Part shown: one piece after another, positions 1 to 64,000 of the stretch
How positions within the stretch are numbered: the stretch's first letter is position 1
Layout: the number at the start of each line of letters is the position of its first letter
NCBI RefSeq assembly: GCF_963921235.1
Contig: NC_086097.1
Location: 90,770,001-90,834,000 of the forward strand
From: Mobula hypostoma
Lineage: Eukaryota
Length of the DNA: 64,000 bases
Direction of reading: 5' to 3'
Notes under the pieces: generated by a model
What the model saw: the letters and a program-made list of their open reading frames with translations, nothing else
Told to the model about the DNA's origin: nothing
Database searches by the model: none
Program-made: the position numbers and the translations under genes

Positions 1-845
1 CTCTACTGACTCCTGAAGGTAATGCTCAAGTACGTGACAAGCAAAAGTACAAGCAGATAAAGCAAAAGAGCTACTATGACAGACATACAAGACAGTTGCC
101 AGATCTGCATACAGGTGAAAATGTCAGAGTACAGAGAGGAGACACTTGGCAACCAGCTGTGGTTGTGAACAGACATCAGCAACCAAGATCCTTCATAGTT
201 CGGATGGAAGAGTCTACAGGAGGAACAGGAAGCATATGCTGAAGACAGGCGAGAGGGAGTTTCCACGCACAGATGCACAGGACATTTCCGTATATACAAA
301 CATGGAAACAAACGACACCAAGAGTGATGCAGACGGTAAAGACACAGAGGTCACTCGAGAGACTGACACGGATGAAGGACAAGCACAGTCACAGTTGTAT
401 CACACACGGTCTGGGAGACAAGTCAAACCTCCAGCTCGATACAGAGACTAGACATACATACAGTCTCACACAGTTTGAGGCAAAGTCTCACGTGTTATAA
501 GTTCCAAGGTGTGAAATAAAAGGTTTATTAGTCTATGTTAGTAAAAGAAAATACACTGCTGTTAGTATTGTAAGATACAATGCAGAATACAGTACAAGAA
601 GTTAAGATTTTTTTAGTTTATGTCATGGTTGTTGCACTGTAAAAAGGGCATATCTAGAGGTCTTGTTTTGGTAATTCACAGTGTTTTAAAAAAAATCTTG
701 AGAAGGGGAATGTAATGTATTGTGTGAGTATTTGTAGCGTCAGAGTGCGTATGACGTCAGGACGTGGAGAAGTAAAAAATGGAAGTCTGTTGAATAAACA
801 TGGTTGTTCAATCTACATCGGTGTCCAAGTCACATCAATATTACA
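1..845 (+). mobile_element. 3' end of a Gypsy LTR retrotransposon (K02A2.6-like): post-integrase tail, PPT and short 3' LTR (711-845)
   Basis: ORF 146-451 has GRVYRRNRKH and TRSGRQVKPPARY motifs typical of Gypsy pol C-termini. Purine tract AGAAGGGGAA (701-710) is followed by a 135-bp TGTAAT...ATTACA unit containing AATAAA. Confidence 0.8.
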
Positions 846-849
846 CTCT

Positions 850-1138
850 GAACCCCTTTTTTTTCTTTTATGGCCTTCTGTCTCTTTCACCAATCAACTT
901 CCCAGCTCTTTACTTCAATCTTCCCCCTCCAGGTTTCACCCATCACCTGGTGTTTCTCTCTCCCCTCCCCCCACATTTAAATCTGCTCTCTAGCTCTTTT
1001 CTTCAGGCCTGCTGAAGGGGTTTGGCCCAAAACATCGAATGAACTCTTTTCCTAGATGCTGCCTGGCCTGCTGAGTTCCTCCAGCATTTTGTGCCTGTTT
1101 CTTGGACTTCTAGCATCTGCAGATTTTCTTTGGTTTGT
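850..1138 (+). repeat. Penelope-derived short repeat, decayed copy
   Basis: Similar to 4138-4481, with degenerate hammerhead core CTGCTGA...CCCAAAACATCGA (1009-1038) and the GATGCTGCCTGGCCTGCTGAGTTCCTCCAGCA tail. Confidence 0.65.
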
Positions 1139-1857
1139 GACACATTTTACAGAGTTGTTCTCCCAGTCTGTTGCTGAGAGCTCCGTCCAACTCCACAACT
1201 CCAAACCCCAAAATGACAAAAATTGCAGGCAAGTGGGAACACCCCCACCTGCAGGTTGCCCTCCAAGTCACGTTGCACCCAGACAAGGAAATACAGCTTA
1301 TCAGTATTTGTAATTCAAACATCACAGATGCTGGAAATCAGAAGTATATACAGACAATACTGGAAGTATTCAACAGATCAAGCAGCATCTAACGAAAGCT
1401 CTCTGACTGGAAACTCTGTTTCTCTGAACTGCTGAGTGTTTCCAGCAATTTCTGTTTTACTGTAGAATATCTGAAATCTCTGCCACCACTTTCAAGTCAC
1501 TTTAAAAGCACTAATCTTTTGAAATGTGGCTCCTCAGAGTGCTAGACATCGGAGAGCAAGTCTGTCTTTACTCTTGGGGGAATCCAGACTATTCTCTCCC
1601 TATTTTTGGTTTCATGGACAGTTTTGTCCCATCCCCAGCCTATTTTGCAGCCACGGTCTGTGCAGCCTACCCAGCACACAAACACTCATAATGGTGGGGC
1701 AGGCTTGAGGGGGCCTGGTGGCTTACCCCTCCTCTGATTTATGATGGCCTCTGTATTGTGTTGCCTCTTACAGTCTAGGAATTTGGACCCTAGATACAGA
1801 GAGACTGGACAGGCTGACGGTTGATTCCCATCTTCTCATCATCCTTGGAAAAAGCAA

Positions 1858-3725
1858 TTTACTGCTATTTTACTTATTTGGGAGTTAAAATTACTAAGAG
1901 ACGTAAGGATTTATTCAAGTCCAATCTTTTACCGTTAATTAGTCAGGTTAAACAACTGATTACTAAATGGTCCCTATTGTCTCTATCACTGATTGGCTGA
2001 ATTAATGCTATTAAAATGACTATTTTACCTAAATTTTTATATCTAATTCAAGCGATACCAATTTTTATTCCTAAATCCTCTTTTGATACTACCGATTCTA
2101 AAATTTCCTCTTATATATGGCAGAACAAAAATCCCAGGTTAAGTAAAAAATATTTACAGAAGTCCAAGAAAGATGGTGGTTTAGTACTGCCTAATCTAAG
2201 ATTCTATTATTGGCAATTAATATTCGATATTTAATATTTTGGACACAAGAGTGCAATATAATTCCAAGTCCACAATGGGTAAACCTTGAAGGCTACTCTG
2301 TACAAGGGTTCTCTTTGGCTTCCATTTTAGGAACTTCACTTCCTTTTGTATTATCTAAATTGAATAAACAAATAGTTAATCCAATAATTAAACATACATT
2401 GCGAATATGGTTTCAATTTCGTATATTTTTTGGTTTGAACAAATTTATATTATCAAGCCCTATTATATCTAATTTTTTTTTCTACCCTCGGTTATGGACC
2501 AAGCCTTTTTGATATGGAAAACGAAAGGTATAACATGTTTTCGTGACTTATTTCTGGACAACCGTTTCATGCCTTTTGAACAATTATCTAATAAATTTAA
2601 TTTGCCCAGATCCCATTTCTTTAGATATTTACAAATAAGAAACTTTTTAAATACCACGCTGTCTACCTTCCTGACCTCATACCCTACTGATAGCATCGAT
2701 AAAATTTTAGGTTTAAATCCCTTTCAGAAGGGATTAATAGCATCTATTTATGATATAATTATGAAATTACAGCCAGGTATATCTGATAAAATTAAAAATG
2801 AATGGGAAAGGGAACTTCAACTTTGCCTACCTATAGAGAAATGGGATAAAATTTTTCAATTAGTTAGTACTTCCTCTATATGTGCTAAACATACACTAAT
2901 ACAATTTAAAGTAGTGCATAGGGCCCATATGTCTAAAGATAAAATAGCCCGTTTTTAGTCCCATATAAACCCTATTTGTGACAGATGTCACTCTGAGGTG
3001 GCTTCTTTAACTCATATGTTTTGGTCCTGTCCTCTTTTGGAAAAATTTTGGAAAGATATTTTTGATATTATCTCAACAGTTTTGCTTTTTGATTTACAAC
3101 CCCATCCCATACGACAATTTTTGGTTTGCCAATGGTAGAAAGTAGATTTTTATCCTCTTCAGCCTGTTGGATGATTGCATTTACTACTTTAATGTCCAGA
3201 AGATCCATTAAACTGGAAGGAGACCAATCCTCCTACTACATTTCAATGGTTTTCCCAAACTATATTATGTTTAAATTTAGAAAAAATCAGAAGTGACATT
3301 TTTGATCCTTCAGTTAAATTTGAAGAGACTTGGAAACCATTTATTCAACATTTTCATATGATGTAATTTGACCTTTCTGAATCCTTCTTATTAACTTAAA
3401 ATATACGAATAGAGGAGCAGAGTTGACGACATTGCTGAACGAGTTCGATTTAAGATAATGGTTTAGCTTTGTTTTGTTCCGTTTGCTTTTTTTTGGGTTT
3501 AGTTGGGTTTTTTTTGGTTTTTTTGGGGGGTGCTCTTTGTATTTTTTTTCTTTTTATTTCTTTTTTCTCTATAATTAATTATATCAAGAGTTTGGAATAC
3601 TTGAAATCTTTTTTGTACATGCTTATCAACAATAAGATTATTCCAATCACTCTGTATCAACATTGTTATTCTGTTTATAATTTTGGAAAATTAATAAAAA
3701 GATTTAAAAAGAAAAGAAAAGAAAA
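1858..3725 (+). mobile_element. 5'-truncated L1-clade LINE (ORF2 C-terminal part, frameshifted) with T-rich 3' UTR and A-rich tail
   Basis: FTYLGV, ILPKFLYLIQAIP, GGLVLPNLRFYYW, QFKVVHR and CDRC..LTHMFWSCP motifs spread over several frames. Ends in AATAAA and (GAAAA)n. Confidence 0.85.
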
Positions 3726-4137
3726 TGCAGTGTGATTTCAGACTGAGGGCTTCACTTGTAAAAACAAATCCAAGAAATTTGGCTCCAGTAAAAGAGACGA
3801 TGAAGCAGTCATATCGACCTAACATTCCGGGATAGAATGGATATGGAGAGGTTTCTATTAGTAGGAGGGCCAGCGATCAATGGTCACAGCTTCAGAGCAA
3901 AGGAACATCCCTCCAGAACTGAGATGAAGAAGAATTTATTAAGTCACAAGATGGTAAATCTGTGGAATTCTTTGCCAGAAGGCCATGGAGGCCTAGTCAT
4001 TGGCTGTATTTAAGGCAGGGATTCATAGATTCTTGATTGGGAGGGAGTTAAGGGTTATGGGAAGAATGGGATGAAGAAAAATACACTAGCCATAATTGAA
4101 TGACAGAGCAGATTGGGCCGAATGACTTAATTCTGCT

Positions 4138-4481
4138 CTCCATCTTCCTCTGGCGCTCCCCTCCCCCTTTCTTTCTCCCTAGGCCTCCCGTCCCATGATC
4201 CTCTCCCTTCTCCAGCCTTGTATCCCTTTTGCCAATCAACTTTCCAGCTCTCAGCTCTATCCCTCCCCCTCCTGTCGTCTCCTATCATTTCGGATCACCC
4301 CCTCCCCCTCCCACTTTCAAATCTCTTACTATCTCTTCCTTCAGTTAGTCCTGACGAAGGGTCTCGGCCCGAAACGTCGACTGTGCTTCTTCCTATGGAT
4401 GTTGTCTGGCCTGCTGCGTTCCACCAGCACTTTGTGTGTGTTGCTTGAATTTCCAGCACCTGCAGATTTCCTCGTGTTTGC
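4138..4481 (+). mobile_element. Penelope-like (PLE)-derived non-autonomous element with 14-bp TSD
   Basis: Flanked by GACTTAATTCTGCT at 4124-4137 and 4482-4495; contains a hammerhead motif. Related copies lie at about 850-1138, 16830-16945 (-) and 42800-42905. Confidence 0.75.
4347..4382 (+). ncRNA. Minimal type I hammerhead ribozyme motif
   Basis: AGTC-CTGACGA-A-GGGT(CTCG)GCCC-GAAA-C-GTC-GACT: stem I AGTC/GACT, core CUGANGA, 4-bp stem II, GAAA, palindromic ACGU in place of helix III, and a GUC cleavage triplet. Confidence 0.7.
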
Positions 4482-4759
4482 GACTTAATTCTGCTTCTGT
4501 CTTTTGTATCTTATGATCTTGTGAGGTAGACTGAAAGCTGGTTCACCATAATATCCCATAGCAGGAAAATGTGATGCAGTTTCAGTTGCAAGTGCTGCAG
4601 ACAAGCATTGCAAGCTGGTTCCGTCACTCTGTATATATCATGAACTCAAATGGCCTCCAGTGCATTCAGCACCATAGTGAATAAATTGAATTTCTCAGAA
4701 TGACCACAAGGATTGCAACTGATGCCCAAGAGCATCAAGATTCATTTACACACTGTGAT

Positions 4760-5450
4760 ATAGAACATTACAGCACAGTAGAGGCCCTTTGGCAGACGAT
4801 GTTGTGCGGACCTTTTAACCTATTCTAATTTCAATCTAACCCTTCTTTCCTATATTGCCCTCCAATTTTCTATCATTTTCCTATTGTGCTGGGCACGTGG
4901 CCAAGTGGTTAAGGCGTTCGTCTGGTTACCTCAAGGTTGCTAGTTCGAACCTCAGCTGTGGTAGCGTGTTTGTGCCCTTGAGCAAGGCACTTAATCACAC
5001 ATTGCTCTAGTCTGTGTGAGGAATGGCGCCCCACAGACTTCCAGTCTGCACCTTGTAAGGCATGAAAATGCCCAACACAGGCCTCTCATGGTCTGAGTCG
5101 ATGTTCCCCTCCTCCCCTCCCTCCCTCCCCCTTTCTATCATCCATGTGCCTATATAAGAGCTTTATAAATGCTCCTAATGTATCTGCCTCTACCATCAAC
5201 TCTTGGTAGGGCATTCCATACAACCACCACTCTCTGTGTAACAAACTTAACTCTGACATCCCCACCTATACCTTCCTCCAATCACCTTAAAATTATGCCC
5301 CTTTGTATTTTCCATTTCTGCCCCCGGGAACAAGTCTCCGGCTATCCAATCCTTCTATGCCTCCCTCAACCTATCATCATAAGACATGCCCTCTAGTCCA
5401 GGTAGCATCCTGGAGAATCCTCTCTGCACCCTCTCTAAAACTTTTGCATA
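4760..5450 (-). mobile_element. Decayed CR1-like LINE 3' fragment, apparently resuming near 11965-12150 after nested insertions
   Basis: ATAGAACATTACAGCACAG tail and reverse-strand similarity to the CR1 RT C-terminus; matching continuation GGTGACCAGAAGTG at about 11972. Confidence 0.6.
4891..5131 (+). mobile_element. tRNA-derived SINE with CORE-like central motif
   Basis: A box TGGCCAAGTGG, B box GTTCGAACC, central GTGCCCTTGAGCAAGGCACTTAATC. Head is shared with 44848-45161. Confidence 0.7.
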
Positions 5451-5455
5451 CTTAC

Positions 5456-6310
5456 TGTTACGTACCCCGTAACTGGGTTGCCAAACCAGCAGAAATGGAT
5501 CACTCAGTTGGAGTCTGGAGTACTAGGACTAAGAAAGTTTTATTAAGGAAACAAGCAACACAGTAATCGAAAGGATAATAAATGCAACAGTTCAGTGATG
5601 ATAAACACACATGTGCACAGAATTAAGATAACAGCATCAATCAAGCTCTATCGTTGTCTAGGGGTAAATGACCAATTTCAAAATGACTCAAAGTTCAGTC
5701 CAGTTTAGTAGTTCAGTTCGCAGTAATCGTTGCCATGGCGGTGGACAATGTGGGGGAAGAGAGAGATAGAATAGGAACAACTCATCATTCAGAACGGCTT
5801 CACTCACAGACCAGCAGGATGGCTCACAGACCAGCGAGATGGCTCACAAACAGCTTTTGGGCAGGTCCTTGGTGATGTCACCTGAGGTCACCGACTGTGA
5901 CCCCTCCTCCAGATGCGGTCGATCCTCTGCAGTGAACCCGGCACCCAGGCAAGGGCGGACACACACCGGGTTCCCGCTGATCGTACCTTTCCACCCACTC
6001 GTGAGAAGCGTACCGCTTCCAGGGTCTCGTTACCTCGGGTGGCGTGTGTGTCTGTCTTAGCGAACCTGTCCCTTTTTATCCCCCTGCTGGGGTATCGCCT
6101 GTCCATCACTTCAAACAGTTCAGGGTTCAAAGGGGGGGAGCCGCTCCAGACAGCTCTTCCTCCCACATCCCTTCATTACACATCTCCAGACGCTGCTCCA
6201 TTGTTCCTTATCTCTCCTTCCCCTGAGGGCAGGTGGCAGACCAACTGCTGATGCCACTGATGCTAGCCCAGGCCAGCAAACATCTTAATTTTATGTGTAT
6301 TCTCGTAACA
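5456..6310 (-). repeat. 3' LTR
   Basis: Direct repeat of 9440-10294 (offset 3984; identical by eye and by ORF-track translations); adjacent to the PPT. Confidence 0.95.
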
Positions 6311-6323
6311 CTTCCCCCCTTTA
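6311..6323 (-). other. Polypurine tract
   Basis: Minus strand TAAAGGGGGGAAG directly precedes the TG of the 3' LTR. Confidence 0.85.
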
Positions 6324-6481
6324 AGGATTTTTACCGGGAGGTAAAAATTACAAACATGACTACATTATCTGATACATACACAATATACATCTTTAACAGT
6401 TATTTAGCTAATACGGAGAATTTGAAGCTGTCAACACCTTGACAGACAGTCATCACATTTCTGTTCCTTTTACACGTGTTA

Positions 6482-9340
6482 TTAATAATCCCTTAGACCA
6501 GGCTCCAACTCAGCAAACTTCATAGTGGCCAAAAACACTGATGAATTGCGACCAATGTAACCTCTCATTTGGTTTTGTCCCGGACCACAATAACAAGGGT
6601 CGTCCCATTCCGACTCAGTTTTCTCTCGCAAGGGCTTAGTAGGAGGGGGACGGGTATTGACCGCAGAGTTATTGCAAAACTTCCTGCAGTACCCCACCAT
6701 CTCCAAAAGCCTTCTGAGGGCCGTCTTGTCTGTCGGGGTTGGGAGGTCAGCGATAGCCTGCACTGTAGCTTGCATCACTGCCAGCTGCCCCTGTGTCACC
6801 ACAATTCCCAGGTAAGTGACATTCGTGTGGCCGAATTCATTTGTTCCAAGGCTCACTATCACGCTGGCTTCAGACAGCCGTGTTAAATTGCCAATACACA
6901 CCTCTGTGTTCATCAGCCCTTTAGTCACTGAATTACTCAAAAAATATGGGTGTTGTTTGCTTGGCCGCCCTATTGTAACAGACATAACCCAACGTCCCAG
7001 TTCTTTGCATTTCCTCGGGACAATCAAACACATAGGTGCGAGTCGTTTAATTACTCCTTCTAAAGATTCGCTTTGTTCGGGGATTAAGGGAGAGACCTTA
7101 TCAGTAGACCTGGCCAAAACAATAGCCTTCTCCCATCTGACCGATCCCATCCTAATCTTTTCAAAATGGTTTTTTCCTCTTATCAAGGGGCCCCTAGCTT
7201 CATTGATTTCCACGCTAACACCGACTAGGTTTGTTAGTATATCAAAAGCCGGTGACCGTCTCAGTTCGCGTCGGTCATGATCAATAACATTCTTCCCCCT
7301 GGGCAGCCGGTAACTCTCTTTCATGATTCCACCAACTGTTTCCTCCAGCACCGCAAAATGTCCACCGGGGGGTACCTCGTGGGCCATGTTAAAAACCTCA
7401 TCCCCATAACTCTTTTGCACCACCCCCCACTCCTCATCTGCGGATGCTGTACTTGATTTCCCTTTCTTCCTTAGCACTTCCTCATCCGCACAATAGCCTA
7501 CTAGTTCCCTTGTCAAGGCTGTGTCAGAGAGAGCTGTCTCGGCCAAAACCATCAGCCCCTCGTCTCGCTCCTGCGTCTGCACAAATTCTTTCCTGGCTAC
7601 TGCTACGTCCGTCCCAGCTCCCTCACTACCTCTTATCTCACTACACCCTGTCTCATACAAGGTTGGCAGAAATGTTTCAGCCAAATTCACCATCGCGGGC
7701 GGGGCCTCCATGCTGGCAGGCTGACCCGTCAATCTCACGACTGGGAACACGATTCCTCCGGCGATGTCATTACCGAGCAAGACTTCCACGTCTTTCATCG
7801 GTAATTCGGACCTCACCCCGATCGTGACTAGTCCAGAGACCAGGTTGCTCTGTAAATGTATCTGGTGCAAAGGGACTGACTCTGTCCCTTCCCCAACACC
7901 TTTGACCTCTACCTCCCCAGTCTGGGTCTCTGAGCTAAACTCTAATACACTCTTCAGTATTAGTGACTGACACGCTCCCGTGTCTCTCCAGATCCGCACT
8001 GGAACTGGTTTTAACCTCTTTTTCACTGACACCAGTCCGGCCGAGATAAACCTCTCGCGCCCTTCCTGGACTTTTTCAGACCTGTCCTTCCCTAGCGGTT
8101 CGCTTAACAGCTCAATACAGCCATTCAAAATTTCCGCTTTTCCTTTCCCCGTCTCCTTCCTTGGGGCAAAGCACCTGGACGCAAAGTGTCCGACTTTCCC
8201 ACAATTATAACAGACGACTCCAGGAGACTTCCCACCAGACTGCTCCCGGTCTACCTTATCCTTTTCACTAGTCCCCGGCTTACTTTCTGACTTTTCCGGC
8301 GGACTCTCCCCGCCGTCCTGACTACCCTTCTGGTAGCCTTTACTCGGGGCAACCTTCATTTTATGCGTCAACGCATACTCATCCGCTAACTTAGCAGTTG
8401 CGGCTAACGTGGCTGCCTCTTTCTCATCGAGGTAGGGTCTCATACCCTCAGGGACACAACCTTTAAACTGCTCAATCAGAACCAGTTGCAGCAGTCTGTC
8501 ATAATCCCCCTCTACCCCTTTCGAGGCGCACCAACGCTCACAATATGTTTGCATCTCACGAGCAAACTCCAAATACGTGCGGTCCCACCGCTTCCTCGCA
8601 TTCCGGAACCTCTGCCGGTATGCCTCCGGGACCAACTCATAAATCCTGAGGATGGCCTCCTTCACCACCTCATACTTCTGGGCATCTTCCGCGGATAAAG
8701 CGGAGTAAGCTTGTTGGGCTTTCCCTTTTAGTACACTTTGAAGTAAAACAACCCACTTATCCCTCGGCCAGTCCTGACTTATAGCTACTTTTTCGAAGTG
8801 GAGAAAGTACCGATCCACATCGGTATCGTCAAATGGGGGAACCAGCCTAACCTCCTGGGTCGCCCGGAACCCTCCACCTTGGTTCGGCACGAGCTCCTGC
8901 TCGGCCCTTATCTTTAACTTCTCCAGCTCAAATTCCCTTTCCCTCTGTTTCTCCTCTCTCTCCAACTGTCTTTCTCTCTCTTGCCTTTCTACCTCTTTCT
9001 CTCTCTCCCGCCTTTCTAACTCTCTCTCCTGCCTTTCTAACTGCTTCTCTTCGTGTTCTAACTGCCGTACCCGGAACTCGTGCTCGAGTCTCAGTTTTTC
9101 AAGCTGTACCTGTACCGCGTCTCCAGCAGGTTTTTCAATAGACACCTCCCCCAGCTCACCTTGGGGAAACACACCTTTAGATACATAGTGCTCTACAATA
9201 GCTCTGTGTATCTCCTCTCTCCTCATTGTCGACTTCACCTTAGCAAGATTCACCCGTTTTGCCACAGCTATCAATTCCGATTTCCTGGCATCCTCTAATG
9301 CCTCCAAGGTCGGCGCCTTTATAAATTCCTCAACCTCCAT
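6482..9340 (-). CDS. 952-aa Gag-protease polyprotein with degenerate integrase-N and RT remnants
   Basis: E/R-rich coiled coil, SCAN-related capsid (PEAYRQRFR...LVLIEQF), CCHC knuckle CYNCGKVGHFASRC, aspartic protease RDTGA...LLGND. Then integrase Zn-region relic AHEVPPGGHF, followed by RT relics KQHPY, VCIGNL (YxDD position), VTYLG and MVGYCRKFC. Confidence 0.9.
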   Translation of the reverse strand: MEVEEFIKAPTLEALEDARKSELIAVAKRVNLAKVKSTMRREEIHRAIVEHYVSKGVFPQGELGEVSIEKPAGDAVQVQLEKLRLEHEFRVRQLEHEEKQLERQERELERREREKEVERQERERQLEREEKQREREFELEKLKIRAEQELVPNQGGGFRATQEVRLVPPFDDTDVDRYFLHFEKVAISQDWPRDKWVVLLQSVLKGKAQQAYSALSAEDAQKYEVVKEAILRIYELVPEAYRQRFRNARKRWDRTYLEFAREMQTYCERWCASKGVEGDYDRLLQLVLIEQFKGCVPEGMRPYLDEKEAATLAATAKLADEYALTHKMKVAPSKGYQKGSQDGGESPPEKSESKPGTSEKDKVDREQSGGKSPGVVCYNCGKVGHFASRCFAPRKETGKGKAEILNGCIELLSEPLGKDRSEKVQEGRERFISAGLVSVKKRLKPVPVRIWRDTGACQSLILKSVLEFSSETQTGEVEVKGVGEGTESVPLHQIHLQSNLVSGLVTIGVRSELPMKDVEVLLGNDIAGGIVFPVVRLTGQPASMEAPPAMVNLAETFLPTLYETGCSEIRGSEGAGTDVAVARKEFVQTQERDEGLMVLAETALSDTALTRELVGYCADEEVLRKKGKSSTASADEEWGVVQKSYGDEVFNMAHEVPPGGHFAVLEETVGGIMKESYRLPRGKNVIDHDRRELRRSPAFDILTNLVGVSVEINEARGPLIRGKNHFEKIRMGSVRWEKAIVLARSTDKVSPLIPEQSESLEGVIKRLAPMCLIVPRKCKELGRWVMSVTIGRPSKQHPYFLSNSVTKGLMNTEVCIGNLTRLSEASVIVSLGTNEFGHTNVTYLGIVVTQGQLAVMQATVQAIADLPTPTDKTALRRLLEMVGYCRKFCNNSAVNTRPPPTKPLREKTESEWDDPCYCGPGQNQMRGYIGRNSSVFLATMKFAELEPGLRDY

Positions 9341-9416
9341 TTCTGCTGTTTGTCTTTTCTTTCTTTCGGGAATTTTAACCCAATCAATTTACTCCGTCCC
9401 AAATTTAGCGTTCAAA

Positions 9417-9435
9417 ATCCCGGACGAGCCCCCCA
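9417..9435 (-). other. Primer-binding site complementary to tRNA-Pro
   Basis: Minus strand TGGGGGGCTCGTCCGGGAT, 4 nt inside the 5' LTR; matches the tRNA-Pro PBS (TGGGGGCTCGTCCGGGAT) with one extra G. Confidence 0.9.
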
Positions 9436-9439
9436 CTTA

Positions 9440-10294
9440 TGTTACGTACCCCGTAACTGGGTTGCCAAACCAGCAGAAATGGATCACTCAGTTGGAGTCT
9501 GGAGTACTAGGACTAAGAAAGTTTTATTAAGGAAACAAGCAACACAGTAATCGAAAGGATAATAAATGCAACAGTTCAGTGATGATAAACACACATGTGC
9601 ACAGAATTAAGATAACAGCATCAATCAAGCTCTATCGTTGTCTAGGGGTAAATGACCAATTTCAAAATGACTCAAAGTTCAGTCCAGTTTAGTAGTTCAG
9701 TTCGCAGTAATCGTTGCCATGGCGGTGGACAATGTGGGGGAAGAGAGAGATAGAATAGGAACAACTCATCATTCAGAACGGCTTCACTCACAGACCAGCA
9801 GGATGGCTCACAGACCAGCGAGATGGCTCACAAACAGCTTTTGGGCAGGTCCTTGGTGATGTCACCTGAGGTCACCGACTGTGACCCCTCCTCCAGATGC
9901 GGTCGATCCTCTGCAGTGAACCCGGCACCCAGGCAAGGGCGGACACACACCGGGTTCCCGCTGATCGTACCTTTCCACCCACTCGTGAGAAGCGTACCGC
10001 TTCCAGGGTCTCGTTACCTCGGGTGGCGTGTGTGTCTGTCTTAGCGAACCTGTCCCTTTTTATCCCCCTGCTGGGGTATCGCCTGTCCATCACTTCAAAC
10101 AGTTCAGGGTTCAAAGGGGGGGAGCCGCTCCAGACAGCTCTTCCTCCCACATCCCTTCATTACACATCTCCAGACGCTGCTCCATTGTTCCTTATCTCTC
10201 CTTCCCCTGAGGGCAGGTGGCAGACCAACTGCTGATGCCACTGATGCTAGCCCAGGCCAGCAAACATCTTAATTTTATGTGTATTCTCGTAACA
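9440..10294 (-). repeat. 5' LTR
   Basis: TGTTACG...CGTAACA, 855 bp, adjacent to the PBS. Confidence 0.95.
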
Positions 10295-10429
10295 TTACTC
10301 ATTCACATCCATGGATACTTCAGTAAACAACATTGTTTTAAGAATTTTTAAAAAGTCTATCGATACTCAAACTCAGCAGACTCCGGACAGTAGGTTCAGT
10401 CATGATTGCTGTTCCCATTTAAGAAAAAG

Positions 10430-11964
10430 GGAGTGGGGCCAGCACTTGGAGGACTGCTTTGAGTCAGTGGACTGGACATTGTTCAGGGATTGATCTTTGA
10501 ATCTGAATGAATATGATACAGTTGTCATAGATCTCATAAAGACCTGTGTGGATGAGTGTGTGCCTTCAAGAACATACCAGACATACCCAAACCCAAAGCC
10601 GTGGATAAATCAGGAGATTTGTAGTAATCCAGAACAATACAAGAAGTCCAGGTATGACCTATGGAAGGCTATTTTAAGAATGATAAAACAATTCCGAATG
10701 AAGTTAGAGATGGAATCTGTCGCACGTCAGCCCTGGCAGTGTTTGCAGGCCATTACTTCCTATGAAATGAAACCTGGTGTTATGAATGGCTGTGATGCTT
10801 CACTCACAGAAGAGCTCAACACTTTTTATGCTCACTTTAAAAGGAAGAATAAAATTATACCTGTGTGAATCCCAGTAGTATCTGGTGACCTTGTGACTTT
10901 GTCTCGGAGGACAACGTCAGAACATCTTTCAAGAAGGTGAACGCCCACAGGGCCCTGATGGAGTACCTGGTAGGGCTCTGCAAACCTGTGCCGTCTGACT
11001 AGTGTGAGTGTTCAAGGACATCTTCAGTCTCTCACTGCTGCAGTCAATGGTTCCCACCTGCTTCAAAAGGGCGACAGTTGTACTAGTGCCCAAGGAGAGC
11101 CAGGTGAGCTCCCTCAATGACTATCACCCATTGGCACTCACATCTACAGTGATAAAGTGCTTTGAGAGATTGCTCATGGCCAAAATCAATTCTTGCCTAT
11201 GCAAGGACCTGGACGCGCTGTAATTTGCATATCGCCACAATAGCTCTACAGTGGATACAATCTCGCTGGCTCTCCACTTGGCCTTGAATCACCTGAACAA
11301 TAGTAATAGCTATATCAAGCCATTGCTTATTGATTTCAGCTCAGTGTTCAACACAATCGTACCCTCAGTTCTAATTTACAAGCTCCAAAACATGGTCTCA
11401 GCCTGGGCCTCTGCCACTGATCTTTGACTTCCTCAGGGGGAGACCAGTCTGTGCGGATCGGAAATAATATCTCCTCACTGACAATCAACACTGGTGCACT
11501 TCAAGGATGTGTGCTTAGCTCGCTGCTCTACTCTCTCTACACCCACAAATGTGTGGCTAGGCACAGCTCAAACACCATCTATTTCCTGACGACACAACCA
11601 CTGTTGGCAGGAGTTCAGATTGTGACGAGGAGGAGTACAGGAGCGAGATAGATCAGCTGGTTGAGTGGTGTCACCACAACAACATTGCACTCAACGTCAG
11701 TAAGACCAAGGAATTGATTGTGGACCTCGGGAAGGAGGAGTTGAGGGAACACACACCAGACCTCACAGAGAGATCAGCAGTGGAAAGGGAAACCTATGAA
11801 CATCACCTATTTTTTTCCTCAGTTTTTGCACTACTCATTTAACATTTTTTAATATACATTATTGAAATTTAAAGTTTTTTTGAATTATGCATTGCAAAGT
11901 ACTGCTGCCACAAAGCAACAATTTTACGACATATGCCAGTGATATCAAACCTGATTCTGATTCT
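10430..11964 (+). mobile_element. Decayed Rex1/Babar-type LINE
   Basis: LEDCFESVDW, KPWINQEI, VPTCFKRATVVLVPK..LNDYHPLALTS and QGCVLS motifs with stops. Ends AAACCTGATTCTGATTCT. Confidence 0.8.
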
Positions 11965-12843
11965 ATAATGAGGTGACCAGAAGTGAGGACAATATTCCAA
12001 GTGCAGTCTAATCAGGGTATTTTAGATCTATAACATTACCCTGTGGCTCTTGAACTCAATCCCCCAACTAATGAAGAACAACTCACCACACACCTCTTAA
12101 CAACCCTATCAACCTGCATGACAACTTTGAGAGATCAATGGACACAATCCAGTTTCGACACTAAATCACCATGGTTCTGCACTGAATGGTGTCTAAGGTT
12201 ACGTGCTCAACGTATGTAAAAAGTGTGAAGACAGACTAAGGAGATTTTGGCTTTACACTGCCTGGCTTTTAATGGCCATTTGCTCTTCTTCCTTCCCCAC
12301 AGATGCTGCCTGCCTTGCTGAATACCCCCCGCTTTGTTTTTGTCACTATCTCTACCATTTGCTCTTGCTTCAGCTCCTGACCACGCAAGCCTTTTAAACA
12401 TTCATAAACAAACAAACTTTCAAAAAGAACTGGAAACAATGGTATAAGAATTGAATGGGAACACAGGTAATAAGTAGAGAGGTCTTTTAAAAAGATGGCA
12501 TACACAGAATAGGCCAAACAACCACATGAATGATGTAGCAACTCCTAAATGTTACTGCTTTTTTTTTGTGGCACTGCCCGGGGAAGATTATAAAATTGAG
12601 CCATGCTTTATTTGATGTTCAACGCTTTTCCCTGGTGCTTGTGTTTTATCATTCTGCATTGAAAGATGATAGAATGTAGAAAAAAGGAATCACAATTCCC
12701 CAGACAACACTATAAGAAATCAATTCCGATTGCATGCAGTTTTAGCATGATCAGTTAATCGAGTGAAAACCGGCTATAAAAAGTTGTCATCTGCTTCTCA
12801 AGGTTATTTCCTCAGAGAGGTACCTCAGAGGAAGCCTGAACTG

Positions 12844-15800
12844 GAAACATAGAAACATAGAAACATAGAAAATAGGTGCAGGAGGAGGCCATTCGGCCCT
12901 TCGAGCCTGCACCGCCATTTATTATGATCATGGCTGATCATCCAACTCAGAACCCCACCCCAGCCTTCCCTCCATACCCCCTGACCCCCGTAGTCACAAG
13001 GGCCATATCTAACTCCCTCTTAAATATAGCCAATGAACTGGCCTCAACTGTTTCCTGTGGCAGAGAATTCCACAGATTCACCACTCTCCGTGTGAAGAAG
13101 TTTTTCCTAATCTCGGTCCTAAAAGGCTTCCCCTCTATCCTCAAACTGTGGCCCCTCGTTCTGGACTTCCCCAACATCGGGAACAATCTTCCTGCGTCTA
13201 GCCTGTCCAATCCCTTTAGGATTTTATACGTTTCAATCAGATCCCCCCTCAATCTTCTAAATTCCAATGAGTACAAGCCCAGTTCATCCAATCTTTCTTC
13301 ATATGAAAGTCCTGCCATCCCAGGAATCAATCTGGTGAACCTTCTTTGTACTCCCTCTATGGCAAGGATGTCTTTCCTCAGATTAGGGGACCAAAGCTGC
13401 ACACAATACTCCAGGTGTGGTCTCACCAAGGCCTTGTACAACTGCAGTAGTACCTCCCTGCCCCTGTACTCGAATCCTCTTGCTATAAATGCCAGCATAC
13501 CATTCGCTTTTTCACCGCCTGCTGTACCTACATGCCCACTTTCAATGACTGGTGTATAATGACACCTAGGTCTCATTGCACCTCCCCTTTTCCTAATTGG
13601 CCACCATTCAGATAATAATCTGTTTTCCTATTTTTGCCACCAAAGTGGATAACTTCACATTTATCCACATTAAATTGCATCTGCCATGAATTTGCCCACT
13701 CACTCACCCAACCTATCCAAGTCACCCTGCATCCTCTTAGCATCCTCCTCACAGCTAACACTGCCACCCAGCTTCGTGTCATCCGCAAACTTGGAGATGC
13801 TGCATTCAATTCCCTCATCCAAGTCATTAATATATATTGTAAACAACTGGGGTCCCAGCCCTGAGCCTTGCGGTACCCCACTAGTCACCGCCTGCCATTC
13901 TGAAAAGATCCCGTTTATTCCCACTCTTTGCTTCCTGTCTGCTAACCAATTCTCCACCCACATCAATACCTTACCCCCAATACCGTGTGCTTTAAGTTTG
14001 CACACTAATCTCTTGTGTGGGACCTTGTCAAAAGCCTTTTGAAAATCCAGATATACCACGTCCACTGGTTCTCCCCTATCCACTCTACTAGTTACATCCT
14101 CAAAAAATTCTGTGAGATTCGTCAGACATGATTTTCCTTTCACAAATCCATGCTGACTTTGTCCGATCATTTCACCGCTTTCCAAATGTGCTGTTATCAC
14201 ATCCTTGATAACTGACTCCAGCAGTTTCCCCACCACCGACGTTAGGCTAACCAGTCTATAATTCCCCGGTTTCTCTCTCCCTCCCTTTTTAAAAAGTGGG
14301 GTTACATTAGCCACCCTCCAATCCTCAGGAACTAGTCCAGAATCTAAAGAGTTTTGAAAAATTATCACTAATGCATCCACTATTTCTTGGGCTACTTCCT
14401 TAAGCACTCTAGGATGCAGACCATCTGGCCCTGGGGAATTATCTGCCTTCAATCCCTTCAATTTACCTAACACCACTTCCCTACTAACATGTATTTCACT
14501 CAGTTCCTCCATCTCACTGGACCCTCTGTCCCCTACTATTTCTGGAAGATTATTTATGTCCTCCTTAGTGAAGACAGAACCAAAGTAATTATTCAATTGG
14601 TCTGCCATGTCCTTGCTCCCCATAATCAATTCACCTGTTTCTGTCTGCAGGGGACCTACATTTGTCTTTACCAGTCTTTTCCTTTTTACATATCTATAAA
14701 AGCTTTTACAGTCTGTTTTTATGTTCCCTGCCAGTTTTCTCTCATAATCTTTTTTCCCCTTCCTAATTAAGCCCTTTGTCCTCCTCTCCTGAACTCTGAA
14801 TTTCTCCCAGTCCTCAGGTGAGCCACTTTCTCTGGCTAATTTGTATGCTTCTTCTTTGGAATTGATACTATCCCTAATTTCTCTTGTCAGCCACGGGTGC
14901 ACTACCTTCCTTGATTTATTCTTTTGCCAAACTGGGATGAACAATTGTTGTAGTTCATCCATGCAACCTTTAAATGCTCGCCATTGCATATCCACCGTCA
15001 ATCCTTTAAGTGTCATTTGCCAGTCTATCTTAGCTAATTCACGTCTCATACCTTCAAAGTTACCCCTCTTTAAGTTCAGAACCTTTGCTTCTGAATTAAC
15101 TATGTCACTCTCCATATTAATGAAGAATTCCACCATATTATGATCACTCTTACCCAAGGGGCCTCTCACGACAAGATCGCTAATTAACCCTTCCTCATTG
15201 CTCAAAACCCAGTCCAGAATAGCCTGCTCTCTAGTTGGTTCCTCGACATGTTGGTTCAAAAAACCATCCCGCATACATTCCAAGAAATCCTCTTCCTCAA
15301 CACCTTTACCAATTTGGTTCACCCAATCTACATGTAGATTGAAGTCACCCATTATAACTGCTGTTCCTTTATTGCACACATTTCTAATTTCCTGTTTAAT
15401 ACCATCTCCGACCTCACTACTACTGTTAGGTGGCCTGTACACAACTCCCACCAGCGTCTTCTGCCCCTTAGTGTTACGCAGCTCTACCCATATCGATTCC
15501 ACATCTTCCCGGCTTATGTCCTTCCTTTCTATTGCGTTAATCTCTTCTTTAACCAGCAACGCCACCCCACCTCCCCTTCCTTCATGTCTATCCCTCCTGA
15601 ATATTGAATATCCCTGAACGCTGAGCTCCCATCCCTGGTCACCCTGGAGCCATGTCTCTGTGATCCCAACTATATCATAATCATTAATAACAATCTGCAC
15701 TTTCAATTCATCCACCTTATTACGAATGCTCCTTGCATTGACACACAAAGCCTTCAGGCGCTCTTTTACAACTCTCTTAGCCCTTATACAATTATGTTGA

Positions 15801-16181
15801 AAAGTGGCCCTTTTTAATGCTTGCCCTGGATTTGTTGGCCTGCCACTTTTACTTTTCTCCTTTGTACTTTTTGCCTCTACCCTCACTTTACACCCCTCTG
15901 TCTCTCTGCACTGGTTCCCATCCCCCTGTTGTGAACTAATCTCCTCACGCCTAGCCTCTTTAATTTTATTCCCACCCCCCAACCATTCTAGTTTAAAGTC
16001 ACCTCAGTAGCCCCCGCTAATCTACCTGCCAGGATATTGGTCCCCCTAGGATTCAAGTGTAACCCGTCCTTTTTGTACAGGTCACGCCTGCGCCAAAAGA
16101 GGTCCCAATGATCCAAAAACTTGAATCCCTGCCCCCTGCTCCAATCCCTCAGCCACGCATTTATCCTCCACCTCATCGCAT
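12844..16181 (-). mobile_element. Young 5'-truncated CR1 LINE: ORF1 C-terminus, nearly intact ORF2 and 3' (TTTCTATG)n tail
   Basis: ORF1 SGNH-esterase end (DGLHLN) at 15988-16176; ORF2 endonuclease plus RT; 8-bp terminal repeats at 12844-12870. Confidence 0.95.
12947..15997 (-). pseudogene. CR1 ORF2 (APE endonuclease + reverse transcriptase), with frameshifts near 13700 and 13510
   Basis: [51 protein letters not shown] 4-bp duplication in CACTCACTCAC near 13700 breaks the frame. Confidence 0.9.
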
Positions 16182-16489
16182 TGGAGAGGAGGCATTGGTG
16201 ATTTTTTTTTTACCTAAGTCTTTGTGAAGGCAGAGGTCAGCTTGATTTGATGAACAGGTAGTGTCAGATCTTTTCTTCAGATTTGATATTAAACTAGAGT
16301 GACAGGGTGAATGATTGTAAATCTATGGCCTTACGTTACTTCAAGCTCACGTACCTCAGAGATGACAATGGATGCTTTCTTCTGTTACAATTTATTACCT
16401 ATTGCTGTGCAAAGTTGTTTCACCTTAAGGAAATTATGACCGTATCCAAAAATATGCAAATGTAGTTGATGCAAATAAAGAAGTATTTT

Positions 16490-17180
16490 TGGAATTCTGC
16501 AGTTGCAGGATGGATTTGGTCCTGGCACTGGGGAGGCAACATACCATTCTGCAATCTTGCTTACAGTTCTGATCTCCTTACTTGAGGAAGAACATATTTG
16601 GAAAAGCAGGAATGCAGCAAAGGCTTGCCAGAATGATTCCACGGATGGAGGAGAAGTCATCCTATGAGGAGAGAGCAAGCAGAAGTGGCCTATATCCTCC
16701 AGAGATTAGAAGAATGAGAGGTGATTTTATTGAAGCCTACACAATGTGTACAGAGCTTGATGAGAAAGAAGACGAGTTGGAGTTTCCACTGGCTGGGGAA
16801 TCCAGATCACTGGATCACAGACACAAGATATTCTGCAGATGCCGGAAATCCAGACTAACACACAAAATGCTGGAAGAACTCGACATGTCTGGCATCTTCT
16901 ACGAAAATGAATAAACAGTCAAAGTTTCAGGATGAGACCCTTGTTATAGGGCTCCTCATTCAGGATTGAGACAATAAGAAATGTCTTCACCCAGACAGTG
17001 GAGAACGTTTAAAGTTCTCAACTTCAAAGGGCTATTGGAGGCTCAGTAACAGGTATTAAGAGAATCAAGGGACATGGGGTAGAGCAGGAGGGTAGAACTG
17101 AAATATATAAAAAAAAATCAGAATGGTCTTAATGAACAGATATGAGGGCTGAAATAGTTTATTCCAGTTTCTATTCCTTA
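16490..17180 (+). mobile_element. Old CR1 3' fragment with an inverted PLE-derived insert (about 16830-16945)
   Basis: SYEER..GLYPPEIRRMRGDFIEAY in ORF 16582-16914; the insert matches the reverse complement of the 4138-4481 tail. Confidence 0.65.
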
Positions 17181-17867
17181 AGATCTTTCCAGAGACACAT
17201 GGATCCTACGAATGAATCAAATATAATGGGGAAAGGAGTTGAAACTAATTTAATAGCTCTACCAAAGAGAAAGCCTCCAGATAGCCTCCTGCACCACTAA
17301 CTGTTCCCATTCATTCTAATTGTCAAAAGTGGGATGAACCCGTAACTTTATGACAAGTGTTCAACTAGGCTGATAAAAGACATAATAGAAAGAAGAGTAA
17401 AGCTAAGGAAAACACATTGTTTCTCATAATGTTCTTCTGGAAACTTCCTGTTTCATCAGGTGAGGATTTACGATCCTTGCCCTGGTTTATGATTAGTGGG
17501 AATGGCTTCTGTGGCTCGATATTCTATCATGATTTATCCATTTTTAGTTTCTGCAATTTATTCATCTCTGGTCCAACTATGTGTAACGACTGAACACATA
17601 CATCTGTGTTTCTCAGACTGCTTGCAGTTTAGAGTCCTCAATCTCTACTTTACTGCCTTTGGACAAGACCAAGCAAAGATTTGACATCTAGTCAGGTGAG
17701 TATGTGTATATGTGTGTTTATGTTAGTGTGTGCATACTAGTGTACATGTTTATGTGTCTATGTGTGTGTGCACGTTGTGACCAGTGACAAAATCTAGGTT
17801 TAAAAATGTGTCTCAAAGGTTCATATCAACATATCATTTATTTTACTATGTTTTTCTTTACAAGACC

Positions 17868-18125
17868 AGGCTGGTGGCGTAGTGGCATCAGTGCCAGACT
17901 TCAGGACAAAAGGTCCCGAGTTTGAATCCAGCAGGCTCCCCTGCACGCTTTCCATCCGTGCTGGGTTATGAGCCGGTGATCTCTTTGGAAACTCACCCGG
18001 CAGAAGGCAATGGCAAACCACTGCTGTAACTTGCCTCATACGCGGTTCCCCACTACGTCAGAGAGACGTGGAGGGAAATCGTCCGCTAACCGGAGAAACT
18101 CCGGATGCGATGTACCTTTCCTTTT
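17868..18125 (+). mobile_element. tRNA-derived SINE with an RTE-type motif
   Basis: A box TGGCGTAGTGG, B box GTTTGAATCC, GAAGGCAATGGCAAACCACT motif (Bov-B/RTE-like) and TACCTTTCCTTT tail. Confidence 0.65.
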
Positions 18126-18546
18126 TTCTTTACAACATGGAAGGAGACCATTCGGCCTATCAAATCTATGCCAGGTCACAGAGCAATTCTATTCCCCACC
18201 AATTTCCCCTCAGACCTATTCTTCCTACATCTCTGACACTCCATCACTAATCATTTACAAACATACAGAAGCTTATGAGCCATACTGTATACTGGCCAAT
18301 GGGACGATCTTAGGTAGATATCTGGGTTGGCATGGACGAGCTGGGCTGAAGGACCTGTCTCCATGCTGTATCAGTCCATGGGGCAACTTGCAGTTGCAAT
18401 TAACCAACCAACATGCATGCTTTGAGGATGTGTGAGGAAGATGGAGAAAATGAGAGGAAGCAGCTTCAGAGACATTCTCACTGGACCCACACTCAATTAT
18501 GTAGGAGTGGTTTCTTCCCTTTGCCATCAGATTTCATGAACCAATG

Positions 18547-21500
18547 GTGATGAGCGTCCTTGATGAGGATGGTTTGGACCCAAATGCTGGAGCATCCAAG
18601 GCTAGGATTGAGACACGGAATAAAACTGGATCGAGAACTGAGCACAGAACAAAACTCCAGACGATATCTCTGGTTGGGCTTATGACTGAGCACTGAGGCT
18701 CTGTTTAGGTGTTGTTTAAATATTCAGTTCTTGGCACCCAAAACATGTTTGCCAATTAGCGGGATGGCCTGAATCTTTAAACAGGTCTTGACAGCTATCC
18801 ATATTCCGGAGAGCTAGAGTGTCTAAACCCCGGAAGCTGGCGTGATTGGGTGCATGATTTAACAGGATCCTCTCCTCTACGGCCTACTCCTAATGGCCCT
18901 GGCTGATCAGAGAGAAAATGATGATGGTAGTCTTGGATGAGAACTGGATCCAAGATGACCCAGCACCATTCCTCAGTCTGATCGCATGGATGAACTAGAA
19001 CAATTGTTCATCCCAGTTTGGCAAAAGAATAAATCAGGGAAGGTAGTGCACCGGTGGCTGACAAGGGAAATTAGGGATAGTATCAATTCCAAAGAAGAAG
19101 CATACAAATTAGCCAGAAAAAGTGGCTCACCTGAGGACTGGGAGAAATTCAGAGTTCAGCAGAGGAGGACCAAGGGCTTAATTAGGAAGGGGAAAAAAGA
19201 TTATGAGAGAAAACTGGCAGAGAACATAAAAACGGACTGTAAAAGCTTTTATAGATATGTAAAAAGGAAAAGACTGGTAAAGACAAATGTAGGTCCCCTG
19301 CAGACAGAAACAGGTGAATTGATTATAGGGAGCAAGGACATGGCAGACCAATTGAAAAATTACTTTGGTTCTGTCTTCACTAAGGAGGACATAAATAATC
19401 TTCCGGAAGTAGTAGGGGACAGAGGGTCCAGTGAGATGGAGGAACTGAGCGAAATACATGTTAGTAGGGAAGTGGTGTTAGGTAAATTGAAGGGATTAAA
19501 GGCAGGTAAATCCCCAGGGCCAGATGGTTTGCATCCCAGAGTGCTTAAGGAAGTAGCCCAAGAAATAGTGGATGCATTAGTGATAATTTTTCAAAACTCT
19601 TTAGATTCTGGACTAGTTCCTGAGGATTGGAGGGTGGCTAATGTAACCCCACTTTTTAAAAAAGGAGGGAGAGAGAAACCGGGGAATTATAGACCGGTTT
19701 GCCTAACATCAGTGATGGGGAAACTGCTAGAGTCAGTTATCAAAGATGTGATAACAGCACATTTGGAAAGAGGTGAAAACATCGGACAAAGTCAGCATGG
19801 ATTTGTGAAAGAAAAATCATGTCTGACGAATCTCATAGAATTTTTTGAGGATGTAACTAGTAGAGTGGATAGGGGAGAACCAGTGGATGTGGTATATTTG
19901 GATTTTCAAAAGGTTTTTGACAAGGTCCCACACAGGAGATTAGTGTGCAAACTTAAAGCACACGGTATTGGGGGTAAGGTATTGATGTGGATAGAGAATT
20001 GGTTGGCAGACAGGAAGCAAAGAGTGGGAATAAACGGGACCTTTTCAGAATGGCAGGCGGTGACTAGTGGGGTACCGCAAGGCTCAGTGCTGGGACCCCA
20101 GTTGTTTACAATATATATTAATGACTCGGATGAGGGAAATAAATGCAGCATCTCCAAGCTTGCGGTGACACGAAGCTGGGCGGCAGTGTTAGCTGTGAGG
20201 AGGATGCTAAAAGGATGCAGGGTGACTTGGATAGGTTAGGGGAGTGGGTAAATTCATGGCAGATGCAATTTAATGTGGATAAATGTGAAGTTATCCACTT
20301 TGGTGGCAAAAATAGGAAAACAGATTATTATCTGAATGGTGGCCGATTAGGAAAAGGGGAGGTGCAACGAGATCTGGGTGTCATTATACACCAGTCATTG
20401 AAAGTGGGCATGCAGGTACAGCAGGCGGTGAAAAAGGCGAATGGTATGCTGGCATTTATAGCAAGAGGATTCGAGTACAGGAGCAGGGAGGTACTACTGC
20501 AGTTGTACAAGGCCTTGGTGAGACCACACCTGGAGTATTGTGCGCAATTTTGGTCCCCTAATCTGAGGAAAGACATCCTTGCCACAGAGGGAGTACAAAG
20601 AAGGTTCACCAGATTGATTCCTGGGATGACAGGACTTTCATATGATGAAAGACTGGATGAACTAGGCTTATACTCATTGGAATTTAGAAGATTGAGGGGG
20701 GATCTGTTTGAAATGTATAAAATCCTAAAGGGATTGGACAGGCTAGATGCAGGAAGATTGTTCCCGATGTTGGGGAAGTCCAGAATGAGGGGCCACAGTT
20801 TGAGGATAAAGGGGAAGCCTTTTAGGACTGAGATTAGGAAAAACTTCTTCACACAGAGAGTGGTGAATCTGTGGAATTCTCTGCCACAGGAAACAGTTGA
20901 GGCCAGTTCATTGACTATATTTAAGAGGGAGTTAGATAAGGCCCTTGTGGCTAAAGGAATCAGAGGGTATGGAGGGAAGGCTGGTACAGGGTTCTGAGTT
21001 GAATGATCAGCCATGATCATACTGAATGGCGGTGCAGGCTTGAGGGGCTGAATGGCCTACTCCTGCACCTATTTTCTATGTTTCTATGTTTCTATGAATC
21101 CTTCCTAGTCCACAAGGAGCTGTCAAACACCCTGAACAGTCTGTGAATCTAAAATTCTTCTCACAGTGAAGACCTGCTCCCCATCGCCAAACCTGGGTAG
21201 CGGCAGGACTGATGGTCGTGGGGCTAACAGACTGGTGTTCACAGGTTTTAATTTGGAAATATGGAAGGTGGGAACTGGGCGTTGGGGAGCTGTAAGGTGT
21301 AAGTCACCAGGTTTCCTTTCCTGAGAATCTTGAAGTGTCCAATGAACTTGGGCACCAATTTCCTAGACTCCACTCGGAGAGACAAATCCTGAGTCAATAG
21401 CCAGGCCCATTGTCCATGCTGCAAACTGGTCCCCGTCTTCTCTTGTGGTTAGCCTTTATTTCAGCCTTCCGGGTAGAGGCCAACAAAATCTCCCTTGCCC

Positions 21501-24500
21501 TAGTTCATTTCTCCTTGCAGCATTGAATGCGATCTTTGGCCACAGGAACCCCAACCTCAGCTGCCTGCTCAGGGAAGAGTGGCGGAGAATACCCAAGCTG
21601 CATAGAAATAGGAACATCCTGTGTGCCGAATGCCATGGAGTGTCCTAGGTGACCTCTGCCCACATCAAATAGTCACACACTCATCTCGTCTTTCAGAGGC
21701 CAGGCACATTAGGATTTGTTCCAAATCCTGGTTCATCTGCTCCATCCGGCTGTTGGGCTGCAGGTTAGACCCAGAGGAAAGGCTCACCGTTGCCCCAACA
21801 GGCTTACAGAACACCCTCCAAAAATATGATGTGAATTGCAGACCACCACCTAACACAATTTCCACTGGAAAACCATAAATCCTGAAGACCTGGTGAAGGA
21901 CAATTTCAGCCATCTCCATCGCAGATGGTAGTCTATCCAAGGCGAAGAATTTGCAGACCTTCGAGAAATGATCCACGATTACTACGCTAACGGTCTTCCC
22001 CCAGGAAGGAGAAAGACCAATGACAGAGTCCAAGGAGAAGTGCACCCGTGGTCTTTCTGGAACAGGCAGTGGGTGAAGGAGCCCTTGAGGCTGGGTGCGA
22101 GTCTCCTTGTTCTGGATGCACACCTCACGTGCCTACACGTAACGATGGACCTCCCTTGTCCGTCCAGGCCACCAAAATCATCTCTTAATGAACTCAAGGG
22201 TCCTGGCAATCCCTGGGTGAACAGTCACTTTCGATGCATGTCCCCATTGAAGAACCTGGGACCAGACGGAATTAGGAATGAACAGCCGACCCAGAGGACT
22301 GTTCTGAGGAATCTCCCCTTGATCTTGGGCCTTGAGTCTCCAATGCATTGGTGCTATCACCTTGGCTTCGGGCAAATTAGTGGTAGGCTGTTCCTCTTGT
22401 TCAGGTTCGTCAAAATGACAGGATAAGGCATCTGGCTTCTGTTTTTTCGGCCCTGGTCGATAGGGCAGGACAGAATTAAAGCAGTGAAAGAAAAGAGACC
22501 ACCTGGCCTCCCTGTAGTTTAGTATCTTTGCATCTTGAGTAGAAGCCAGGTTCTTATGGTCTGCCCATACGATAAAAGGGTTCTTGGTCCCCTCAAGCCA
22601 GTGATGTCATTCCTGCAGAGCCAACCTGACTGAGAGCAGTTCTCTATTCCCAGTGTCATAGTTCACCTCTGCCGGGGATAGTCCCCTGGAAAAGAACACA
22701 CATGGGGGCAGTTTATTGTACGGAGGTGTCTGTTGTAGCAATACTGCACCCACTCCGACATCCGAGACATCCACCTCCACAATGAAGGGAAGGTCTGGGT
22801 TGGATGTAGTCAAAATGGGAGCAGTTGTGAACCGCTGTTTGAGCTCTGCAAAAGCAGCCTACTCTTTGGTAGTCCAAACGAAAGGGCTCGTGGATCTTTT
22901 GGTTAATGCTGTCAGCAGAGCTGCCCCTAAACTGAAGTTTCTGATGAACTTTGCATAAAAGTTGGCAAATCCCAGGAATCATTGGACTTGTTTCATACTG
23001 GATGGTTGTGGCCAATCTGTGACTGCCTGCTTCTTACTAGGGTTCATCTTGAGATCGCCATTAGAGATGACGAAGCCCAAAAGTGAAATGGTGGTTATGT
23101 GACACTTGGACTTCTCCATATTGATGTAACATCCATGAGCAAGAAGCCCTTCTAGGATATCTATGACATGAACTCCTCCATGGACTTGCAGAAAATTAGG
23201 ACATTGTCCAAGCAGACAAATGCGTACTTATGGACAATGTCTCAGAGTACATTGTTTGTAAAGGCCTGGAAAGCTGCTGGCTTGTTCACAAGGCTGAGGG
23301 GCATGACCTGATACTCATAGTGCCCTGTCGGTGCCCTGTGAATGCCGTCTTCCACTCGTCACCCTCCTTTATGCAGACCAGATTGTACGCAATCCACATG
23401 TCTAGCTTTGAGAATACTCTTGACCCTTGGAGAACCTCAACGGCAGTGTTCATGAGAGGAAGAGGGTAACGATTCCTGACTGTTATGCAATTCAGCCCTC
23501 TATAATCAATGCATGGCCACAGGCTCCCATCTTTTTACTGTACAAAGAAGAATCCGGCTGGATAATTGGAGGGCTGAATGAATCCCGCGGCAAGAGCTTC
23601 CTTTACATATCTCCTCCATAGTGCTTCACTCCGGGCCTGAGAGCGTGTAGTCGACCCCATGGAGGACAAGTACCAGGCAGTAGATCTATTGCATAGTCAT
23701 AATATCCATGTGATGGAAGAGTCGAAGCCTTTCCTTTGCTGAAGACATCTTACAAATCCTTGTATGCAGAAGGGATTTCTACCTGCTCGGGTGCTGTAAT
23801 TACCCCCAAAACTTTCTCCGAGGACAACTCCTGAGGCTCTTTAGGTAGCGGGGGTAATTCAGCAGACTCCAGGGTCTCCTCCATGTCCACAAGAGAAAAC
23901 AGAGGCCACATCACAGTCCAAATCCTCATCTGTCCCCACAGACATTGACAGTGAAGTCCTTGTGCTCCTGGGACTTGGCTCCAAGGGTCTCCATTCTGGA
24001 GCCTTCTACTTAGACAAGCCCTGGCAACTGGAGCCCTTTGGCTTAGTTGTTAGAGTTCCAGACTGCTTGGGCACCTCCTTGGCTTGCTCCTGAACTAGAG
24101 ATGTAGTTCCTGCACTCTCCTGACGGGTCTGGGTCAGGACTTGCATGGGTCTGTTGGCTGGAGCTGGCTTGTCTGCCCCCTCACTGGCCGCTGGTCTCAG
24201 GAGAGTCTGGGGATTGGAACACCAAGACAAAAACACACTTTCTTGCAGCTACTGGACCATGCAATGATCCTTCATTCCTTCCAGTTCACCAAAGGGTTAT
24301 GCTGGGACAGCCAAGGATGCCTGAGGATCAGGGGTATGTGAGGAGACTCAATAATAGAGAAACTAATGTCCTCTGCGTGATCTTCTCTCCTCATCTGCAA
24401 GACCAATGTCTGCTGCCAGATCTGCTCAGAACCAAGCAGACGGCTGTCTGAGACAGTGGCTGGCATGGGCTGGCTCAACTTCTGCAGCGGTATGCGTGGT

Positions 24501-25690
24501 CCCAAAGTCCAAAGAAGCACTCACCTCTCATTGGTTCATATCCCAGGAGATCTCCGCCCTCAGCGTGACACTGAAATCAGTGAGGTCGGGGGTGGTGGCT
24601 GTCACCGTCAGAATTTCAACAGTTCTCCTGACGGCTGTCGCTTTGGACATTTGGCCCACCAGTGACCTGCTTCCCCGCAGTAGTAGCAGCAATCCTTTAC
24701 TCTGACGCCAGAACCTCTCATCGGTGGAGGTTCTTATGTAGCCGATTTGCAAGGGCTCGACAGGATCCTGGGCAGGAGAAGGGCCGGTCGTGGTCCGAGA
24801 TTAGGGAATGGATCTACAATGTGTTGAGGCCAGGTTCAGGCTAGCCCTTTTCAACCTCTTCATGTAGTCCACCTTGCGCTCTCCTGGATGATTATTGAGA
24901 CAGATGGATTGGTCGATCAGAACATCTAAGCCCTCTGCTAGCTCTCCCAAGGCAAGAGCATCCTTCTGTTCATCTTAGAGACCGTGCAGTTTAGAGCGGC
25001 CAGGACCTCCCCATTCCAGCCACTCTCTTGGGCTAAGGTCCAAAACTCAATAGTGTAGTCGGCCCCTGACTATACGCCCTACCAAATCTTCATCAGACAG
25101 TCTGAGACTCGGCTGGCTCTGGCAGGGTGGTGGAACATCTTCTTCATGGTGGCCATGAATTCTTTCAAATCCTAGCAAACCTCTGACCTTGGTTCCCAAT
25201 GCACAGTGGCCTAGCTCAGGGCTGTTCCATTTAGTGGAAAGATAATGAAGGCCACCTTTCTGCACTCTGCAGGGAACCGGGACAGCCGGAGTTCAAATAC
25301 TAATGAGCATTGAATGAGGAAGCTGGGGCAAGAGCCCAGGTCACCATTGAATCTCTCCGGGGTTGGAAGATGTATTGGCTCTCCCGAACGACTCTGGATT
25401 CCTCCTTATGACAGTTGACAAATGGTTACCTGGAGGTCGTGCATCTCCAAGTTCAGTCTGGAAATCTTCTCAGTGTGGCTGGTCACAGTGGACAAAGGAC
25501 TCTGGTACCTCACTGGGTCCATACTGGCTCAATTGTACTGTGACAAGAGTCCTTGACAAGGATGGTTTGGAACCAAATATTGGAGTGTCCGAGGCTAGGA
25601 TCGAAACATGGAATAAAACTGGATCGAGATCCGAGCACAGAACAAAACGCTTGATGATGTCTATGATCGGGCTTATGATTGAGCACTGAG
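18547..25690 (-). mobile_element. Old Sushi/Ty3-type chromodomain Gypsy element (gag-pol pseudogene); LTRs at about 18547-18864 and 25539-25690 (truncated)
   Basis: Diverged direct repeats at both ends; gag start ATGGACCCA at 25522, PERFNGD..CPSFLIQC. RNase [17 protein letters not shown]...[10 protein letters not shown], integrase VIVDHFSK...FRIYGFP, chromodomain relic LVD*EG...ILDPVLI. Confidence 0.85.
18986..21096 (+). mobile_element. Young 5'-truncated CR1 (same family as 12844-16181), inserted in the Gypsy chromodomain
   Basis: ORFs 18986-20239 and 20143-20997 (one frameshift at the FADD motif); tail TTTCTATG x3. Confidence 0.95.
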
Positions 25691-26116
25691 CTGCAAGTCT
25701 GGTTCACTGGTTTATTGGTGGGAGAGCTGCATGGTCTTGGTTGTAGCACAGACTAGGCTTCACATTGCACTGTTGCTTGTTTGTAGCTGCCCAGAAGAGA
25801 GACATCGAAGTTGGTGCCCAGAGGCAGTGCAGAGCAGCATCCATGCTGGTGTTGGTGTTTCCCTCCAATGTTCACTCGGTGGAAAACAAGCTGGTTTGCA
25901 TTCATCTGCAGACTGCTGTGGGATGTCACTTGCTGACAACATTTGTGGACTCGGACCTGGACTATATTATTTTTTTTGCGTGACTGTTTGTTTACTGCTA
26001 TCTTATATGTGCCTTGCGCTGTGTATGAGTGTAGGAACTGTGTTTTGCATTTTGGACCCAGACTGTATTCAGGGTACTCATGTATGCTTGAATGACAATT
26101 AAACTTGAACTTGAAC

Positions 26117-26470
26117 CAGTCTGGCCATTCTTCACTGACCTCTCTCATTAAAAAAGGCTGCTGCTCACTGGATGTTTTTTTAGAAACTCGAGAGACTGCT
26201 GTGCGTGAAAACCCCAGGAGATTAGCAGCTTCTCAGATACTCAGACCACCAACAATCATTATATGGATTCTGATGTTGGCAATATTCTCCCACATTTCCC
26301 TTCCTTATTGCTTGTACATTGCGACCAAGATGCAACATTAAGATTTTTACTCCCTCATGTTGTGAGATGAATGTAAGAAATCAAATAAATTCAAATTCTA
26401 ATTCTAATTCTAATTTGGTCTCAACAACAGCTGAACCCTTGGCCATGTCTGCATGCTCTTATGCATTAAG
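26117..26470 (-). mobile_element. Tc1/mariner-like transposon remnant
   Basis: CCAGTCTGGCCATTC...GTGCGTGAAAACCCCAGGAGATTAGCAG...GATACTCA resembles the 5' region of fish Tc1-like elements. Interrupted by a short LINE-tail-like piece ending (AATTCT)n. Confidence 0.5.
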
Positions 26471-28270
26471 CCATAAAGTTGGTGGTGGAGGGGTGGCGGG
26501 GAAAGGCAATGATTTGACAACAGTGAAGATTCAGACCAAGTGAAGAGATAATGGGTGATAGAGACTAGCCACAAGCAGTAGTCCAGTCATTTCACATAAC
26601 AGATGCAAAAATAATCCAGGTTGAATTAGAAGAGTAGAAAGTGTGCAGATTAGACAAAAGGAATAAAATTTTGATGTACAGCTGTGTACATTTTGTGATT
26701 CAGCAGAAGTACTAATTTAAAGTGACCTCCAAGCATCAAGCATGGCTCATCGTAACTCACACCATCTGATGATTGACTTAATACCAACAGCCATAACTGA
26801 GTCAAAGTAACAAGATGTTCAATTAATCAATGACACTTTTCAATAGGTAGTTAAGGAAATATATTAATCGCCAATAATCAGTGGCACTCAAGCAGAGCAC
26901 CTCTTAACATAAATTATCATTTCTTGACAGTTAAAATTCTTCAACTGGACTGTCATCCAACTCTAGCAAACTGTAGTTACATAAGGAATTAGTTGAACGT
27001 AACAACCAGACAAGGTACTGGAGGTGTTGTCTTTCTGATGACAGGTTAAAATAAGGTCCTGCCACCAGAGGACAATGAATATCCTGTTAATTCTGAGTGG
27101 ACAGGCGAGTTTCCATCAGTGAGCAGTGAGCTGCACTGCATGAAACACATCTGTATTAGTTGGTGGCATAGAATATCTTCACGATCTTCTGCATTATCTG
27201 ACTGCTCCACAATGACTACACCTTAATCTTAGTTCATGAAGGTTGATGGTGCTGTCACTGTAGTCAGATTTAGCACATGAACAGGTGGGCTGTTGAAAGG
27301 GAGACAAAGGATGTGATAGATTACACTGGCATTGTGTAGGATCTTTAAAAGATATCTTATCTTGAAACTTTCACCAGACGCATTAACAACTATCTGTGAT
27401 CTTCTCAGGCTTTCTTAACTCATTGGATGAAAGTGAGCTTTGTTCCATGAAGAGGACTGAAGATATAATCTTTAAAGCATGACCAAAGTGTGCTCCTGAT
27501 GTGACCTTGAGCTTTGATGTTCATTATTTATATTTAAGAAGGAAATACTGTTCAGCGTGAATGATTCTCAGCCCCAGCACTAATACCAATACCAGCTCTC
27601 CACATCCTAATGTCTCCCTGACTGTTAATGACTTTACTTCCCTGGTGGTTTTGAATAGAATAAAACAGAAGTGTGTTGTATTCAAGTGAAATCAGTAATG
27701 TTAACTAGCTACTGGTATCAAGATGTACAAACAACTCATACTCTGATTATTTAATACGAGCAGCCGTTGTTTGATAAGTCAACACAGAAAGGTATCCACT
27801 TAATCAATGTCTTTTATGAATAGACATTTATGAAAATATATTGTGAGTTAATAAATTGCAAGCACTCAGGCAGATCACATCCAGTGCAATTTAGCATTTG
27901 ACAACAATTTAAATTATCTGGGAAGGCTGTCACATATAATTATTGCACAGTGTAATTACATTATTAGGAATTCATTGAAATACAATAAAGATATAATTTG
28001 CTCAACATTAAAATGGATGATTATTACTCATCATTTGTCTTTCTTTTACTTGTTCACTAAAACTCTTGCCAAGCTACAATCAATGGCCACTCTTCATCAG
28101 TAAGTGCCACTCCATTGCTTTAAACCTATCAAGCAATATACGGGACAAAGCTAGCTGAAGGATCTTCCTGACAAAATCCCATACATGGTTCTAGACACAA
28201 TAATATAGTAAACTCTGAAAAGCCAGCACTTTCAGCAGTGTGGTGATGATAGGCAAGCAGATTTTCCAGA

Positions 28271-28364
28271 TTATTGGACATTACTTTCTGTAACACCAAT
28301 CCGTTCCTTGACTTCACTGTTTTTTACACGGTAATATGATACATTTTCCACTGGAGCTGGTAAA
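28271..28364 (-). CDS. Candidate terminal coding exon of an unidentified gene
   Basis: Acceptor CTTCTACTTACTGCTCCCTTGAAG; phase-2 start gives LPAPVENVSYYRVKNSEVKERIGVTESNVQ*. Apparently unique sequence; AAG is a weak acceptor. Confidence 0.2.
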
Positions 28365-28528
28365 CTTCAAGGGAGCAGTAAGTAGAAGCTGGTAAGTTTC
28401 AGCTTGCACGTTTTAGCTTGCATGTTTCAGACTGACAGCCAGTATTCCTGTCCCTGACTACAGCCACACACACAGCCTACAGTCCCAACCTGTGCCCCTG
28501 CCATATTCTGGCCACATGCCCCAGTCTG

Positions 28529-28608
28529 GAGGGGTTCCCAACCTCTTTTGTGCTGTGGATCAATACCATTAAGTAAGCGGTCCATGGCCCTCAGGTTGGG
28601 AATCTCTG
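28529..28608. mobile_element. About 80-bp hAT-type MITE
   Basis: TIR-like ends AGGGGTTCCCAACCT / AGGTTGGGAATCTCT; second copy at 29768-29842. Confidence 0.65.
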
Positions 28609-28739
28609 TCACTATGAGTTCCTGATGGTTGGGCATCTGGCTCACACTCTTGGAATAATGAATGAGCTCAATGTCAATCCATCAGGATTTCCAAGCAATT
28701 ACATTAAAGTCAAATTTAAATTTATTGTTACATTCATAC

Positions 28740-29633
28740 TGTTATGTAACCAGCAACAATGAATATGAATTGAGACAGGTTATATAAAAACAACCAAACA
28801 TTTATTAAACACGGATAAAGGATAAACGATAAGGAAAAAACAAACAAACAAAACCTTTAACCGGAAGTTAACCAATATGCAGCCGTTCAACAAATCAACA
28901 CTCAGCACTGGTTCTTAAAACATTAAATGCAAAAACAGTTCTTAAAGCGATAAAGTCAGATATAGTTCTTAAAGCGATAAATTCAAAAGTCCAACAGATT
29001 TACACGTTCAATTGGGAGAGACTTCTCTGGAGAAGGATTTCTTCACAGATGCGACTTTCCTGCTGGTTCTCCACAGGATTCACAATGCTGAAAATAAACA
29101 GTTTAAAACAACTGACCTTAAATTCTTTTAGAGAGACAGCAAACTTTTGCATGAACTCCTTGCTCTTTTTGGCAAGAGTTATCTCTGATGCAGGTTGCTA
29201 CTCTGCCAACGAAGACTCAATAAGGTCGATCCTTTGTTAAACTGCCGAACAATGCTGACTTCTCTTGATCCTTCGGTCCTGTACTTCGATAAATACTTCA
29301 CTTTCCCTTCTACTGTTGGAATTGAGTAAATCAACACATCTAGCAAAAATTTGCAGTCCAATAATATTGTATCTTGCAATAGAGTACACACTCTGTTTTA
29401 AAACTGAAACTGCGTCACACAAACCAACACGCAACAGAAACGGAGACACAACACGTTCTACCTGGAAATCTACGAACTAAAAACCTACTGCGTCATCCAG
29501 GGTCGATCCTTATATACCTATGGTGCACATGTCATCACGTGACCTCACATTGGCGGGAAAATTACATCAGGTGACCCCCAAAAGACGATTACATCATTCT
29601 CACAAAAAAACAGATCTCCTTGAGCATGTAACA
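28740..29633 (-). mobile_element. Solo LTR, 894 bp
   Basis: TGTTA...TAACA termini and 4-bp TSD ATAC (28736-28739, 29634-29637). TATA (about 29510) and AATAAA (about 28801) lie on the minus strand. Confidence 0.85.
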
Positions 29634-29767
29634 ATACTCAGTACTGCTCTATTACATTGCTTAGAACCAATAGGACTGTTGCCACTCATGTGACCTCTGC
29701 AGCAATAACCCGGGGGTTTTCTTATCCAACAGTCCCTTCCCTCTCCAGTAGCAGAAGAACCCTATAG

Positions 29768-29842
29768 CAGGGATTCCCATTCATTTTTATACCACAATAC
29801 CATTAACCGAGGGGTCCATGGATCCCGGGTTGGGAACCCCTG
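29768..29842. mobile_element. hAT-type MITE, second copy
   Basis: CAGGGATTCCCA...TGGGAACCCCTG; shares internal CAATACCATTAA..GGTCCATGG with 28529-28608. Confidence 0.65.
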
Positions 29843-29844
29843 CA

Positions 29845-30170
29845 CTGTACTGTGGCCCTTCCCCACAAAGCCCTGAATGTGGCTGCACCAAGTTTCTGTA
29901 CATCATTCAGCACGTACTCCTGAAATCTGGTACATACCAGTTAGTAGCATTCCTTCATGGACATCTCGATGTGCTGACAGGCCAACAAGTTTCAGGCAAA
30001 CTTCATCTCCAGCAGCACCTGATGTTAGTCTCCATGTGTCCCTGGAAATGGCCCGTTGATCAAAGTCCTCTGTTATCCAGCTGCTCGGGATGAACTATGA
30101 CACAGACCCATTCATCATTCTCCACATCCTCTTCACAGCCCCACTGTCTGCAAAGAGATTAGCAGGTGAA
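29845..30170 (-). mobile_element. Tx1-like LINE ORF2 C-terminal remnant
   Basis: Frameshifted peptides FIPSSWITED, ETNIRCCWR and RFQEYVLNDVQKLGAATFRALWGRATV. Confidence 0.6.
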
Positions 30171-30174
30171 AGAC

Positions 30175-30510
30175 ACTCCTTCCTTCCGCTAGCATGCAGG
30201 TCATCCTTGGGCAAGGTGTAGCACCTGCTTAGCCCCCCGATCAGGGTCACATGAAGCCACGGGAGTCATGCAGATGGTCATATGAGCAGCTGGTGCAAAT
30301 CACAAGTTCTGGTCCTGTGACCACTGACACCAAACAGACAACATCTGAAGAATGTTGGAAATGGCTGGGGTCCCTCATCTTGTAAAGACACTGCCCAGAA
30401 GAAGGCAATGGTAACCCACTTCTGTGGAAACATTAGCCACGAACAGTCATGGTCATGGAGACCATGATCACAGATCATGCGACACAGCACACAATGATGA
30501 TGATGATGAA
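30175..30510 (+). mobile_element. RTE-related SINE/non-autonomous element
   Basis: CCTTGGGCAAGG core, GAAGGCAATGGTAACCCACT motif and (TGA)n tail. Confidence 0.6.
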
Positions 30511-31026
30511 TATACTATATTGCATGGTGATTTAGAGCGTACAAGTACTTACCAGGTTATGACAAGGTTCCATTCCTGTGAACTGTTTGTAACCCAATCT
30601 GCTGGCCAATTAGAAATGTGGCCACAAGCCACATTTCGTACAGTATCTGCACTGAAGTGGATGGCATTGTTGAAATTGCATCAGATGTAACCTGGCACAG
30701 TTTCCTGCTGGGAAAATGCAAGAAGATAGTTGGGAAATTACCAGTGGCCATCCATCAGAACTTCCTTGTTCATGTACACTCGCAGGGGACTCCTGTGTCT
30801 TGGCAAGCACTAAAGAGCTATAAAACAACTGCTGGCATGGTTTGCAGCAAAATGCTAGTGTATGTTTTCACAGGCAGGACTTAGTTCACTGCTATCAGAG
30901 GATTACCGCATCATATCATGCTACAAGTTAGTAGAAAATGCTGATGATTGTCTAGTAGATATCAGAGATCATTGTCACTGTTGTTAGTCAGGGAACATCC
31001 GTGATGCAAACCACATCAGTACACCA

Positions 31027-31628
31027 ATGCTTCTACTTCTTCAGAAGACCAAGAAAATCTGGCATGCCCCCAATGACTCTCACCAATTTTTACAGATGCA
31101 CCATAGAAAGCATCCTATCCTGGTACATTACAGCTTAGATTTTTCTGCCCAAGATTGCAATAAATTGCAGAGGGTAGTGAGAATAAACTATTCTATCATG
31201 CAAACTGGCTTCCCCTCCATGTACTCTGTTCACGTTTCCCACTGCATGGGGAAGGCAGCCAACATAACCAAGGACATCTCTCTCACTCATCAGTCTCTCT
31301 TCTCCCTTCAGTTGGGAAGAAGATACAAAAAGTTGAGGAGACATACCACTGGGCTCAGGGATTGTTTCTATACTGCTGTTATAAGACTTTTGATAGGATC
31401 TTTTCTATGATAATTATACATTTTTGATCTCAATCTACCTTGTCATGGCTCTTACACTGTCTTTGTCTACCTGCAAAACATTTTCTCTGTAGCTCTATAT
31501 TCTACCTTCTGTTTTGTTTTAATTTTGAACTTAAGTGTGGAGTAATCTGTCTGGATGGTATGCAAATGAAAGCGTTTCACTGGTTCTCAATCGTGTGGCA
31601 ATAATAAACCTATTGCCAATTGCCAATG
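31027..31628 (+). mobile_element. Rex1/Babar 3' remnant
   Basis: TNFYRCTIESIL-like frame, KLQRVV, GRRYK; AATAAACC plus a short repeat tail. Confidence 0.65.
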
Positions 31629-31896
31629 ACTGTGTGGAATCTGGAAAGAGAGCAAGGTTGAGAAGCCACAACTGTAAAGCAGCACCCCACAACACCCAAC
31701 AAAACACTAGCATCTCTGGAGTCGATAGTAATAAATTTCTCCCGAGAGCAGAGGTATCCAAGACCAGGTTTAGGGTGAGAAGAAAGTTTAAAAAAGTATC
31801 TAAAGAAGAATATGCTTTCACGTAGAAGTTAGATAAAGTCTGGAAAAAGCTACTCACAAAATTTGAGAAACATCTGGACGAAACTTTTGAATTGAT

Positions 31897-32678
31897 AGGT
31901 TTCAGTAGGTACATTTAATGTCAGAGAAATGTATACAATATACATCCTGAAATGTTTTTTTCTTTGCAAACATCTACGAAAACAGAGGAGTGCTCCAAAA
32001 AATGAATAACAGTTAAATGTTAGAACCCCAAAGTCCCCCGTCCCAGATCCCCTCCCTCCCATGCACAAGCAGCGCAAGGAAGTGATCCCCTTCTCCCCCA
32101 CCAGCAAATAAAGCATCAGCGCCCTCCACTGAAGCACTTGAGCGTGCAACAAAGTGTCAATAAAGACACAGACTTGCAGTACCCCAAAGTCTTCTTGTTT
32201 ACCCAGTAATTCAACATACCACAGGCTTTCTCTCTCTCCCTAATAAGGGAAAAAGGTGTCCCTGTTTCACAGCGAGAGGGGAGACATAGCAAACAATTCG
32301 CTGATTTATGTTAAAAGTCTGTTGCACCATTTTTTCCGAGCTCTACGCCCAGAGAGTTGGGTCGGGACACCCAGTTCCTGATGCTCCGTGCTCTCCCATG
32401 ATGCCTCAGTGGGGGGGCACCAGCCTTGAATCAGCCTGTCTCCACAGCCACAAAAATCCGGCACCGTGAAGATGCGCTAGTCTTCCAGGCTACATTCTTG
32501 GCATATCAAAAAGCGGATTGTTGTGAGGCCCCGAGAGCGGGTCCCATTTCCGCAAAGAACCAAAGTCAGTGTAACTCCAGGTCATGGTCTTCAAAAGAAC
32601 CTCGAAAAGGGAAAAGAGATAGAAATAGAGCTGTTTCCGAAGATGCAAGCAAAGGAGTCGCCGTTTAGCGCCATCTTA
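31897..32678 (-). mobile_element. Unclassified non-coding interspersed element inserted in a CR1 3' fragment
   Basis: Minus strand starts AAGATGGCGC and ends ATTAAATGTACCTACTGAAAC; CR1-like sequence on both sides. Confidence 0.4.
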
Positions 32679-33399
32679 ACTTAACATCACTAAGACTGAG
32701 TAGTCTGTGGACCAAGTGCTGGTAAATGTGATTGGTGGCTAGAATGGACATAGTGGACCAAGGGGCCTACTTCTGTATTGTACAACCCACTGTGCGTCTA
32801 CGACTTGATTGTGGAACAGTGAACATTCATTCACAAAGACAACATTGAAGAATAGCCACAGAGTGAAGAACCAATTGATGGCAACGGGTTAAATGAAGGA
32901 GCTAGAGCTGACAAGAAAATTGTGGCTTTAGGCAGGAGGAACTTTGAGGGAAAAATAAGTACAGAATTTTGGTGAATTAATTAACCATGAAGTACAAATC
33001 AGAGGAAGGAATTGAAATAGGCTGGTGACTGGAACTTTGACCAATTAGAATTAGAAGTCACTGGGGTGGAGGCGTGTGAGGGGGTGAGGGTATTCTAATT
33101 TCATGATGATGGGATGATAATATATCAGTACTGGGTTACAAACCTCCATTTGACTTCAACTGAAGTAAGTTTGACTTCCACAACTGAGTTCCAAGACACA
33201 CATTGCCCCATTGCACAAAGTTAGGACTATCTTCTTAGAGTGATACACCTGTGGTCCAGGTGAATAATTTGTTTTGAAAAGTGCCATCTAAATTCTCCTG
33301 TGCGCTAACTACGCTTCTGTTGAAATAACCACTGAAAGATCAAATGGCGGCTATCATCACATTGATGTGTGTGGGGTCTTGCGGTACCTATATTCACAC

Positions 33400-33815
33400 T
33401 ATGTCTGCTCTTCAGCATGTTCCAATATTGGGAAAAATGCTACCATATATGTGTAATGGACAGTATATTGACTGGCTGTATCACAGCCTGGTCTGAAAAC
33501 ACCAATGTCTTTGAACAGAATATCCTACAAAAATTAGTGGATACGATCCAGTCCATCATGGGTAAAGCCCTTCGCACTATTGAGCACATCTACATGAAGT
33601 GTTGCCACAGGAAAGCAGCATCCATCATCAGAGACCCCTACCACCCAGGACATGCTCTCTTCTCGCAGCTGAAATCAGGAAGAAGATATAGGAGCCTCAG
33701 GATTCACAACACCAGGTTCAGGAAGAGTCATTACCCATTAACCATCAAGCTCTTGAACCAAAGGGGATAACATCACTCAAATTCATTTGGCCCATCATTG
33801 AAATGTTCACACAAC
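33400..33815 (+). mobile_element. Rex1/Babar 3' remnant
   Basis: SILTGCITAW...KAASIIRDPYHPGHALFS..SGRRYRS...IKLLN. Confidence 0.75.
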
Positions 33816-33888
33816 CGTTTTTTTCTCACACTCATTCAACTCCAAAGCTATGAAAGTGAAAATAAAAGAAGGTGGATCTAATATTTAC

Positions 33889-33953
33889 CTAGCTTCAGTT
33901 TTGAGAAATGCCTTGCACCAGGTACTGCCTTGTGATGAAAACGATTTTCCACT
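33889..33953 (-). CDS. Candidate internal exon (65 nt)
   Basis: Acceptor TTGTCTTTTGCACTAG, donor AG|GTAAAT; phase 0 to 2; SGKSFSSQGSTWCKAFLKTEA. Confidence 0.3.
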
Positions 33954-35289
33954 CTAGTGCAAAAGACAAGTTGTGGAAGCAATTGAACCCTGCAATAAAT
34001 TCCCATTTACAAGGTTAACTTTATTATTTGCTTATGACTTTGTCAATCCCGAATTAATAGGCAGTTGCACTTCTGGGAATACCAACTGTCTTTCTTGGAT
34101 CTCTTACACACATTGTAGGATATTTTATTTATAGCTATATTCCATAAAGTACTGCTGTTAAGAGTTAGCACAGCAGCCTGTAAGAGTAAAATACCACATT
34201 CATCACTTTACTCAGTGCATAGCTCAACACAGCAAGACCATGAAGGTCTGATGCATTAAGAGGCATACTGAAGCTGATGGTTTCTTGATGGCTTTGGTAC
34301 TGTGTGTTGAGTTTGATTGATCTACTTACAGAACATTACAGTTTGTCAATGTGCCTACTTATGCACAGATTGTGAGAAGATAGTAAATACCTTCTTGCTG
34401 GATTAAAATGGCAAGATTGTTGATTGGTAAGAGCAGGGACCTGAATTTATCTAGTCCCCGTAACATTGCAAGGTATCCTGAAGCGCTTCACAGGGGTATA
34501 TTCCAATTGAAACTGACACTGATCCACAAAGCTTACTCAAGAAGGGAAATGTTAGAGAGACACAAGAAAGGAGAATTACAGAGGTGAAGGATTTAGAGTG
34601 TAAGTTTGGAGTCTGACGTTTAGGTAGCCCAGGGCCATCAGTTCTTGAGGTGAAAGATGTGGGGGATGCACAAGAGGCTGGAGTTGGTTTAAACTGAGGG
34701 TTAAAAGACTAGAAAAGTTTGCAGGGTTAACAAGGGATGCAAATATACAAAATTTTAAATGGTAGCATTGTGAACAGGGAGCCAATATAAAAGTATGAAA
34801 AGCAAAGTGATAGAGAAAAGAATTATTAATCCAAGCTGGTTTATTACTATCTAGTGACAACACCACTGCACTTCTGTGCCTAGTAAACAACCATAAGTGA
34901 ATCACTAACATGACTTGGGTCTGAACTCTGAAGCGGGGTTAAGTGAAATGAGATGCTTGTTTCAAGGGAAGGACAAGCCATTCAACATCATGAAAAACTT
35001 GAGAGTTAATGGAAACTTCCACAACATTGGACATATGAGCTATGAAATGACCATGAGAAAGGTAACAGCAACCATCCTTCAAAATGATGGATGAATTCAA
35101 AACGAATTGAATGAAATCCATGGTGAGAAATAATTGGATGTAAAATAAGAGACCCTGAAGAGACAAGATAAGGCAAAGACACTTTAGATACAGGGACCTT
35201 TAGTGTTTGTAGATCAATCTATCAAACCTGTGGCTTACGTTGCACTGAAATAGCACTACACAATACTCCAGATTTGGCCTATAAGAAAA

Positions 35290-35830
35290 CAGTTCTGGTT
35301 ACCGAATTATAGGAAAGATGTCAATAAAATTGAGAGAGTACAGAGGAGAATTTACTAAAATGTTGCCTGGGTTTCATCTCCTAAGTTACAGAGAAAGGTT
35401 GAACAAGTTAGGTCGTTATTCTTTGGAGTGTAGAAGGTTGAGGGGGGACTTGATAGAGGTATTTAAAATTATGAGGAGGGTAGATAGAGTTGACGTAGAT
35501 AGGCTTTTTCCATTGAGAGTGGGGGAGTTTCAAACAAAAGGACATGAATTGAGAGTTAAAGGGCAAAAGTTTAGGGGTAACATGAGGGGGAACTTCTTTA
35601 CTCAGAGAGTGGTAGCTGTGTGGAGCGAGCTTCCAGCAGAAGTGGTTGAGGCAGGTTCGATGTTGTCATTTAAAGTTAAATTGGATAGATATATGGACAG
35701 GAAAGGAATGGAGGGTTATGGGCTGAGTGCAGGTCGGTGGGACTAGGTGAGAGTAAGAGTTCGGCATGGACTAGAAGGGCCAAGATGGCCTGTTTCCGTG
35801 CTGTAATGGTTAAATGGTTATATGGTTATA
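35290..35830 (+). mobile_element. CR1 3' fragment
   Basis: LSYRERLNKLG.YSLE.RRLRGDLIEVFK...FFTQRVV; (TGGTTATA)n tail. Confidence 0.85.
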
Positions 35831-36789
35831 AGGAGCTTGGGCCATCTCAGCTCAATGTCTGCAGGACTACAGAAGAACAACCTCTACTAATTCTAGTCAA
35901 AACATGCAACATCATCTAGTAGAATCCAGGCAAGAAATGGAATAGTGTAAAGAATATTATATGCTATCATATGTGGTTCTCTGAAGCTGGGTCAGATACT
36001 GGGGGACCATTACTCTAGAATAATTAAACTTGGAGCATGTTCAACAGTGTTTTCTCTGTAGAGCTTGCATGTCCCCCGGTGACTGCATAAGTCTCCTCTG
36101 GATGCTCCAGCTCCCTCTGATATTCCAAGGATGTGTGGCTTGTTAAGTTATCCAGGCACTCTAAGCTGCCATTAACATGTGGGTGAATCATATATCTGGG
36201 AGGAACTAATGGAAAAGTAGGAAAAATACAATAGGGTTAGTGAAGGATTTGCATTTCAGATGCCCAATGGCTCCTTTTGACATAATGGGGCAGATCTTCC
36301 ACTCACACCAAGGTCACCAAACATCTGAGACCTGGTTGCTTCGCCTTCTGTGGACTGCCACAGTCTTCCTTAGAGCAGCTTTGACTTTGAAAGTCAATCA
36401 TAAAGACTCAGGAATGAGTAAAACATTAAAAATAGCAATAACAATTTTGAAACCAATCATTTTTAATAAAGTACTAAAATGCACAGACTTACAGCAATTA
36501 AATACAGTTAAACTTGCTGACATAAATCAAAAAGAGAGAAATCAAATAGTGCTGCTTTTATCCCAGGTTGTGGGTATGGTTCCTGCTCGCATTGCCCACA
36601 CCAGGTTTTCACTCTCATGGGTATGCACATATTTGGCACAGTGCAAGGATAAATGCCACCAGGAATTAAATCTATTATTGAGCTCATGCTTTATTCCACT
36701 CAAAACCAACAAATTAGCCTTGCGCATTCCCATAGTGCTTGAGGCATGCCATTGCCCTCCCTGTTAGACTGCAAGTGTCCTTGCAGAAT

Positions 36790-38575
36790 AAGATCAAAAG
36801 ACATAGGAGCCATTCAGCCCATCGAGTCCACTCCACCATTTCATCATGGCTGATCCAGATTCCATTCAATCCCATACATGTGCCCTCTTACCATAACTCT
36901 TGATGCTCCAACCAGTCAGGAATCTATCAACTTCTGCTTTGAATATACCCATGGACTCGTCCTCCACTGCAGTCTGTGGCAGATCATTCTACAGATTCAC
37001 CACTCTTTAGCTAAAATAATTCCTCCTTACCTCTGTGCTAAAAGGTTGCCTCTCAGTTTTGAGGCTGTGCCCTCTAGTTCTGGATACCCCCAACTAGAGG
37101 AAACATTCTCTCCACATGCACCCTATCTAGACTGAAAAACAGTACTTAATAAATTCATCTGCCATTTCATTGTCCTCCATTACTACCTCACCAGCAAAAT
37201 TTTCCAACTCAGTGGGGCCCACAATGTCATAGTGACCAATCTCTAATTACACCCCGAGTTTGTCCACCATATTCCGAATGCTATGAACATTTAAACACAG
37301 CACCTTCCATTTTGCATTCTTCACCCTTTTGAATTTTGCCTCTGTGGTACAATTTAACTCTTTGCTCTGTCTGCTTTTGTACCCAAATTTTGGCTTGTCC
37401 TTCCTAACATTTATGTTACACCCATCATTTGCTTGTAAGCCTGCTGGCTCATCATCAGCCCTATCATACTGGTTCCCATCCCCCTGCCATATTAATTTAA
37501 AGCACTTCCAGCAGCTCTGGCAAACCTGCCCACAAAGATATTGGTCCCCCTCAGATTCAAGTGCAACCTGTCCCTTTTGTACAGGTCACACCTGCCCCAG
37601 AAGAAGTCCCAATGATCCAGAAATCTGAATCCCTGCTTCCTGCTCCAATTCTTCAGCCACGCATTTATCTGCTACCTTATTCTATTCCTATCCTCACTGT
37701 CGCATGGCACAGGCAGTAATCCCGAGATTACTACCCTTGAGGTCATATCACGGTTAGGTTCGACTCCTCATTTTCTTGTAATTTCCTTTTTCCCATGATT
37801 TGCCTGGCTCCTTGATTAAGGTACCTGATTCTCAACCAAATAGGCAACATAAAAGCTCCCGCTTACATCTACTCAGGGCTGGACCGTCACACCTCAGCCA
37901 GTGTGGTAATGCATGTCTGGGCCGCCGAGAATAGTGGACCGTCTCCTGAGCCAGTGCGGCAATGCACATTCCGGGCCGCCGAGAATAGAGGACTCTAAGT
38001 TGTTTCGATACCTGGGGTTGCTTTGGGAATTCTGTCATTTTCGTGTCCAGCTGGGTGTTGCCAGCCGTTTGCCGCTACTCCAAGTCAAGATATGAATTGT
38101 CTGTCATTGTCTGGTTTTGTCGTAACACGTTCGAGTCCCAGCTTCATGTCCGAGTCCAAGTCCAGGCTCCATTTCCCGAATCCAAGTCCAGGCTCCGTGT
38201 CCAAGTCCAAGTGCAGGCTCCTTGACCAAGTTCCAGGTCCAGGCTCCTCCGGTTTGTTGTCCAACGTTCACGTCCACGTATACATCTAATCCTCACTCTC
38301 TGACTTTCCTTGCAGCTATTCTGCAACGTTAAATGGGGAAGTAAAATTCAATTCAGATTTCAAAGATAATTCTGCTAATGCTACCTACTTGTCGGTGTCC
38401 TGCACATGGGTCCGCCCCCAGTCGCTGATTGTAATAGGTCCTGCTTCTCAGCTTCCTTCCTAACTACCTGTATTCTGTTTTCAGGACCTCCTCCCTTTTC
38501 CTACCTATGTAGTTGGTACCAATACCTACCATGACCTCTGGCTGCTCGCCCTCCCTTTTCAGGATGCTCTGGGTG
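36790..38575 (-). mobile_element. Cluster of CR1 fragments, including an ORF1/ORF2 junction (about 37200-37745 and 38437-38575)
   Basis: ORF1 esterase end (LHLNL..TNIFVGRFA) and endonuclease start KVLCLNVHSIRN; split by a solo LTR. Confidence 0.75.
37746..38436 (+). mobile_element. Decayed solo LTR
   Basis: TATCAC...GTAATA termini (decayed TG..CA), flanks GGTCA/GGTCC; interrupts contiguous CR1 sequence; internal short tandem repeats. Confidence 0.65.
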
Positions 38576-39530
38576 TAAGGGGATGTGGCTGTGGATTGCA
38601 TTTTCTGCAGCAACAGTGCAGCTGGCTAGTTTACAGGCAGCAGTAAGGGTTCTAGCTGTATGACAGGGGTAAGAAGCTATATAATGCCTTTTTGATAGGG
38701 TACTGAAGGTTTACTGCGAACCAGAGTCCTAGCAACCCAAGTCATAATTTAGAGGATGGATTGATGAACTTCAAGCCCAGTTCACCCATTATGGCAAACA
38801 TCTGGGCAGCTGCTGTATATGTTTCAATGGGAATTACAGTCAGCCATGGCACGCTGCATCATGCAGGAACATTTAGTTCCTCCCGAGTTCCACTCGAGGA
38901 TTCCAAACCCCGCAAAGCTTTAAGCTAGTCTGGTGTTAGACTCCTCCTTACTCCTTGACAAGGACAGACAAGGGTCCAAGTACTTTATGCCCCCATCCAC
39001 CTTCTTCTGTACATTACCTTTTCCAAATGCCCACCTTTGTTCTCTGCAACCCTGGCATGATCTAGCCCTATCTTCAATTGTATGACATTTTCAGCAGCTT
39101 CGCACTTATCTTTGAAATCTGAATTGAATTTTACTTCCCCATTTAATGTTGCAGGAATCAAACTCTTGACTCTCAGTAATTGGACCAGGCCTTTGGGTAA
39201 TCGCTCAAGAAGTAAGTTGTCATATTTCTACCCCTGCTGCACCAGCCGCTGGGCTAGGTGCATGGAGGCACGGTGGAACATCTAGGCATTTGGAGCGAGG
39301 CCTGATCAGTAGGGGTTATTAGTTGTGATGGGGGTCTGGTGAACCCAGCAAGGGCTGAGTGAGGGTGGTTGCGCGATTGATTGGTTACAGAATGAGTACT
39401 CGCTGACCTCAGCTGCTCGTGTGAGACTAGACCCTCTGTGCAGGTGCACAGAGGATTTACAGAGGCCAGCCTCTCTATTCTTCAGTTACCCTTGACATAC
39501 TCCTGGTTACTAGTCCAAGATTCTTCTCAC

Positions 39531-39669
39531 CAGTGCAGGGTAGATAATGACACATAATAACAGTGCCTTCCAAAACGTCCAGCCACCGATCAACACAGAT
39601 AACAGTGACTGAACTCTGCAATCATCATCGAAAGCAGGTTGCAAGATGTTTTCATGTTGCCCGTTAATG
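39531..39669 (-). CDS. Candidate internal exon (139 nt) encoding a hydrophobic segment
   Basis: Acceptor CCTGTATTCTTCCAG, donor CTG|GTGAGA. Only one frame is open: INGQHENILQPAFDDDCRVQSLLSVLIGGWTFWKALLLCVIIYPAL. Confidence 0.35.
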
Positions 39670-41377
39670 CTGGAAGAATACAGGTTTATCACATTTTTTT
39701 GTCAGCCCTACATCCATCTTTTTTTGCGGCTGGGAGGGGAGGACTGCACTCAAGTGTACTCCCTCACCAATTTAAAAAGCACACACATAAAGCCAATGCA
39801 AATTAGTCAATTTAGAGTTAAGAAATCTGAATGTAAATGTGTCAGAGAGAACAGCAGCTAATTACTCCCAGGATATGAAACACTCAAGAGCAGAATTTGT
39901 TTGACAGAATTAAACAGGGGGACTGCAGAACCTGTCAATCTTTGCTTTCATGGGTTTTAGTTAGGTACTAACTGATACATGTTTGGCATGTACATCCACC
40001 TGCTTAAAGAATGATTTATTATCATGGTAAACTATTTGATTAATAACTTTGGAGATCAGCAGGTTGTGGTGTTTGTGTGATTACACTATTGGCTTAACAT
40101 TTCAAATCATCCCCTGGTGTGAAATGAGAGGAATGTTTTATTGTCTTATGGTTTCTGGATGTCAATGTCAAACACTCTCGCACGGCCTGTTAAACATTGG
40201 CAATGGTGCTGGCTATTATAATCAAATCTCAAGAATAAATTTATCATGAACTCCTTACAATGATAAGAGTTGAACAATTAATTGTCTTCATCCAATAATC
40301 TCAACTATCTGATCAGGAAAGATTTGCATTTATTTCATGACTTGTCAAAACTCACAACAGCTTTACTTACAGAGTGTTGGGTCAAATTCCCTTTATTTAC
40401 TCATTTTTGGAACCTTGGCATTGGGAACAAGAAGATCATTTACTGCCCTTCTCTTTGGACTTATTTGAATACAACTCAGCTGACTGAATGGTTGTACTTA
40501 AAACCTGTTAACTCAAAACTTTCATCAGACTGGTCTGCCACCCTTCATTCTAAATTCTGAGTTTCATTCTGATTTGGATTGAGATGCACAACCAAATCTT
40601 TCCATTCATATACATAACTGGCTCTCATTAGCTAATATTAAACCTGCCAACACACAAATCTACTGAAAGCATCAGCCGATGTTGTTATATCACTCTTCTA
40701 TTTTCTTTTCCCTCAGGAGCTTAGTCCACCAACGTCAATAGCACAGATGTATTCCTTAGAAACTCTAAACCATAATGGTTTATTGACAGAATTCCGGATG
40801 ATTCAAGTCTGTTTCAGCCAGACATGAAGTCCTCTAGCCTAGATGAGGAGAGAAATGCATGATGGCCTCAGACTCCTATGGTTGTAATTAACTTTCCATG
40901 ATTCACAACTTCTATGTTAATACAAAGTTATCCACAGATTTATACCAATTCCGTTACTTCTTCCCACAAGGCTTATGTTGCATATTCTCCCTTAATTTTT
41001 CTGAGAAATTCTTTGTGACACCAAAGATATGCCATTATCCACTTCAGCTTTCCTCTCCATGCATGAATCAAAGAGGTAATCACTTCTCTGAACTTTACTC
41101 CAGGGTTCCTAAGAGCCCAAAGTACCTTGTTTGGCACATTCTTCTTCCTCTCAATAATATTGCACTGTTACATTAAACACTCATTGCTCACCCCTTGTCA
41201 ATTTCCTCAAGTCATAAATCAGAATTTCCTTGACATTTGAAAGCTTGCCCATAATGGAATAAGTAATATGGTAGGAGATAAGGTGGAGAACCTAACACAA
41301 ATTAACTTTTACTATGACCAAATTTATCCATTTATCTCCATACCATCCCAACTCTACTTCCAACTATTACCACTAAT

Positions 41378-41936
41378 GGGGTGTATGGGGTGTCAGGGAG
41401 GGGTAGCACCTCTGGTGGGGGAACATGTCACGTTCTTTTCAAGGCGGTTAGTCCACCTTTGGTCCCCACCTGGCACTCAGCTCTCACCTGAGGTTCCCCA
41501 TAGCTGTTTGCATGCGACAGCGGCCACTCTCCAGGCAATGGATTCGACAAGACTACTAAACCAGGTGAGGGTAGCCGACAGGTCTCAAACCCTCAGTGAG
41601 ATAGGGAGTTGTCTATCCCAGCATGTAAAGACAGATTCCGGCGGATTGAGCGGACGAGACCAATGGAAGGTCCAACGGTCAAGAAGGCGGTCTCTGCAAG
41701 CGTCGTGGAATGTGTAGAACAGGACTTGACACAGAGGATGCCCTGGTCATCCACTGTGCCTAGTCCCATCTGCAGCCGTCTCGACGCTGTCTTGCCACTG
41801 GATCCAGTTGGGAATTGGGAAGAGAGAGTGAGGCTGATGCTGTGTAACTCTCCCTCACTTAAATCCAAATCACATGCTAGTCTCGACACCATCATAATGG
41901 TGTCAAGGTCCTCATCGACGTTGACGATGGACGAAC
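41378..41936 (+). mobile_element. Unclassified about 560-bp retroposon-like insertion
   Basis: GC-richer island flanked by direct repeat ACCACTAAT (41369-41377, 41937-41945). Confidence 0.5.
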
Positions 41937-42184
41937 ACCACTAATAGAGTCCCTTTTCTCTCCATTTAGGAAGAGATTTAATCACAAACTTGACTCACAT
42001 TTTTCTTTTCAGATTGATAATTTTTAATGGCTCATCAATGGACAAATATACAAAGAACTTCTGTAACTAACTCTTCAGAAACCTGCGGCCTGCTACAAAA
42101 TGTAGGATGTATCCAATCATAGAACCTGCATTGGTCCTTTCTGTCCCACAGGAGACAGGAAGAGAGTATTAATCAGCTTCATAC

Positions 42185-42251
42185 CTCTCCAGGAGTTCTA
42201 GTAACACAGTTGTTTTGGAACAGCAAACAGAAATGGAAATCCAAAATAAAA
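42185..42251 (-). CDS. Candidate upstream exon (67 nt; could extend to the ATG at 42351)
   Basis: Acceptor GCACTTTCCAG, donor GAG|GTATGA; LFWISISVCCSKTTVLLELLE, ending in phase 2. Confidence 0.25.
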
Positions 42252-43271
42252 CTGGAAAGTGCACTAAGTTCTCAGTCAGCACATGTGGAAATTGTTTTTT
42301 TAATAGATTCATCAAAGGTGTAGCTGATAGTATGTTTTTCTTCATTCCCATGAGTAGCGTAGGCTAAGCAGTTTGCATTGACTTTATAACCAAAATGAGG
42401 TTTTAGTTCAACCCCTGCTATCCTAACAATCAGTTTCACCATGGGTGAACTAAATCATTAAATCCATTTCCCCATTTGGTTCTAGGATTCACAATACCTT
42501 GCCTAATAACTAGCCATTCATTCTGAAAGTTCAAATTGCTTTCCGTTCCCACCCTACACACACATTCACCCTGAAGTCAAAATCCCCATAAACCACCACC
42601 CAGAACCACCCTCCACAACCAATTCTCAATCCCCTTTCTCACTTTCCATTTCCCACCTTATTCCCTTGCCTGATCCACTATCTTCTACTCCAATCCTCAT
42701 CCAACTCCTTAGCCAGCATTTTCTGTACAAATCCGAGTTTTGCTTCCTGGCCTGCCCTGAATAGTTTATCTCCAGTTTTAAGGCTCGGAGGAAATAGTTA
42801 TAGTCACGAAGAAGTGTTACGGCCCAAAACGTCGACAGTTTATTCATTTTCATTAATGTTACCTGACCTGTTGAGTTCCTCCAACATTTTGTGTGTATTA
42901 CATTTGTTACCATTAACTAACTCCATCAACCTGATCAATAATTAGACTTCCATAACTGAGGGAATACAGGGCTGGTCTGCAAAGCCTATTCATATAATTT
43001 CAGCATATTAAACCATTTTCTTCTGGCACTTTCAGCCTTGCTAGAATCTATGTATCATTCCTGAAGTGTGCTGATAGAAAATGAATGAGTATTGCCATCT
43101 GAACCATGGTTGCCTGAAAGTACTGCAGCATTCAGGTAATCCAACCTTCCTCAGTTATTTCACATCAAATACTGAAACTGCCATCTGCCAAACAGCCAGA
43201 AAACAACTTTAATGATAATAATGGTTTTGAAAGCATGCTGAGTTGATCATTACTCAGAAGTGGGTGACTGG

Positions 43272-44132
43272 TGTTACGTACCCCGTAACTGGGTTGCCAA
43301 ACCAGCAGAAATGGATCACTCAGTTGGAGTCTGGAGTACTAGAACTAAGAAAGTTTTATTAAAGAAACAAGCAACACAGTAATCGAAAGGATAATAAATG
43401 CAACAATTCAACAATGATAACCACACATGTGCACAGAATTAAGATAACAGCATCAATCAAGCTCTATCGTTGTCTAGGGGTAAATGACCAATTTCAAAAT
43501 GACTCAAAGTTCAGTCCAGTTTGTAGTTCAGTTCGCAGTAATCGTTGCCATGGCGATGGACAAGGTGGGGGAAGAGAGAGATAGAATAGGAACAACTCAT
43601 CATTCAGAATACTGCTTCACTCACAGACCAGCGGGATGGCTCACAAACAGCTTTTGGGCAGGTCCTTGGTGATGTCACCTGAGGTCACCGACTGTGACCC
43701 CTCCTCCAGATGCGGTCGATCCTCTGCAGTGAACCCGGCACCCAGGCAAGGGCGGACACACACCGGGTTCCCGCTGATCGTACCTTTCCACCCTTGTCGT
43801 TGTCTGGGACTTCTCACCCACTCGTGAGAAGCGCACCGCTTCCAGGGTCTCGTTACCTCGGGTGGCGTGTGTGTCTGTCTTAGCGAACCTGTCCCTTTTT
43901 ATCCCCCTGCTGGGGTATCGCCTGTCCATCACTTCAAACAGTTCAGGGTTCAAAGGGGGGAGCCGCTCCAGACAGCTCTTCCTCCCACATCCCTTCATTA
44001 CACATCTCCAGACGCTGCTCCATTGTTCCTTATCTCTCCTTCCCCTGAGGGCAGGTGGCAGACCAACTGCTGATGCCACTGATGCTAGCCCAGGCCAGCA
44101 AACATCTTAATTTTATGTGTATTCTCGTAACA
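43272..44132 (-). mobile_element. Solo LTR of the same family as 5456-10294
   Basis: TGTTACG...CGTAACA, 861 bp, 4-bp TSD CTGG (43268-43271, 44133-44136); near-identical to the paired LTRs. Confidence 0.95.
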
Positions 44133-44847
44133 CTGGCTTTGCAAGTTTGGGTTTGGGAGCAGTTGGGCAGAATAGGAATGAGATTTATTCAGTACAAGTG
44201 AGAATGGGCAGCTGTATACATCAAAAGGAGATAAGGTTAAAGTGGAATCTCATTTAATGCTTATAGCTGAATTTTCTACTAAATTCAGTGGAGAGTGCAG
44301 AATTTGAGGTTATTCTACTGGGAGAGAAGAAATTTAATTTTGCTATTCAGAGTTAAAAGGGGCTTTAATAGAATGAATAGGAGGGAGAAAAGCTACTCCC
44401 AGAAGCAGATGTGAGATAATTGGCAAATGAAGAAAAAGAGAAGCGCGTGGAGGAAAATTTAACGATAATTATATGATCAGGAATAAATATGAATTTGGAA
44501 TACAAGGGATTTTCAAGACTGCATAAAAACATATGAAACAGTGGCAGGAGAGGTTCTTCCACCGTTCAATGAGAGGATATCTGATCATTTACCTTAGCAC
44601 CTCTTTCCTGCAATAAGCCCTTATCCCTGGATCCACTAATATCCAAACAACTACTGATCGCTGTCTTGAATATCCTCAACAACCAAGTCTCCATGGTTTT
44701 TTTTTGGGTGGGTGTGAAGATTAATCAACATGAGTGAAGAAATTCCAGCTTATTTCAGTCTTGAATAGTTGATCTCGGATTTTGGGTCTGTGATCCTTGG
44801 TTCAAGGTGTTGTGCATTTAATGTTGGAGTAATATTGTAAATATATT

Positions 44848-45161
44848 GGCACGTGGCCACGTGGTTAAGGCATTGGACTAGCCACCTGAAGATCGTGAGT
44901 TCGAGCCCCAGCCGAGGCAACATGTGTTGTGTCCTTGAGCAAGGCACTTAATCACACATTGCTCTGTGATGACACTGGTGCCAAGCTGTATGGGTCCTAA
45001 TGCCCTTCCCTTGGACAACATCGGTGTCGTGGAGAGGGGAGACTTGCAGCATGGGCAACTGCTGGTCTTCCATACAACCTTGCCCAGGCCTGCGCCCTGG
45101 AGAGTGAAGACTTTCCAGGGGCAGATCCATGGTCTTGCAAGACTAACAGATGCCTTTTTTT
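44848..45161 (+). mobile_element. tRNA-derived CORE-like SINE inserted in the Gypsy 5' LTR
   Basis: A box TGGCCACGTGG, B box GTTCGAGCC, GTGTCCTTGAGCAAGGCACTTAATC, T-run terminus. Confidence 0.7.
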
Positions 45162-47769
45162 AATAATGATTGATTAATCATTCTTTGATGCTTACAGATT
45201 TATATGTAAAAGTACATGAATGGTTTACATCATTATGCCACCATATTATATGTGTGTGCATTATTAAAGTAAAATTGAAGAGTAGACATGTTTATCCCTA
45301 GTCCTCTGTTTTTCGTTAAATTACTGTTGGAGTTACAAAACATAACAGCTGTGACCAGGACTTTTAAAACAAACCTGAGACGACAAACCTGTGTTGAAGC
45401 ACAGCAAGATAATCACATTTAAAAGGAATCTTAAAAAGAAATTTCTCTTTGGAAAGGGAAGGCAGAGACAGTTGAGATAAATAAGGGCAGAAAGTGAACA
45501 AATTCACAGGTTCATAAACAGTCAGTAATAATAATAAAATTTAAGGAAGCAGAAATGTCTGCCTATATAGAAAAGATGGACACGTTTAATTGCATATCGG
45601 ATAACTGCTTAATATATACTGAGTGAACTGAGCAGTATTTTAAGTAAATGAAATAGCCAATGACAAACGAGTACCAGTTTTGCTGAGTGCAATTGGTAGA
45701 CGAGCCTACAGTTTGCTTGGAAGTTCGACTGCTCTAATCAAACCAGCCAAAATAAGCTTTGCTGATATCGTGAAAATAATGCAGGAACATTTAGAACCAA
45801 AGCCATTGTTGATTGCAGAATGCTTTAGGTTTCATAAATGGAATCAAAAGGGAAAAGAGTCTATTTCAGCATGTGTGGCTGAACTGAAGAAGTTGTCTGA
45901 GCATTGTCAGTTCAGTGTTGGGCCTAATGATGCATTGAGAGATCATTTAGTTTGTGGAATCTTACAAGAAATTCAAAATGGCTCCTAACTGAAGCACAAC
46001 TTTCATTTAAAAAAAAGTTGAAATCGCTGCATTAATAGAAACCGCAGTGAGGTACACATGTGAGTTACAGTCAGGAATGAGACTGTGAACAAAACTGCAA
46101 CATCTAACCAGAAATCAACCTGGCTGAACAAATAGTGTTATTATTGTGGCAGGGTCTCACACACATCAGAACAATACAGGTTTAAGGTGAAACTTGCAGA
46201 AAGTGCAACAAAGTAGGACACACATCAGACAGACAAAAATAAATTTACCGAACAGGGAGAGAAAAAAAAATACAAAAAGTCAAGTTATAGTTTCAAAAGG
46301 AGCACGAGTCTACGTGCTGTGGATGAAAATCTGATTTTGGCAAGGAATGAGTAGCCTTGAGATTTTCAATGTGAAAACTAACAGGAGACAATCAACATGG
46401 CTGACACCAGAAGTGAACAGCAAATTAATTAAATGGAATTGGACACAGGCTCGGCTGTTTTGGGCATTCCACAAATTGTGTTTGAATGGCATTTCAAAGA
46501 TACTGAACTGAAGCTTGCAGATACCCAACCAGGAACTTCTATTGGAGAAAAGATAACTCCTGTGGGAATGACATTTGTAACAGTGAAATACAACAACCAA
46601 CAAGTCACATTGGGCTTGTATATGATAAAAACAGGAGGGCCAGCATTGTGGGGATGTGATAGGCTGAGCCAACTCGATTGGAGATCCATCCACCATTTGC
46701 ATGCCACATCCTCTGCAAAAAGTCAACTGAAAGTGAATTAAGAAAGTTACTGGATGATGCCATAGCAGTGTTCAAGGACACAATTGGAAAACATCAAACA
46801 TATCAAGGGTAAAATAACGTTGAATGAAAATGCCACACCCAAGTTTTATAAAGCCTGTCCGGTTCCTCATACCATCTGTGATCAAGTAGCCAGTGAGTGA
46901 GATCGCATGCAGGCTGAAAGAGTTCTTTCCAAGTCTGACTGGAGCCCATAGGCAATGCCAGTGATCTCAATGGCAAGAATGATGGGTCTGTGGTGATTTT
47001 AAGGTCATCATCAACCTTAAAAGTAGATTAATACACTCTGCCCAACATGGAGAATATCTTTGTAAACCTTTCCGGAAGGATACACTTCAGCAAAATGGAC
47101 TTAGCTGAGGCCTACCTACAGATGGAGATTGAAGAAGAGTCCAAAGTTTTTCTCACCATAAACATTCACAAAGGGCTTTATCGCTATAATAGGCTTATTT
47201 TCGGAGTAGTATCTGTACTCTGGCAGAAAGCTATGGTCCAGGTGCTGCAAGGCTGTCCAGGTACTCTGTGGTACCTGGAACATATCATTGTTACCGGTAA
47301 GGATGACAAAGAACATCTTCAAAATATCAAGAATTGAAGATTATGCACTCCGAGCACAGCGAGACGAGTGAATTCTTTAAACCAAGCATTACTTACTGTG
47401 GTCACACCATTGACGTAAAAGTATTACACAAGGGTGCTGAGAAAATTCAAGCAGTGGTGGATGCCCCAGGGCCAAAAGATGTGTCGCAGTTGCAGTCCCT
47501 ATTATGATTTATCAACTACTATAGCAGGTTCCTGCCAAGCCTGGCTACCATGCTCTACCCTTGAGTTCATTACTGCAAATTGGAAAGAAATGGCAATGGA
47601 CCAAGCAGTGTGAGGTGGCTTTCAAAAAGGTAAAGGAAATGGTGACATCAGACACTGTACTCACTCATTATGATCCACATCGTCCAGTGAAGCTTGTCTG
47701 TGATGTCTTGCCTAAGGGTATAGGTGCAGTCATGTCACATGTTGTGAGTGATGGAAGTGAACACCCCAT

Positions 47770-49519
47770 AGTCACAGTAGGGGTGCTGGGAACGGACCCA
47801 AATGCAAGACACAGACACTGAAGTACAAGGGACAGGACTTGACTAGAGTAGGGACGTGACAGGATTCAGGCAAGGAGCAGGGACAAGAACGCAGAGTTGG
47901 GTTAGGGAAAGTGGGACCAGGACTAGGAACCATGGTCTAGGAGGCAAGGCTTGGATTCTGAGCCCGAGACTTGACAAGGACCCAGAAGCTGGGTCTTGCC
48001 TTGGGCTTGGACCCCGGAACCAGGCAAGGACATGACACGGCTTAGGGCTGGGGTCTTGGGTCTTGAGCTTGGCTTGGGATCCTCGAGGCTTGGGGGTCTT
48101 GGGTCTTGAGCTTGGCTGCAGGCTGGGGTCTTGGGTCTTGAGCTTGGCTTGGGATCCTCAAGGCTTGGGTTCTTGGAGCTTGGCTTGGGATCCCCGAGGC
48201 TTGGGGTCTTGGGTCTTGAGCTTGGCTTGGGATCCTCAAGGCTTAGGGTCTTGGGTCTTGAGCTTGGCTTGGGATCCTTGTGGCTTGGGGTCTTAGGTCT
48301 TGAGCTTGGCTTGGGATCCTCAAGGCTTGGGGTCTTGGGTCTTGAGCTTAGCTGCAGGCTGGAGTCTTGGGTCTTAAGCTTGGCTAGGGATCCTCAAGGC
48401 TTGGGTTCTTGGAGCTTGGCTGCAAGATCGTCGAGGCTTGGGTTCTTGGAGCTGGCTGCAGGATCATCGAGGCTTGGGTTCTTGGAGCTTGGCTGCAGGA
48501 TTGTTGAGGCTTGGGTTCTTGGAGCTTGGCTGCAGGATCGTCGAGGCTGATAACTCGGAGACTGGAGCTGAGAGACGGACTGGGAACTGAATATCAACAT
48601 AGAGCCGGGACTTATCCTTCGACAAGCCAGGACTCATCTTTAACACAACACAAACATGAGACAGGACAGAACATAGACATAGAGCTGGGACTTATCCTAC
48701 GACAAGCCAGGACTCAACTTCATCTCCACACCAAGGTGGGATAGGTCTCTCCATCAGATAACGGCAGAACAGCCGGATTTACCCAACAGAGGCAAGGAAA
48801 AGACAAGATAGGTCCCCCCACAGGGCAATGGCAAAACAGCCTGGTTTACTCCACGGAGGCGAAGACAAGACAGATCTCCCCTGCAGGGCAACGGCAAAAC
48901 ATCCTGGCTTACCCCACGGAGGCGAGGACAAGACAAGACAGATCCCCCCACAGGGCAATGGCAAAACAGCCTGGCTTACCCCACAGAGGCGAGGACAAGA
49001 CAAGACAGATCCCTGTGCAGGGCAACGGCAAAACGACCTGGCTAACCCCACAGAGGCAAGGACAAGAAAAGACAAACACCAAAGAAAGACAGACAGTTCC
49101 ATCTCTGCTCCAGGGAAGCTCTGAGTCTCAGTTCAGCCAGCAACCTCAGCTGGCTACGGAAACAGCCAGATCCCTACCTAGCTTGGAGTGGCTGGCAGCC
49201 ACTCAGCTGGCCCAGGAAGTAGCCAAATCCATACCGCAAAGACCACTCCAATGAGTGGCAACAAGGCTCCATGAAGTAGTAGTCCTCCAACCAGGCCTAG
49301 AGATCTCAAATGGTTTCACTAGCCTTCCATCAGCAGGTTGCTCCAAGGGGGACTGATGAGACAAACCAGCAGCCCCCACTCAATCCCAAGGCAAGCCCAA
49401 AGATGGGAATCAGGTGCCTATGATTAATTCAAACAAGGGACAGCCGGAAGACCCGGAGTCCTGAGTCCACGGACCGGACCGTGAACCGGAATATGGACTT
49501 CACGGACCGGACCATGACA
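47770..49519 (-). mobile_element. Large solo LTR-like insertion (1750 bp) inflated by tandem arrays
   Basis: AGTCAC...ATGACA termini with 5-bp TSD CCCAT (47765-47769, 49520-49524); interrupts Gypsy RNase H at EHPI. Confidence 0.75.
48043..49070. repeat. Compound minisatellite: about 42-bp, 37-bp, 78-bp and 60-65-bp units
   Basis: GGCTTGGGGTCTTGGGTCTTGAGCTTGGCTTGGGATCCTC..; GGCTTGGGTTCTTGGAGCTTGGCTGCAGGATCGTCGA; CAGGGCAATGGCAAAACAGCCTGGCTTACCCCAC...GACAAGACAGAT. Confidence 0.9.
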
Positions 49520-51412
49520 CCCATAGCCTTACTGCTGCAGAGAAAAAATACACACAGATTAACAGAAAGGCCTTGAGTCTAGTTTGGGGTGTAAAATATT
49601 TCAACCAGCACTTGCAGGGGAGCGTTCACCCTCATTGCTGATCAACAACCACTAGCATCCATTTTCAATCCACAGAAGGGTGTTCCACTAATGGCAGCAG
49701 CATAAATGCAGAGCTGGGCTCTGTTCCATGGAAGACACAATTATAAAATCGAATTCAAGAGGACAAGTAATCAAAGAAATGTTGATGGATTGTTGATGGA
49801 TTTTCTCATTTACCCTTTGAAAAAGAAATACCTGAAAAATTTACAAAAGAGGACACTCTTCTTGACATATTCTCCCTAATGCAAATTGAAGAGATGATTG
49901 TAGCGGAGATGATCCAAAGGGAAACCAGAAAATGCTCCACATGGTCTTATGTCTACATGGGCACCCAAAATGGCTGGAACGAGCTGCAAAAATTCCAGTT
50001 CCTCCAATTTTACCAGTGCGGGGATGAACTTGTCCTTGACGTGGTTTACCTTATATAGGAATTGAGCGTTGTGGTACCATCCAAGCTGAGAGCTAAATTG
50101 TTGGAGCAGCTACATGCCAGTCATCTAGATGCGGTCAAAATGCAGGTGTTGGCTTGAAACTTTGTCTGGTGGCTTGGGAAAGATCCTTCAGATCAAGCTG
50201 CTTGCCATGCATTGTTCTGGATGCCAACATATCCAGAAGATGCCAAGAACAGTGCCTATCCATCCTTGGAAATGGCCTGCATTGCCTTAGCAGAGGATTC
50301 AAGCGTATTTTGCCAAGCCATCCATGGGCACAAATTTCTTAGTAGTACTGGATGCAGCTACAAAGTGGCCAGAAGTGTTCCCAATAGCCTTCACTGTTGA
50401 TGTGTTGAGAAGCATCTTCTCAAGGACTAATGTTCCAGAACACCTAATCAGTGACAATGAACCACAGTTTGTTGTGGAACAGTTTCAGTCATTCCTGAAA
50501 ATGAATGGAATAAGACATATTACATCTGCACTATACCACTCAGCTACAGATGGTTAAGCAGAAAAGATTTGTCCAGAGTCTAAAGAAAGTACTGTGAGCA
50601 ATATCAACTAAACAAACTACACTTACACTGAAGCAGACGTTCAACAATTTCTTCCTTGCATATCACAATGTAGCACACTCAACCAGCAACTCTCCAGCTA
50701 TGCTGTTCCGGGATTGTCCCTTGTGTTCCTGCTTAGATATCCCCAAATCCAGTTTCAGAAGGAGAATGCAGGACAAATAGCTGAGACAAACTGAGGGCTC
50801 CTTAAACCAGGTGGTTCAATGTTTCACTCCTGGAAAAGCAGACTTGGTAAGCGACTACAGATGTGATCAAAAGTGGGTACTTGGCAAGATTAAGGACAGA
50901 ACTTGACCACTCTCCTATACAGTGGAGCTTGTGTCTGATGTCATCTGGAGATGACACACTGATCAGCTGAGGAGAGCAGAAGTCAATTGTTAGAGAAGAA
51001 ATGTGTCCAGGGCTGTCAAAACCACTTCCTGCAGTCCCCGAGTTAACACCTACAACCACCACAGAGGAGGCCCCAGAAACTGAGATTTCTTCACAGTCAC
51101 AAACCTCACCTTGCAAGTAGAGTGGACACCAGCTTGTCAGGAAAGACATTATTCCACAAGAGTAAGAAATCTCCACAATGATTAAATCATTAGGCCTGAA
51201 TACGACAATTTAAAATGTACTATTCTGTGGATTTCTATATAGTAGTTGTATTATATAGTATATGTATATAACTTGAGATGCATTCTATATTGAATTGGAG
51301 TTTATAGCTAAGTAGGGAGGAGTGCTGTGTATTTAATATTTCAGTAATATTTGACTAATCTTGTAAATATATAGTTTGATTAAGCGTTCTTTGTTGTTTA
51401 CAAAGAATGCAT

Positions 51413-52110
51413 ATGAGATGGCTTTTTAGAGCAGTTCGTAGTTGAGTCCACTAGGGGATCAGCTATTCTGGACTGGGTGCTGTGCAATTAACCAGAATTG
51501 ATTAGAGAGCTTTAGGTAAAAGAACCTTTAGGGGAAAGTGATCATAATATAATCAAGTTCACCCTGAAATTTGAAAAGGAGAAGCTAAAGTCCGCTGTAT
51601 CAGTATTACAACGGAGTAAAAGGAATTACAGGGGCATAAAAGAGGAGCTGGCCAAGATTGATAGGAAATGGACACTGGCAGGGATGATGGCAAAGCAGCA
51701 ATACCTGGAATTTCTGGAAGCAATGCAGAAGCTGCAGGGTATATGCATCCCAAAGAGGAAGAAGTAGTCAAAAGATGACACAACCACGGCTAACAAAGAG
51801 AGGTCAAAACCAACATAAAAGCCTAAGAGAGAGTATACAATAGATCAAAAATTAGTGGGAAGTTTGAGGATTGGGAAGGCAACTAAAAAGTCATTAAGGA
51901 ATAGATAGAATATAAAGGTAATCTAGCCGGTAATATTAAAGAGGATACCAGAACTTTCTTTGCATACTGTACATAAAGTGCAAAAGAGAGGTGTGAGTAG
52001 ATATCAGACAGCTGGAAAATGATGTTTGAGGCTGAGAGGGAAAATTGATCAGACATGATGAAATATTGGAGCAAATGGTTGAATTCTGCTCCTATATCTT
52101 ATGGTCTTAT
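51413..52110 (+). mobile_element. Internally deleted CR1 fragment inserted in the Gypsy 3' LTR
   Basis: ILDWVLCN and GESDHN endonuclease end, linker, then a CR1 tail TCTTATGGTCTTATG. Confidence 0.7.
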
Positions 52111-52344
52111 GCTTTATATGTAAAAGTACTGAATGGCATATATCATGCCACTGTGTCATATGCACATGCCTTACTAAAGTAAAACCAAAGTGCAGACATG
52201 TTCATCTCCCGTCCCATGTTTTTCTTTCAATTAGTTATGGAGTTACAATGCATAACATTAGACACACTAGCCAACTGCACTTCAGTCCCACAGACCTCTT
52301 CTTAATTTTGATGCATATTATGAATAAAGAGCATGGTGAGAGTA

Positions 52345-52800
52345 ATTAGAATCCAAATCAAGTTCATTATCACTGTTTCATATGATGTGAAATTAATTGT
52401 TTTGCAGCAGCAGTAATGTGCAAAAGATACAAAATTACTCTCAATTTAAAAATAAATAAGTAGAGCAAAATCAATTGAGTAATGAAATGATGCTCATGGG
52501 TTAATGGTCCATTCAGAACTTCAGTGACAAAAGGGATGAAGCTGTTCCTGAATCACTGAGTGTGGGCTTTCAGGCTCCTGTATCTCCTCCTTGACAGTAA
52601 TAATACGCTTGTAAGAAGGGAGCATGTCCCGGATGGAAAGGGTCCTTAACGATGAATGGCAGCTTCCTGAGGACCGGCTCTTGCAGATGTCCTCAATGGT
52701 GATGAGAGTTGTGATTGTGATGGAGCTGGCTGAGTTTACAGCCCTCTGCAGGCTCTGCTGATCCTGTGCAGTGGGCTGCACACAATACTCCGACTGCATC
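52345..52800 (-). mobile_element. Rex1/Babar 3' remnant
   Basis: AQDQQSLQRAVNSASSI...IEDI in ORF 52521-52799; tail similar to 11900-11964. Confidence 0.6.
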
Positions 52801-54478
52801 CGACCAATATGTAATAAAGCATCAGCATCACGCCCTTGCTCTTATATTCTAGTTCTCTGGAAATGAATGCTAACATTGCATTTGCCTTCCTTACCACCGA
52901 CTAAACCTGAAAGTTACCCTTTAGGAAATCCTGCACAAGCACTCCCAAGTCCCTTTGCACCTCTGATTTTTGAATTTTCTCCCCGTTTAGATAATAGTCT
53001 ATGCCTTTATTCCTTCTACCAAAGTTCATGACCATACATTTCCCTGCACTATATTCCACCTGACACTTTTCTGCCCATTCTTACAATCTGCTAAGTTCTT
53101 CTGCCGATGCCCTGCTTTCTCAACACTATCCCTCCAACTGTCTGCAAACTTGGCCACAAAGCCATGGGCTCTTATCTTGTTTAGCCATCTCATGTGTTGG
53201 ACCTTGTCAACGGCCTTCTGAAACTCCAAGTAAACAACCTCTACTGACCCTCCTCTGTTTATCCTGCCTGTTATTTCCTCAAAGAATTCCAACAGATTTG
53301 TCAGGCAAGATTTCCCCTGCTGACTTTGGCCTATTTTATCATGTGCCTCCAAGTACCCTGAAAACTCATCCAACATCAGCGCAACAACTTAAATAGGACT
53401 AATTGGCCTATAATTTTTTCTTCGTGCATCACTCCCCTCCTAAAGAATGGATTGACATTTGCAATTTGCAAGTCCTCAGAAACCATTTCAGAATCTAGTG
53501 ATTCTTGAATGATCATTACTAATGCCTCCACAATCTCTTCAGCTACCTCTGGAGTATAGTCCATCTGGTTCATGTGATTTATCTACCTTCAGACCTTCCA
53601 GATTCCTAAGCATCTTCTCTGTAGTGATAGCAACTACACTCACTTTTGCCCTCTGACGTCCTCAAATTTCTGGCATACTGCTAATGTCTTCCAACTGTGA
53701 AGACTGACTCAAAATATTTATTAAGTTCACCTGCTAGTTCTTCATCCACGATTACTACCTCTGCAGGGTCATTTTTCCAGCAGTCCAATAATCACTCTCA
53801 ACTCTCTTTCATTCTTTATATATCTGAAAAAAGCAATTGGTATCCCCTTTTATGTTATTGATTAGCTTACATTTCATTTTTTCCTCCTTATCCCACTTTT
53901 TTTAGTTGCCTTCTGTTGGCTTTTAAAAGCTTTCCAATCCTCTAGTGTCCAACTAATTTTAGCTATATTATATGGTCTCTCTTTTGCTTCCCTTGTTAGC
54001 CATGGTTGTTTCATCTTCCCTTTAGAACACTTCTTTGTCTTTGGGATACATATATCCTGTGCCTTCCAAATTGCCCCCAGAAACTTCAGCCATTGCTGTT
54101 TGGCCATCATCTCTGATAGTGTCCCCTTCCAATCAACTTCAGCCAGCTCCTTTCTCCTGCTTCTGTGATTCCTTTTACTCCACTGTAGTACTGATACACC
54201 TGATTCTATCTCCTCCCTCTCAATCTGCACAGTGAATTCCATCATATTATAATCATTAGCTCCCTAAGGTTCCTTTACCTTAAGCTCCCTATTCAAATCT
54301 GCTTCATTACACAGCACCCAAACCATAATTGCCTTTCCCCTAGTGGGTTCAACTACAAGCTTCTCTAAGTAGCCATCTCATAGGCAATCTACAAATTCCC
54401 TCTCTTAGGATCCAGCACCAACCTGATTTTCCCAGTCTACCTGCATATTGAAATCCCCCATGACTATCACAACATTAC

Positions 54479-55700
54479 ATAAGAAAATAAGAACATAAGA
54501 AATAGGAGCAGGAGTAGGCCATCTGGCCCATCAGGCCTGCTCCGCTGTTCAATAAGATCATGGCTGATCTGGCCATGGATTCATCTCCACCTACCTGCCT
54601 TTTCCCCATTGCCCTTAATTCCCCTACTATGCAAAAATGTATCCAACTTTGTCTTAAATATATTTACTGAGGTACCTCCACTGCTTCATTGTACTGAGAA
54701 TTCCAGATTCACCACTCCCTGGGAAAATTAGTTCCTCCTCATCTTTGTTCTAAATTTACTCCCCGGAATCTTGTGGCTATGTCCCCTAGTTCTAGTTTCA
54801 TTTACCAGTGAAAGCAACTTTCCTGCCTCTATCTTATCTATCCCTTTCATAATTTTATATCCTTCTATAAGATCTCCTCTCATACTTCTGAATTCCAGCG
54901 AGTACTGCCCCAGGTGATTCTATCTCTCTGCATAGTCTAACCCCCCCATCTCTGGAATCAGTCTGGAAAACCTCCTCTGCACCACTTCCAAAGCCAGTAT
55001 ATCCTTCCTCAAGTAAGGAGACCAGAACTGCACGCAGTACTCCAGGTGTTACCTCACCAGTACCCTGTACAGTTGCAGCATAACCTCCCTGCTCTTAATC
55101 TTTCAAGCAACGAAGGCCAACATTCCATTTGCCTTCTTGATAACCTGCTGCACCTGCAAACCAACCTTTTGTGATTCATGCACAAGCACTCCCAAGTCCT
55201 TCAGCACAGCAGCATGCTGCAATATTTTACCATTTAAATAATAATCTGATCTTCCATTTTTCCTTCCAAAGTGGATGACCTCACATTTACCAACATTGTA
55301 CTCCATCTGCCAGACCGTTGCCCACTCATTTTGCCTACCTATATCTCTCTGCAGACTCTTTGTATCCTCTGCACAATTTGCTTCTCCACTCAATTCAGTG
55401 TCATCAGCAAACTTAGATACATTACCCCTGGTCCCCTCTTCCAGATCGTTAATCTATATTGTGAACAGTTGCGGGTCCAGCACCAACCCCTGCAGCACAC
55501 CACTCACCACTGATTGCCAACTAGAGGAACACCCATGTATCCCAACTCTCTGCTTTCTATTGGCTAACCACTCCACTATCTATGCTAATATATCACCCCA
55601 ACTCTATGCATCCTTATCTTATGGATAAGTCTTTTATGTGGCACCTTATCGAACGCCTTCTGGAAATCCAAGTAAATAACATCCGTCTGTTCTCCTCTAT
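54479..55700 (-). mobile_element. Nested CR1 3' fragment
   Basis: [28 protein letters not shown]; tail CATAAGAA repeats at 54478-54502. Confidence 0.85.
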
Positions 55701-55984
55701 CCACATTGCCCTTATTACATGTCTTTTCTATCTCCCATTGTAATCTATATCCCAAATCCTGGCTACTGTTCAGAGGGCTGTATATAACTCCCATCAGGGT
55801 CTTTTTACTCTTGCAGTTTCTTAATTATACCCACAAAGAATCTACATCTTCCGATCCTATGTCACTTCTTTCTAATGATTTGAGTTCATATTTTACCAAA
55901 AGAACCACCCCATCCCCTCTGCCTACATGCCTGTACTTTCAATACAAAGTGTATCCTTGGATGTTAAGCTCCCAACTATGATCC

Positions 55985-58900
55985 GCATGGTTTGTTGCCT
56001 CCCGGGTGTCAGGGTCTGGGATGTCTCTGACTGGGTGCACAACATCCTGGTATGAGAGGGAAAGCAACCAGGAGTTGTGATACATGTTGGCATCAACGAC
56101 ATGGGCAGGAAGAGGGATGAGGTCCTGAAATGTGAGTTTTGGGAACTAGGCAGAAGGCTGAAGAACAGGACCTCAAAGCTGGCGTTCTCAGGACTGCTGC
56201 CAGTTCTACATGATAGTGATGGTAAGAATTGGAGGAGATGGCAGTTGAATGAGTGGCTGAGGAGTTGGTGCAGGGAGCAGGGTTTTAGATTTTTGGTTCA
56301 TTGGGATCTCTTCTGGGGAAGGTGGGACCTGTACAGATTGGATGGGTTGCACCTGAACTCGAGGGGGAGCAATATCCTTGCAGGTAGGTTTGCTAGCATG
56401 GTTTGGGAGGGTTTAGACTAATTTGCAAAGGGGATGGGACTCGGAGTGCTAGAGCAGTGGATGAAGTGCATGGAGTAAAGCCAGATCTAACATATATAGA
56501 GGCTTTGAGGAAAGAGAAGTAGAATAAATAGTGTAAAGGTAGTAAGGCAGAAGAGCTAAAGTGCATGTACTTCAATGCAAGAAGCATCAGGAACAAAGGT
56601 GATGAACTGAGAGCTTGGATACATACATGGAATTATGATGTAGTGGCCATTACAGAGATTTGGCTGGCACCAGGGCAGGAATGGATTCTCAATATTCCTG
56701 GATTTCAGTGCTTTAAAAGGGATGGGGGGGGGAAGGGGAGGAGGGGTGGCATTACTGGTCAAAGATACTATTACAGCTACAGAAAGGGTGGGTAATGTAG
56801 CAGGATCCTCTTTTGAGTCAGTATGGGTGGAAGTCAGGAACAGGAAGGGAGCAGTTACTCTATTGGGAGTATTCTATAGGCCCCCTGGTAGCAATAGAGA
56901 TACCGAGGAGCAGATTGGGAGGCAGGTTTTGGAAAATTTCCAACGGTTTAGACGGGGCAGAGTTTGTTAAGTGTGTCTAGGATGAATTCCTGTCACAGTA
57001 TGTTGACAGGCTGACTAGGGGGAATTCCCTGCTAGATCTAGTATTAGGTAATGAATGGGGTCAGGTCACAGATCTCTCAGTGGGTGAGCATCTGGGGGAC
57101 AGTGACCACCACTCCCTGGCCTTTAGTATTATCATGGAAAAGGATAGGATCAGAGAGGACAGAAAAATTTTTTATTGGAGAAGGGCAAATTATGAGGCTA
57201 TAAGGCTAGAACTTGCGGGTGTGAATTGGGATGATGTTTTTGCAGGGAAATGTACTAATGACATTTGGTCCATGTTTAGGGATCTCTTGCAGGACGTAAG
57301 GGATAAATTTGTCCCGGAGAGGAAGATAAAGAATGGTAAGGTGAAGAAACCATGGGCGACAAGTGAGGTGGAAAATCTATTCAGGTGGAAGAAGGCAGTA
57401 TACGTGAGGTTTAGGAAGCAAGGATCAGATGGGTATATTGAAGAATATAGGGTAGCAAGAAAGGAGCTTAAGAAGGGGCTGAGGAGAGCAGGAAGGGGGC
57501 ATGGGAAGGCCTTGGTGAGTAGGGTAAAGGAAAACCCCAAAGCATTCCTCAATTATGTGAAGAACAAAAGGATGACAAGAGTGAAGGTAGGACCGATTAG
57601 AGATAAAGGAGGCTGTGGAAGTGAGCGAGGTCCTCAATGAATACTTCTCTTCGGTATTCACCAATGAGAGGGAACTTGATGACGGTGAGGACAATATGAG
57701 TGAGGTTGATGTTCTGGATCATGTTGATATTAAGGGTGAGCAGGTGTTGAAGTTGTTAAAATACATTAGGACAGATAGGTCCCCGAGGCCTGACGGAATA
57801 TTCCCCAGGCTGCTTCACGAGGCAAGGGAAGAGACTGCTGAGCCTCTGGCCAGGATCTTTATGTCCTCGTTGTCCATGGGAATGGTACCGGAGGATTGGA
57901 GGGAGGCGAATGTTGTTCCCTTGTTCAAAAAAGGTAGTAGGGATAGTCTGGGTAACTATAGACCAGTGAGCCTTACGTCTGTGGTGGAAAAGCTGTTGGA
58001 AAAGATTCCTAGAGATAGGATCTATGGACACTTAGAGAAACATGGTCTGATTAGGGATAGTCAGCATGGCTTTGTGAAGGGCAGATTGTGTCTAACAAGC
58101 CTGATAGAGTTCTTTGAGGAGGTGACCAGGCATATAGATGAGGGTAGTGCAGTGGATGTGATCTATATGGATTTTAGTAAGGCATTTGACAAGGTTCCAC
58201 ATGGTAGGCTTATTCAGAAAGTCAGAAGGCATGGGATCTAGGGAAGTTTGGCCAGGTGGATTCAGAATTGGCTTGCCTGCAGAAGGCAGAGGGTCGTGGT
58301 GGAGGGAGTACATTCGGATTGGAGTGTTGTGACTAGCAGTGTCCCACAAGAATCGGTTCTGGGACCTCTACTTTTTGTGATTTTCATTAATGACCTGGGT
58401 GTCGGGGTAGAAGGGTAGGTTGACAAGTTTTCAGATGACACAAAGGTTGGTGGTGTTGTGGATAGTGTAGAAGATTGTAGAAGATTGCAGACAGACATTG
58501 ATAGGATTACAGAAATGGCAGATGGAGTTCAACCCAGAGAAATGTGAGGTGGTACACTTTGGAAGGACAAACTCCAAGGCAGAGTACAAAGTAAATGGTA
58601 GGATACTTGGTAGTGTGGAGAGGCAGAGGGATCTTGGGGTACATGTCCACAGATCCCTGAAAGCTGCCTCACAGGTGTTAAGAAAGCTTATGGGATGTTA
58701 GCCTTCATAAGTCGAGGGATAGAGTTTAAGAGTCGCGAGGTAATGATGCAGCTCTATAAAACTCTGGTTAGGCCACACTTGGAATACTGTGTCCAGTTCT
58801 GGTCGCCTCACTATAGGAAGGATGTGGAAGCATTGGAAAGGGTACAGAGGAGATTTACCAGGATGCTGCTTGGTTTAATGGTGGAGGCAGATACACTAGT

Positions 58901-59035
58901 GAAGTTTAAGAGACTACTGGACAGTTATATGGAGGAATTTAAGGTGGGGGGGTTATATGGGAGGCAGAGTTTAAGGGTCGGCACAACATTGTGGGCTGTA
59001 GGGCTTGTACTGTGCTGTACTATTCTATGTTCTTT
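55985..59035 (+). mobile_element. Nested CR1 (ORF1 esterase 56077-56421, decayed ORF2 56565-58900)
   Basis: [44 protein letters not shown]; tail TATTCTATGTTCT. Confidence 0.9.
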
Positions 59036-60539
59036 CAGACATGACTTGGACAGGCTCACAACATCATACCTGCCAATCTCCAACTGCACTACAAGATCAC
59101 CTATTTTATTCCATATACTGCGTGTATTCATATATAATGCATTCAATCCTGTTTTCATATTTACGCCTTCAGTCCTATATTCATTACCTTTTTTGATTTT
59201 GCCCCCAGTTACACTTCAATTCATCCCACTGCAGTTTTATCCTATCATCTGGCCTGTCCTTCCTGACAGTCTCACCGCATAATGCATTGGCTTGTATACT
59301 GATTGTCCCATCCTCAGCCCAGTTACTCCGGTTCCCACCCCACTGCCATATTCGTTTAAATCCTCCCCAATAGCACTAGCAAACCTGCCCTCGGGTTCAG
59401 GTGTACCTGTCCTTTTTGTACAGGTCGTACCTTCTCCAGAAGAGATCCCAGTGATCCAGAAATGTGAAACCCTAACCCTGCACCACTCCCTCAGCCGTTC
59501 ATTCATCTGTACTCTCATCCTATTCCTGTCCTGATGAGCACGTGTTACTGGGAGTAATTCAGCAATTACTACATTGGAGGTCTTGCTCCTCTGTCTCTTC
59601 CCTAACTTCCTATACTCATTCTACAGGACTTTTTCTTTTCCCCTGCCCTCTTTCTTCCCATGTCCTTGGTGCCAATGTGCATCATGACCTCTGACTGCTG
59701 ACCATCCCTCTTGAGAATCTTCGGCAGCCGCTCTGAAAAATCTTGGACCTTAGCACCTGGGAAGCAGCCCACCATCCTGGTTTCTCTTTCACGGCCACAT
59801 AATCTGCTGTCCGTCCCCCTAACTATTGAGTCTCCTATCACTATCATTCTGCCTGTCTTTACTTTTCCCTGCTGAGCCTCAGAGCCGGCCACGGTGCCAC
59901 TGGCCCGGCTGTTGCTGCCGTTCCCTGATAGGTCATTTCCCCCACACCCACCCCCGGCAGTATCCATAGGGGTATATTTCCTGCTGAGAGAAATAGCCAC
60001 ATGGAAACCTTGCACTGATTTCTTATCCCCCTTACTTCTCCTGGTGGTCACCCATCCACTGTTTGATTCCTGAACTCTGGGTGTGACCATCTCTGCAAGC
60101 ATCTCATCTATTAGGATTTCAGCCTTTCTGATGGTCCGAAGAACATCCAGCTCCAGCCCTATTTCGCTGATGTTGGGTGAACTTCTTTCACCAGAGAGAA
60201 CATTAGGTACCCTAAAATCCCATATCTCACAGCAGAAGCATTTTGTTGCCATAACTACCACCTTGCCTACCCTTGTCATACCTCTAACTTCTCAAACTGA
60301 AGCTCTAGCCTGCTCCTGTTCTTGCCCAAGCCCGCTGAGCCAAATTCTGGCCCCTCTAATAGTCCAACAATGGCCGCTCTGCTTACACCTCACTTCTCTT
60401 TATTGTCCCCTGCCAGATGCCTAAAAAAATTGCAATGATTGCAGCCTGCCAAAAAGTTCCTAAAGGCTCCTAGCTCTTTTTAAACTTTGTGCTGTCACAC
60501 CAATGAACAACCTCTCACGAGATTGCAGCGTGCCAAAAA

Positions 60540-61620
60540 CTGTCTTTATGATTACATCAACATGCTAGGCCCAGGAGCTTAAAGCTGCCCACCCTTTCCA
60601 TCAGTGGCCCCTCAATGAGGACTTGTGTGTGTGTCCTTCCAATTTCCCCTAACTGAAGTCCTCAATCGATACACTTGTCTTGTCGATGCTGTGTGTGAGG
60701 TTTCTGTGCAGCAACACTCAACCAGCCGATCTGTGTCATCTGAGATTCGATCATCAACCATGTTGTTTTGGCCAGGTCAAAACCAAGTTTAGAAGCTTGG
60801 TGACTAATACTGAGGGGATGATGGTACTGAATGCTGAGAACAGCAGCTTGATGTGCAGAGTGGAGAGCCAGCGATGCTGTAGATCTGTAGCAGCAGTGGT
60901 TGAACTGCAGTGGCCCCAGGTCCTTGCTCAGGCAGGAGCTAATTCTGGCCACGACCAGCCTCACTAAGCACTTCATCAAAGCATATGTGAGTGCAACCGG
61001 GTGAGAGTCACTGAGATAGCTCTTCTTGGGCATGGCATGATTGCTACCCTTCTAAAGCTGGTGGGAAACTCAGACCTCAGCAGTAAAAGTTTGAAGATAT
61101 TCTTGAACGCGCCTGCCAGTTGCTCATCATAGGTTTTCAGTACCCTGCTTGAAACACTGTCAGGGCCCGGCACCTTGAAAGGGTTTACCTCCTGAAGGGT
61201 TTTCCGACTCAGCCTCTGAGACAGCAATCACAGGTTTGCTGGATGCCGTGGGGATTTGCACAAGTGTGGTATTTTTCTCTCTTTCAAAGTATGCATAAAA
61301 GATGCTAAGTTCATTAGAGAGCAAATCATCACCGCCTTTTATGTTGTTAGGTTTCACCTGGTAGAAAGTAGTGGCATGTAAACCCTGTTGTACATCTAAC
61401 GTTGTCTCTAATTACACACAGAACTACCTTTTCACTCGAGTGATGATCTTCTGTGGTTCATGTCCAGATTCCTCGTAGGATTCTGCTTTGGTGGTCTTAA
61501 GTCCCACAAATCCAGCCCTCAGCAGCCTCTGAATCTCCTGGTTCATCCAAGGTCTCTGGTTTAGGAAGCCTGGGTATGATCTGGAAGATCTCAATGAAGT
61601 CGGTGACAGCCACAATTTCA
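60540..61620 (-). mobile_element. Decayed Rex1/Babar LINE
   Basis: NQRPWMNQEI, VNPFKVPGPD, QLAGAFKNIF, HPVALT..MKCL. Confidence 0.75.
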
Positions 61621-62795
61621 AAGGTGGAAAGCAATCACAATAAGTCAAGCAGGCTCATTCAACGCTGAAAGACTGAAATCCAAATCAAATCTGACAGTAC
61701 TTTGTAAAACTCCACAGTGGCCCTGAGGTGAAAACTGTTCTCCTTAATATTCAGTATAGAAATCCTGGGCACATAGATTATGTGATTGTGGAAATAAAGA
61801 CAGTGTGTCTGCAATTATGAGGAGAAACTAGATACGCTGGGTTTGTTTTCTTCGAGAGGTGAGGCTGAGGGAAGAAGTTATATAAAGTTATGAAAGGCAT
61901 AGACAGGGTAGGTACTAGAAAATATTCCCACTTATCAATAATAAGGATATCAATTCTGTCAGGGATAAGAGGTTTAGAAGAGCTCTAAGAATGATTTTTT
62001 TTCACCCAGAGTTCGGTTGGAATCTGGAACACAGTCGAAGGGGGTGATGGGGCCACAGACTCTTACAACATTTAACCAATATGTTGATGAGCACCTGAAA
62101 TACCAAGGTATGGAAGACCATGGAACAAGTGTTGGTAAATTGGATAATGTAACTTAATGGCCGATGTAGATCTGATGGTGTGAAGGGCCTGTCTCTTCAC
62201 TGTACGATATGATTAATGAGTGTGTATAGTCATCAGCTGTATTTGCCCTTGCTTGTTTTGCTAGCTACAACCTTAAAAGACTTGAACATATTGTCAAACA
62301 TGATTTCCCTTTTATATATCAACAATGACTGCCCAACCCCATTATTATTTAAAATTAAAATGTTGCTTGCTTCCCAATTTGATGTAAAATTCAATCAGTA
62401 CATGATCACTATTACTTAAGGGTCCCTTCTCTAGGAGATTATTAACTAAACCTACCCTCTTGCACAATGCTAGTCCTAGTATAGCCTGCTCCACATGTAC
62501 TGGTCTAATAACCATTCGACCATAATAAGAGCCTAAGACATGGGAGCAGAATTAGGCCACCTGGCCCATCAAGTCTGCTCTGCCATTCAATCATGGCTGA
62601 TCCTCTTTTCCTCTTCTCAACCTCCCCATTCCCCAGCCCTTTCCCCATCACCTTTGATGCCATGTCCAATCAAGAACCTATTAATCTCTGCCTTAAATAC
62701 ACCCAATGACCTGCCTCCACAGCTGCATGTGGTAACAAATTCCACAACTTCACCTCCCTTTGGCTAAAGAAATGTCTCCACATCTCTGTTTGAAA

Positions 62796-64000
62796 TAGAA
62801 ACATAGAAACATAGAAAATAGGTGCAGGAGTAGGCCATTCAGCCCTTCGAGCCTGCACCGCCATTTATTATGATCATGGCTGATCATCCAACTCAGAACC
62901 CCGCCCCAGCCTTCCCTCCATACCCCCTGACCCCTGTAGCCACAAGGGCCATATCTAACTCCCTCTTAAACATAGCCAATGAACTGGCCTCAACTGTTTC
63001 CTGTGGCAGAGAATTCCACAGATTCACCACTCTCTGTGTGAAGAAGTTTTTCCCAATCTCGGTCCTAAAAGGCTTCCCCTCTATCCTCAAACTGTGACCC
63101 CTCGTTCTGGACTTCCCCAACATCGGGAATAATCTTCCTGCATCTAGCCTGTCCAATCCCTTTAGGATCTTATACGTTTCAATCAGATCCCCCCTCAATC
63201 TTCTAAATTCCAATGAGTACAAGCCCAGTTCATCCAGTCTTTCTTCATATGAAAGTCCTGCCATCCCAGGAATCAATCTGGTGAACCTTCTTTGTACTCC
63301 CTCTATGGCAAAGATGTCTTTCCTCAGATTAGGGGACCAAAACTGCACACAATGCTCCAGGTGTGGTCTCACCAAGGCCTTGTACAACTGCAGTAGTACC
63401 TCCCTGCTCCTGTACTCGAATCCTCTCGCTATAAATGCCAGCATACCATTCGCCTTTTTCACCACCTGCTGTACCTGCATGCCCACTTTCAATGACTGGT
63501 GTATAATGACACCCAGGTCTCGTTGCACCTCCCCTTTTCCTAATCGGCCACCATTCAGATAATAATCTGTCTTCCTATTTTTGCCACCAAAGTGGATAAC
63601 TTCACATTTATCCACATTAAATTGCATCTGCCATGAGTTTGCCCACTCCCCCAACCTATCCAAGTCACCCTGCATCCTCTTAGCATCCTCCTCACTGCTA
63701 ACACTGCCACCCAGCTTCGTGTCATCTGCAAACTTGGAGATGCTGCATTTAATTCCCTCATCCAAGTCATTAATATATATTGTAAACAACTGGGGTCCCA
63801 GCACTGAGCCTTGCGGTACCCCACTAGTCACCGCCTGCCATTCTGAAAAGGTCCCGTTTATTCCCACTCTTTGCTTCCTGTCTGCTAACCAATTCTCCAC
63901 CCACACCAATACCTTACCCCCAATACCGTGTGCTTTAAGTTTGCACACTAATCTCCTGTGTGGGACCTTGTCAAAAGCCTTTTGAAAATCCAAATATACC
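62796..64000 (-). mobile_element. Young CR1 3' part with an intact RT C-terminal frame (62893-63993), running off the window
   Basis: [25 protein letters not shown]; (TTTCTATG)n tail; near-identical to 12844-14060. Confidence 0.95.

Follow-up and report, generated by a model that had tools for sequence, protein, structure and literature searches.

Why should a retrotransposon whose own copying enzymes are dead keep their remains open to translation? This question is raised by a Gmr1-like LTR element in the stretch of Mobula hypostoma DNA analysed here (the window; 64,000 nt of contig NC_086097.1), in which RT and integrase are inactive, yet about 400 aa of remnants remain in frame (Table 1). 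Its LTRs are identical (855/855), run from TG to CA and are flanked by a 4-bp TSD, TTAC; their identity bounds divergence at < 0.35% and nothing tighter. The PBS (9417-9435) equals the published MLV PBS-Pro probe apart from one additional G, and the ORF (6485-9340) stops 171 nt before the 3' LTR. A sequence-only reading of this locus had described these LTRs, TSD, PBS, PPT and the unbroken 952-aa ORF correctly. Rfam, tRNA and bacterial promoter scans of the sequence gave no useful match.

Table 1. Features of the element and of a related solo LTR in the window (aa, residues of the 952-aa ORF product).
Feature	Position	Strand	Remark
TSD TTAC, left copy	5452..5455
Whole Gmr1-like LTR element	5456-10294	minus	4,839 bp
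3' LTR, 855 bp	5456..6310	minus	only one AATAAA, at about 5539-5544
PPT AAAGGGGGGAAG	6311..6322	minus	adjoins 3' LTR
Sole ORF, 952 aa (6485-9340) plus stop	6482..9340	minus
RNase H remnant, aa 917-941	6518..6592	minus	after ~86-aa deletion; last catalytic Asp position is Gly
RT thumb/connection remnant, aa 821-916	6593..6880	minus	best recognisable patch
RT YxDD position, aa 815-818	6887..6898	minus	reads CIGN
Join of 128-aa RT deletion, aa 800-801	6938..6943	minus	fingers/palm with first catalytic Asp lost
Integrase C-terminal tail, IN-RT linker and RT N-terminus remnants, aa 692-799	6944..7267	minus
Join of 289-aa integrase deletion	7268..7273	minus	CxxC, entire DDE core, most of C-terminal domain lost
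Post-protease linker and integrase N-terminal remnant, aa 549-689	7274..7696	minus	both His of HHCC kept
Retropepsin-fold protease, aa 425-535	7736..8068	minus	DTG at 7976-7984
CCHC zinc knuckle (nucleocapsid)	8171..8215	minus	Pfam
Two-lobed capsid, aa 158-327	8360..8869	minus	SCAN-like C-lobe at 8360-8629
N-terminal helical region and length-variable Glu/Arg-rich coiled coil, aa 1-150	8891..9340	minus
PBS, tRNA-Pro type plus one extra G	9417..9435	minus
5' LTR, 855 bp	9440..10294	minus	identical to 3' LTR
TSD TTAC, right copy	10295..10298
Solo LTR, same family	43272..44132		93% identical; own TSD CTGG

The Gag-protease part of this multi-copy element is intact, with capsid, zinc knuckle and protease all preserved in the window copy. 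Pfam placed only SCAN (E 1e-12) and zf-CCHC above cut-off on the whole protein. A model of the capsid C-terminal domain matched the PEG3 SCAN domain with Z 10.8 and rmsd 3.0 over 92 aligned residues, so the SCAN-related capsid domain of Gmr1-like elements is present; the Gmr1 clade is the source of the amniote SCAN domain. For the full protein, AlphaFold with an alignment of 15 rows gave pLDDT 34, with values < 50 for everything past residue 235, and is silent on relic folding.

Downstream of the protease, integrase, RT and RNase H remnants follow in collinear order, which together with the SCAN capsid supports the proposed Gmr1-like origin. Four large deletions have removed about 520 aa of pol, namely 289 aa from integrase, 128 and 18 aa from RT, and about 86 aa from RNase H. 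The integrase join sits at an Arg-Arg pair, and the complete relatives used for comparison (one ORF of 1,440-1,760 aa) have Arg-Arg on both sides. The 18-aa deletion lies directly before the thumb/connection remnant and is absent from P0147, a manta protein that represents a less eroded form, with Pfam Integrase_H2C2 preceding RVT_1. The catalytic residues of the integrase DDE core, RT and RNase H are gone, so the element is not autonomous. The sequence-only reading had noted the HH half of the integrase Zn region, the missing DDE core and CIGN at YxDD, and the HMM scan that it proposed found no intact RT or integrase catalytic domain. Its statement that RNase H was unrecognisable does not hold, as a 25-aa patch persists. 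Pfam on the relic alone returned 0 families, and the best ESM Atlas similarity of the relic (0.81, to RT/RNase H clusters) was inside the shuffle range. Assignment of aa 678-733 to pieces of the integrase core was rejected; the core left in one deletion, and aa 690-733 are integrase C-terminal tail and linker.

The remnants share the ORF frame. Patch scores reached 232 in this frame; the remaining sense frames scored -86 and -93, and 40 shuffles gave -64±14. All significant matches of complete polyproteins lay in the ORF frame. P0147 aligned to the window DNA in a single frame from aa 5 to 404 (of 408). Brief similarities in other frames (FWPGL, WDVGL; E 0.7-9) were put down to chance, given the frame test and the one-frame match of P0147. 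At least 8 indels occurred on the window lineage, every one in whole codons (chance 1.5e-4 at one in three). In the read table, among the best 12 of 42 rows (a ranking that favours LTRs), 9/10 indels outside the ORF have lengths not divisible by three, whereas 2/2 inside it are divisible. The relic and P0147 differ at 166/374 residues, about 219 changes after correction, with zero stops up to aa 916. Because the nonsense/missense ratio for relic codons is 0.043-0.055, 150-220 changes should have brought 6-12 stops (P0 1.6e-3 to 5e-6), a figure that draws on both lineages and on a P0147 that was found because it is open. The 55-62 clear changes on the window lineage alone predict 2.6-3.3 stops (P0 0.04-0.08). 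Site counts omit P0147 aa 1-22 (1-39 in the stop and rate analysis), 170-198 and 404-408. The in-frame indels and the lack of a fixed stop uphold the earlier suggestion of selection for an open frame through the relic.

Residue identity behaves differently. In the relic, 58/131 ancestrally conserved and 84/192 other sites differ (44% vs 44%; OR 1.02, p 1.0), whereas four capsid+protease controls gave OR 0.18-0.24 (p 2.5e-4 to 4e-10) and an integrase-bearing control 0.28. Conserved residues were kept at 64/131 sites in the relic versus 112/138 in capsid+protease. Conserved sites fared no better than others in any relic patch (OR 0.9-1.9, all non-significant), and six patches did not differ in their identity to P0147 (p 0.13). 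Shared changes were conservative in the capsid (mean BLOSUM 1.57) and averaged 0 or below in the relic. Relative rates were 43 vs 6 for the first relic part and 35 vs 17 for Gag-protease (Fisher p 0.018), the latter also faster in the window lineage than in P0037. Among 9 near-full copies, divergence of the relic was 0.065 against 0.030, while 34 DNA variants in the ORF, synonymous and not, gave no separation (relic 6/11, Gag-protease 8/9; p 0.73). Judged from these comparisons, the relic frame appears to be under selection and the ancestral protein does not; residues that drift free of ancestral conservation while their frame stays open beyond chance are the new observation here. Since relic residues change regardless of ancestral conservation, a protein role is disfavoured among the three causes of frame selection put forward in the sequence-only reading (mRNA stability, cis-packaging or a new role).

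This structure recurs. Thirteen M. hypostoma proteins carry the same integrase join, 8 extend to a common C-terminus, and the family occupies 13 loci on 12 scaffolds, in line with the expectation that it is not single-copy. Among M. hypostoma family proteins entering the relic, 7/15 end early; the only break seen twice, at aa about 846 and late in the ORF, is common to two copies. Frameshifted relics in other copies had been named beforehand as evidence against the idea, and the early-ending copies supply part of that evidence. The older relatives P0009 and P0030 end at about aa 591-593. A relic of about 400 aa is kept across organisms A, B and D, and organism B likely has an empty insertion site. 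Because every relative compared is an annotated protein, the sample leans towards open frames. Annotated matches among those listed are SCAN-bearing elements. The Gag-protease tree, built from Gmr1-type rows only with no outside outgroup and with P0039 and P0027 left out (anchor motif not found), has a ladder-like succession of subfamilies.

The nearest integrase-bearing proteins, P0037 and P0033, are incomplete, as is P0145. A search of proteins > 1,666 aa gave 4 matches, no ray among them, and no complete autonomous partner. Of the best 24 among 1,970 loose ends, no strong one lay at a relic join, a result compatible with a partner. Other gypsy relics within the window were rejected for this part because their identity to the chosen reference was about 26-36%. 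Summed contig depth was 2-5e5 for the internal region versus 13.9 for the junction contig and was not taken as a copy number.

Among vertebrate non-autonomous LTR elements, the ERV-L-derived mammalian MaLR are a kind with a Gag ORF and retroviral origin. Gmr1-like Ty3/gypsy retrotransposons are described with a SCAN capsid and PR-IN-RT-RH order (10.1101/2025.03.03.638093); the window element shares the SCAN-related capsid, protease, integrase remnants before RT and RNase H, and single ORF, but is without about 520 aa of pol and any complete catalytic set. The analogy to TR-GAG drawn in the sequence-only reading fails by definition. LTRs, PBS, PPT, a single Gag-bearing ORF and several copies are common to both, but TR-GAG elements are described as < 4 kb and free of similarity to protease, IN, RT or RNase H (PMC4350172), whereas the ray element measures 4,839 bp and has a protease fold with DTG and pol patches. 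Wheat RLG_Sabrina_SA and RLG_WHAM fit better: these high-copy gypsy "semi-autonomous" GAG-Pro elements, thought to supply Gag to a partner, likewise have intact Gag and protease, and are described with no RT or integrase (PMC9744471). According to that account their pol CDS is absent and RLG_Wilma is the proposed partner, whereas the ray element keeps in-frame pol scraps and has no known partner; the non-autonomous wheat element RLC_Angela, decaying with many frameshifts and stops, shows the opposite pattern (PMC9744471). RLG_Quinta (GAG + DUF1) also derives from an autonomous gypsy element and joins a Gag ORF to an extra stretch of unclear role, but is listed without protease, with DUF1 thought acquired and a partner identified (PMC11302176); the ray tail is traceable pol. 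Zebrafish BHIKHARI Bik-1 and Bik-2 resemble the ray element as young, non-autonomous LTR elements of a vertebrate that encode Gag, and in the N-terminal coiled coil of Bik-1 Gag, but are reported to be of retroviral origin, without pol components and with a demonstrated host role of Bik Gag (PMC12067270). The ray element extends the Gag-protease helper kind from cereals to the vertebrate Gmr1 lineage.

On balance, we favour by a modest degree a young copy of a multi-copy, semi-autonomous devil ray Gmr1-like element, whose relic is likely translated filler shielding its RNA from NMD. RT and integrase are likely borrowed from a partner, because the catalytic cores of its own enzymes are lost. 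The relic frame likely stays open because an early stop would get the element RNA destroyed. One RNA would serve as message and genome. Ribosomes would read Gag, protease and relic and leave a 3' UTR of about 0.96 kb, whereas a stop just after the protease would give about 2.2 kb. Early-stop variants would yield RNA of lower stability and fewer new copies, leaving whole-codon steps as the only way for pol to shrink. The tail would be cleaved away by the protease as waste, and the Gag supplied would shift towards Gag the 1:1 Gag:Pol output that complete single-ORF relatives have. Long 3' UTRs are reported to trigger NMD, and retroviruses to need countermeasures (PMC2925335; PMC4764554); that many long 3' UTRs are also described as escaping it (PMC4764554) counts against NMD as the presumed cause. 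We counted the lateness of the doubly seen break and the convergent in-frame tail of stingray proteins for this reading. Against it we counted the 7/15 early-ending copies, the ends of P0009 and P0030, the faster Gag-protease relative to P0037, the ORF variants that do not separate relic from Gag-protease, and the lack of a complete partner in the searches above.

Translation through the relic might instead serve packaging, where ribosome transit or a longer nascent polyprotein gives cis preference or remodels encapsidation RNA structure. This explanation predicts the same open frame with free amino acids, and Ty1/Ty3 RNAs are described as not divided into translated and packaged pools; however, mini-Ty1 and mini-Ty3 are reported to move despite losing most internal sequence, with proteins in trans (PMC4974528), and Gag is already made before the ribosome reads the relic, which makes it unlikely. 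Slightly less probable is a new or residual role of the relic polypeptide, which could tether partner RT or integrase, direct targeting or fill the particle as bulk cargo. Its persistence at about 400 aa in three organisms, a thumb patch still recognisable at 82 bits and the C-terminus common to 8 copies would suit such a role, but the lack of spared sites, the uniform identity to P0147, the non-conservative shared changes, the copied truncation at aa about 846 and an unrelated tail in a stingray family oppose it.

The frame could also be unselected, a product of template switches at in-frame microhomologies, luck and ascertainment of open copies. At the two largest joins, complete elements do carry the junction dipeptide on either side (Arg-Arg, Arg-Met), and only annotated open proteins were compared, with 7/15 copies broken. 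But microhomology does not remove nonsense substitutions, of which 6-12 were expected, nor does it fit the contrast between indels inside the ORF (2/2 multiples of three) and outside it (1/10) in the best 12 of 42 rows, or long open tails in two clades, and we consider this quite improbable. Maintenance of the ORFs by the host, through Gag-type co-option or as a restriction factor in the manner of zebrafish Bik Gag, is very improbable. Annotation treats several copies as host gene isoforms, and young gag-only elements are reported to be able to serve the host (PMC12067270). A domesticated Gag/SCAN gene would be a single fixed locus without LTRs, whereas this family has 13 loci, and the window copy has identical LTRs and a fresh TSD; these, the subfamily ladder, the 12 scaffolds and the likely empty site in organism B fit selection during copying rather than on fixed loci.

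Long open frames are routinely taken as a sign of protein function or host co-option, and these copies stand in RefSeq as genes. In this family openness and function part ways, with hundreds of codons open while residues drift, and its natural open and broken copies offer a many-copy test of NMD shaping transposon evolution. A Gag-protease helper with 300-400 C-terminal junk residues, kept in frame solely to lead ribosomes to the 3' end, may even have arisen twice independently in ray Gmr1 elements, a proposal to which we give slightly less than even credence. If true, the ways in which a vertebrate retroelement can lose sequence would be set by RNA surveillance rather than protein function, and P0037, P0147 and the window copy would be a stepwise fossil record of the shrinkage. 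Stingray proteins combine Gag-protease with an in-frame tail that is unrelated to the devil ray relic and has no similarity to pol above shuffles. This tail is a second copy of Gag-protease that has decayed (scores 116-158, with shuffle means of 42-50), and the stingray family forms a separate clade in the Gag-protease tree (100/100).

The element is incapable of copying itself. The deletions in its pol took out the DDE core of integrase, the first Asp of RT and the first two acids of RNase H (RNase H is without ~86 aa), and the Asp positions that remain in the relic, the last ~400 aa of the ORF, are substituted. We infer that RT and integrase are supplied by outside enzymes. P0147, a less eroded form of the relic with 56% identity over aa 547–918, turned up when 1.84 billion representatives were searched. 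This protein carries the label Mobula birostris; the assembly so labelled is M. yarae in the accessible text of 10.64898/2026.10.27.761883. P0147 is a bridge between complete elements (single-ORF Gmr1-type polyproteins with full pol) and the window copy. Relative to complete elements, it lacks 289 aa of integrase and 128 aa of RT, and the join of each deletion falls at a dipeptide found on either side in those elements. The window copy has both deletions and has lost a further 18 residues after YxDD, a position that reads CIGN, versus YIGD in P0147.

Upstream of the relic, Pfam detected SCAN and a CCHC knuckle, and the protease has a DTG motif. A structure model of aa 150–545, built on a 122-row alignment (mean pLDDT 81), matched retroviral proteases (Foldseek E 4e-4; structural alignment Z 10.7, rmsd 3.5, 99 aligned), SCAN (Z 10.8) and the dArc1 capsid (Z 8.0, rmsd 9.9). 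The Gmr1-like layout published in 10.1101/2025.03.03.638093, as far as its available text goes, is SCAN, then PR, IN and RT-RH. The two LTRs match at 855/855 positions, and a 12-nt polypurine tract adjoins the 3' LTR. These results uphold the sequence-only reading on an intact capsid and protease, the lost DDE core and RT catalysis, identical LTRs, a perfect TSD, the PBS and PPT, and one unbroken ORF.

Features of the window
Feature	Position	Strand	Remarks
LTR element	5456-10294	-	TG...CA ends, TTAC flanking each side
Single ORF, 952 aa	9340-6485	-	
Primer-binding site	9417-9435		six G
Coiled coil, Glu/Arg-rich	8953-9055		length differs widely among copies, in frame
Solo LTR, element's family	43272-44132		93% identical, own TSD CTGG
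Old broken gypsy RT/RNase H/integrase relics	22421-23645	-	
	46975-47773, 50213-50566	+	
LINE-type long ORF pieces	12876-16003, 18959-21056, 56981-60291, 62896-63999		

LTR identity caps divergence at <0.35%. Since mutation is slow in sharks and rays, this bound establishes the insertion as young but not as still moving. Its target site was old LINE debris. A 20-nt repeat unit and a 24-nt block set the solo LTR apart. The PBS equals the MLV PBS-Pro probe (PMC4587795, accessible part), which has five G, plus one extra G. This extra G is a family trait, because the five-G form is a minority of reads (~8% of summed depth in run X1, <1% in X9).

The relic's protein sequence is not conserved. With sites counted as conserved when 80% or more of 20 complete elements agree, the window copy and P0147 differ at 58/131 conserved and 84/192 other sites (OR 1.02); the same test gave OR 0.18–0.24 in capsid plus protease and 0.28 when applied to two relatives that bear integrase. 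Private changes, counted against the integrase-bearing P0037 with a stingray outgroup, numbered 43 in the window lineage versus 6 in P0037 for the first relic part, and 35 versus 17 for Gag-protease. Relic divergence was 2.2x faster among nine near-full copies. The 34 ORF DNA variants among the best 40 of 542 were too few to separate relic from Gag-protease (p 0.73).

The relic's reading frame, by contrast with its amino acids, is conserved. Complete single-ORF relatives match the relic in the ORF frame only, and the alignment of P0147 to the window DNA stays in one frame. The window lineage carries at least eight indels, all whole codons, on protein evidence that leaves room for close compensating pairs. 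The ~150–220 amino-acid changes predict 6–12 stops (~3 in a stricter, window-only count), and none is fixed. Counting against frame conservation, 7/15 copies are broken, in a sample of annotated proteins biased toward open frames. Some breaks may be errors, because the M. hypostoma assembly is Nanopore-based (10.64898/2026.10.27.761883, accessible text). One break, at ~aa 846, is common to P0004 and P0005, which means that the element could do without its final 100 residues on at least one occasion.

Stingrays offer a second case, known here from proteins. Hypanus and Hemitrygon proteins (P0038, P0290, P0035 and P0039 in Hemitrygon; P0040, P0062, P0136 and P0052 in Hypanus; also P0034) continue from Gag-protease into a tail of another kind, at most 315 aa long. 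It duplicates, in frame but in decayed form, the stretch from their own capsid end to protease, and no relation of it to pol or the Mobula relic was found. P0038, P0040, P0062 and P0290 have a common end point, and the tailed proteins group in a separate clade (100/100), next to a Hypanus protein that bears integrase. Two unrelated junk tails that both remain open speak for selection on translation as such.

We lean narrowly towards the view that the open frame may shield the RNA from nonsense-mediated decay. The ORF stop sits 171 nt upstream of the 3' LTR, whose sole AATAAA is at position 767, giving a 3' UTR of ~0.96 kb; a hypothetical stop after the protease would give ~2.2 kb. According to the available portions of PMC2925335 and PMC4764554, long 3' UTRs recruit UPF1, which leads to decay, and Rous sarcoma virus depends on a dedicated element past its gag stop. 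An early stop would expose the RNA to decay and, in an element whose message doubles as its genome (PMC4974528, in part), would leave fewer copies. Decay avoidance is ranked first, followed by cis-packaging, a new role for the protein, chance and use by the host.

The observation of a Gag-protease element with an in-frame pol relic is real. As far as the accessible texts go, the element works like the wheat Sabrina_SA/WHAM GAG-Pro elements (PMC9744471), resembles RLG_Quinta (PMC11302176) and has a vertebrate gag-only precedent in zebrafish Bik (PMC12067270); the proposed likeness to TR-GAG fails on the definition in PMC4350172. In the paper listings searched, mostly outside subscription journals and apart from Repbase and Dfam, we found neither an account of the family nor a described in-frame, neutrally drifting pol relic.

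The search for copies with the same deletions, proposed from sequence, succeeded: the integrase join is present in 13 M. hypostoma RefSeq proteins on 12 scaffolds, eight reaching the common C-terminus and five stopping early, and two further family proteins break upstream of the join. In the Gag-protease tree, P0037, which bears integrase, is followed stepwise by P0145, P0032, P0030, P0015, P0009, P0005, P0004 and finally the window copy, a ladder shape that would be expected of successive source elements. RefSeq calls P0002, P0015, P0020 and P0032 host-gene isoforms (MACC1, UBE2G2, PPM1Lb and phosphatidylserine decarboxylase); this naming is misannotation or chimeric transcripts.

The stretch is partly present in 20 runs from four coded organisms and six studies, four runs being compared in detail. 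From the LTR end at 9440, 154 contigs (X1) and 133 contigs (X9) continue into sequence that does not match. A gap-free organism D contig with 22 differences covers 6826–7027, including the two RT joins, and an organism B contig covers 7106–7299. Another organism B contig (X9), which has 38 further letters, matches only from 10295, the first base past the element, and this suggests an empty site there. Elsewhere in the window, the gypsy relics have ~26–36% identity to a complete Gmr1-type protein, with RT ahead of integrase in the plus-strand relic, and some LINE-type pieces are stop-free for >400 codons.

Follow-up and report, generated by a model that had tools for sequence, protein, structure and literature searches.

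The CR1 copy in the window and its family

The window, a stretch of 64,000 nucleotides of Mobula hypostoma DNA, contains on its minus strand a 5′-truncated, broken copy of a young family of esterase-type CR1 LINEs (12848..16182), recognized by homology and, at the tail, by direct reading. The copy consists of the end of ORF1, ORF2, a 3′ UTR and a tail. From 16182 onward it matches other genomic copies at 98% identity, and because family homology begins at this position the copy retains no more than the final ~64 codons of ORF1, a correction to the original prediction. The preserved ORF1 3′ end (15988..16182) encodes the C-terminus of an SGNH esterase, ending in Leu-Asn-stop, the remainder of ORF1 being missing. 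At the opposite end, a hairpin-like inverted repeat in the 3′ UTR is followed by the tail (12848..12871), in which three TTTCTATG repeats are directly seen.

Across the ORF1/ORF2 junction the minus strand reads GTG ACT TTA AAC TAG AAT GGT TGG GGG GTG GGA, and ORF1 thus ends in ACT TTA AAC TAG exactly as originally described. The heptamer U_UUA_AAC (15991..15997), the predicted −1 shift site on the basis of its sequence and conservation, indeed lies in the X_XXY_YYZ phase, with the ORF1 stop codon TAG (15988..15990) immediately 3′ of it. A TGA located 6 nt 5′ of the heptamer (16004..16006), evident from the sequence and the list of ORFs, closes the −1 frame, which makes a start of ORF2 further upstream impossible. 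Between its stops the −1 frame spans 767 codons (16003 to 13700), and ORF2 in this frame (13700..15997), delineated by the ORF and by Pfam, comprises a Met-less linker of ~80 codons followed by an APE endonuclease and the first part of the RT. It continues into the 760-codon ORF2 originally noted (15982-13703), with the TTG at 15982 in frame. The first Met, that of MGDFN, is found at 15352-15350, inside the Exo_endo_phos match (residues 100-286 of P0002), in agreement with the claim that no in-frame ATG precedes it. The Asn motif (15739-15737) and the Glu motif (15658-15656), which we take to be the catalytic endonuclease residues, both precede this Met, in a region that aligns weakly to the beginning of exonuclease III (E 0.085). 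Another correction concerns an out-of-frame ATG in strong context, which lies 1 nt past the stop (15984..15986), in the +1 frame, and opens 6 codons here; it would divert re-initiating ribosomes. The G-rich block noticed 5 nt past the heptamer is present, with a conserved core (15971..15980) of G5 (15980-15976, +11..+15 from the heptamer) and GGG (15973-15971, +18..+20), a candidate stimulator that is predicted to be unpaired.

As a further correction, comparison with another copy attributes the end of ORF2 at 13700 to a 4-nt duplication, and this break, together with further stops and a 1-nt deletion downstream, indicates that the copy is dead. As the copy in the window is a fossil, the question concerns its family. 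A single 10-mer match is unremarkable in a window of this size, since 28 of 100 shuffles also have one, and the significance of the match comes from its position and conservation. Elsewhere in the window are two more 5′-truncated copies of the young family, at 18984-21096 (plus strand) and 62795-64000 (minus strand), which are 95-97% identical to the studied copy. Decayed CR1 junctions of older families are found at 37482..37501 (minus strand; older CR1 family, heptamer with 1 mismatch, TAA, 7 nt and G block), at 56412..56438 (plus strand; heptamer with 1 mismatch, TAA and G block, with an endonuclease downstream) and at 59334..59360 (minus strand; exact heptamer and G block, the stop being mutated to GAA). 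A 968-codon open frame at 6482-9388 (minus strand) resembles a Gypsy-type LTR element: it encodes a coiled coil of gag type, a CCHC knuckle and a DTG motif like that of proteases, together with decayed remnants similar to pol.

Thirty copies of the young family, 98-100% identical, have the junction in common. The intact ORF1 product P0001 (copy L011) is a 311-residue SGNH esterase (Lipase_GDSL_2, PF13472, E 8e-17), similar to the ORF1 esterase of ZfL2-1 (4c1b, E 1e-27). The family combines an SGNH esterase ORF1, an ORF2 with APE and RT, a tandem-repeat 3′ tail and 5′ truncation, as in the CR1 group; the CR1 label rests on ORF1 relatives in turkey and turtle and on general CR1 features, the endonuclease tree being built from the loci of this analysis only. 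The closest named ORF1 relative is from devil ray (96%), and further named relatives are from sharks, rays, Xenopus, turkey and turtles, with protein ends only for Xenopus and the turtles. The most divergent lineages (24-37% identity) appear to have invertebrate hosts. Several distant ORF1 proteins (P0074, P0077, P0078, P0091 and others) have an SH3-like domain (PF00018/PF14604) upstream of the esterase. Animal CR1 LINEs were also encountered inside bacterial MAGs (L152-L164, G001-G003) and in one protein labelled Pseudomonas aeruginosa (P0023), in both cases likely as host contamination.

The junctions of 30 young-family loci were surveyed, of which 28 are readable in frame, one was not parsed (L009) and one is fused (L023). 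As the original prediction implied, there is no family-wide ATG upstream of the endonuclease in these 28 of 30 loci: the first Met of the −1 frame is mostly at codon 217, and the closest ATG, 1 nt past the stop, belongs to another frame. An ORF2 AUG that overlaps or adjoins the ORF1 stop, of the SART1 type, is absent in this family. In L023 an extra T in the heptamer lets ORF1 and ORF2 be read through as one frame. Other natural indel fusions of ORF1 and ORF2, yielding esterase-EN(-RT), occur among the proteins (P0090, P0299, P0034, P0295 and P0254). A search for longer proteins gave 5 matches, two of which are esterase-to-EN fusions in order (P0295 and P0299); these were considered as possible hard-wired fused lineages and are instead read as single-copy indels.

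The heptamer and the −1 frame across loci and lineages

Loci L001-L164 were compared with the esterase DGLHL region as anchor, without use of the junction; L165-L201 duplicate L152-L164 and were excluded from the counts. For 143 anchors the DNA extends far enough downstream; within 90 nt the heptamer occurs in exact form at 116 of them and with 1 mismatch at 23, and 4 are worse, compared to a background of 3 in 846 control windows. The first 60 loci came from DNA queries that covered the junction. For loci obtained by protein query only, the heptamer is exact in 70 of 85 and in the slippery phase in 66 of these 70, so that the heptamer and its phase prove to be conserved across junctions, as expected from the original prediction. 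By source, the exact heptamer is present in 30 of 31 young-family and 16 of 27 old-family loci (both via junction-spanning DNA queries), in 49 of 62 loci from the own genome by protein query, in 8 of 10 metagenome loci and in all 13 host-derived contigs in MAGs, the last being mostly one family from one assembly. The 31 metagenome loci include 13 that end before the junction, 8 with a clean TTTAAAC-TAG end and several broken copies that retain the site; one, L089, appears unrelated. In L187, a far more distant esterase LINE, the heptamer is missing and an ATG is present downstream, which gives the trait a boundary. Judged by this conservation, the junction is a real and deeply conserved signal of the recoding type that extends beyond one dead copy. 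The ORF1 stop following the exact heptamer is TAG at 68 and TAA at 38 loci (106 of 116); TGA does not occur.

Codon usage at the junction was compared in 20 natural copies, one per lineage, from ray, bird-like and other animal hosts. Their ORF1 tails have a median pairwise identity of 33% (range 15-85%), and as the copies were hand-picked after the junctions had been seen and are related, the counts do not represent independent events. The base before TTA is T in all 20 representatives, across 9 codons and 9 amino acids. Leu is encoded by TTA in 20 of 20 and Asn by AAC in 19 of 19; at other positions of these tails the shares are 38 of 299 for TTA among Leu codons and 40 of 110 for AAC among Asn codons. 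In contrast, all 25 other conserved columns use at least 2 codons each, with a top share of 0.31-0.88. The free synonymous variation of the Leu-Asn codons that would have counted against the original prediction is thus absent across lineages, while other conserved codons vary. The twentieth representative, L076, ends TCT TTT TTA GCG TAG (Phe-Leu-Ala-stop), which places U_UUU_UUA, the frameshift site of HIV-1, in the same phase; its −1 frame runs Met-less into the endonuclease. In the endonuclease tree, from which L150 was left out as it has no parsable motif, L076 clusters with L081 (U_UUA_AAC) inside the U_UUA_AAC set with moderate support (93/90), and with midpoint rooting the direction of change is not given. 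At the DNA level, L076 is the one locus at which a swap among slippery types is seen.

These observations bear on the explanation that Leu-Asn is kept for the ORF1 protein and G-x-G for ORF2, with codon identity inherited by chance. The lineages are indeed related, and Leu-Asn follows the last predicted esterase helix. Conservation of the protein would nevertheless not account for the synonymous variation in every other conserved codon column of the same set, nor for the invariance of the base before TTA while its amino acid changes. In addition, Leu-Asn stays at the stop though the tail varies in length between 22 and 39 residues, and 9 of 15 lineages would have no start for ORF2. On the sequences compared, the synonymous test largely refutes this explanation, which we regard as the least probable of those considered.

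In the part covered, PMC5009743 counts U_UUA_AAC, G_GGA_AAC and A_AAA_AAC among the heptamers most prone to shifting, and U_UUU_UUA is likewise named there as highly shift-prone. A protein-level survey comprised 150 representatives at 50% identity, 108 of which were scorable while 42 had no scorable tail. With a profile that itself included the Leu-Asn end, a slippery-compatible terminal dipeptide was found in 62 of the 108 proteins (LN 48, GN 11), against 4.3% per position elsewhere, and in 70 of 108 when the penultimate position is counted; the remaining 38 of 108 have no slippery-compatible dipeptide at the end. Read at the protein level, 12 further proteins have Lys-Asn invariant at one position. 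The natural KN-type fusion P0254 runs, again at the protein level, from Thr-Lys-Lys into the endonuclease without a Met, as A_AAA_AAC predicts. No DNA was found for the GN- or KN-ending lineages among 401 genomes, one of which matched, with the already known family only. In viral contigs there were no CR1 relatives apart from one marginal match, and the full motif gave 0 matches.

Where the endonuclease motif was located, its frame is −1 at 61 of 77 loci, +1 at 11 and 0 at 5, counts in which the 33 young-family copies weigh heavily. Among the 61 cases that are free of stops, 57 are −1, across linkers of about 35-110 codons. The −1 frame is closed upstream 3-138 nt before the heptamer in 19 representatives, in 15 of which the −1 path is free of stops over 39-110 codons, the other 4 being not parsable. 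A Met before the first endonuclease motif is absent in 9 of these 15 and present in frame in 6; three of the six Met-bearing lineages are bird-like, with the ATG 2 nt past the stop (3 of 19 representatives). The nearest ATG past the stop occurs, among the representatives, in all three frames.

The finding that speaks most against frameshifting as the sole route is the in-frame Met of 6 of the 15 representatives, and in these lineages re-initiation may operate alongside it. According to this alternative, a separate ORF2 protein is made by termination and re-initiation, either at a nearby ATG, as in the bird-like lineages, or independently of AUG, as proposed for L1, with the G block as a SART1-like coupling element. 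For SART1 and L1 this route is established or has been proposed, and in SART1 it requires an element located downstream (parts of PMC5972666 and PMC3708506); for L1, any sense codon is accepted in place of the ORF2 AUG (PMC1965478, in the portion covered). Besides the linker Met residues, the in-frame ATG 2 nt past the stop in L061, L065, L067 and L062 fits such a route, whereas GTG, TCG or TGG replaces this ATG in other bird-like copies and the nearest ATG in the family of the window, 1 nt past the stop, is out of frame. Re-initiation also leaves unexplained why T_TTA_AAC is invariant at synonymous sites and exchanged for U_UUU_UUA, and why ORF2 is in the −1 frame across linkers of 35-110 codons. 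It is considered improbable as the general route.

Another explanation is that the heptamer and the G block form a different RNA or DNA signal, such as one for splicing, packaging or slippage of a polymerase or the RT that adds a base, and that the fusion or ORF2 arises in this way. Natural fused copies do exist (L023 with its extra T; P0090, P0299, P0034, P0295), slippage of an RT can be promoted by G-rich elements of its template (PMC5737552, in part), and CAG|G or AG|GT occurs near the stop in some lineages. However, according to the same partial source the stimulator of the RT has to lie on the 5′ side of the slippery motif in the template, and here the G block is 3′. The runs are just three bases long, the lineages have no splice-like dinucleotides in common, and no pyrimidine tract is present. 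Nearly all young copies are unfused, which implies that unfused RNA is what transposes and argues against this explanation. Four contig sets compared with L011 contain, among the entries listed, no heptamer indel and no joint across the stop; as the kind of contig is uncertain, this counts neither way. Overall, a signal of this type is very unlikely.

The G block downstream of the heptamer

Past the heptamer, G is found at +11..+15 in 16-18 of the 19 representatives per position and at +18..+20 in 14-16 of 19, against a background G content of 0.31, and the block takes in synonymous positions. A linear motif ~10 nt downstream is thus conserved in both sequence and spacing in these representatives. 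The original prediction regarded the G block as the place of a stimulator; its conserved position agrees with such a role, whereas no hairpin or pairing partner is predicted. In the window, the region downstream of the heptamer folds no better than shuffles (z +0.76). As judged by folding that does not treat pseudoknots explicitly, a conserved stimulatory hairpin 5-9 nt downstream is absent in most of the 20 elements. The outliers are L081, with z −3.15 over 60 nt, and L061, with z −2.27 over 100 nt. In L081, a lineage without the G5 block, an 8-bp hairpin lies 6 nt past the heptamer (L081:1631-1650) in the classical arrangement, possibly a swap of stimulator type. The bird-like L061, L065, L067, L068 and L073 have a hairpin ~27-55 nt past the stop, 3′ of the G block and too distant for a classical stimulator.

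A long-range partner of the G block was rejected after duplex scans of 11 elements, L207 having given no ORF2 match: the best energies are about equal to those of 4 shuffles each, and the positions are not shared. A G-quadruplex was also rejected as a general explanation, a three-tier form being possible in 0 of 19 representatives and a two-tier form in 8 of 19. The chance that the G block acts as a single-stranded, protein-bound stimulator is considered about even on the present analysis. A protein-bound linear stimulator is favoured, as a guess, because the G block lies at the same distance from the shift site as the protein-bound motif described for PRRSV.

Proposed frameshift mechanism and comparison with known systems

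Programmed −1 frameshifting probably yields an esterase-EN-RT fusion in esterase-type CR1 LINEs, a reading that draws on the comparison of sequences and agrees with the fusion originally proposed. Most ribosomes would terminate at the ORF1 stop and release ORF1p. A minority would slip by −1, with tRNA-Leu and tRNA-Asn moving in tandem from UUA AAC to UUU AAA, and would then pass the stop as CUA, giving the junction peptide ...T-L-N-L-E-W... and a predicted esterase-linker-EN-RT product of about 1,300 residues. Slow termination at the adjoining stop would assist the shift. The G block could serve as a single-stranded stimulator, most simply when a protein bound to it, either a host G-run binder or ORF1p, blocks the mRNA entrance of the ribosome. 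Frameshifting would set a low ORF2:ORF1 ratio, as in gag-pol, and as the element has no protease the fusion would likely stay whole. More tentatively, and with somewhat less than an even chance, a retrovirus-style −1 frameshift in CR1 predates the divergence of vertebrates, is stimulated by a protein on the single-stranded G5 and not by an RNA fold, and yields a lipid-esterase-tethered RT.

If this mechanism is correct, it would explain how CR1 elements make their copying enzyme, and the working enzyme would be an ORF1-ORF2 fusion. The translation route of LINE ORF2 is described as unclear (PMC3708506, in part), and CR1 is the dominant retrotransposon in most chordates (bioRxiv 2026.01.13.699120, in part). 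ORF2 annotations that start at the first ATG would lose catalytic endonuclease residues, and 'intact' CR1 copies would currently be miscounted. A large class of −1 frameshift sites in cellular genomes would be added, with a G-rich stimulator that may be new. An ancient, protein-stimulated shift would represent a cellular-genome counterpart of viral trans-activated frameshifting, in the transposons that dominate in birds, reptiles and sharks.

No description of frameshifting at the CR1 junction was found in the literature searched, which included portions of PMC4255032, PMC5006619 and PMC8310308 and the scope of which did not extend to the original CR1 descriptions and Repbase; an earlier mention is possible. 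In the first 300,000 of the 449,034 characters of PMC5009743, CR1 has 0 uses and LINEs are treated under re-initiation; 'frameshift' has 0 uses in the part of PMC3905857 covered, as have overlap, translat, slip and start codon in that of bioRxiv 2026.01.13.699120.

The elements described here resemble chicken CR1, turtle CR1 and zebrafish ZfL2-1 in having an esterase ORF1, an APE-RT ORF2 and a short tandem-repeat tail. The CR1-clade literature, in the parts covered of PMC11835228, PMC2734521, PMC3905857 and bioRxiv 2026.01.13.699120, presents two separate ORFs and gives no route for the translation of ORF2. With L1 and SART1 they have in common a bicistronic LINE RNA and a low ORF2 output; they differ from L1 with its 63-nt spacer and from SART1 with its UAAUG stop-start, and a slippery-heptamer overlap is described for neither in the portions of PMC5972666 and PMC3708506 covered. 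Among LINEs frameshifting has a precedent in TRE5-A and TRE3-A of Dictyostelium, which like CR1 are of the APE type and for which a −1 frameshift is stated to be required for ORF2; they differ in ORF1 and host kingdom, and no G block is described for them in the part of PMC5911963 covered.

Protein-dependent frameshifting is known from PRRSV, in which the −2/−1 frameshift in nsp2 is trans-activated by nsp1beta and PCBP, and the role of an RNA structure is taken by a short linear motif situated 11 nt beyond the shift site on its 3′ side (PMC5009743, in part). The CR1 G5 likewise begins at +11, a resemblance of spacing only: the PRRSV motif is C-rich and that of CR1 G-rich, the shift sites differ, and the CR1 binding protein is hypothetical. 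With the ORF1a/1b junction of coronaviruses and arteriviruses and with retroviral gag-pol, the CR1 junction shares the heptamer, its phase and a short overlap, as well as, by prediction, the fusion of a structural or accessory ORF with a polymerase ORF that lies in the −1 frame. Unlike these viral sites, the predicted site of CR1 belongs to a protease-less, non-LTR element, and in most CR1 lineages a linear G block is found in place of a pseudoknot or hairpin 5-9 nt downstream.

Follow-up and report, generated by a model that had tools for sequence, protein, structure and literature searches.

A conserved ORF1-ORF2 junction in a dead CR1 element of a ray is probably a −1 frameshift site

The conserved ORF1-ORF2 junction of a CR1 relic near 37.5 kb of the window (the whole 64-kb stretch of Mobula hypostoma DNA analysed here) is probably a real −1 frameshift site, as judged from sequence comparison. 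The locus itself is a dead, 5'-truncated and internally deleted copy of a CR1 LINE with an esterase-type ORF1. A preliminary description had recognized a slippery heptamer adjoining the ORF1 stop codon and taken it as support for frameshifting; the observation was confirmed and its interpretation is partly supported, but the 37.5-kb relic is neither strong nor independent evidence. Since Leu-Asn-stop is invariant across nine ORF1 clusters and birds, the frameshift model survives despite a Met codon in the linker of the family.

Results

Structure of the relic at 37.5 kb

The following features were assigned to the locus.

38437..38586, minus strand: 5' piece of the ORF1 SGNH-esterase domain, matched by ORF1 homologues at 60-71% identity (tblastn, E 1e-7 to 1e-15)
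37746..38436, no strand assigned: 691-bp insertion splitting ORF1 (flanks GGACC/TGACC, GACC exact)
37492..37744, minus strand: esterase end of ORF1, with ...GSALN-stop as its C-terminus (ORF1 homologues up to 71% identical by tblastn)
37495..37501, minus strand: slippery heptamer X_XXY_YYZ, T_TTA_AAT in this copy and T_TTA_AAC in the family
37492..37494, minus strand: ORF1 stop codon directly after the heptamer, TAA in this copy
37472..37489, minus strand: G-block, W-Q-G-D-G-N in the −1 frame (alignment of the four window junctions)
37292..37501, minus strand: open −1-frame linker, codons 1-70, from heptamer to endonuclease (translation; fraction of open shuffles, 0.0074)
37412..37414, minus strand: linker codon 30, Ile in this copy and Met in the family
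37388..37390, minus strand: linker codon 38, Lys in this copy and probably Met in the family
37208..37291, minus strand: start of the APE endonuclease with motif I (tblastn of the 16-kb ORF2, E 2e-11), ATG at codon 78 and stop at codon 85
36790..37207, minus strand: EN-RT interdomain remnant, ORF2 C-terminal remnant and decayed 3' UTR (translations; approximate boundaries)

The copy is truncated near 38586, its ORF1 is split at 37746-38436, and its ORF2 runs into a stop at codon 85, with little of the endonuclease and nothing of the RT remaining. A Pfam search with the 84 codons of relic ORF2 gave no match, only motif I surviving, and the segment 37109-36939 matches the copy near 16 kb at 71%. 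The insertion within ORF1 is probably solo-LTR-like, as judged from its ends. These ends are decayed and LTR-like with a GACC duplication, and 49 nt of the insertion match 39106-39154 on the opposite strand at 98%. Among contigs of related copies, 266-317 per DNA run have loose ends at 37744 that lead on into the ORF1 piece from 38437 onward. An Rfam search of 36500-39500 gave no match at E 1.

The assignment to CR1 is based on several comparisons. CR1 elements end in a short tandem repeat and not in poly(A); the 3' end of the 16-kb copy is made of TTTCTATG repeats, which are decayed in the 37.5-kb relic. The RT of the 16-kb copy and a bird RT model share 56% identity over 194 aa, the bird RT sequences being presumably those named CR1. 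In ORF2 of the same copy, Pfam PF03372 (APE endonuclease) is followed by PF00078 (RT). For ORF1, the esterase alignment matched PDB 4C1B (ORF1-encoded protein) with E 5e-37, and PF13472 was detected with E 1.6e-9 on a sister copy at 56056-56418. The same combination of ORF1 esterase and APE-RT ORF2 is known for vertebrate CR1 of subgroup 7, whose ORF1 of type IVB carries a zinc-finger/leucine-zipper and an SGNH esterase according to the available text of Metcalfe and Casane (2014; PMC4120745).

At the junction, the minus strand reads GCT TTA AAT TAA, with T_TTA_AAT at 37501-37495 and the stop at 37494-37492, followed by TATGGCAGGGGGATGGGAAC, exactly as first described. Counted from the heptamer, the −1 frame, for which about 80 open codons had been given, runs through 84 codons without a stop. 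Codon 71 encodes the motif-I Asn, and codon 78 (37270-37268), inside KVLCLNVHSIRNM, is the first ATG. Codons 5-70 stayed open in 0.74% of 5000 shuffles. One out-of-frame ATG right after the stop was rejected as an ORF2 start, for it is in the wrong frame, opens only 8 codons and is not conserved: it is absent in 52-68% of the depth of related contigs, the change being silent in the −1 frame.

Family state of the junction and the linker

Contigs of related copies from four public runs (17061, 19072, 15969 and 1697 contigs) were aligned on 37230-37780 at 80% likeness; the shares given here are summed contig depth, not copy numbers, and are based on 40 of 137 difference rows. Private decay of the window copy was evident from 24 of these 40 rows, in which at least 85% of the X1 depth differs from the window. 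The internal stop in the C-terminal part of ORF1 is also private, row 37673 being Trp in 95-97% of the relatives' depth. The last base of the heptamer (row 37495) is C in 0.97, 0.96, 0.98 and 0.91 of the depth, indicating T_TTA_AAC as the family sequence; the base before the heptamer differs as well, the family having GGT and not GCT. No difference row falls within 37496-37501 among the 40 of 137. The ORF1 stop itself varies, being TAG in the 16-kb copy and TGA in one aligned contig (X5 joint 37484-37545). These findings support the conclusion that heptamer, stop, −1 offset and G-block are features of the 37.5-kb subfamily, in agreement with the earlier claim that all four are kept, except that the final T of the heptamer and the preceding GCT turned out to be private to the 37.5-kb copy.

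Codon 30 of the linker (row 37412) is Met in 0.98, 0.99, 0.97 and 0.94 of the depth, that is, in all four runs. Codon 38 is probably Met as well, rows 37389 and 37388 each reaching 0.94-0.98, with their co-occurrence inferred and the first base assumed unchanged. The ATG at codon 78 is private, row 37269 giving Lys in 97-99% of the relatives' depth. The absence of a linker ATG in the 37.5-kb copy is an artefact of decay. The statement that no ATG precedes the endonuclease motif thus holds for this copy but not for its family, and an upstream in-frame ATG in the subfamily, which the preliminary description had itself named as evidence against its model, is present at codon 30 (94-99% of depth, four of four runs).

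The family AUG at codon 30 follows the ORF1 stop by 77 nt and has A at −3, and reinitiation is therefore possible in the 37.5-kb subfamily. Under termination-reinitiation as in L1 or SART1, ribosomes would restart at this linker AUG or at a near-cognate codon, and Leu-Asn-stop would be kept for some reason of protein function or termination. The 37.5-kb subfamily resembles human L1 and SART1 in its bicistronic LINE RNA with an in-frame AUG past the stop; SART1 uses stop-start (PMC3894237 and PMC3708506, as far as their available text goes), and AUG-independent or unusual initiation is considered likely for mammalian L1 ORF2 in the part of a review at hand (PMC5009743). Upstream of the family AUG, moreover, only 25 codons remain, a length over which 21.8% of shuffles are open. 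Met codons are found in other linkers, some predicted proteins begin in the linker, and the 16-kb copy carries a near-cognate TTG at codon 6. Nevertheless we consider reinitiation unlikely. Several out-of-frame AUGs, one of them in strong context (37479), precede codon 30; seven such ATGs lie between stop and codon 30 in the 37.5-kb copy, of which five are untouched by the listed majority rows. Start positions are unconserved, and in the 16-kb family motif I is reached without any AUG. CR1 also differs from L1 and SART1 in that its frames overlap at a conserved slippery site, while its AUG is not conserved between subfamilies. An ORF2 with no other start was found only in the 16-kb family and not in the 37.5-kb subfamily.

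Four junctions in the window

Four ORF1/ORF2 junctions were detected in the 64-kb window, at 15997, 37501, 56412 and 59360. Those used for comparison are as follows.

15991..15997, minus strand: heptamer T_TTA_AAC followed by TAG, young 16-kb family
56412..56418, plus strand: third junction, heptamer decayed by one letter, TAA kept
59354..59360, minus strand: fourth junction, T_TTA_AAC intact, stop lost

Across the four, 26 of the 28 heptamer letters are kept. The young 16-kb copy is 95-97% identical to two siblings; the motif-I Asn of its ORF2 is codon 87, and its first in-frame ATG is codon 216, without any earlier one. Within the last 51 codons of ORF1, the 37.5-kb and 16-kb copies are 75-84% identical by codon position, whereas their linkers, when globally aligned with gaps, show an identity of 0.69 as compared with 0.65 +/- 0.04 for shuffles. 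This combination of a similar ORF1 end and a linker at shuffle level supports the view that the two copies represent separate CR1 subfamilies, and the strong difference of the linkers noted at the outset is borne out. What could not be upheld is the independence of the second junction: the two copies share it by descent, and at about 80% identity seven matching letters are expected in about 1 of 5 cases (0.8^7). Because ORF1 is about 80% identical between the two copies, the heptamer shared by this pair is weak evidence.

In the 51 codons preceding the heptamer of three copies, TTA accounts for 2 of 22 Leu codons and AAC for 1 of 7 Asn codons, counts that speak for the frameshift model. The bare TTTAAAY+stop occurs five times in the window, three of these without esterase or endonuclease context, so the motif alone is not rare and it is the position at the end of ORF1 that counts. 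These three (34688, 26721 and 52450) were rejected as junctions and attributed to chance. The site at 34688 on the plus strand reads GGT TTA AAC TGA with a G-rich tail, has neither esterase upstream nor endonuclease downstream, and is likewise attributed to chance, though it might conceivably belong to a distant element.

Other CR1 pieces were noted in the course of this comparison. An old copy at 59354-60291 on the minus strand retains nearly the whole ORF1, from zinc finger to esterase, in indel-broken form, with the heptamer intact and the stop lost. Another, at 54477-55704 on the minus strand, is a CR1 3' fragment nested in the endonuclease region of a different CR1. The 16-kb family has two G-blocks about 60 nt apart, the second of which, at 15928-15910 on the minus strand, is identical in 19 of 19 nt to the one after the 37.5-kb heptamer.

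Conservation of the ORF1 end and of the −1 frame among homologues

The search for ORF1 homologues gave 32 matches, of which the named ones belong to rays, skates and sharks. At its ORF1 end, the 16-kb copy shares 98% identity with a Mobula protein. For alignment of the C-terminus, the 26 of 32 matches with a normal end were used; P0022 and P0025, which run on into ORF2, and P0029-P0032, which are pieces of host gene models, were omitted. The 26 complete ends, compared at the protein level, share 52-92% identity in the esterase and fall into 9 clusters at 75%. Asn is the last residue in 26 of 26 and Leu-Asn the last pair in 25 of 26. The entropies of the Asn and Leu positions are 0 and 0.24 bit, compared with 1.6-2.6 bit over positions −3 to −8. 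The residue at −3 can be encoded by a codon ending in U in all 26, whereas at −4 this is impossible for 18 of 26. As the heptamer needs a U-ending codon at residue −3, all 26 residues there are compatible with the shift site. Two of six bird-type ORF1 matches reach the end, both with ERALN, and two cluster mates, one of them from Larus, also end in ERALN.

FKL with I, N, E or D as the next residue is found in the −1 frame of the 37.5-kb and 16-kb copies, of P0022, P0025 and P0201, and of the bird model P0065, which fits the reading of an overlapped stop, and the open linkers in this set are 71-111 codons long. P0022 and P0025 (both Hypanus) and P0065 are gene predictions, compared as proteins, in which introns may be hidden or indels corrected, and P0201 is an ENA protein. 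Under reinitiation there would be no explanation for the constant −1 offset, with FKL read across the stop in six lineages, for the U-ending constraint at residue −3 or for the invariant Leu-Asn from rays to birds. Met positions in the linker differ by lineage (30/38, 19, 44 and none), and 73% of 70-codon linkers would hold at least one Met by chance. A Met is located 20-45 codons before motif I in P0034, P0043 and P0173, and the predicted proteins P0033 (MPGDGN) and P0040 (MQGDGN) begin at the codon-5 position. The 2A StopGo motif, as given in PMC3708506, was absent from the four linkers by inspection.

Splicing or transcriptional slippage, instead of a ribosomal shift, might join or expose ORF2. 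The bird model P0065 joins a host exon to FKLDVKGEG, and the two Hypanus models P0022 and P0025 run ORF1 into ORF2, as splicing could bring about. However, the 15 of 187 joints covered rest on 1-3 contigs each, none of the 15 being recurrent or having minus-strand GT..AG ends, and splicing would delete sequence from the retroposed copy. As for slippage, the homopolymers are only 3-4 long, and one insertion row only was seen, at 37504, among 40 of 137 rows, in contigs that drop rare forms and with X22 only presumed to be RNA. We regard this explanation as very improbable.

The length of the G-run just before the heptamer changes among the batoid ORF1 ends P0022, P0025, P0026 and P0016 (GGGLN, GGGGLN). 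In P0022 and P0025, ORF1 runs into ORF2 through GFKL, and the G-run looks indel-prone. A piece of the esterase is present as an exon in four Mobula host gene models (P0029-P0032), possibly by exonisation or as an annotation artefact. Searches for DNA of related junctions yielded nothing usable in metagenome contigs (pattern, 0; also with the ORF1 protein or alignment), viral contigs (0 loci), genome contigs or phage records, and a homologue search with ORF2 residues 1-140 among longer proteins gave 0 of 194 candidates.

Search for a stimulatory element

No local stem-loop was found 3' of the heptamer, where a stimulator is expected at a spacing of 5-9 nt; 12 folds gave z-scores between −1.05 and +0.91. 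Pairing of the G-block with distant partners was rejected as no better than in shuffles. Folding by ViennaRNA with G-quadruplexes allowed gave a two-tier G-quadruplex in two of the four copies (37.5-kb and 16-kb) in the same register, and none in the two older copies. In the 37.5-kb copy it starts at 37488, 6 nt after the heptamer. Two-tier quadruplexes also formed in 12 and 29 of 200 shuffles. This predicted weak G-quadruplex is a lead only as a candidate stimulator. According to the available text of PMC3919603, a G-quadruplex RNA that follows UUUAAAC at a distance of 6-8 nt can raise −1 slippage in vitro to as much as about 7%; the tracts there are G3, whereas the CR1 candidate has two tiers.

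Within the G-block, the Gly codons at two conserved Gly positions are GGG in 7 of 7 cases, compared with 23 of 70 in the 16-kb ORF2. Such codon choice points to a constraint at the RNA level, and together with the failure to find a classical stimulator by folds or long-range pairing it would agree with another explanation, in which heptamer and G-block form an RNA element or a dual-coding constraint (for RNP assembly or termination) and ORF2 is made in some other way. In both phase and letters, however, the conserved element corresponds exactly to a −1 shift site, and it lies where the two frames meet, which they do nowhere else; we hold this explanation to be quite improbable.

Other repeats in the window

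An open frame of 968 codons at 6482-9388 on the minus strand encodes a SCAN domain (E 1e-12) and a CCHC zinc knuckle, followed by protease-like and RT-like remnants. It appears to be a piece of a Gypsy-like gag-pol with a SCAN domain and is flanked by repeats at about 5.9 and 9.9 kb, with a third copy of the repeat near 43.7 kb. Tandem-repeat-like open frames made of PKPSSRPKTPSLED units extend over 47843-49254, with a second array near 48745-49254.

Discussion

We consider it likely that programmed −1 slippage on U_UUA_AAC adjoining the stop gave rise to an ORF1p-linker-EN-RT fusion, in which the linker Met codons are internal. X_XXY_YYZ is the canonical heptamer of −1 slippage in the available part of PMC3542737; the family sequence T_TTA_AAC matches it in the phase of ORF1, and the downstream ORF is open in the −1 frame. 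On the RNA of the active ancestor, the majority of ribosomes would stop after ...Gly-Leu-Asn and release ORF1p. A minority would slip back by one base on U_UUA_AAC through tandem slippage of the Leu and Asn tRNAs, and would miss the adjacent stop. The slipped ribosomes would then read L-I-W-Q-G-D-G-N and the 70-codon linker into endonuclease and RT. The product would be an ORF1p-ORF2p fusion like Gag-Pol, and the linker Met codons of the 37.5-kb subfamily would be ordinary internal residues. As a speculation to which we give low confidence, the pause would come from the stop adjoining the shift site together with the conserved G-block, which might fold into a weak G-quadruplex 6 nt downstream.

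The proposed site is similar to those of viral and retroviral −1 frameshifting with respect to U_UUA_AAC in the right phase and a downstream ORF in the −1 frame, but no stem-loop or pseudoknot was recognized by local folds and long-range pairing, and the stop immediately follows the heptamer. Among retrotransposons, Dictyostelium TRE5-A and TRE3-A both require a −1 frameshift for ORF2, as stated in the available text of a review (PMC5911963). They share with the ray CR1 the layout of ORF1, −1 shift and APE-RT, and differ as amoebal, tRNA-gene-targeted elements with no esterase described for ORF1 in that text; the likeness noted is one of layout. Frameshifting with a pseudoknot can separate ORF1 of two-ORF Penelope-like elements (PMC8557442, figure legend), and some Penelope-like elements carry an esterase (PMC3905857, in the text available). 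Penelope-like elements differ from the ray CR1 by another RT class and endonuclease, and by the pseudoknot stimulator, no counterpart of which was recognized at the CR1 junction by folds or long-range pairing.

No paper proposing frameshifting in vertebrate CR1 was found in the literature covered, early CR1 papers and Repbase reports lying outside its scope with prior mention there possible. The word 'frameshift' has no occurrence in PMC4120745, PMC3905857, PMC3708506 and PMC8665684, and is used for other matters in the available text of PMC4255032, PMC5006619 and PMC11835228. CR1 goes unmentioned in the first 300,000 of 449,034 characters of a review of frameshifting (PMC5009743). Initiation of LINE ORF2 translation is treated as an open question, with no discussion of frameshifting, in the available part of a review of non-LTR protein synthesis (PMC3894237).

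The argument from an 'AUG-less ORF2' needs subfamily consensuses, as single dead copies gain and lose ATGs, and it does not apply to all subfamilies. If the −1 site is true, the ORF2 protein of CR1 would be a Gag-Pol-like fusion with the esterase attached, and annotations that begin ORF2 at the first Met would be wrong. CR1 fills much of the 64-kb window and is the most abundant interspersed repeat in chicken, as stated in the available text of PMC11835228. Very tentatively, and with more doubt than confidence, the junctions from cartilaginous fish to birds may suggest that, ever since jawed vertebrates arose, esterase CR1 has made its endonuclease-RT as an ORF1-ORF2 fusion by −1 slippage on a single U_UUA_AAC-stop site. 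In place of the pseudoknot it would use something G-rich, either a G-tract bound by protein or a weak G-quadruplex. If this is true, a natural frameshift stimulator of the G-quadruplex type would reside in one of the commonest repeats of vertebrates.
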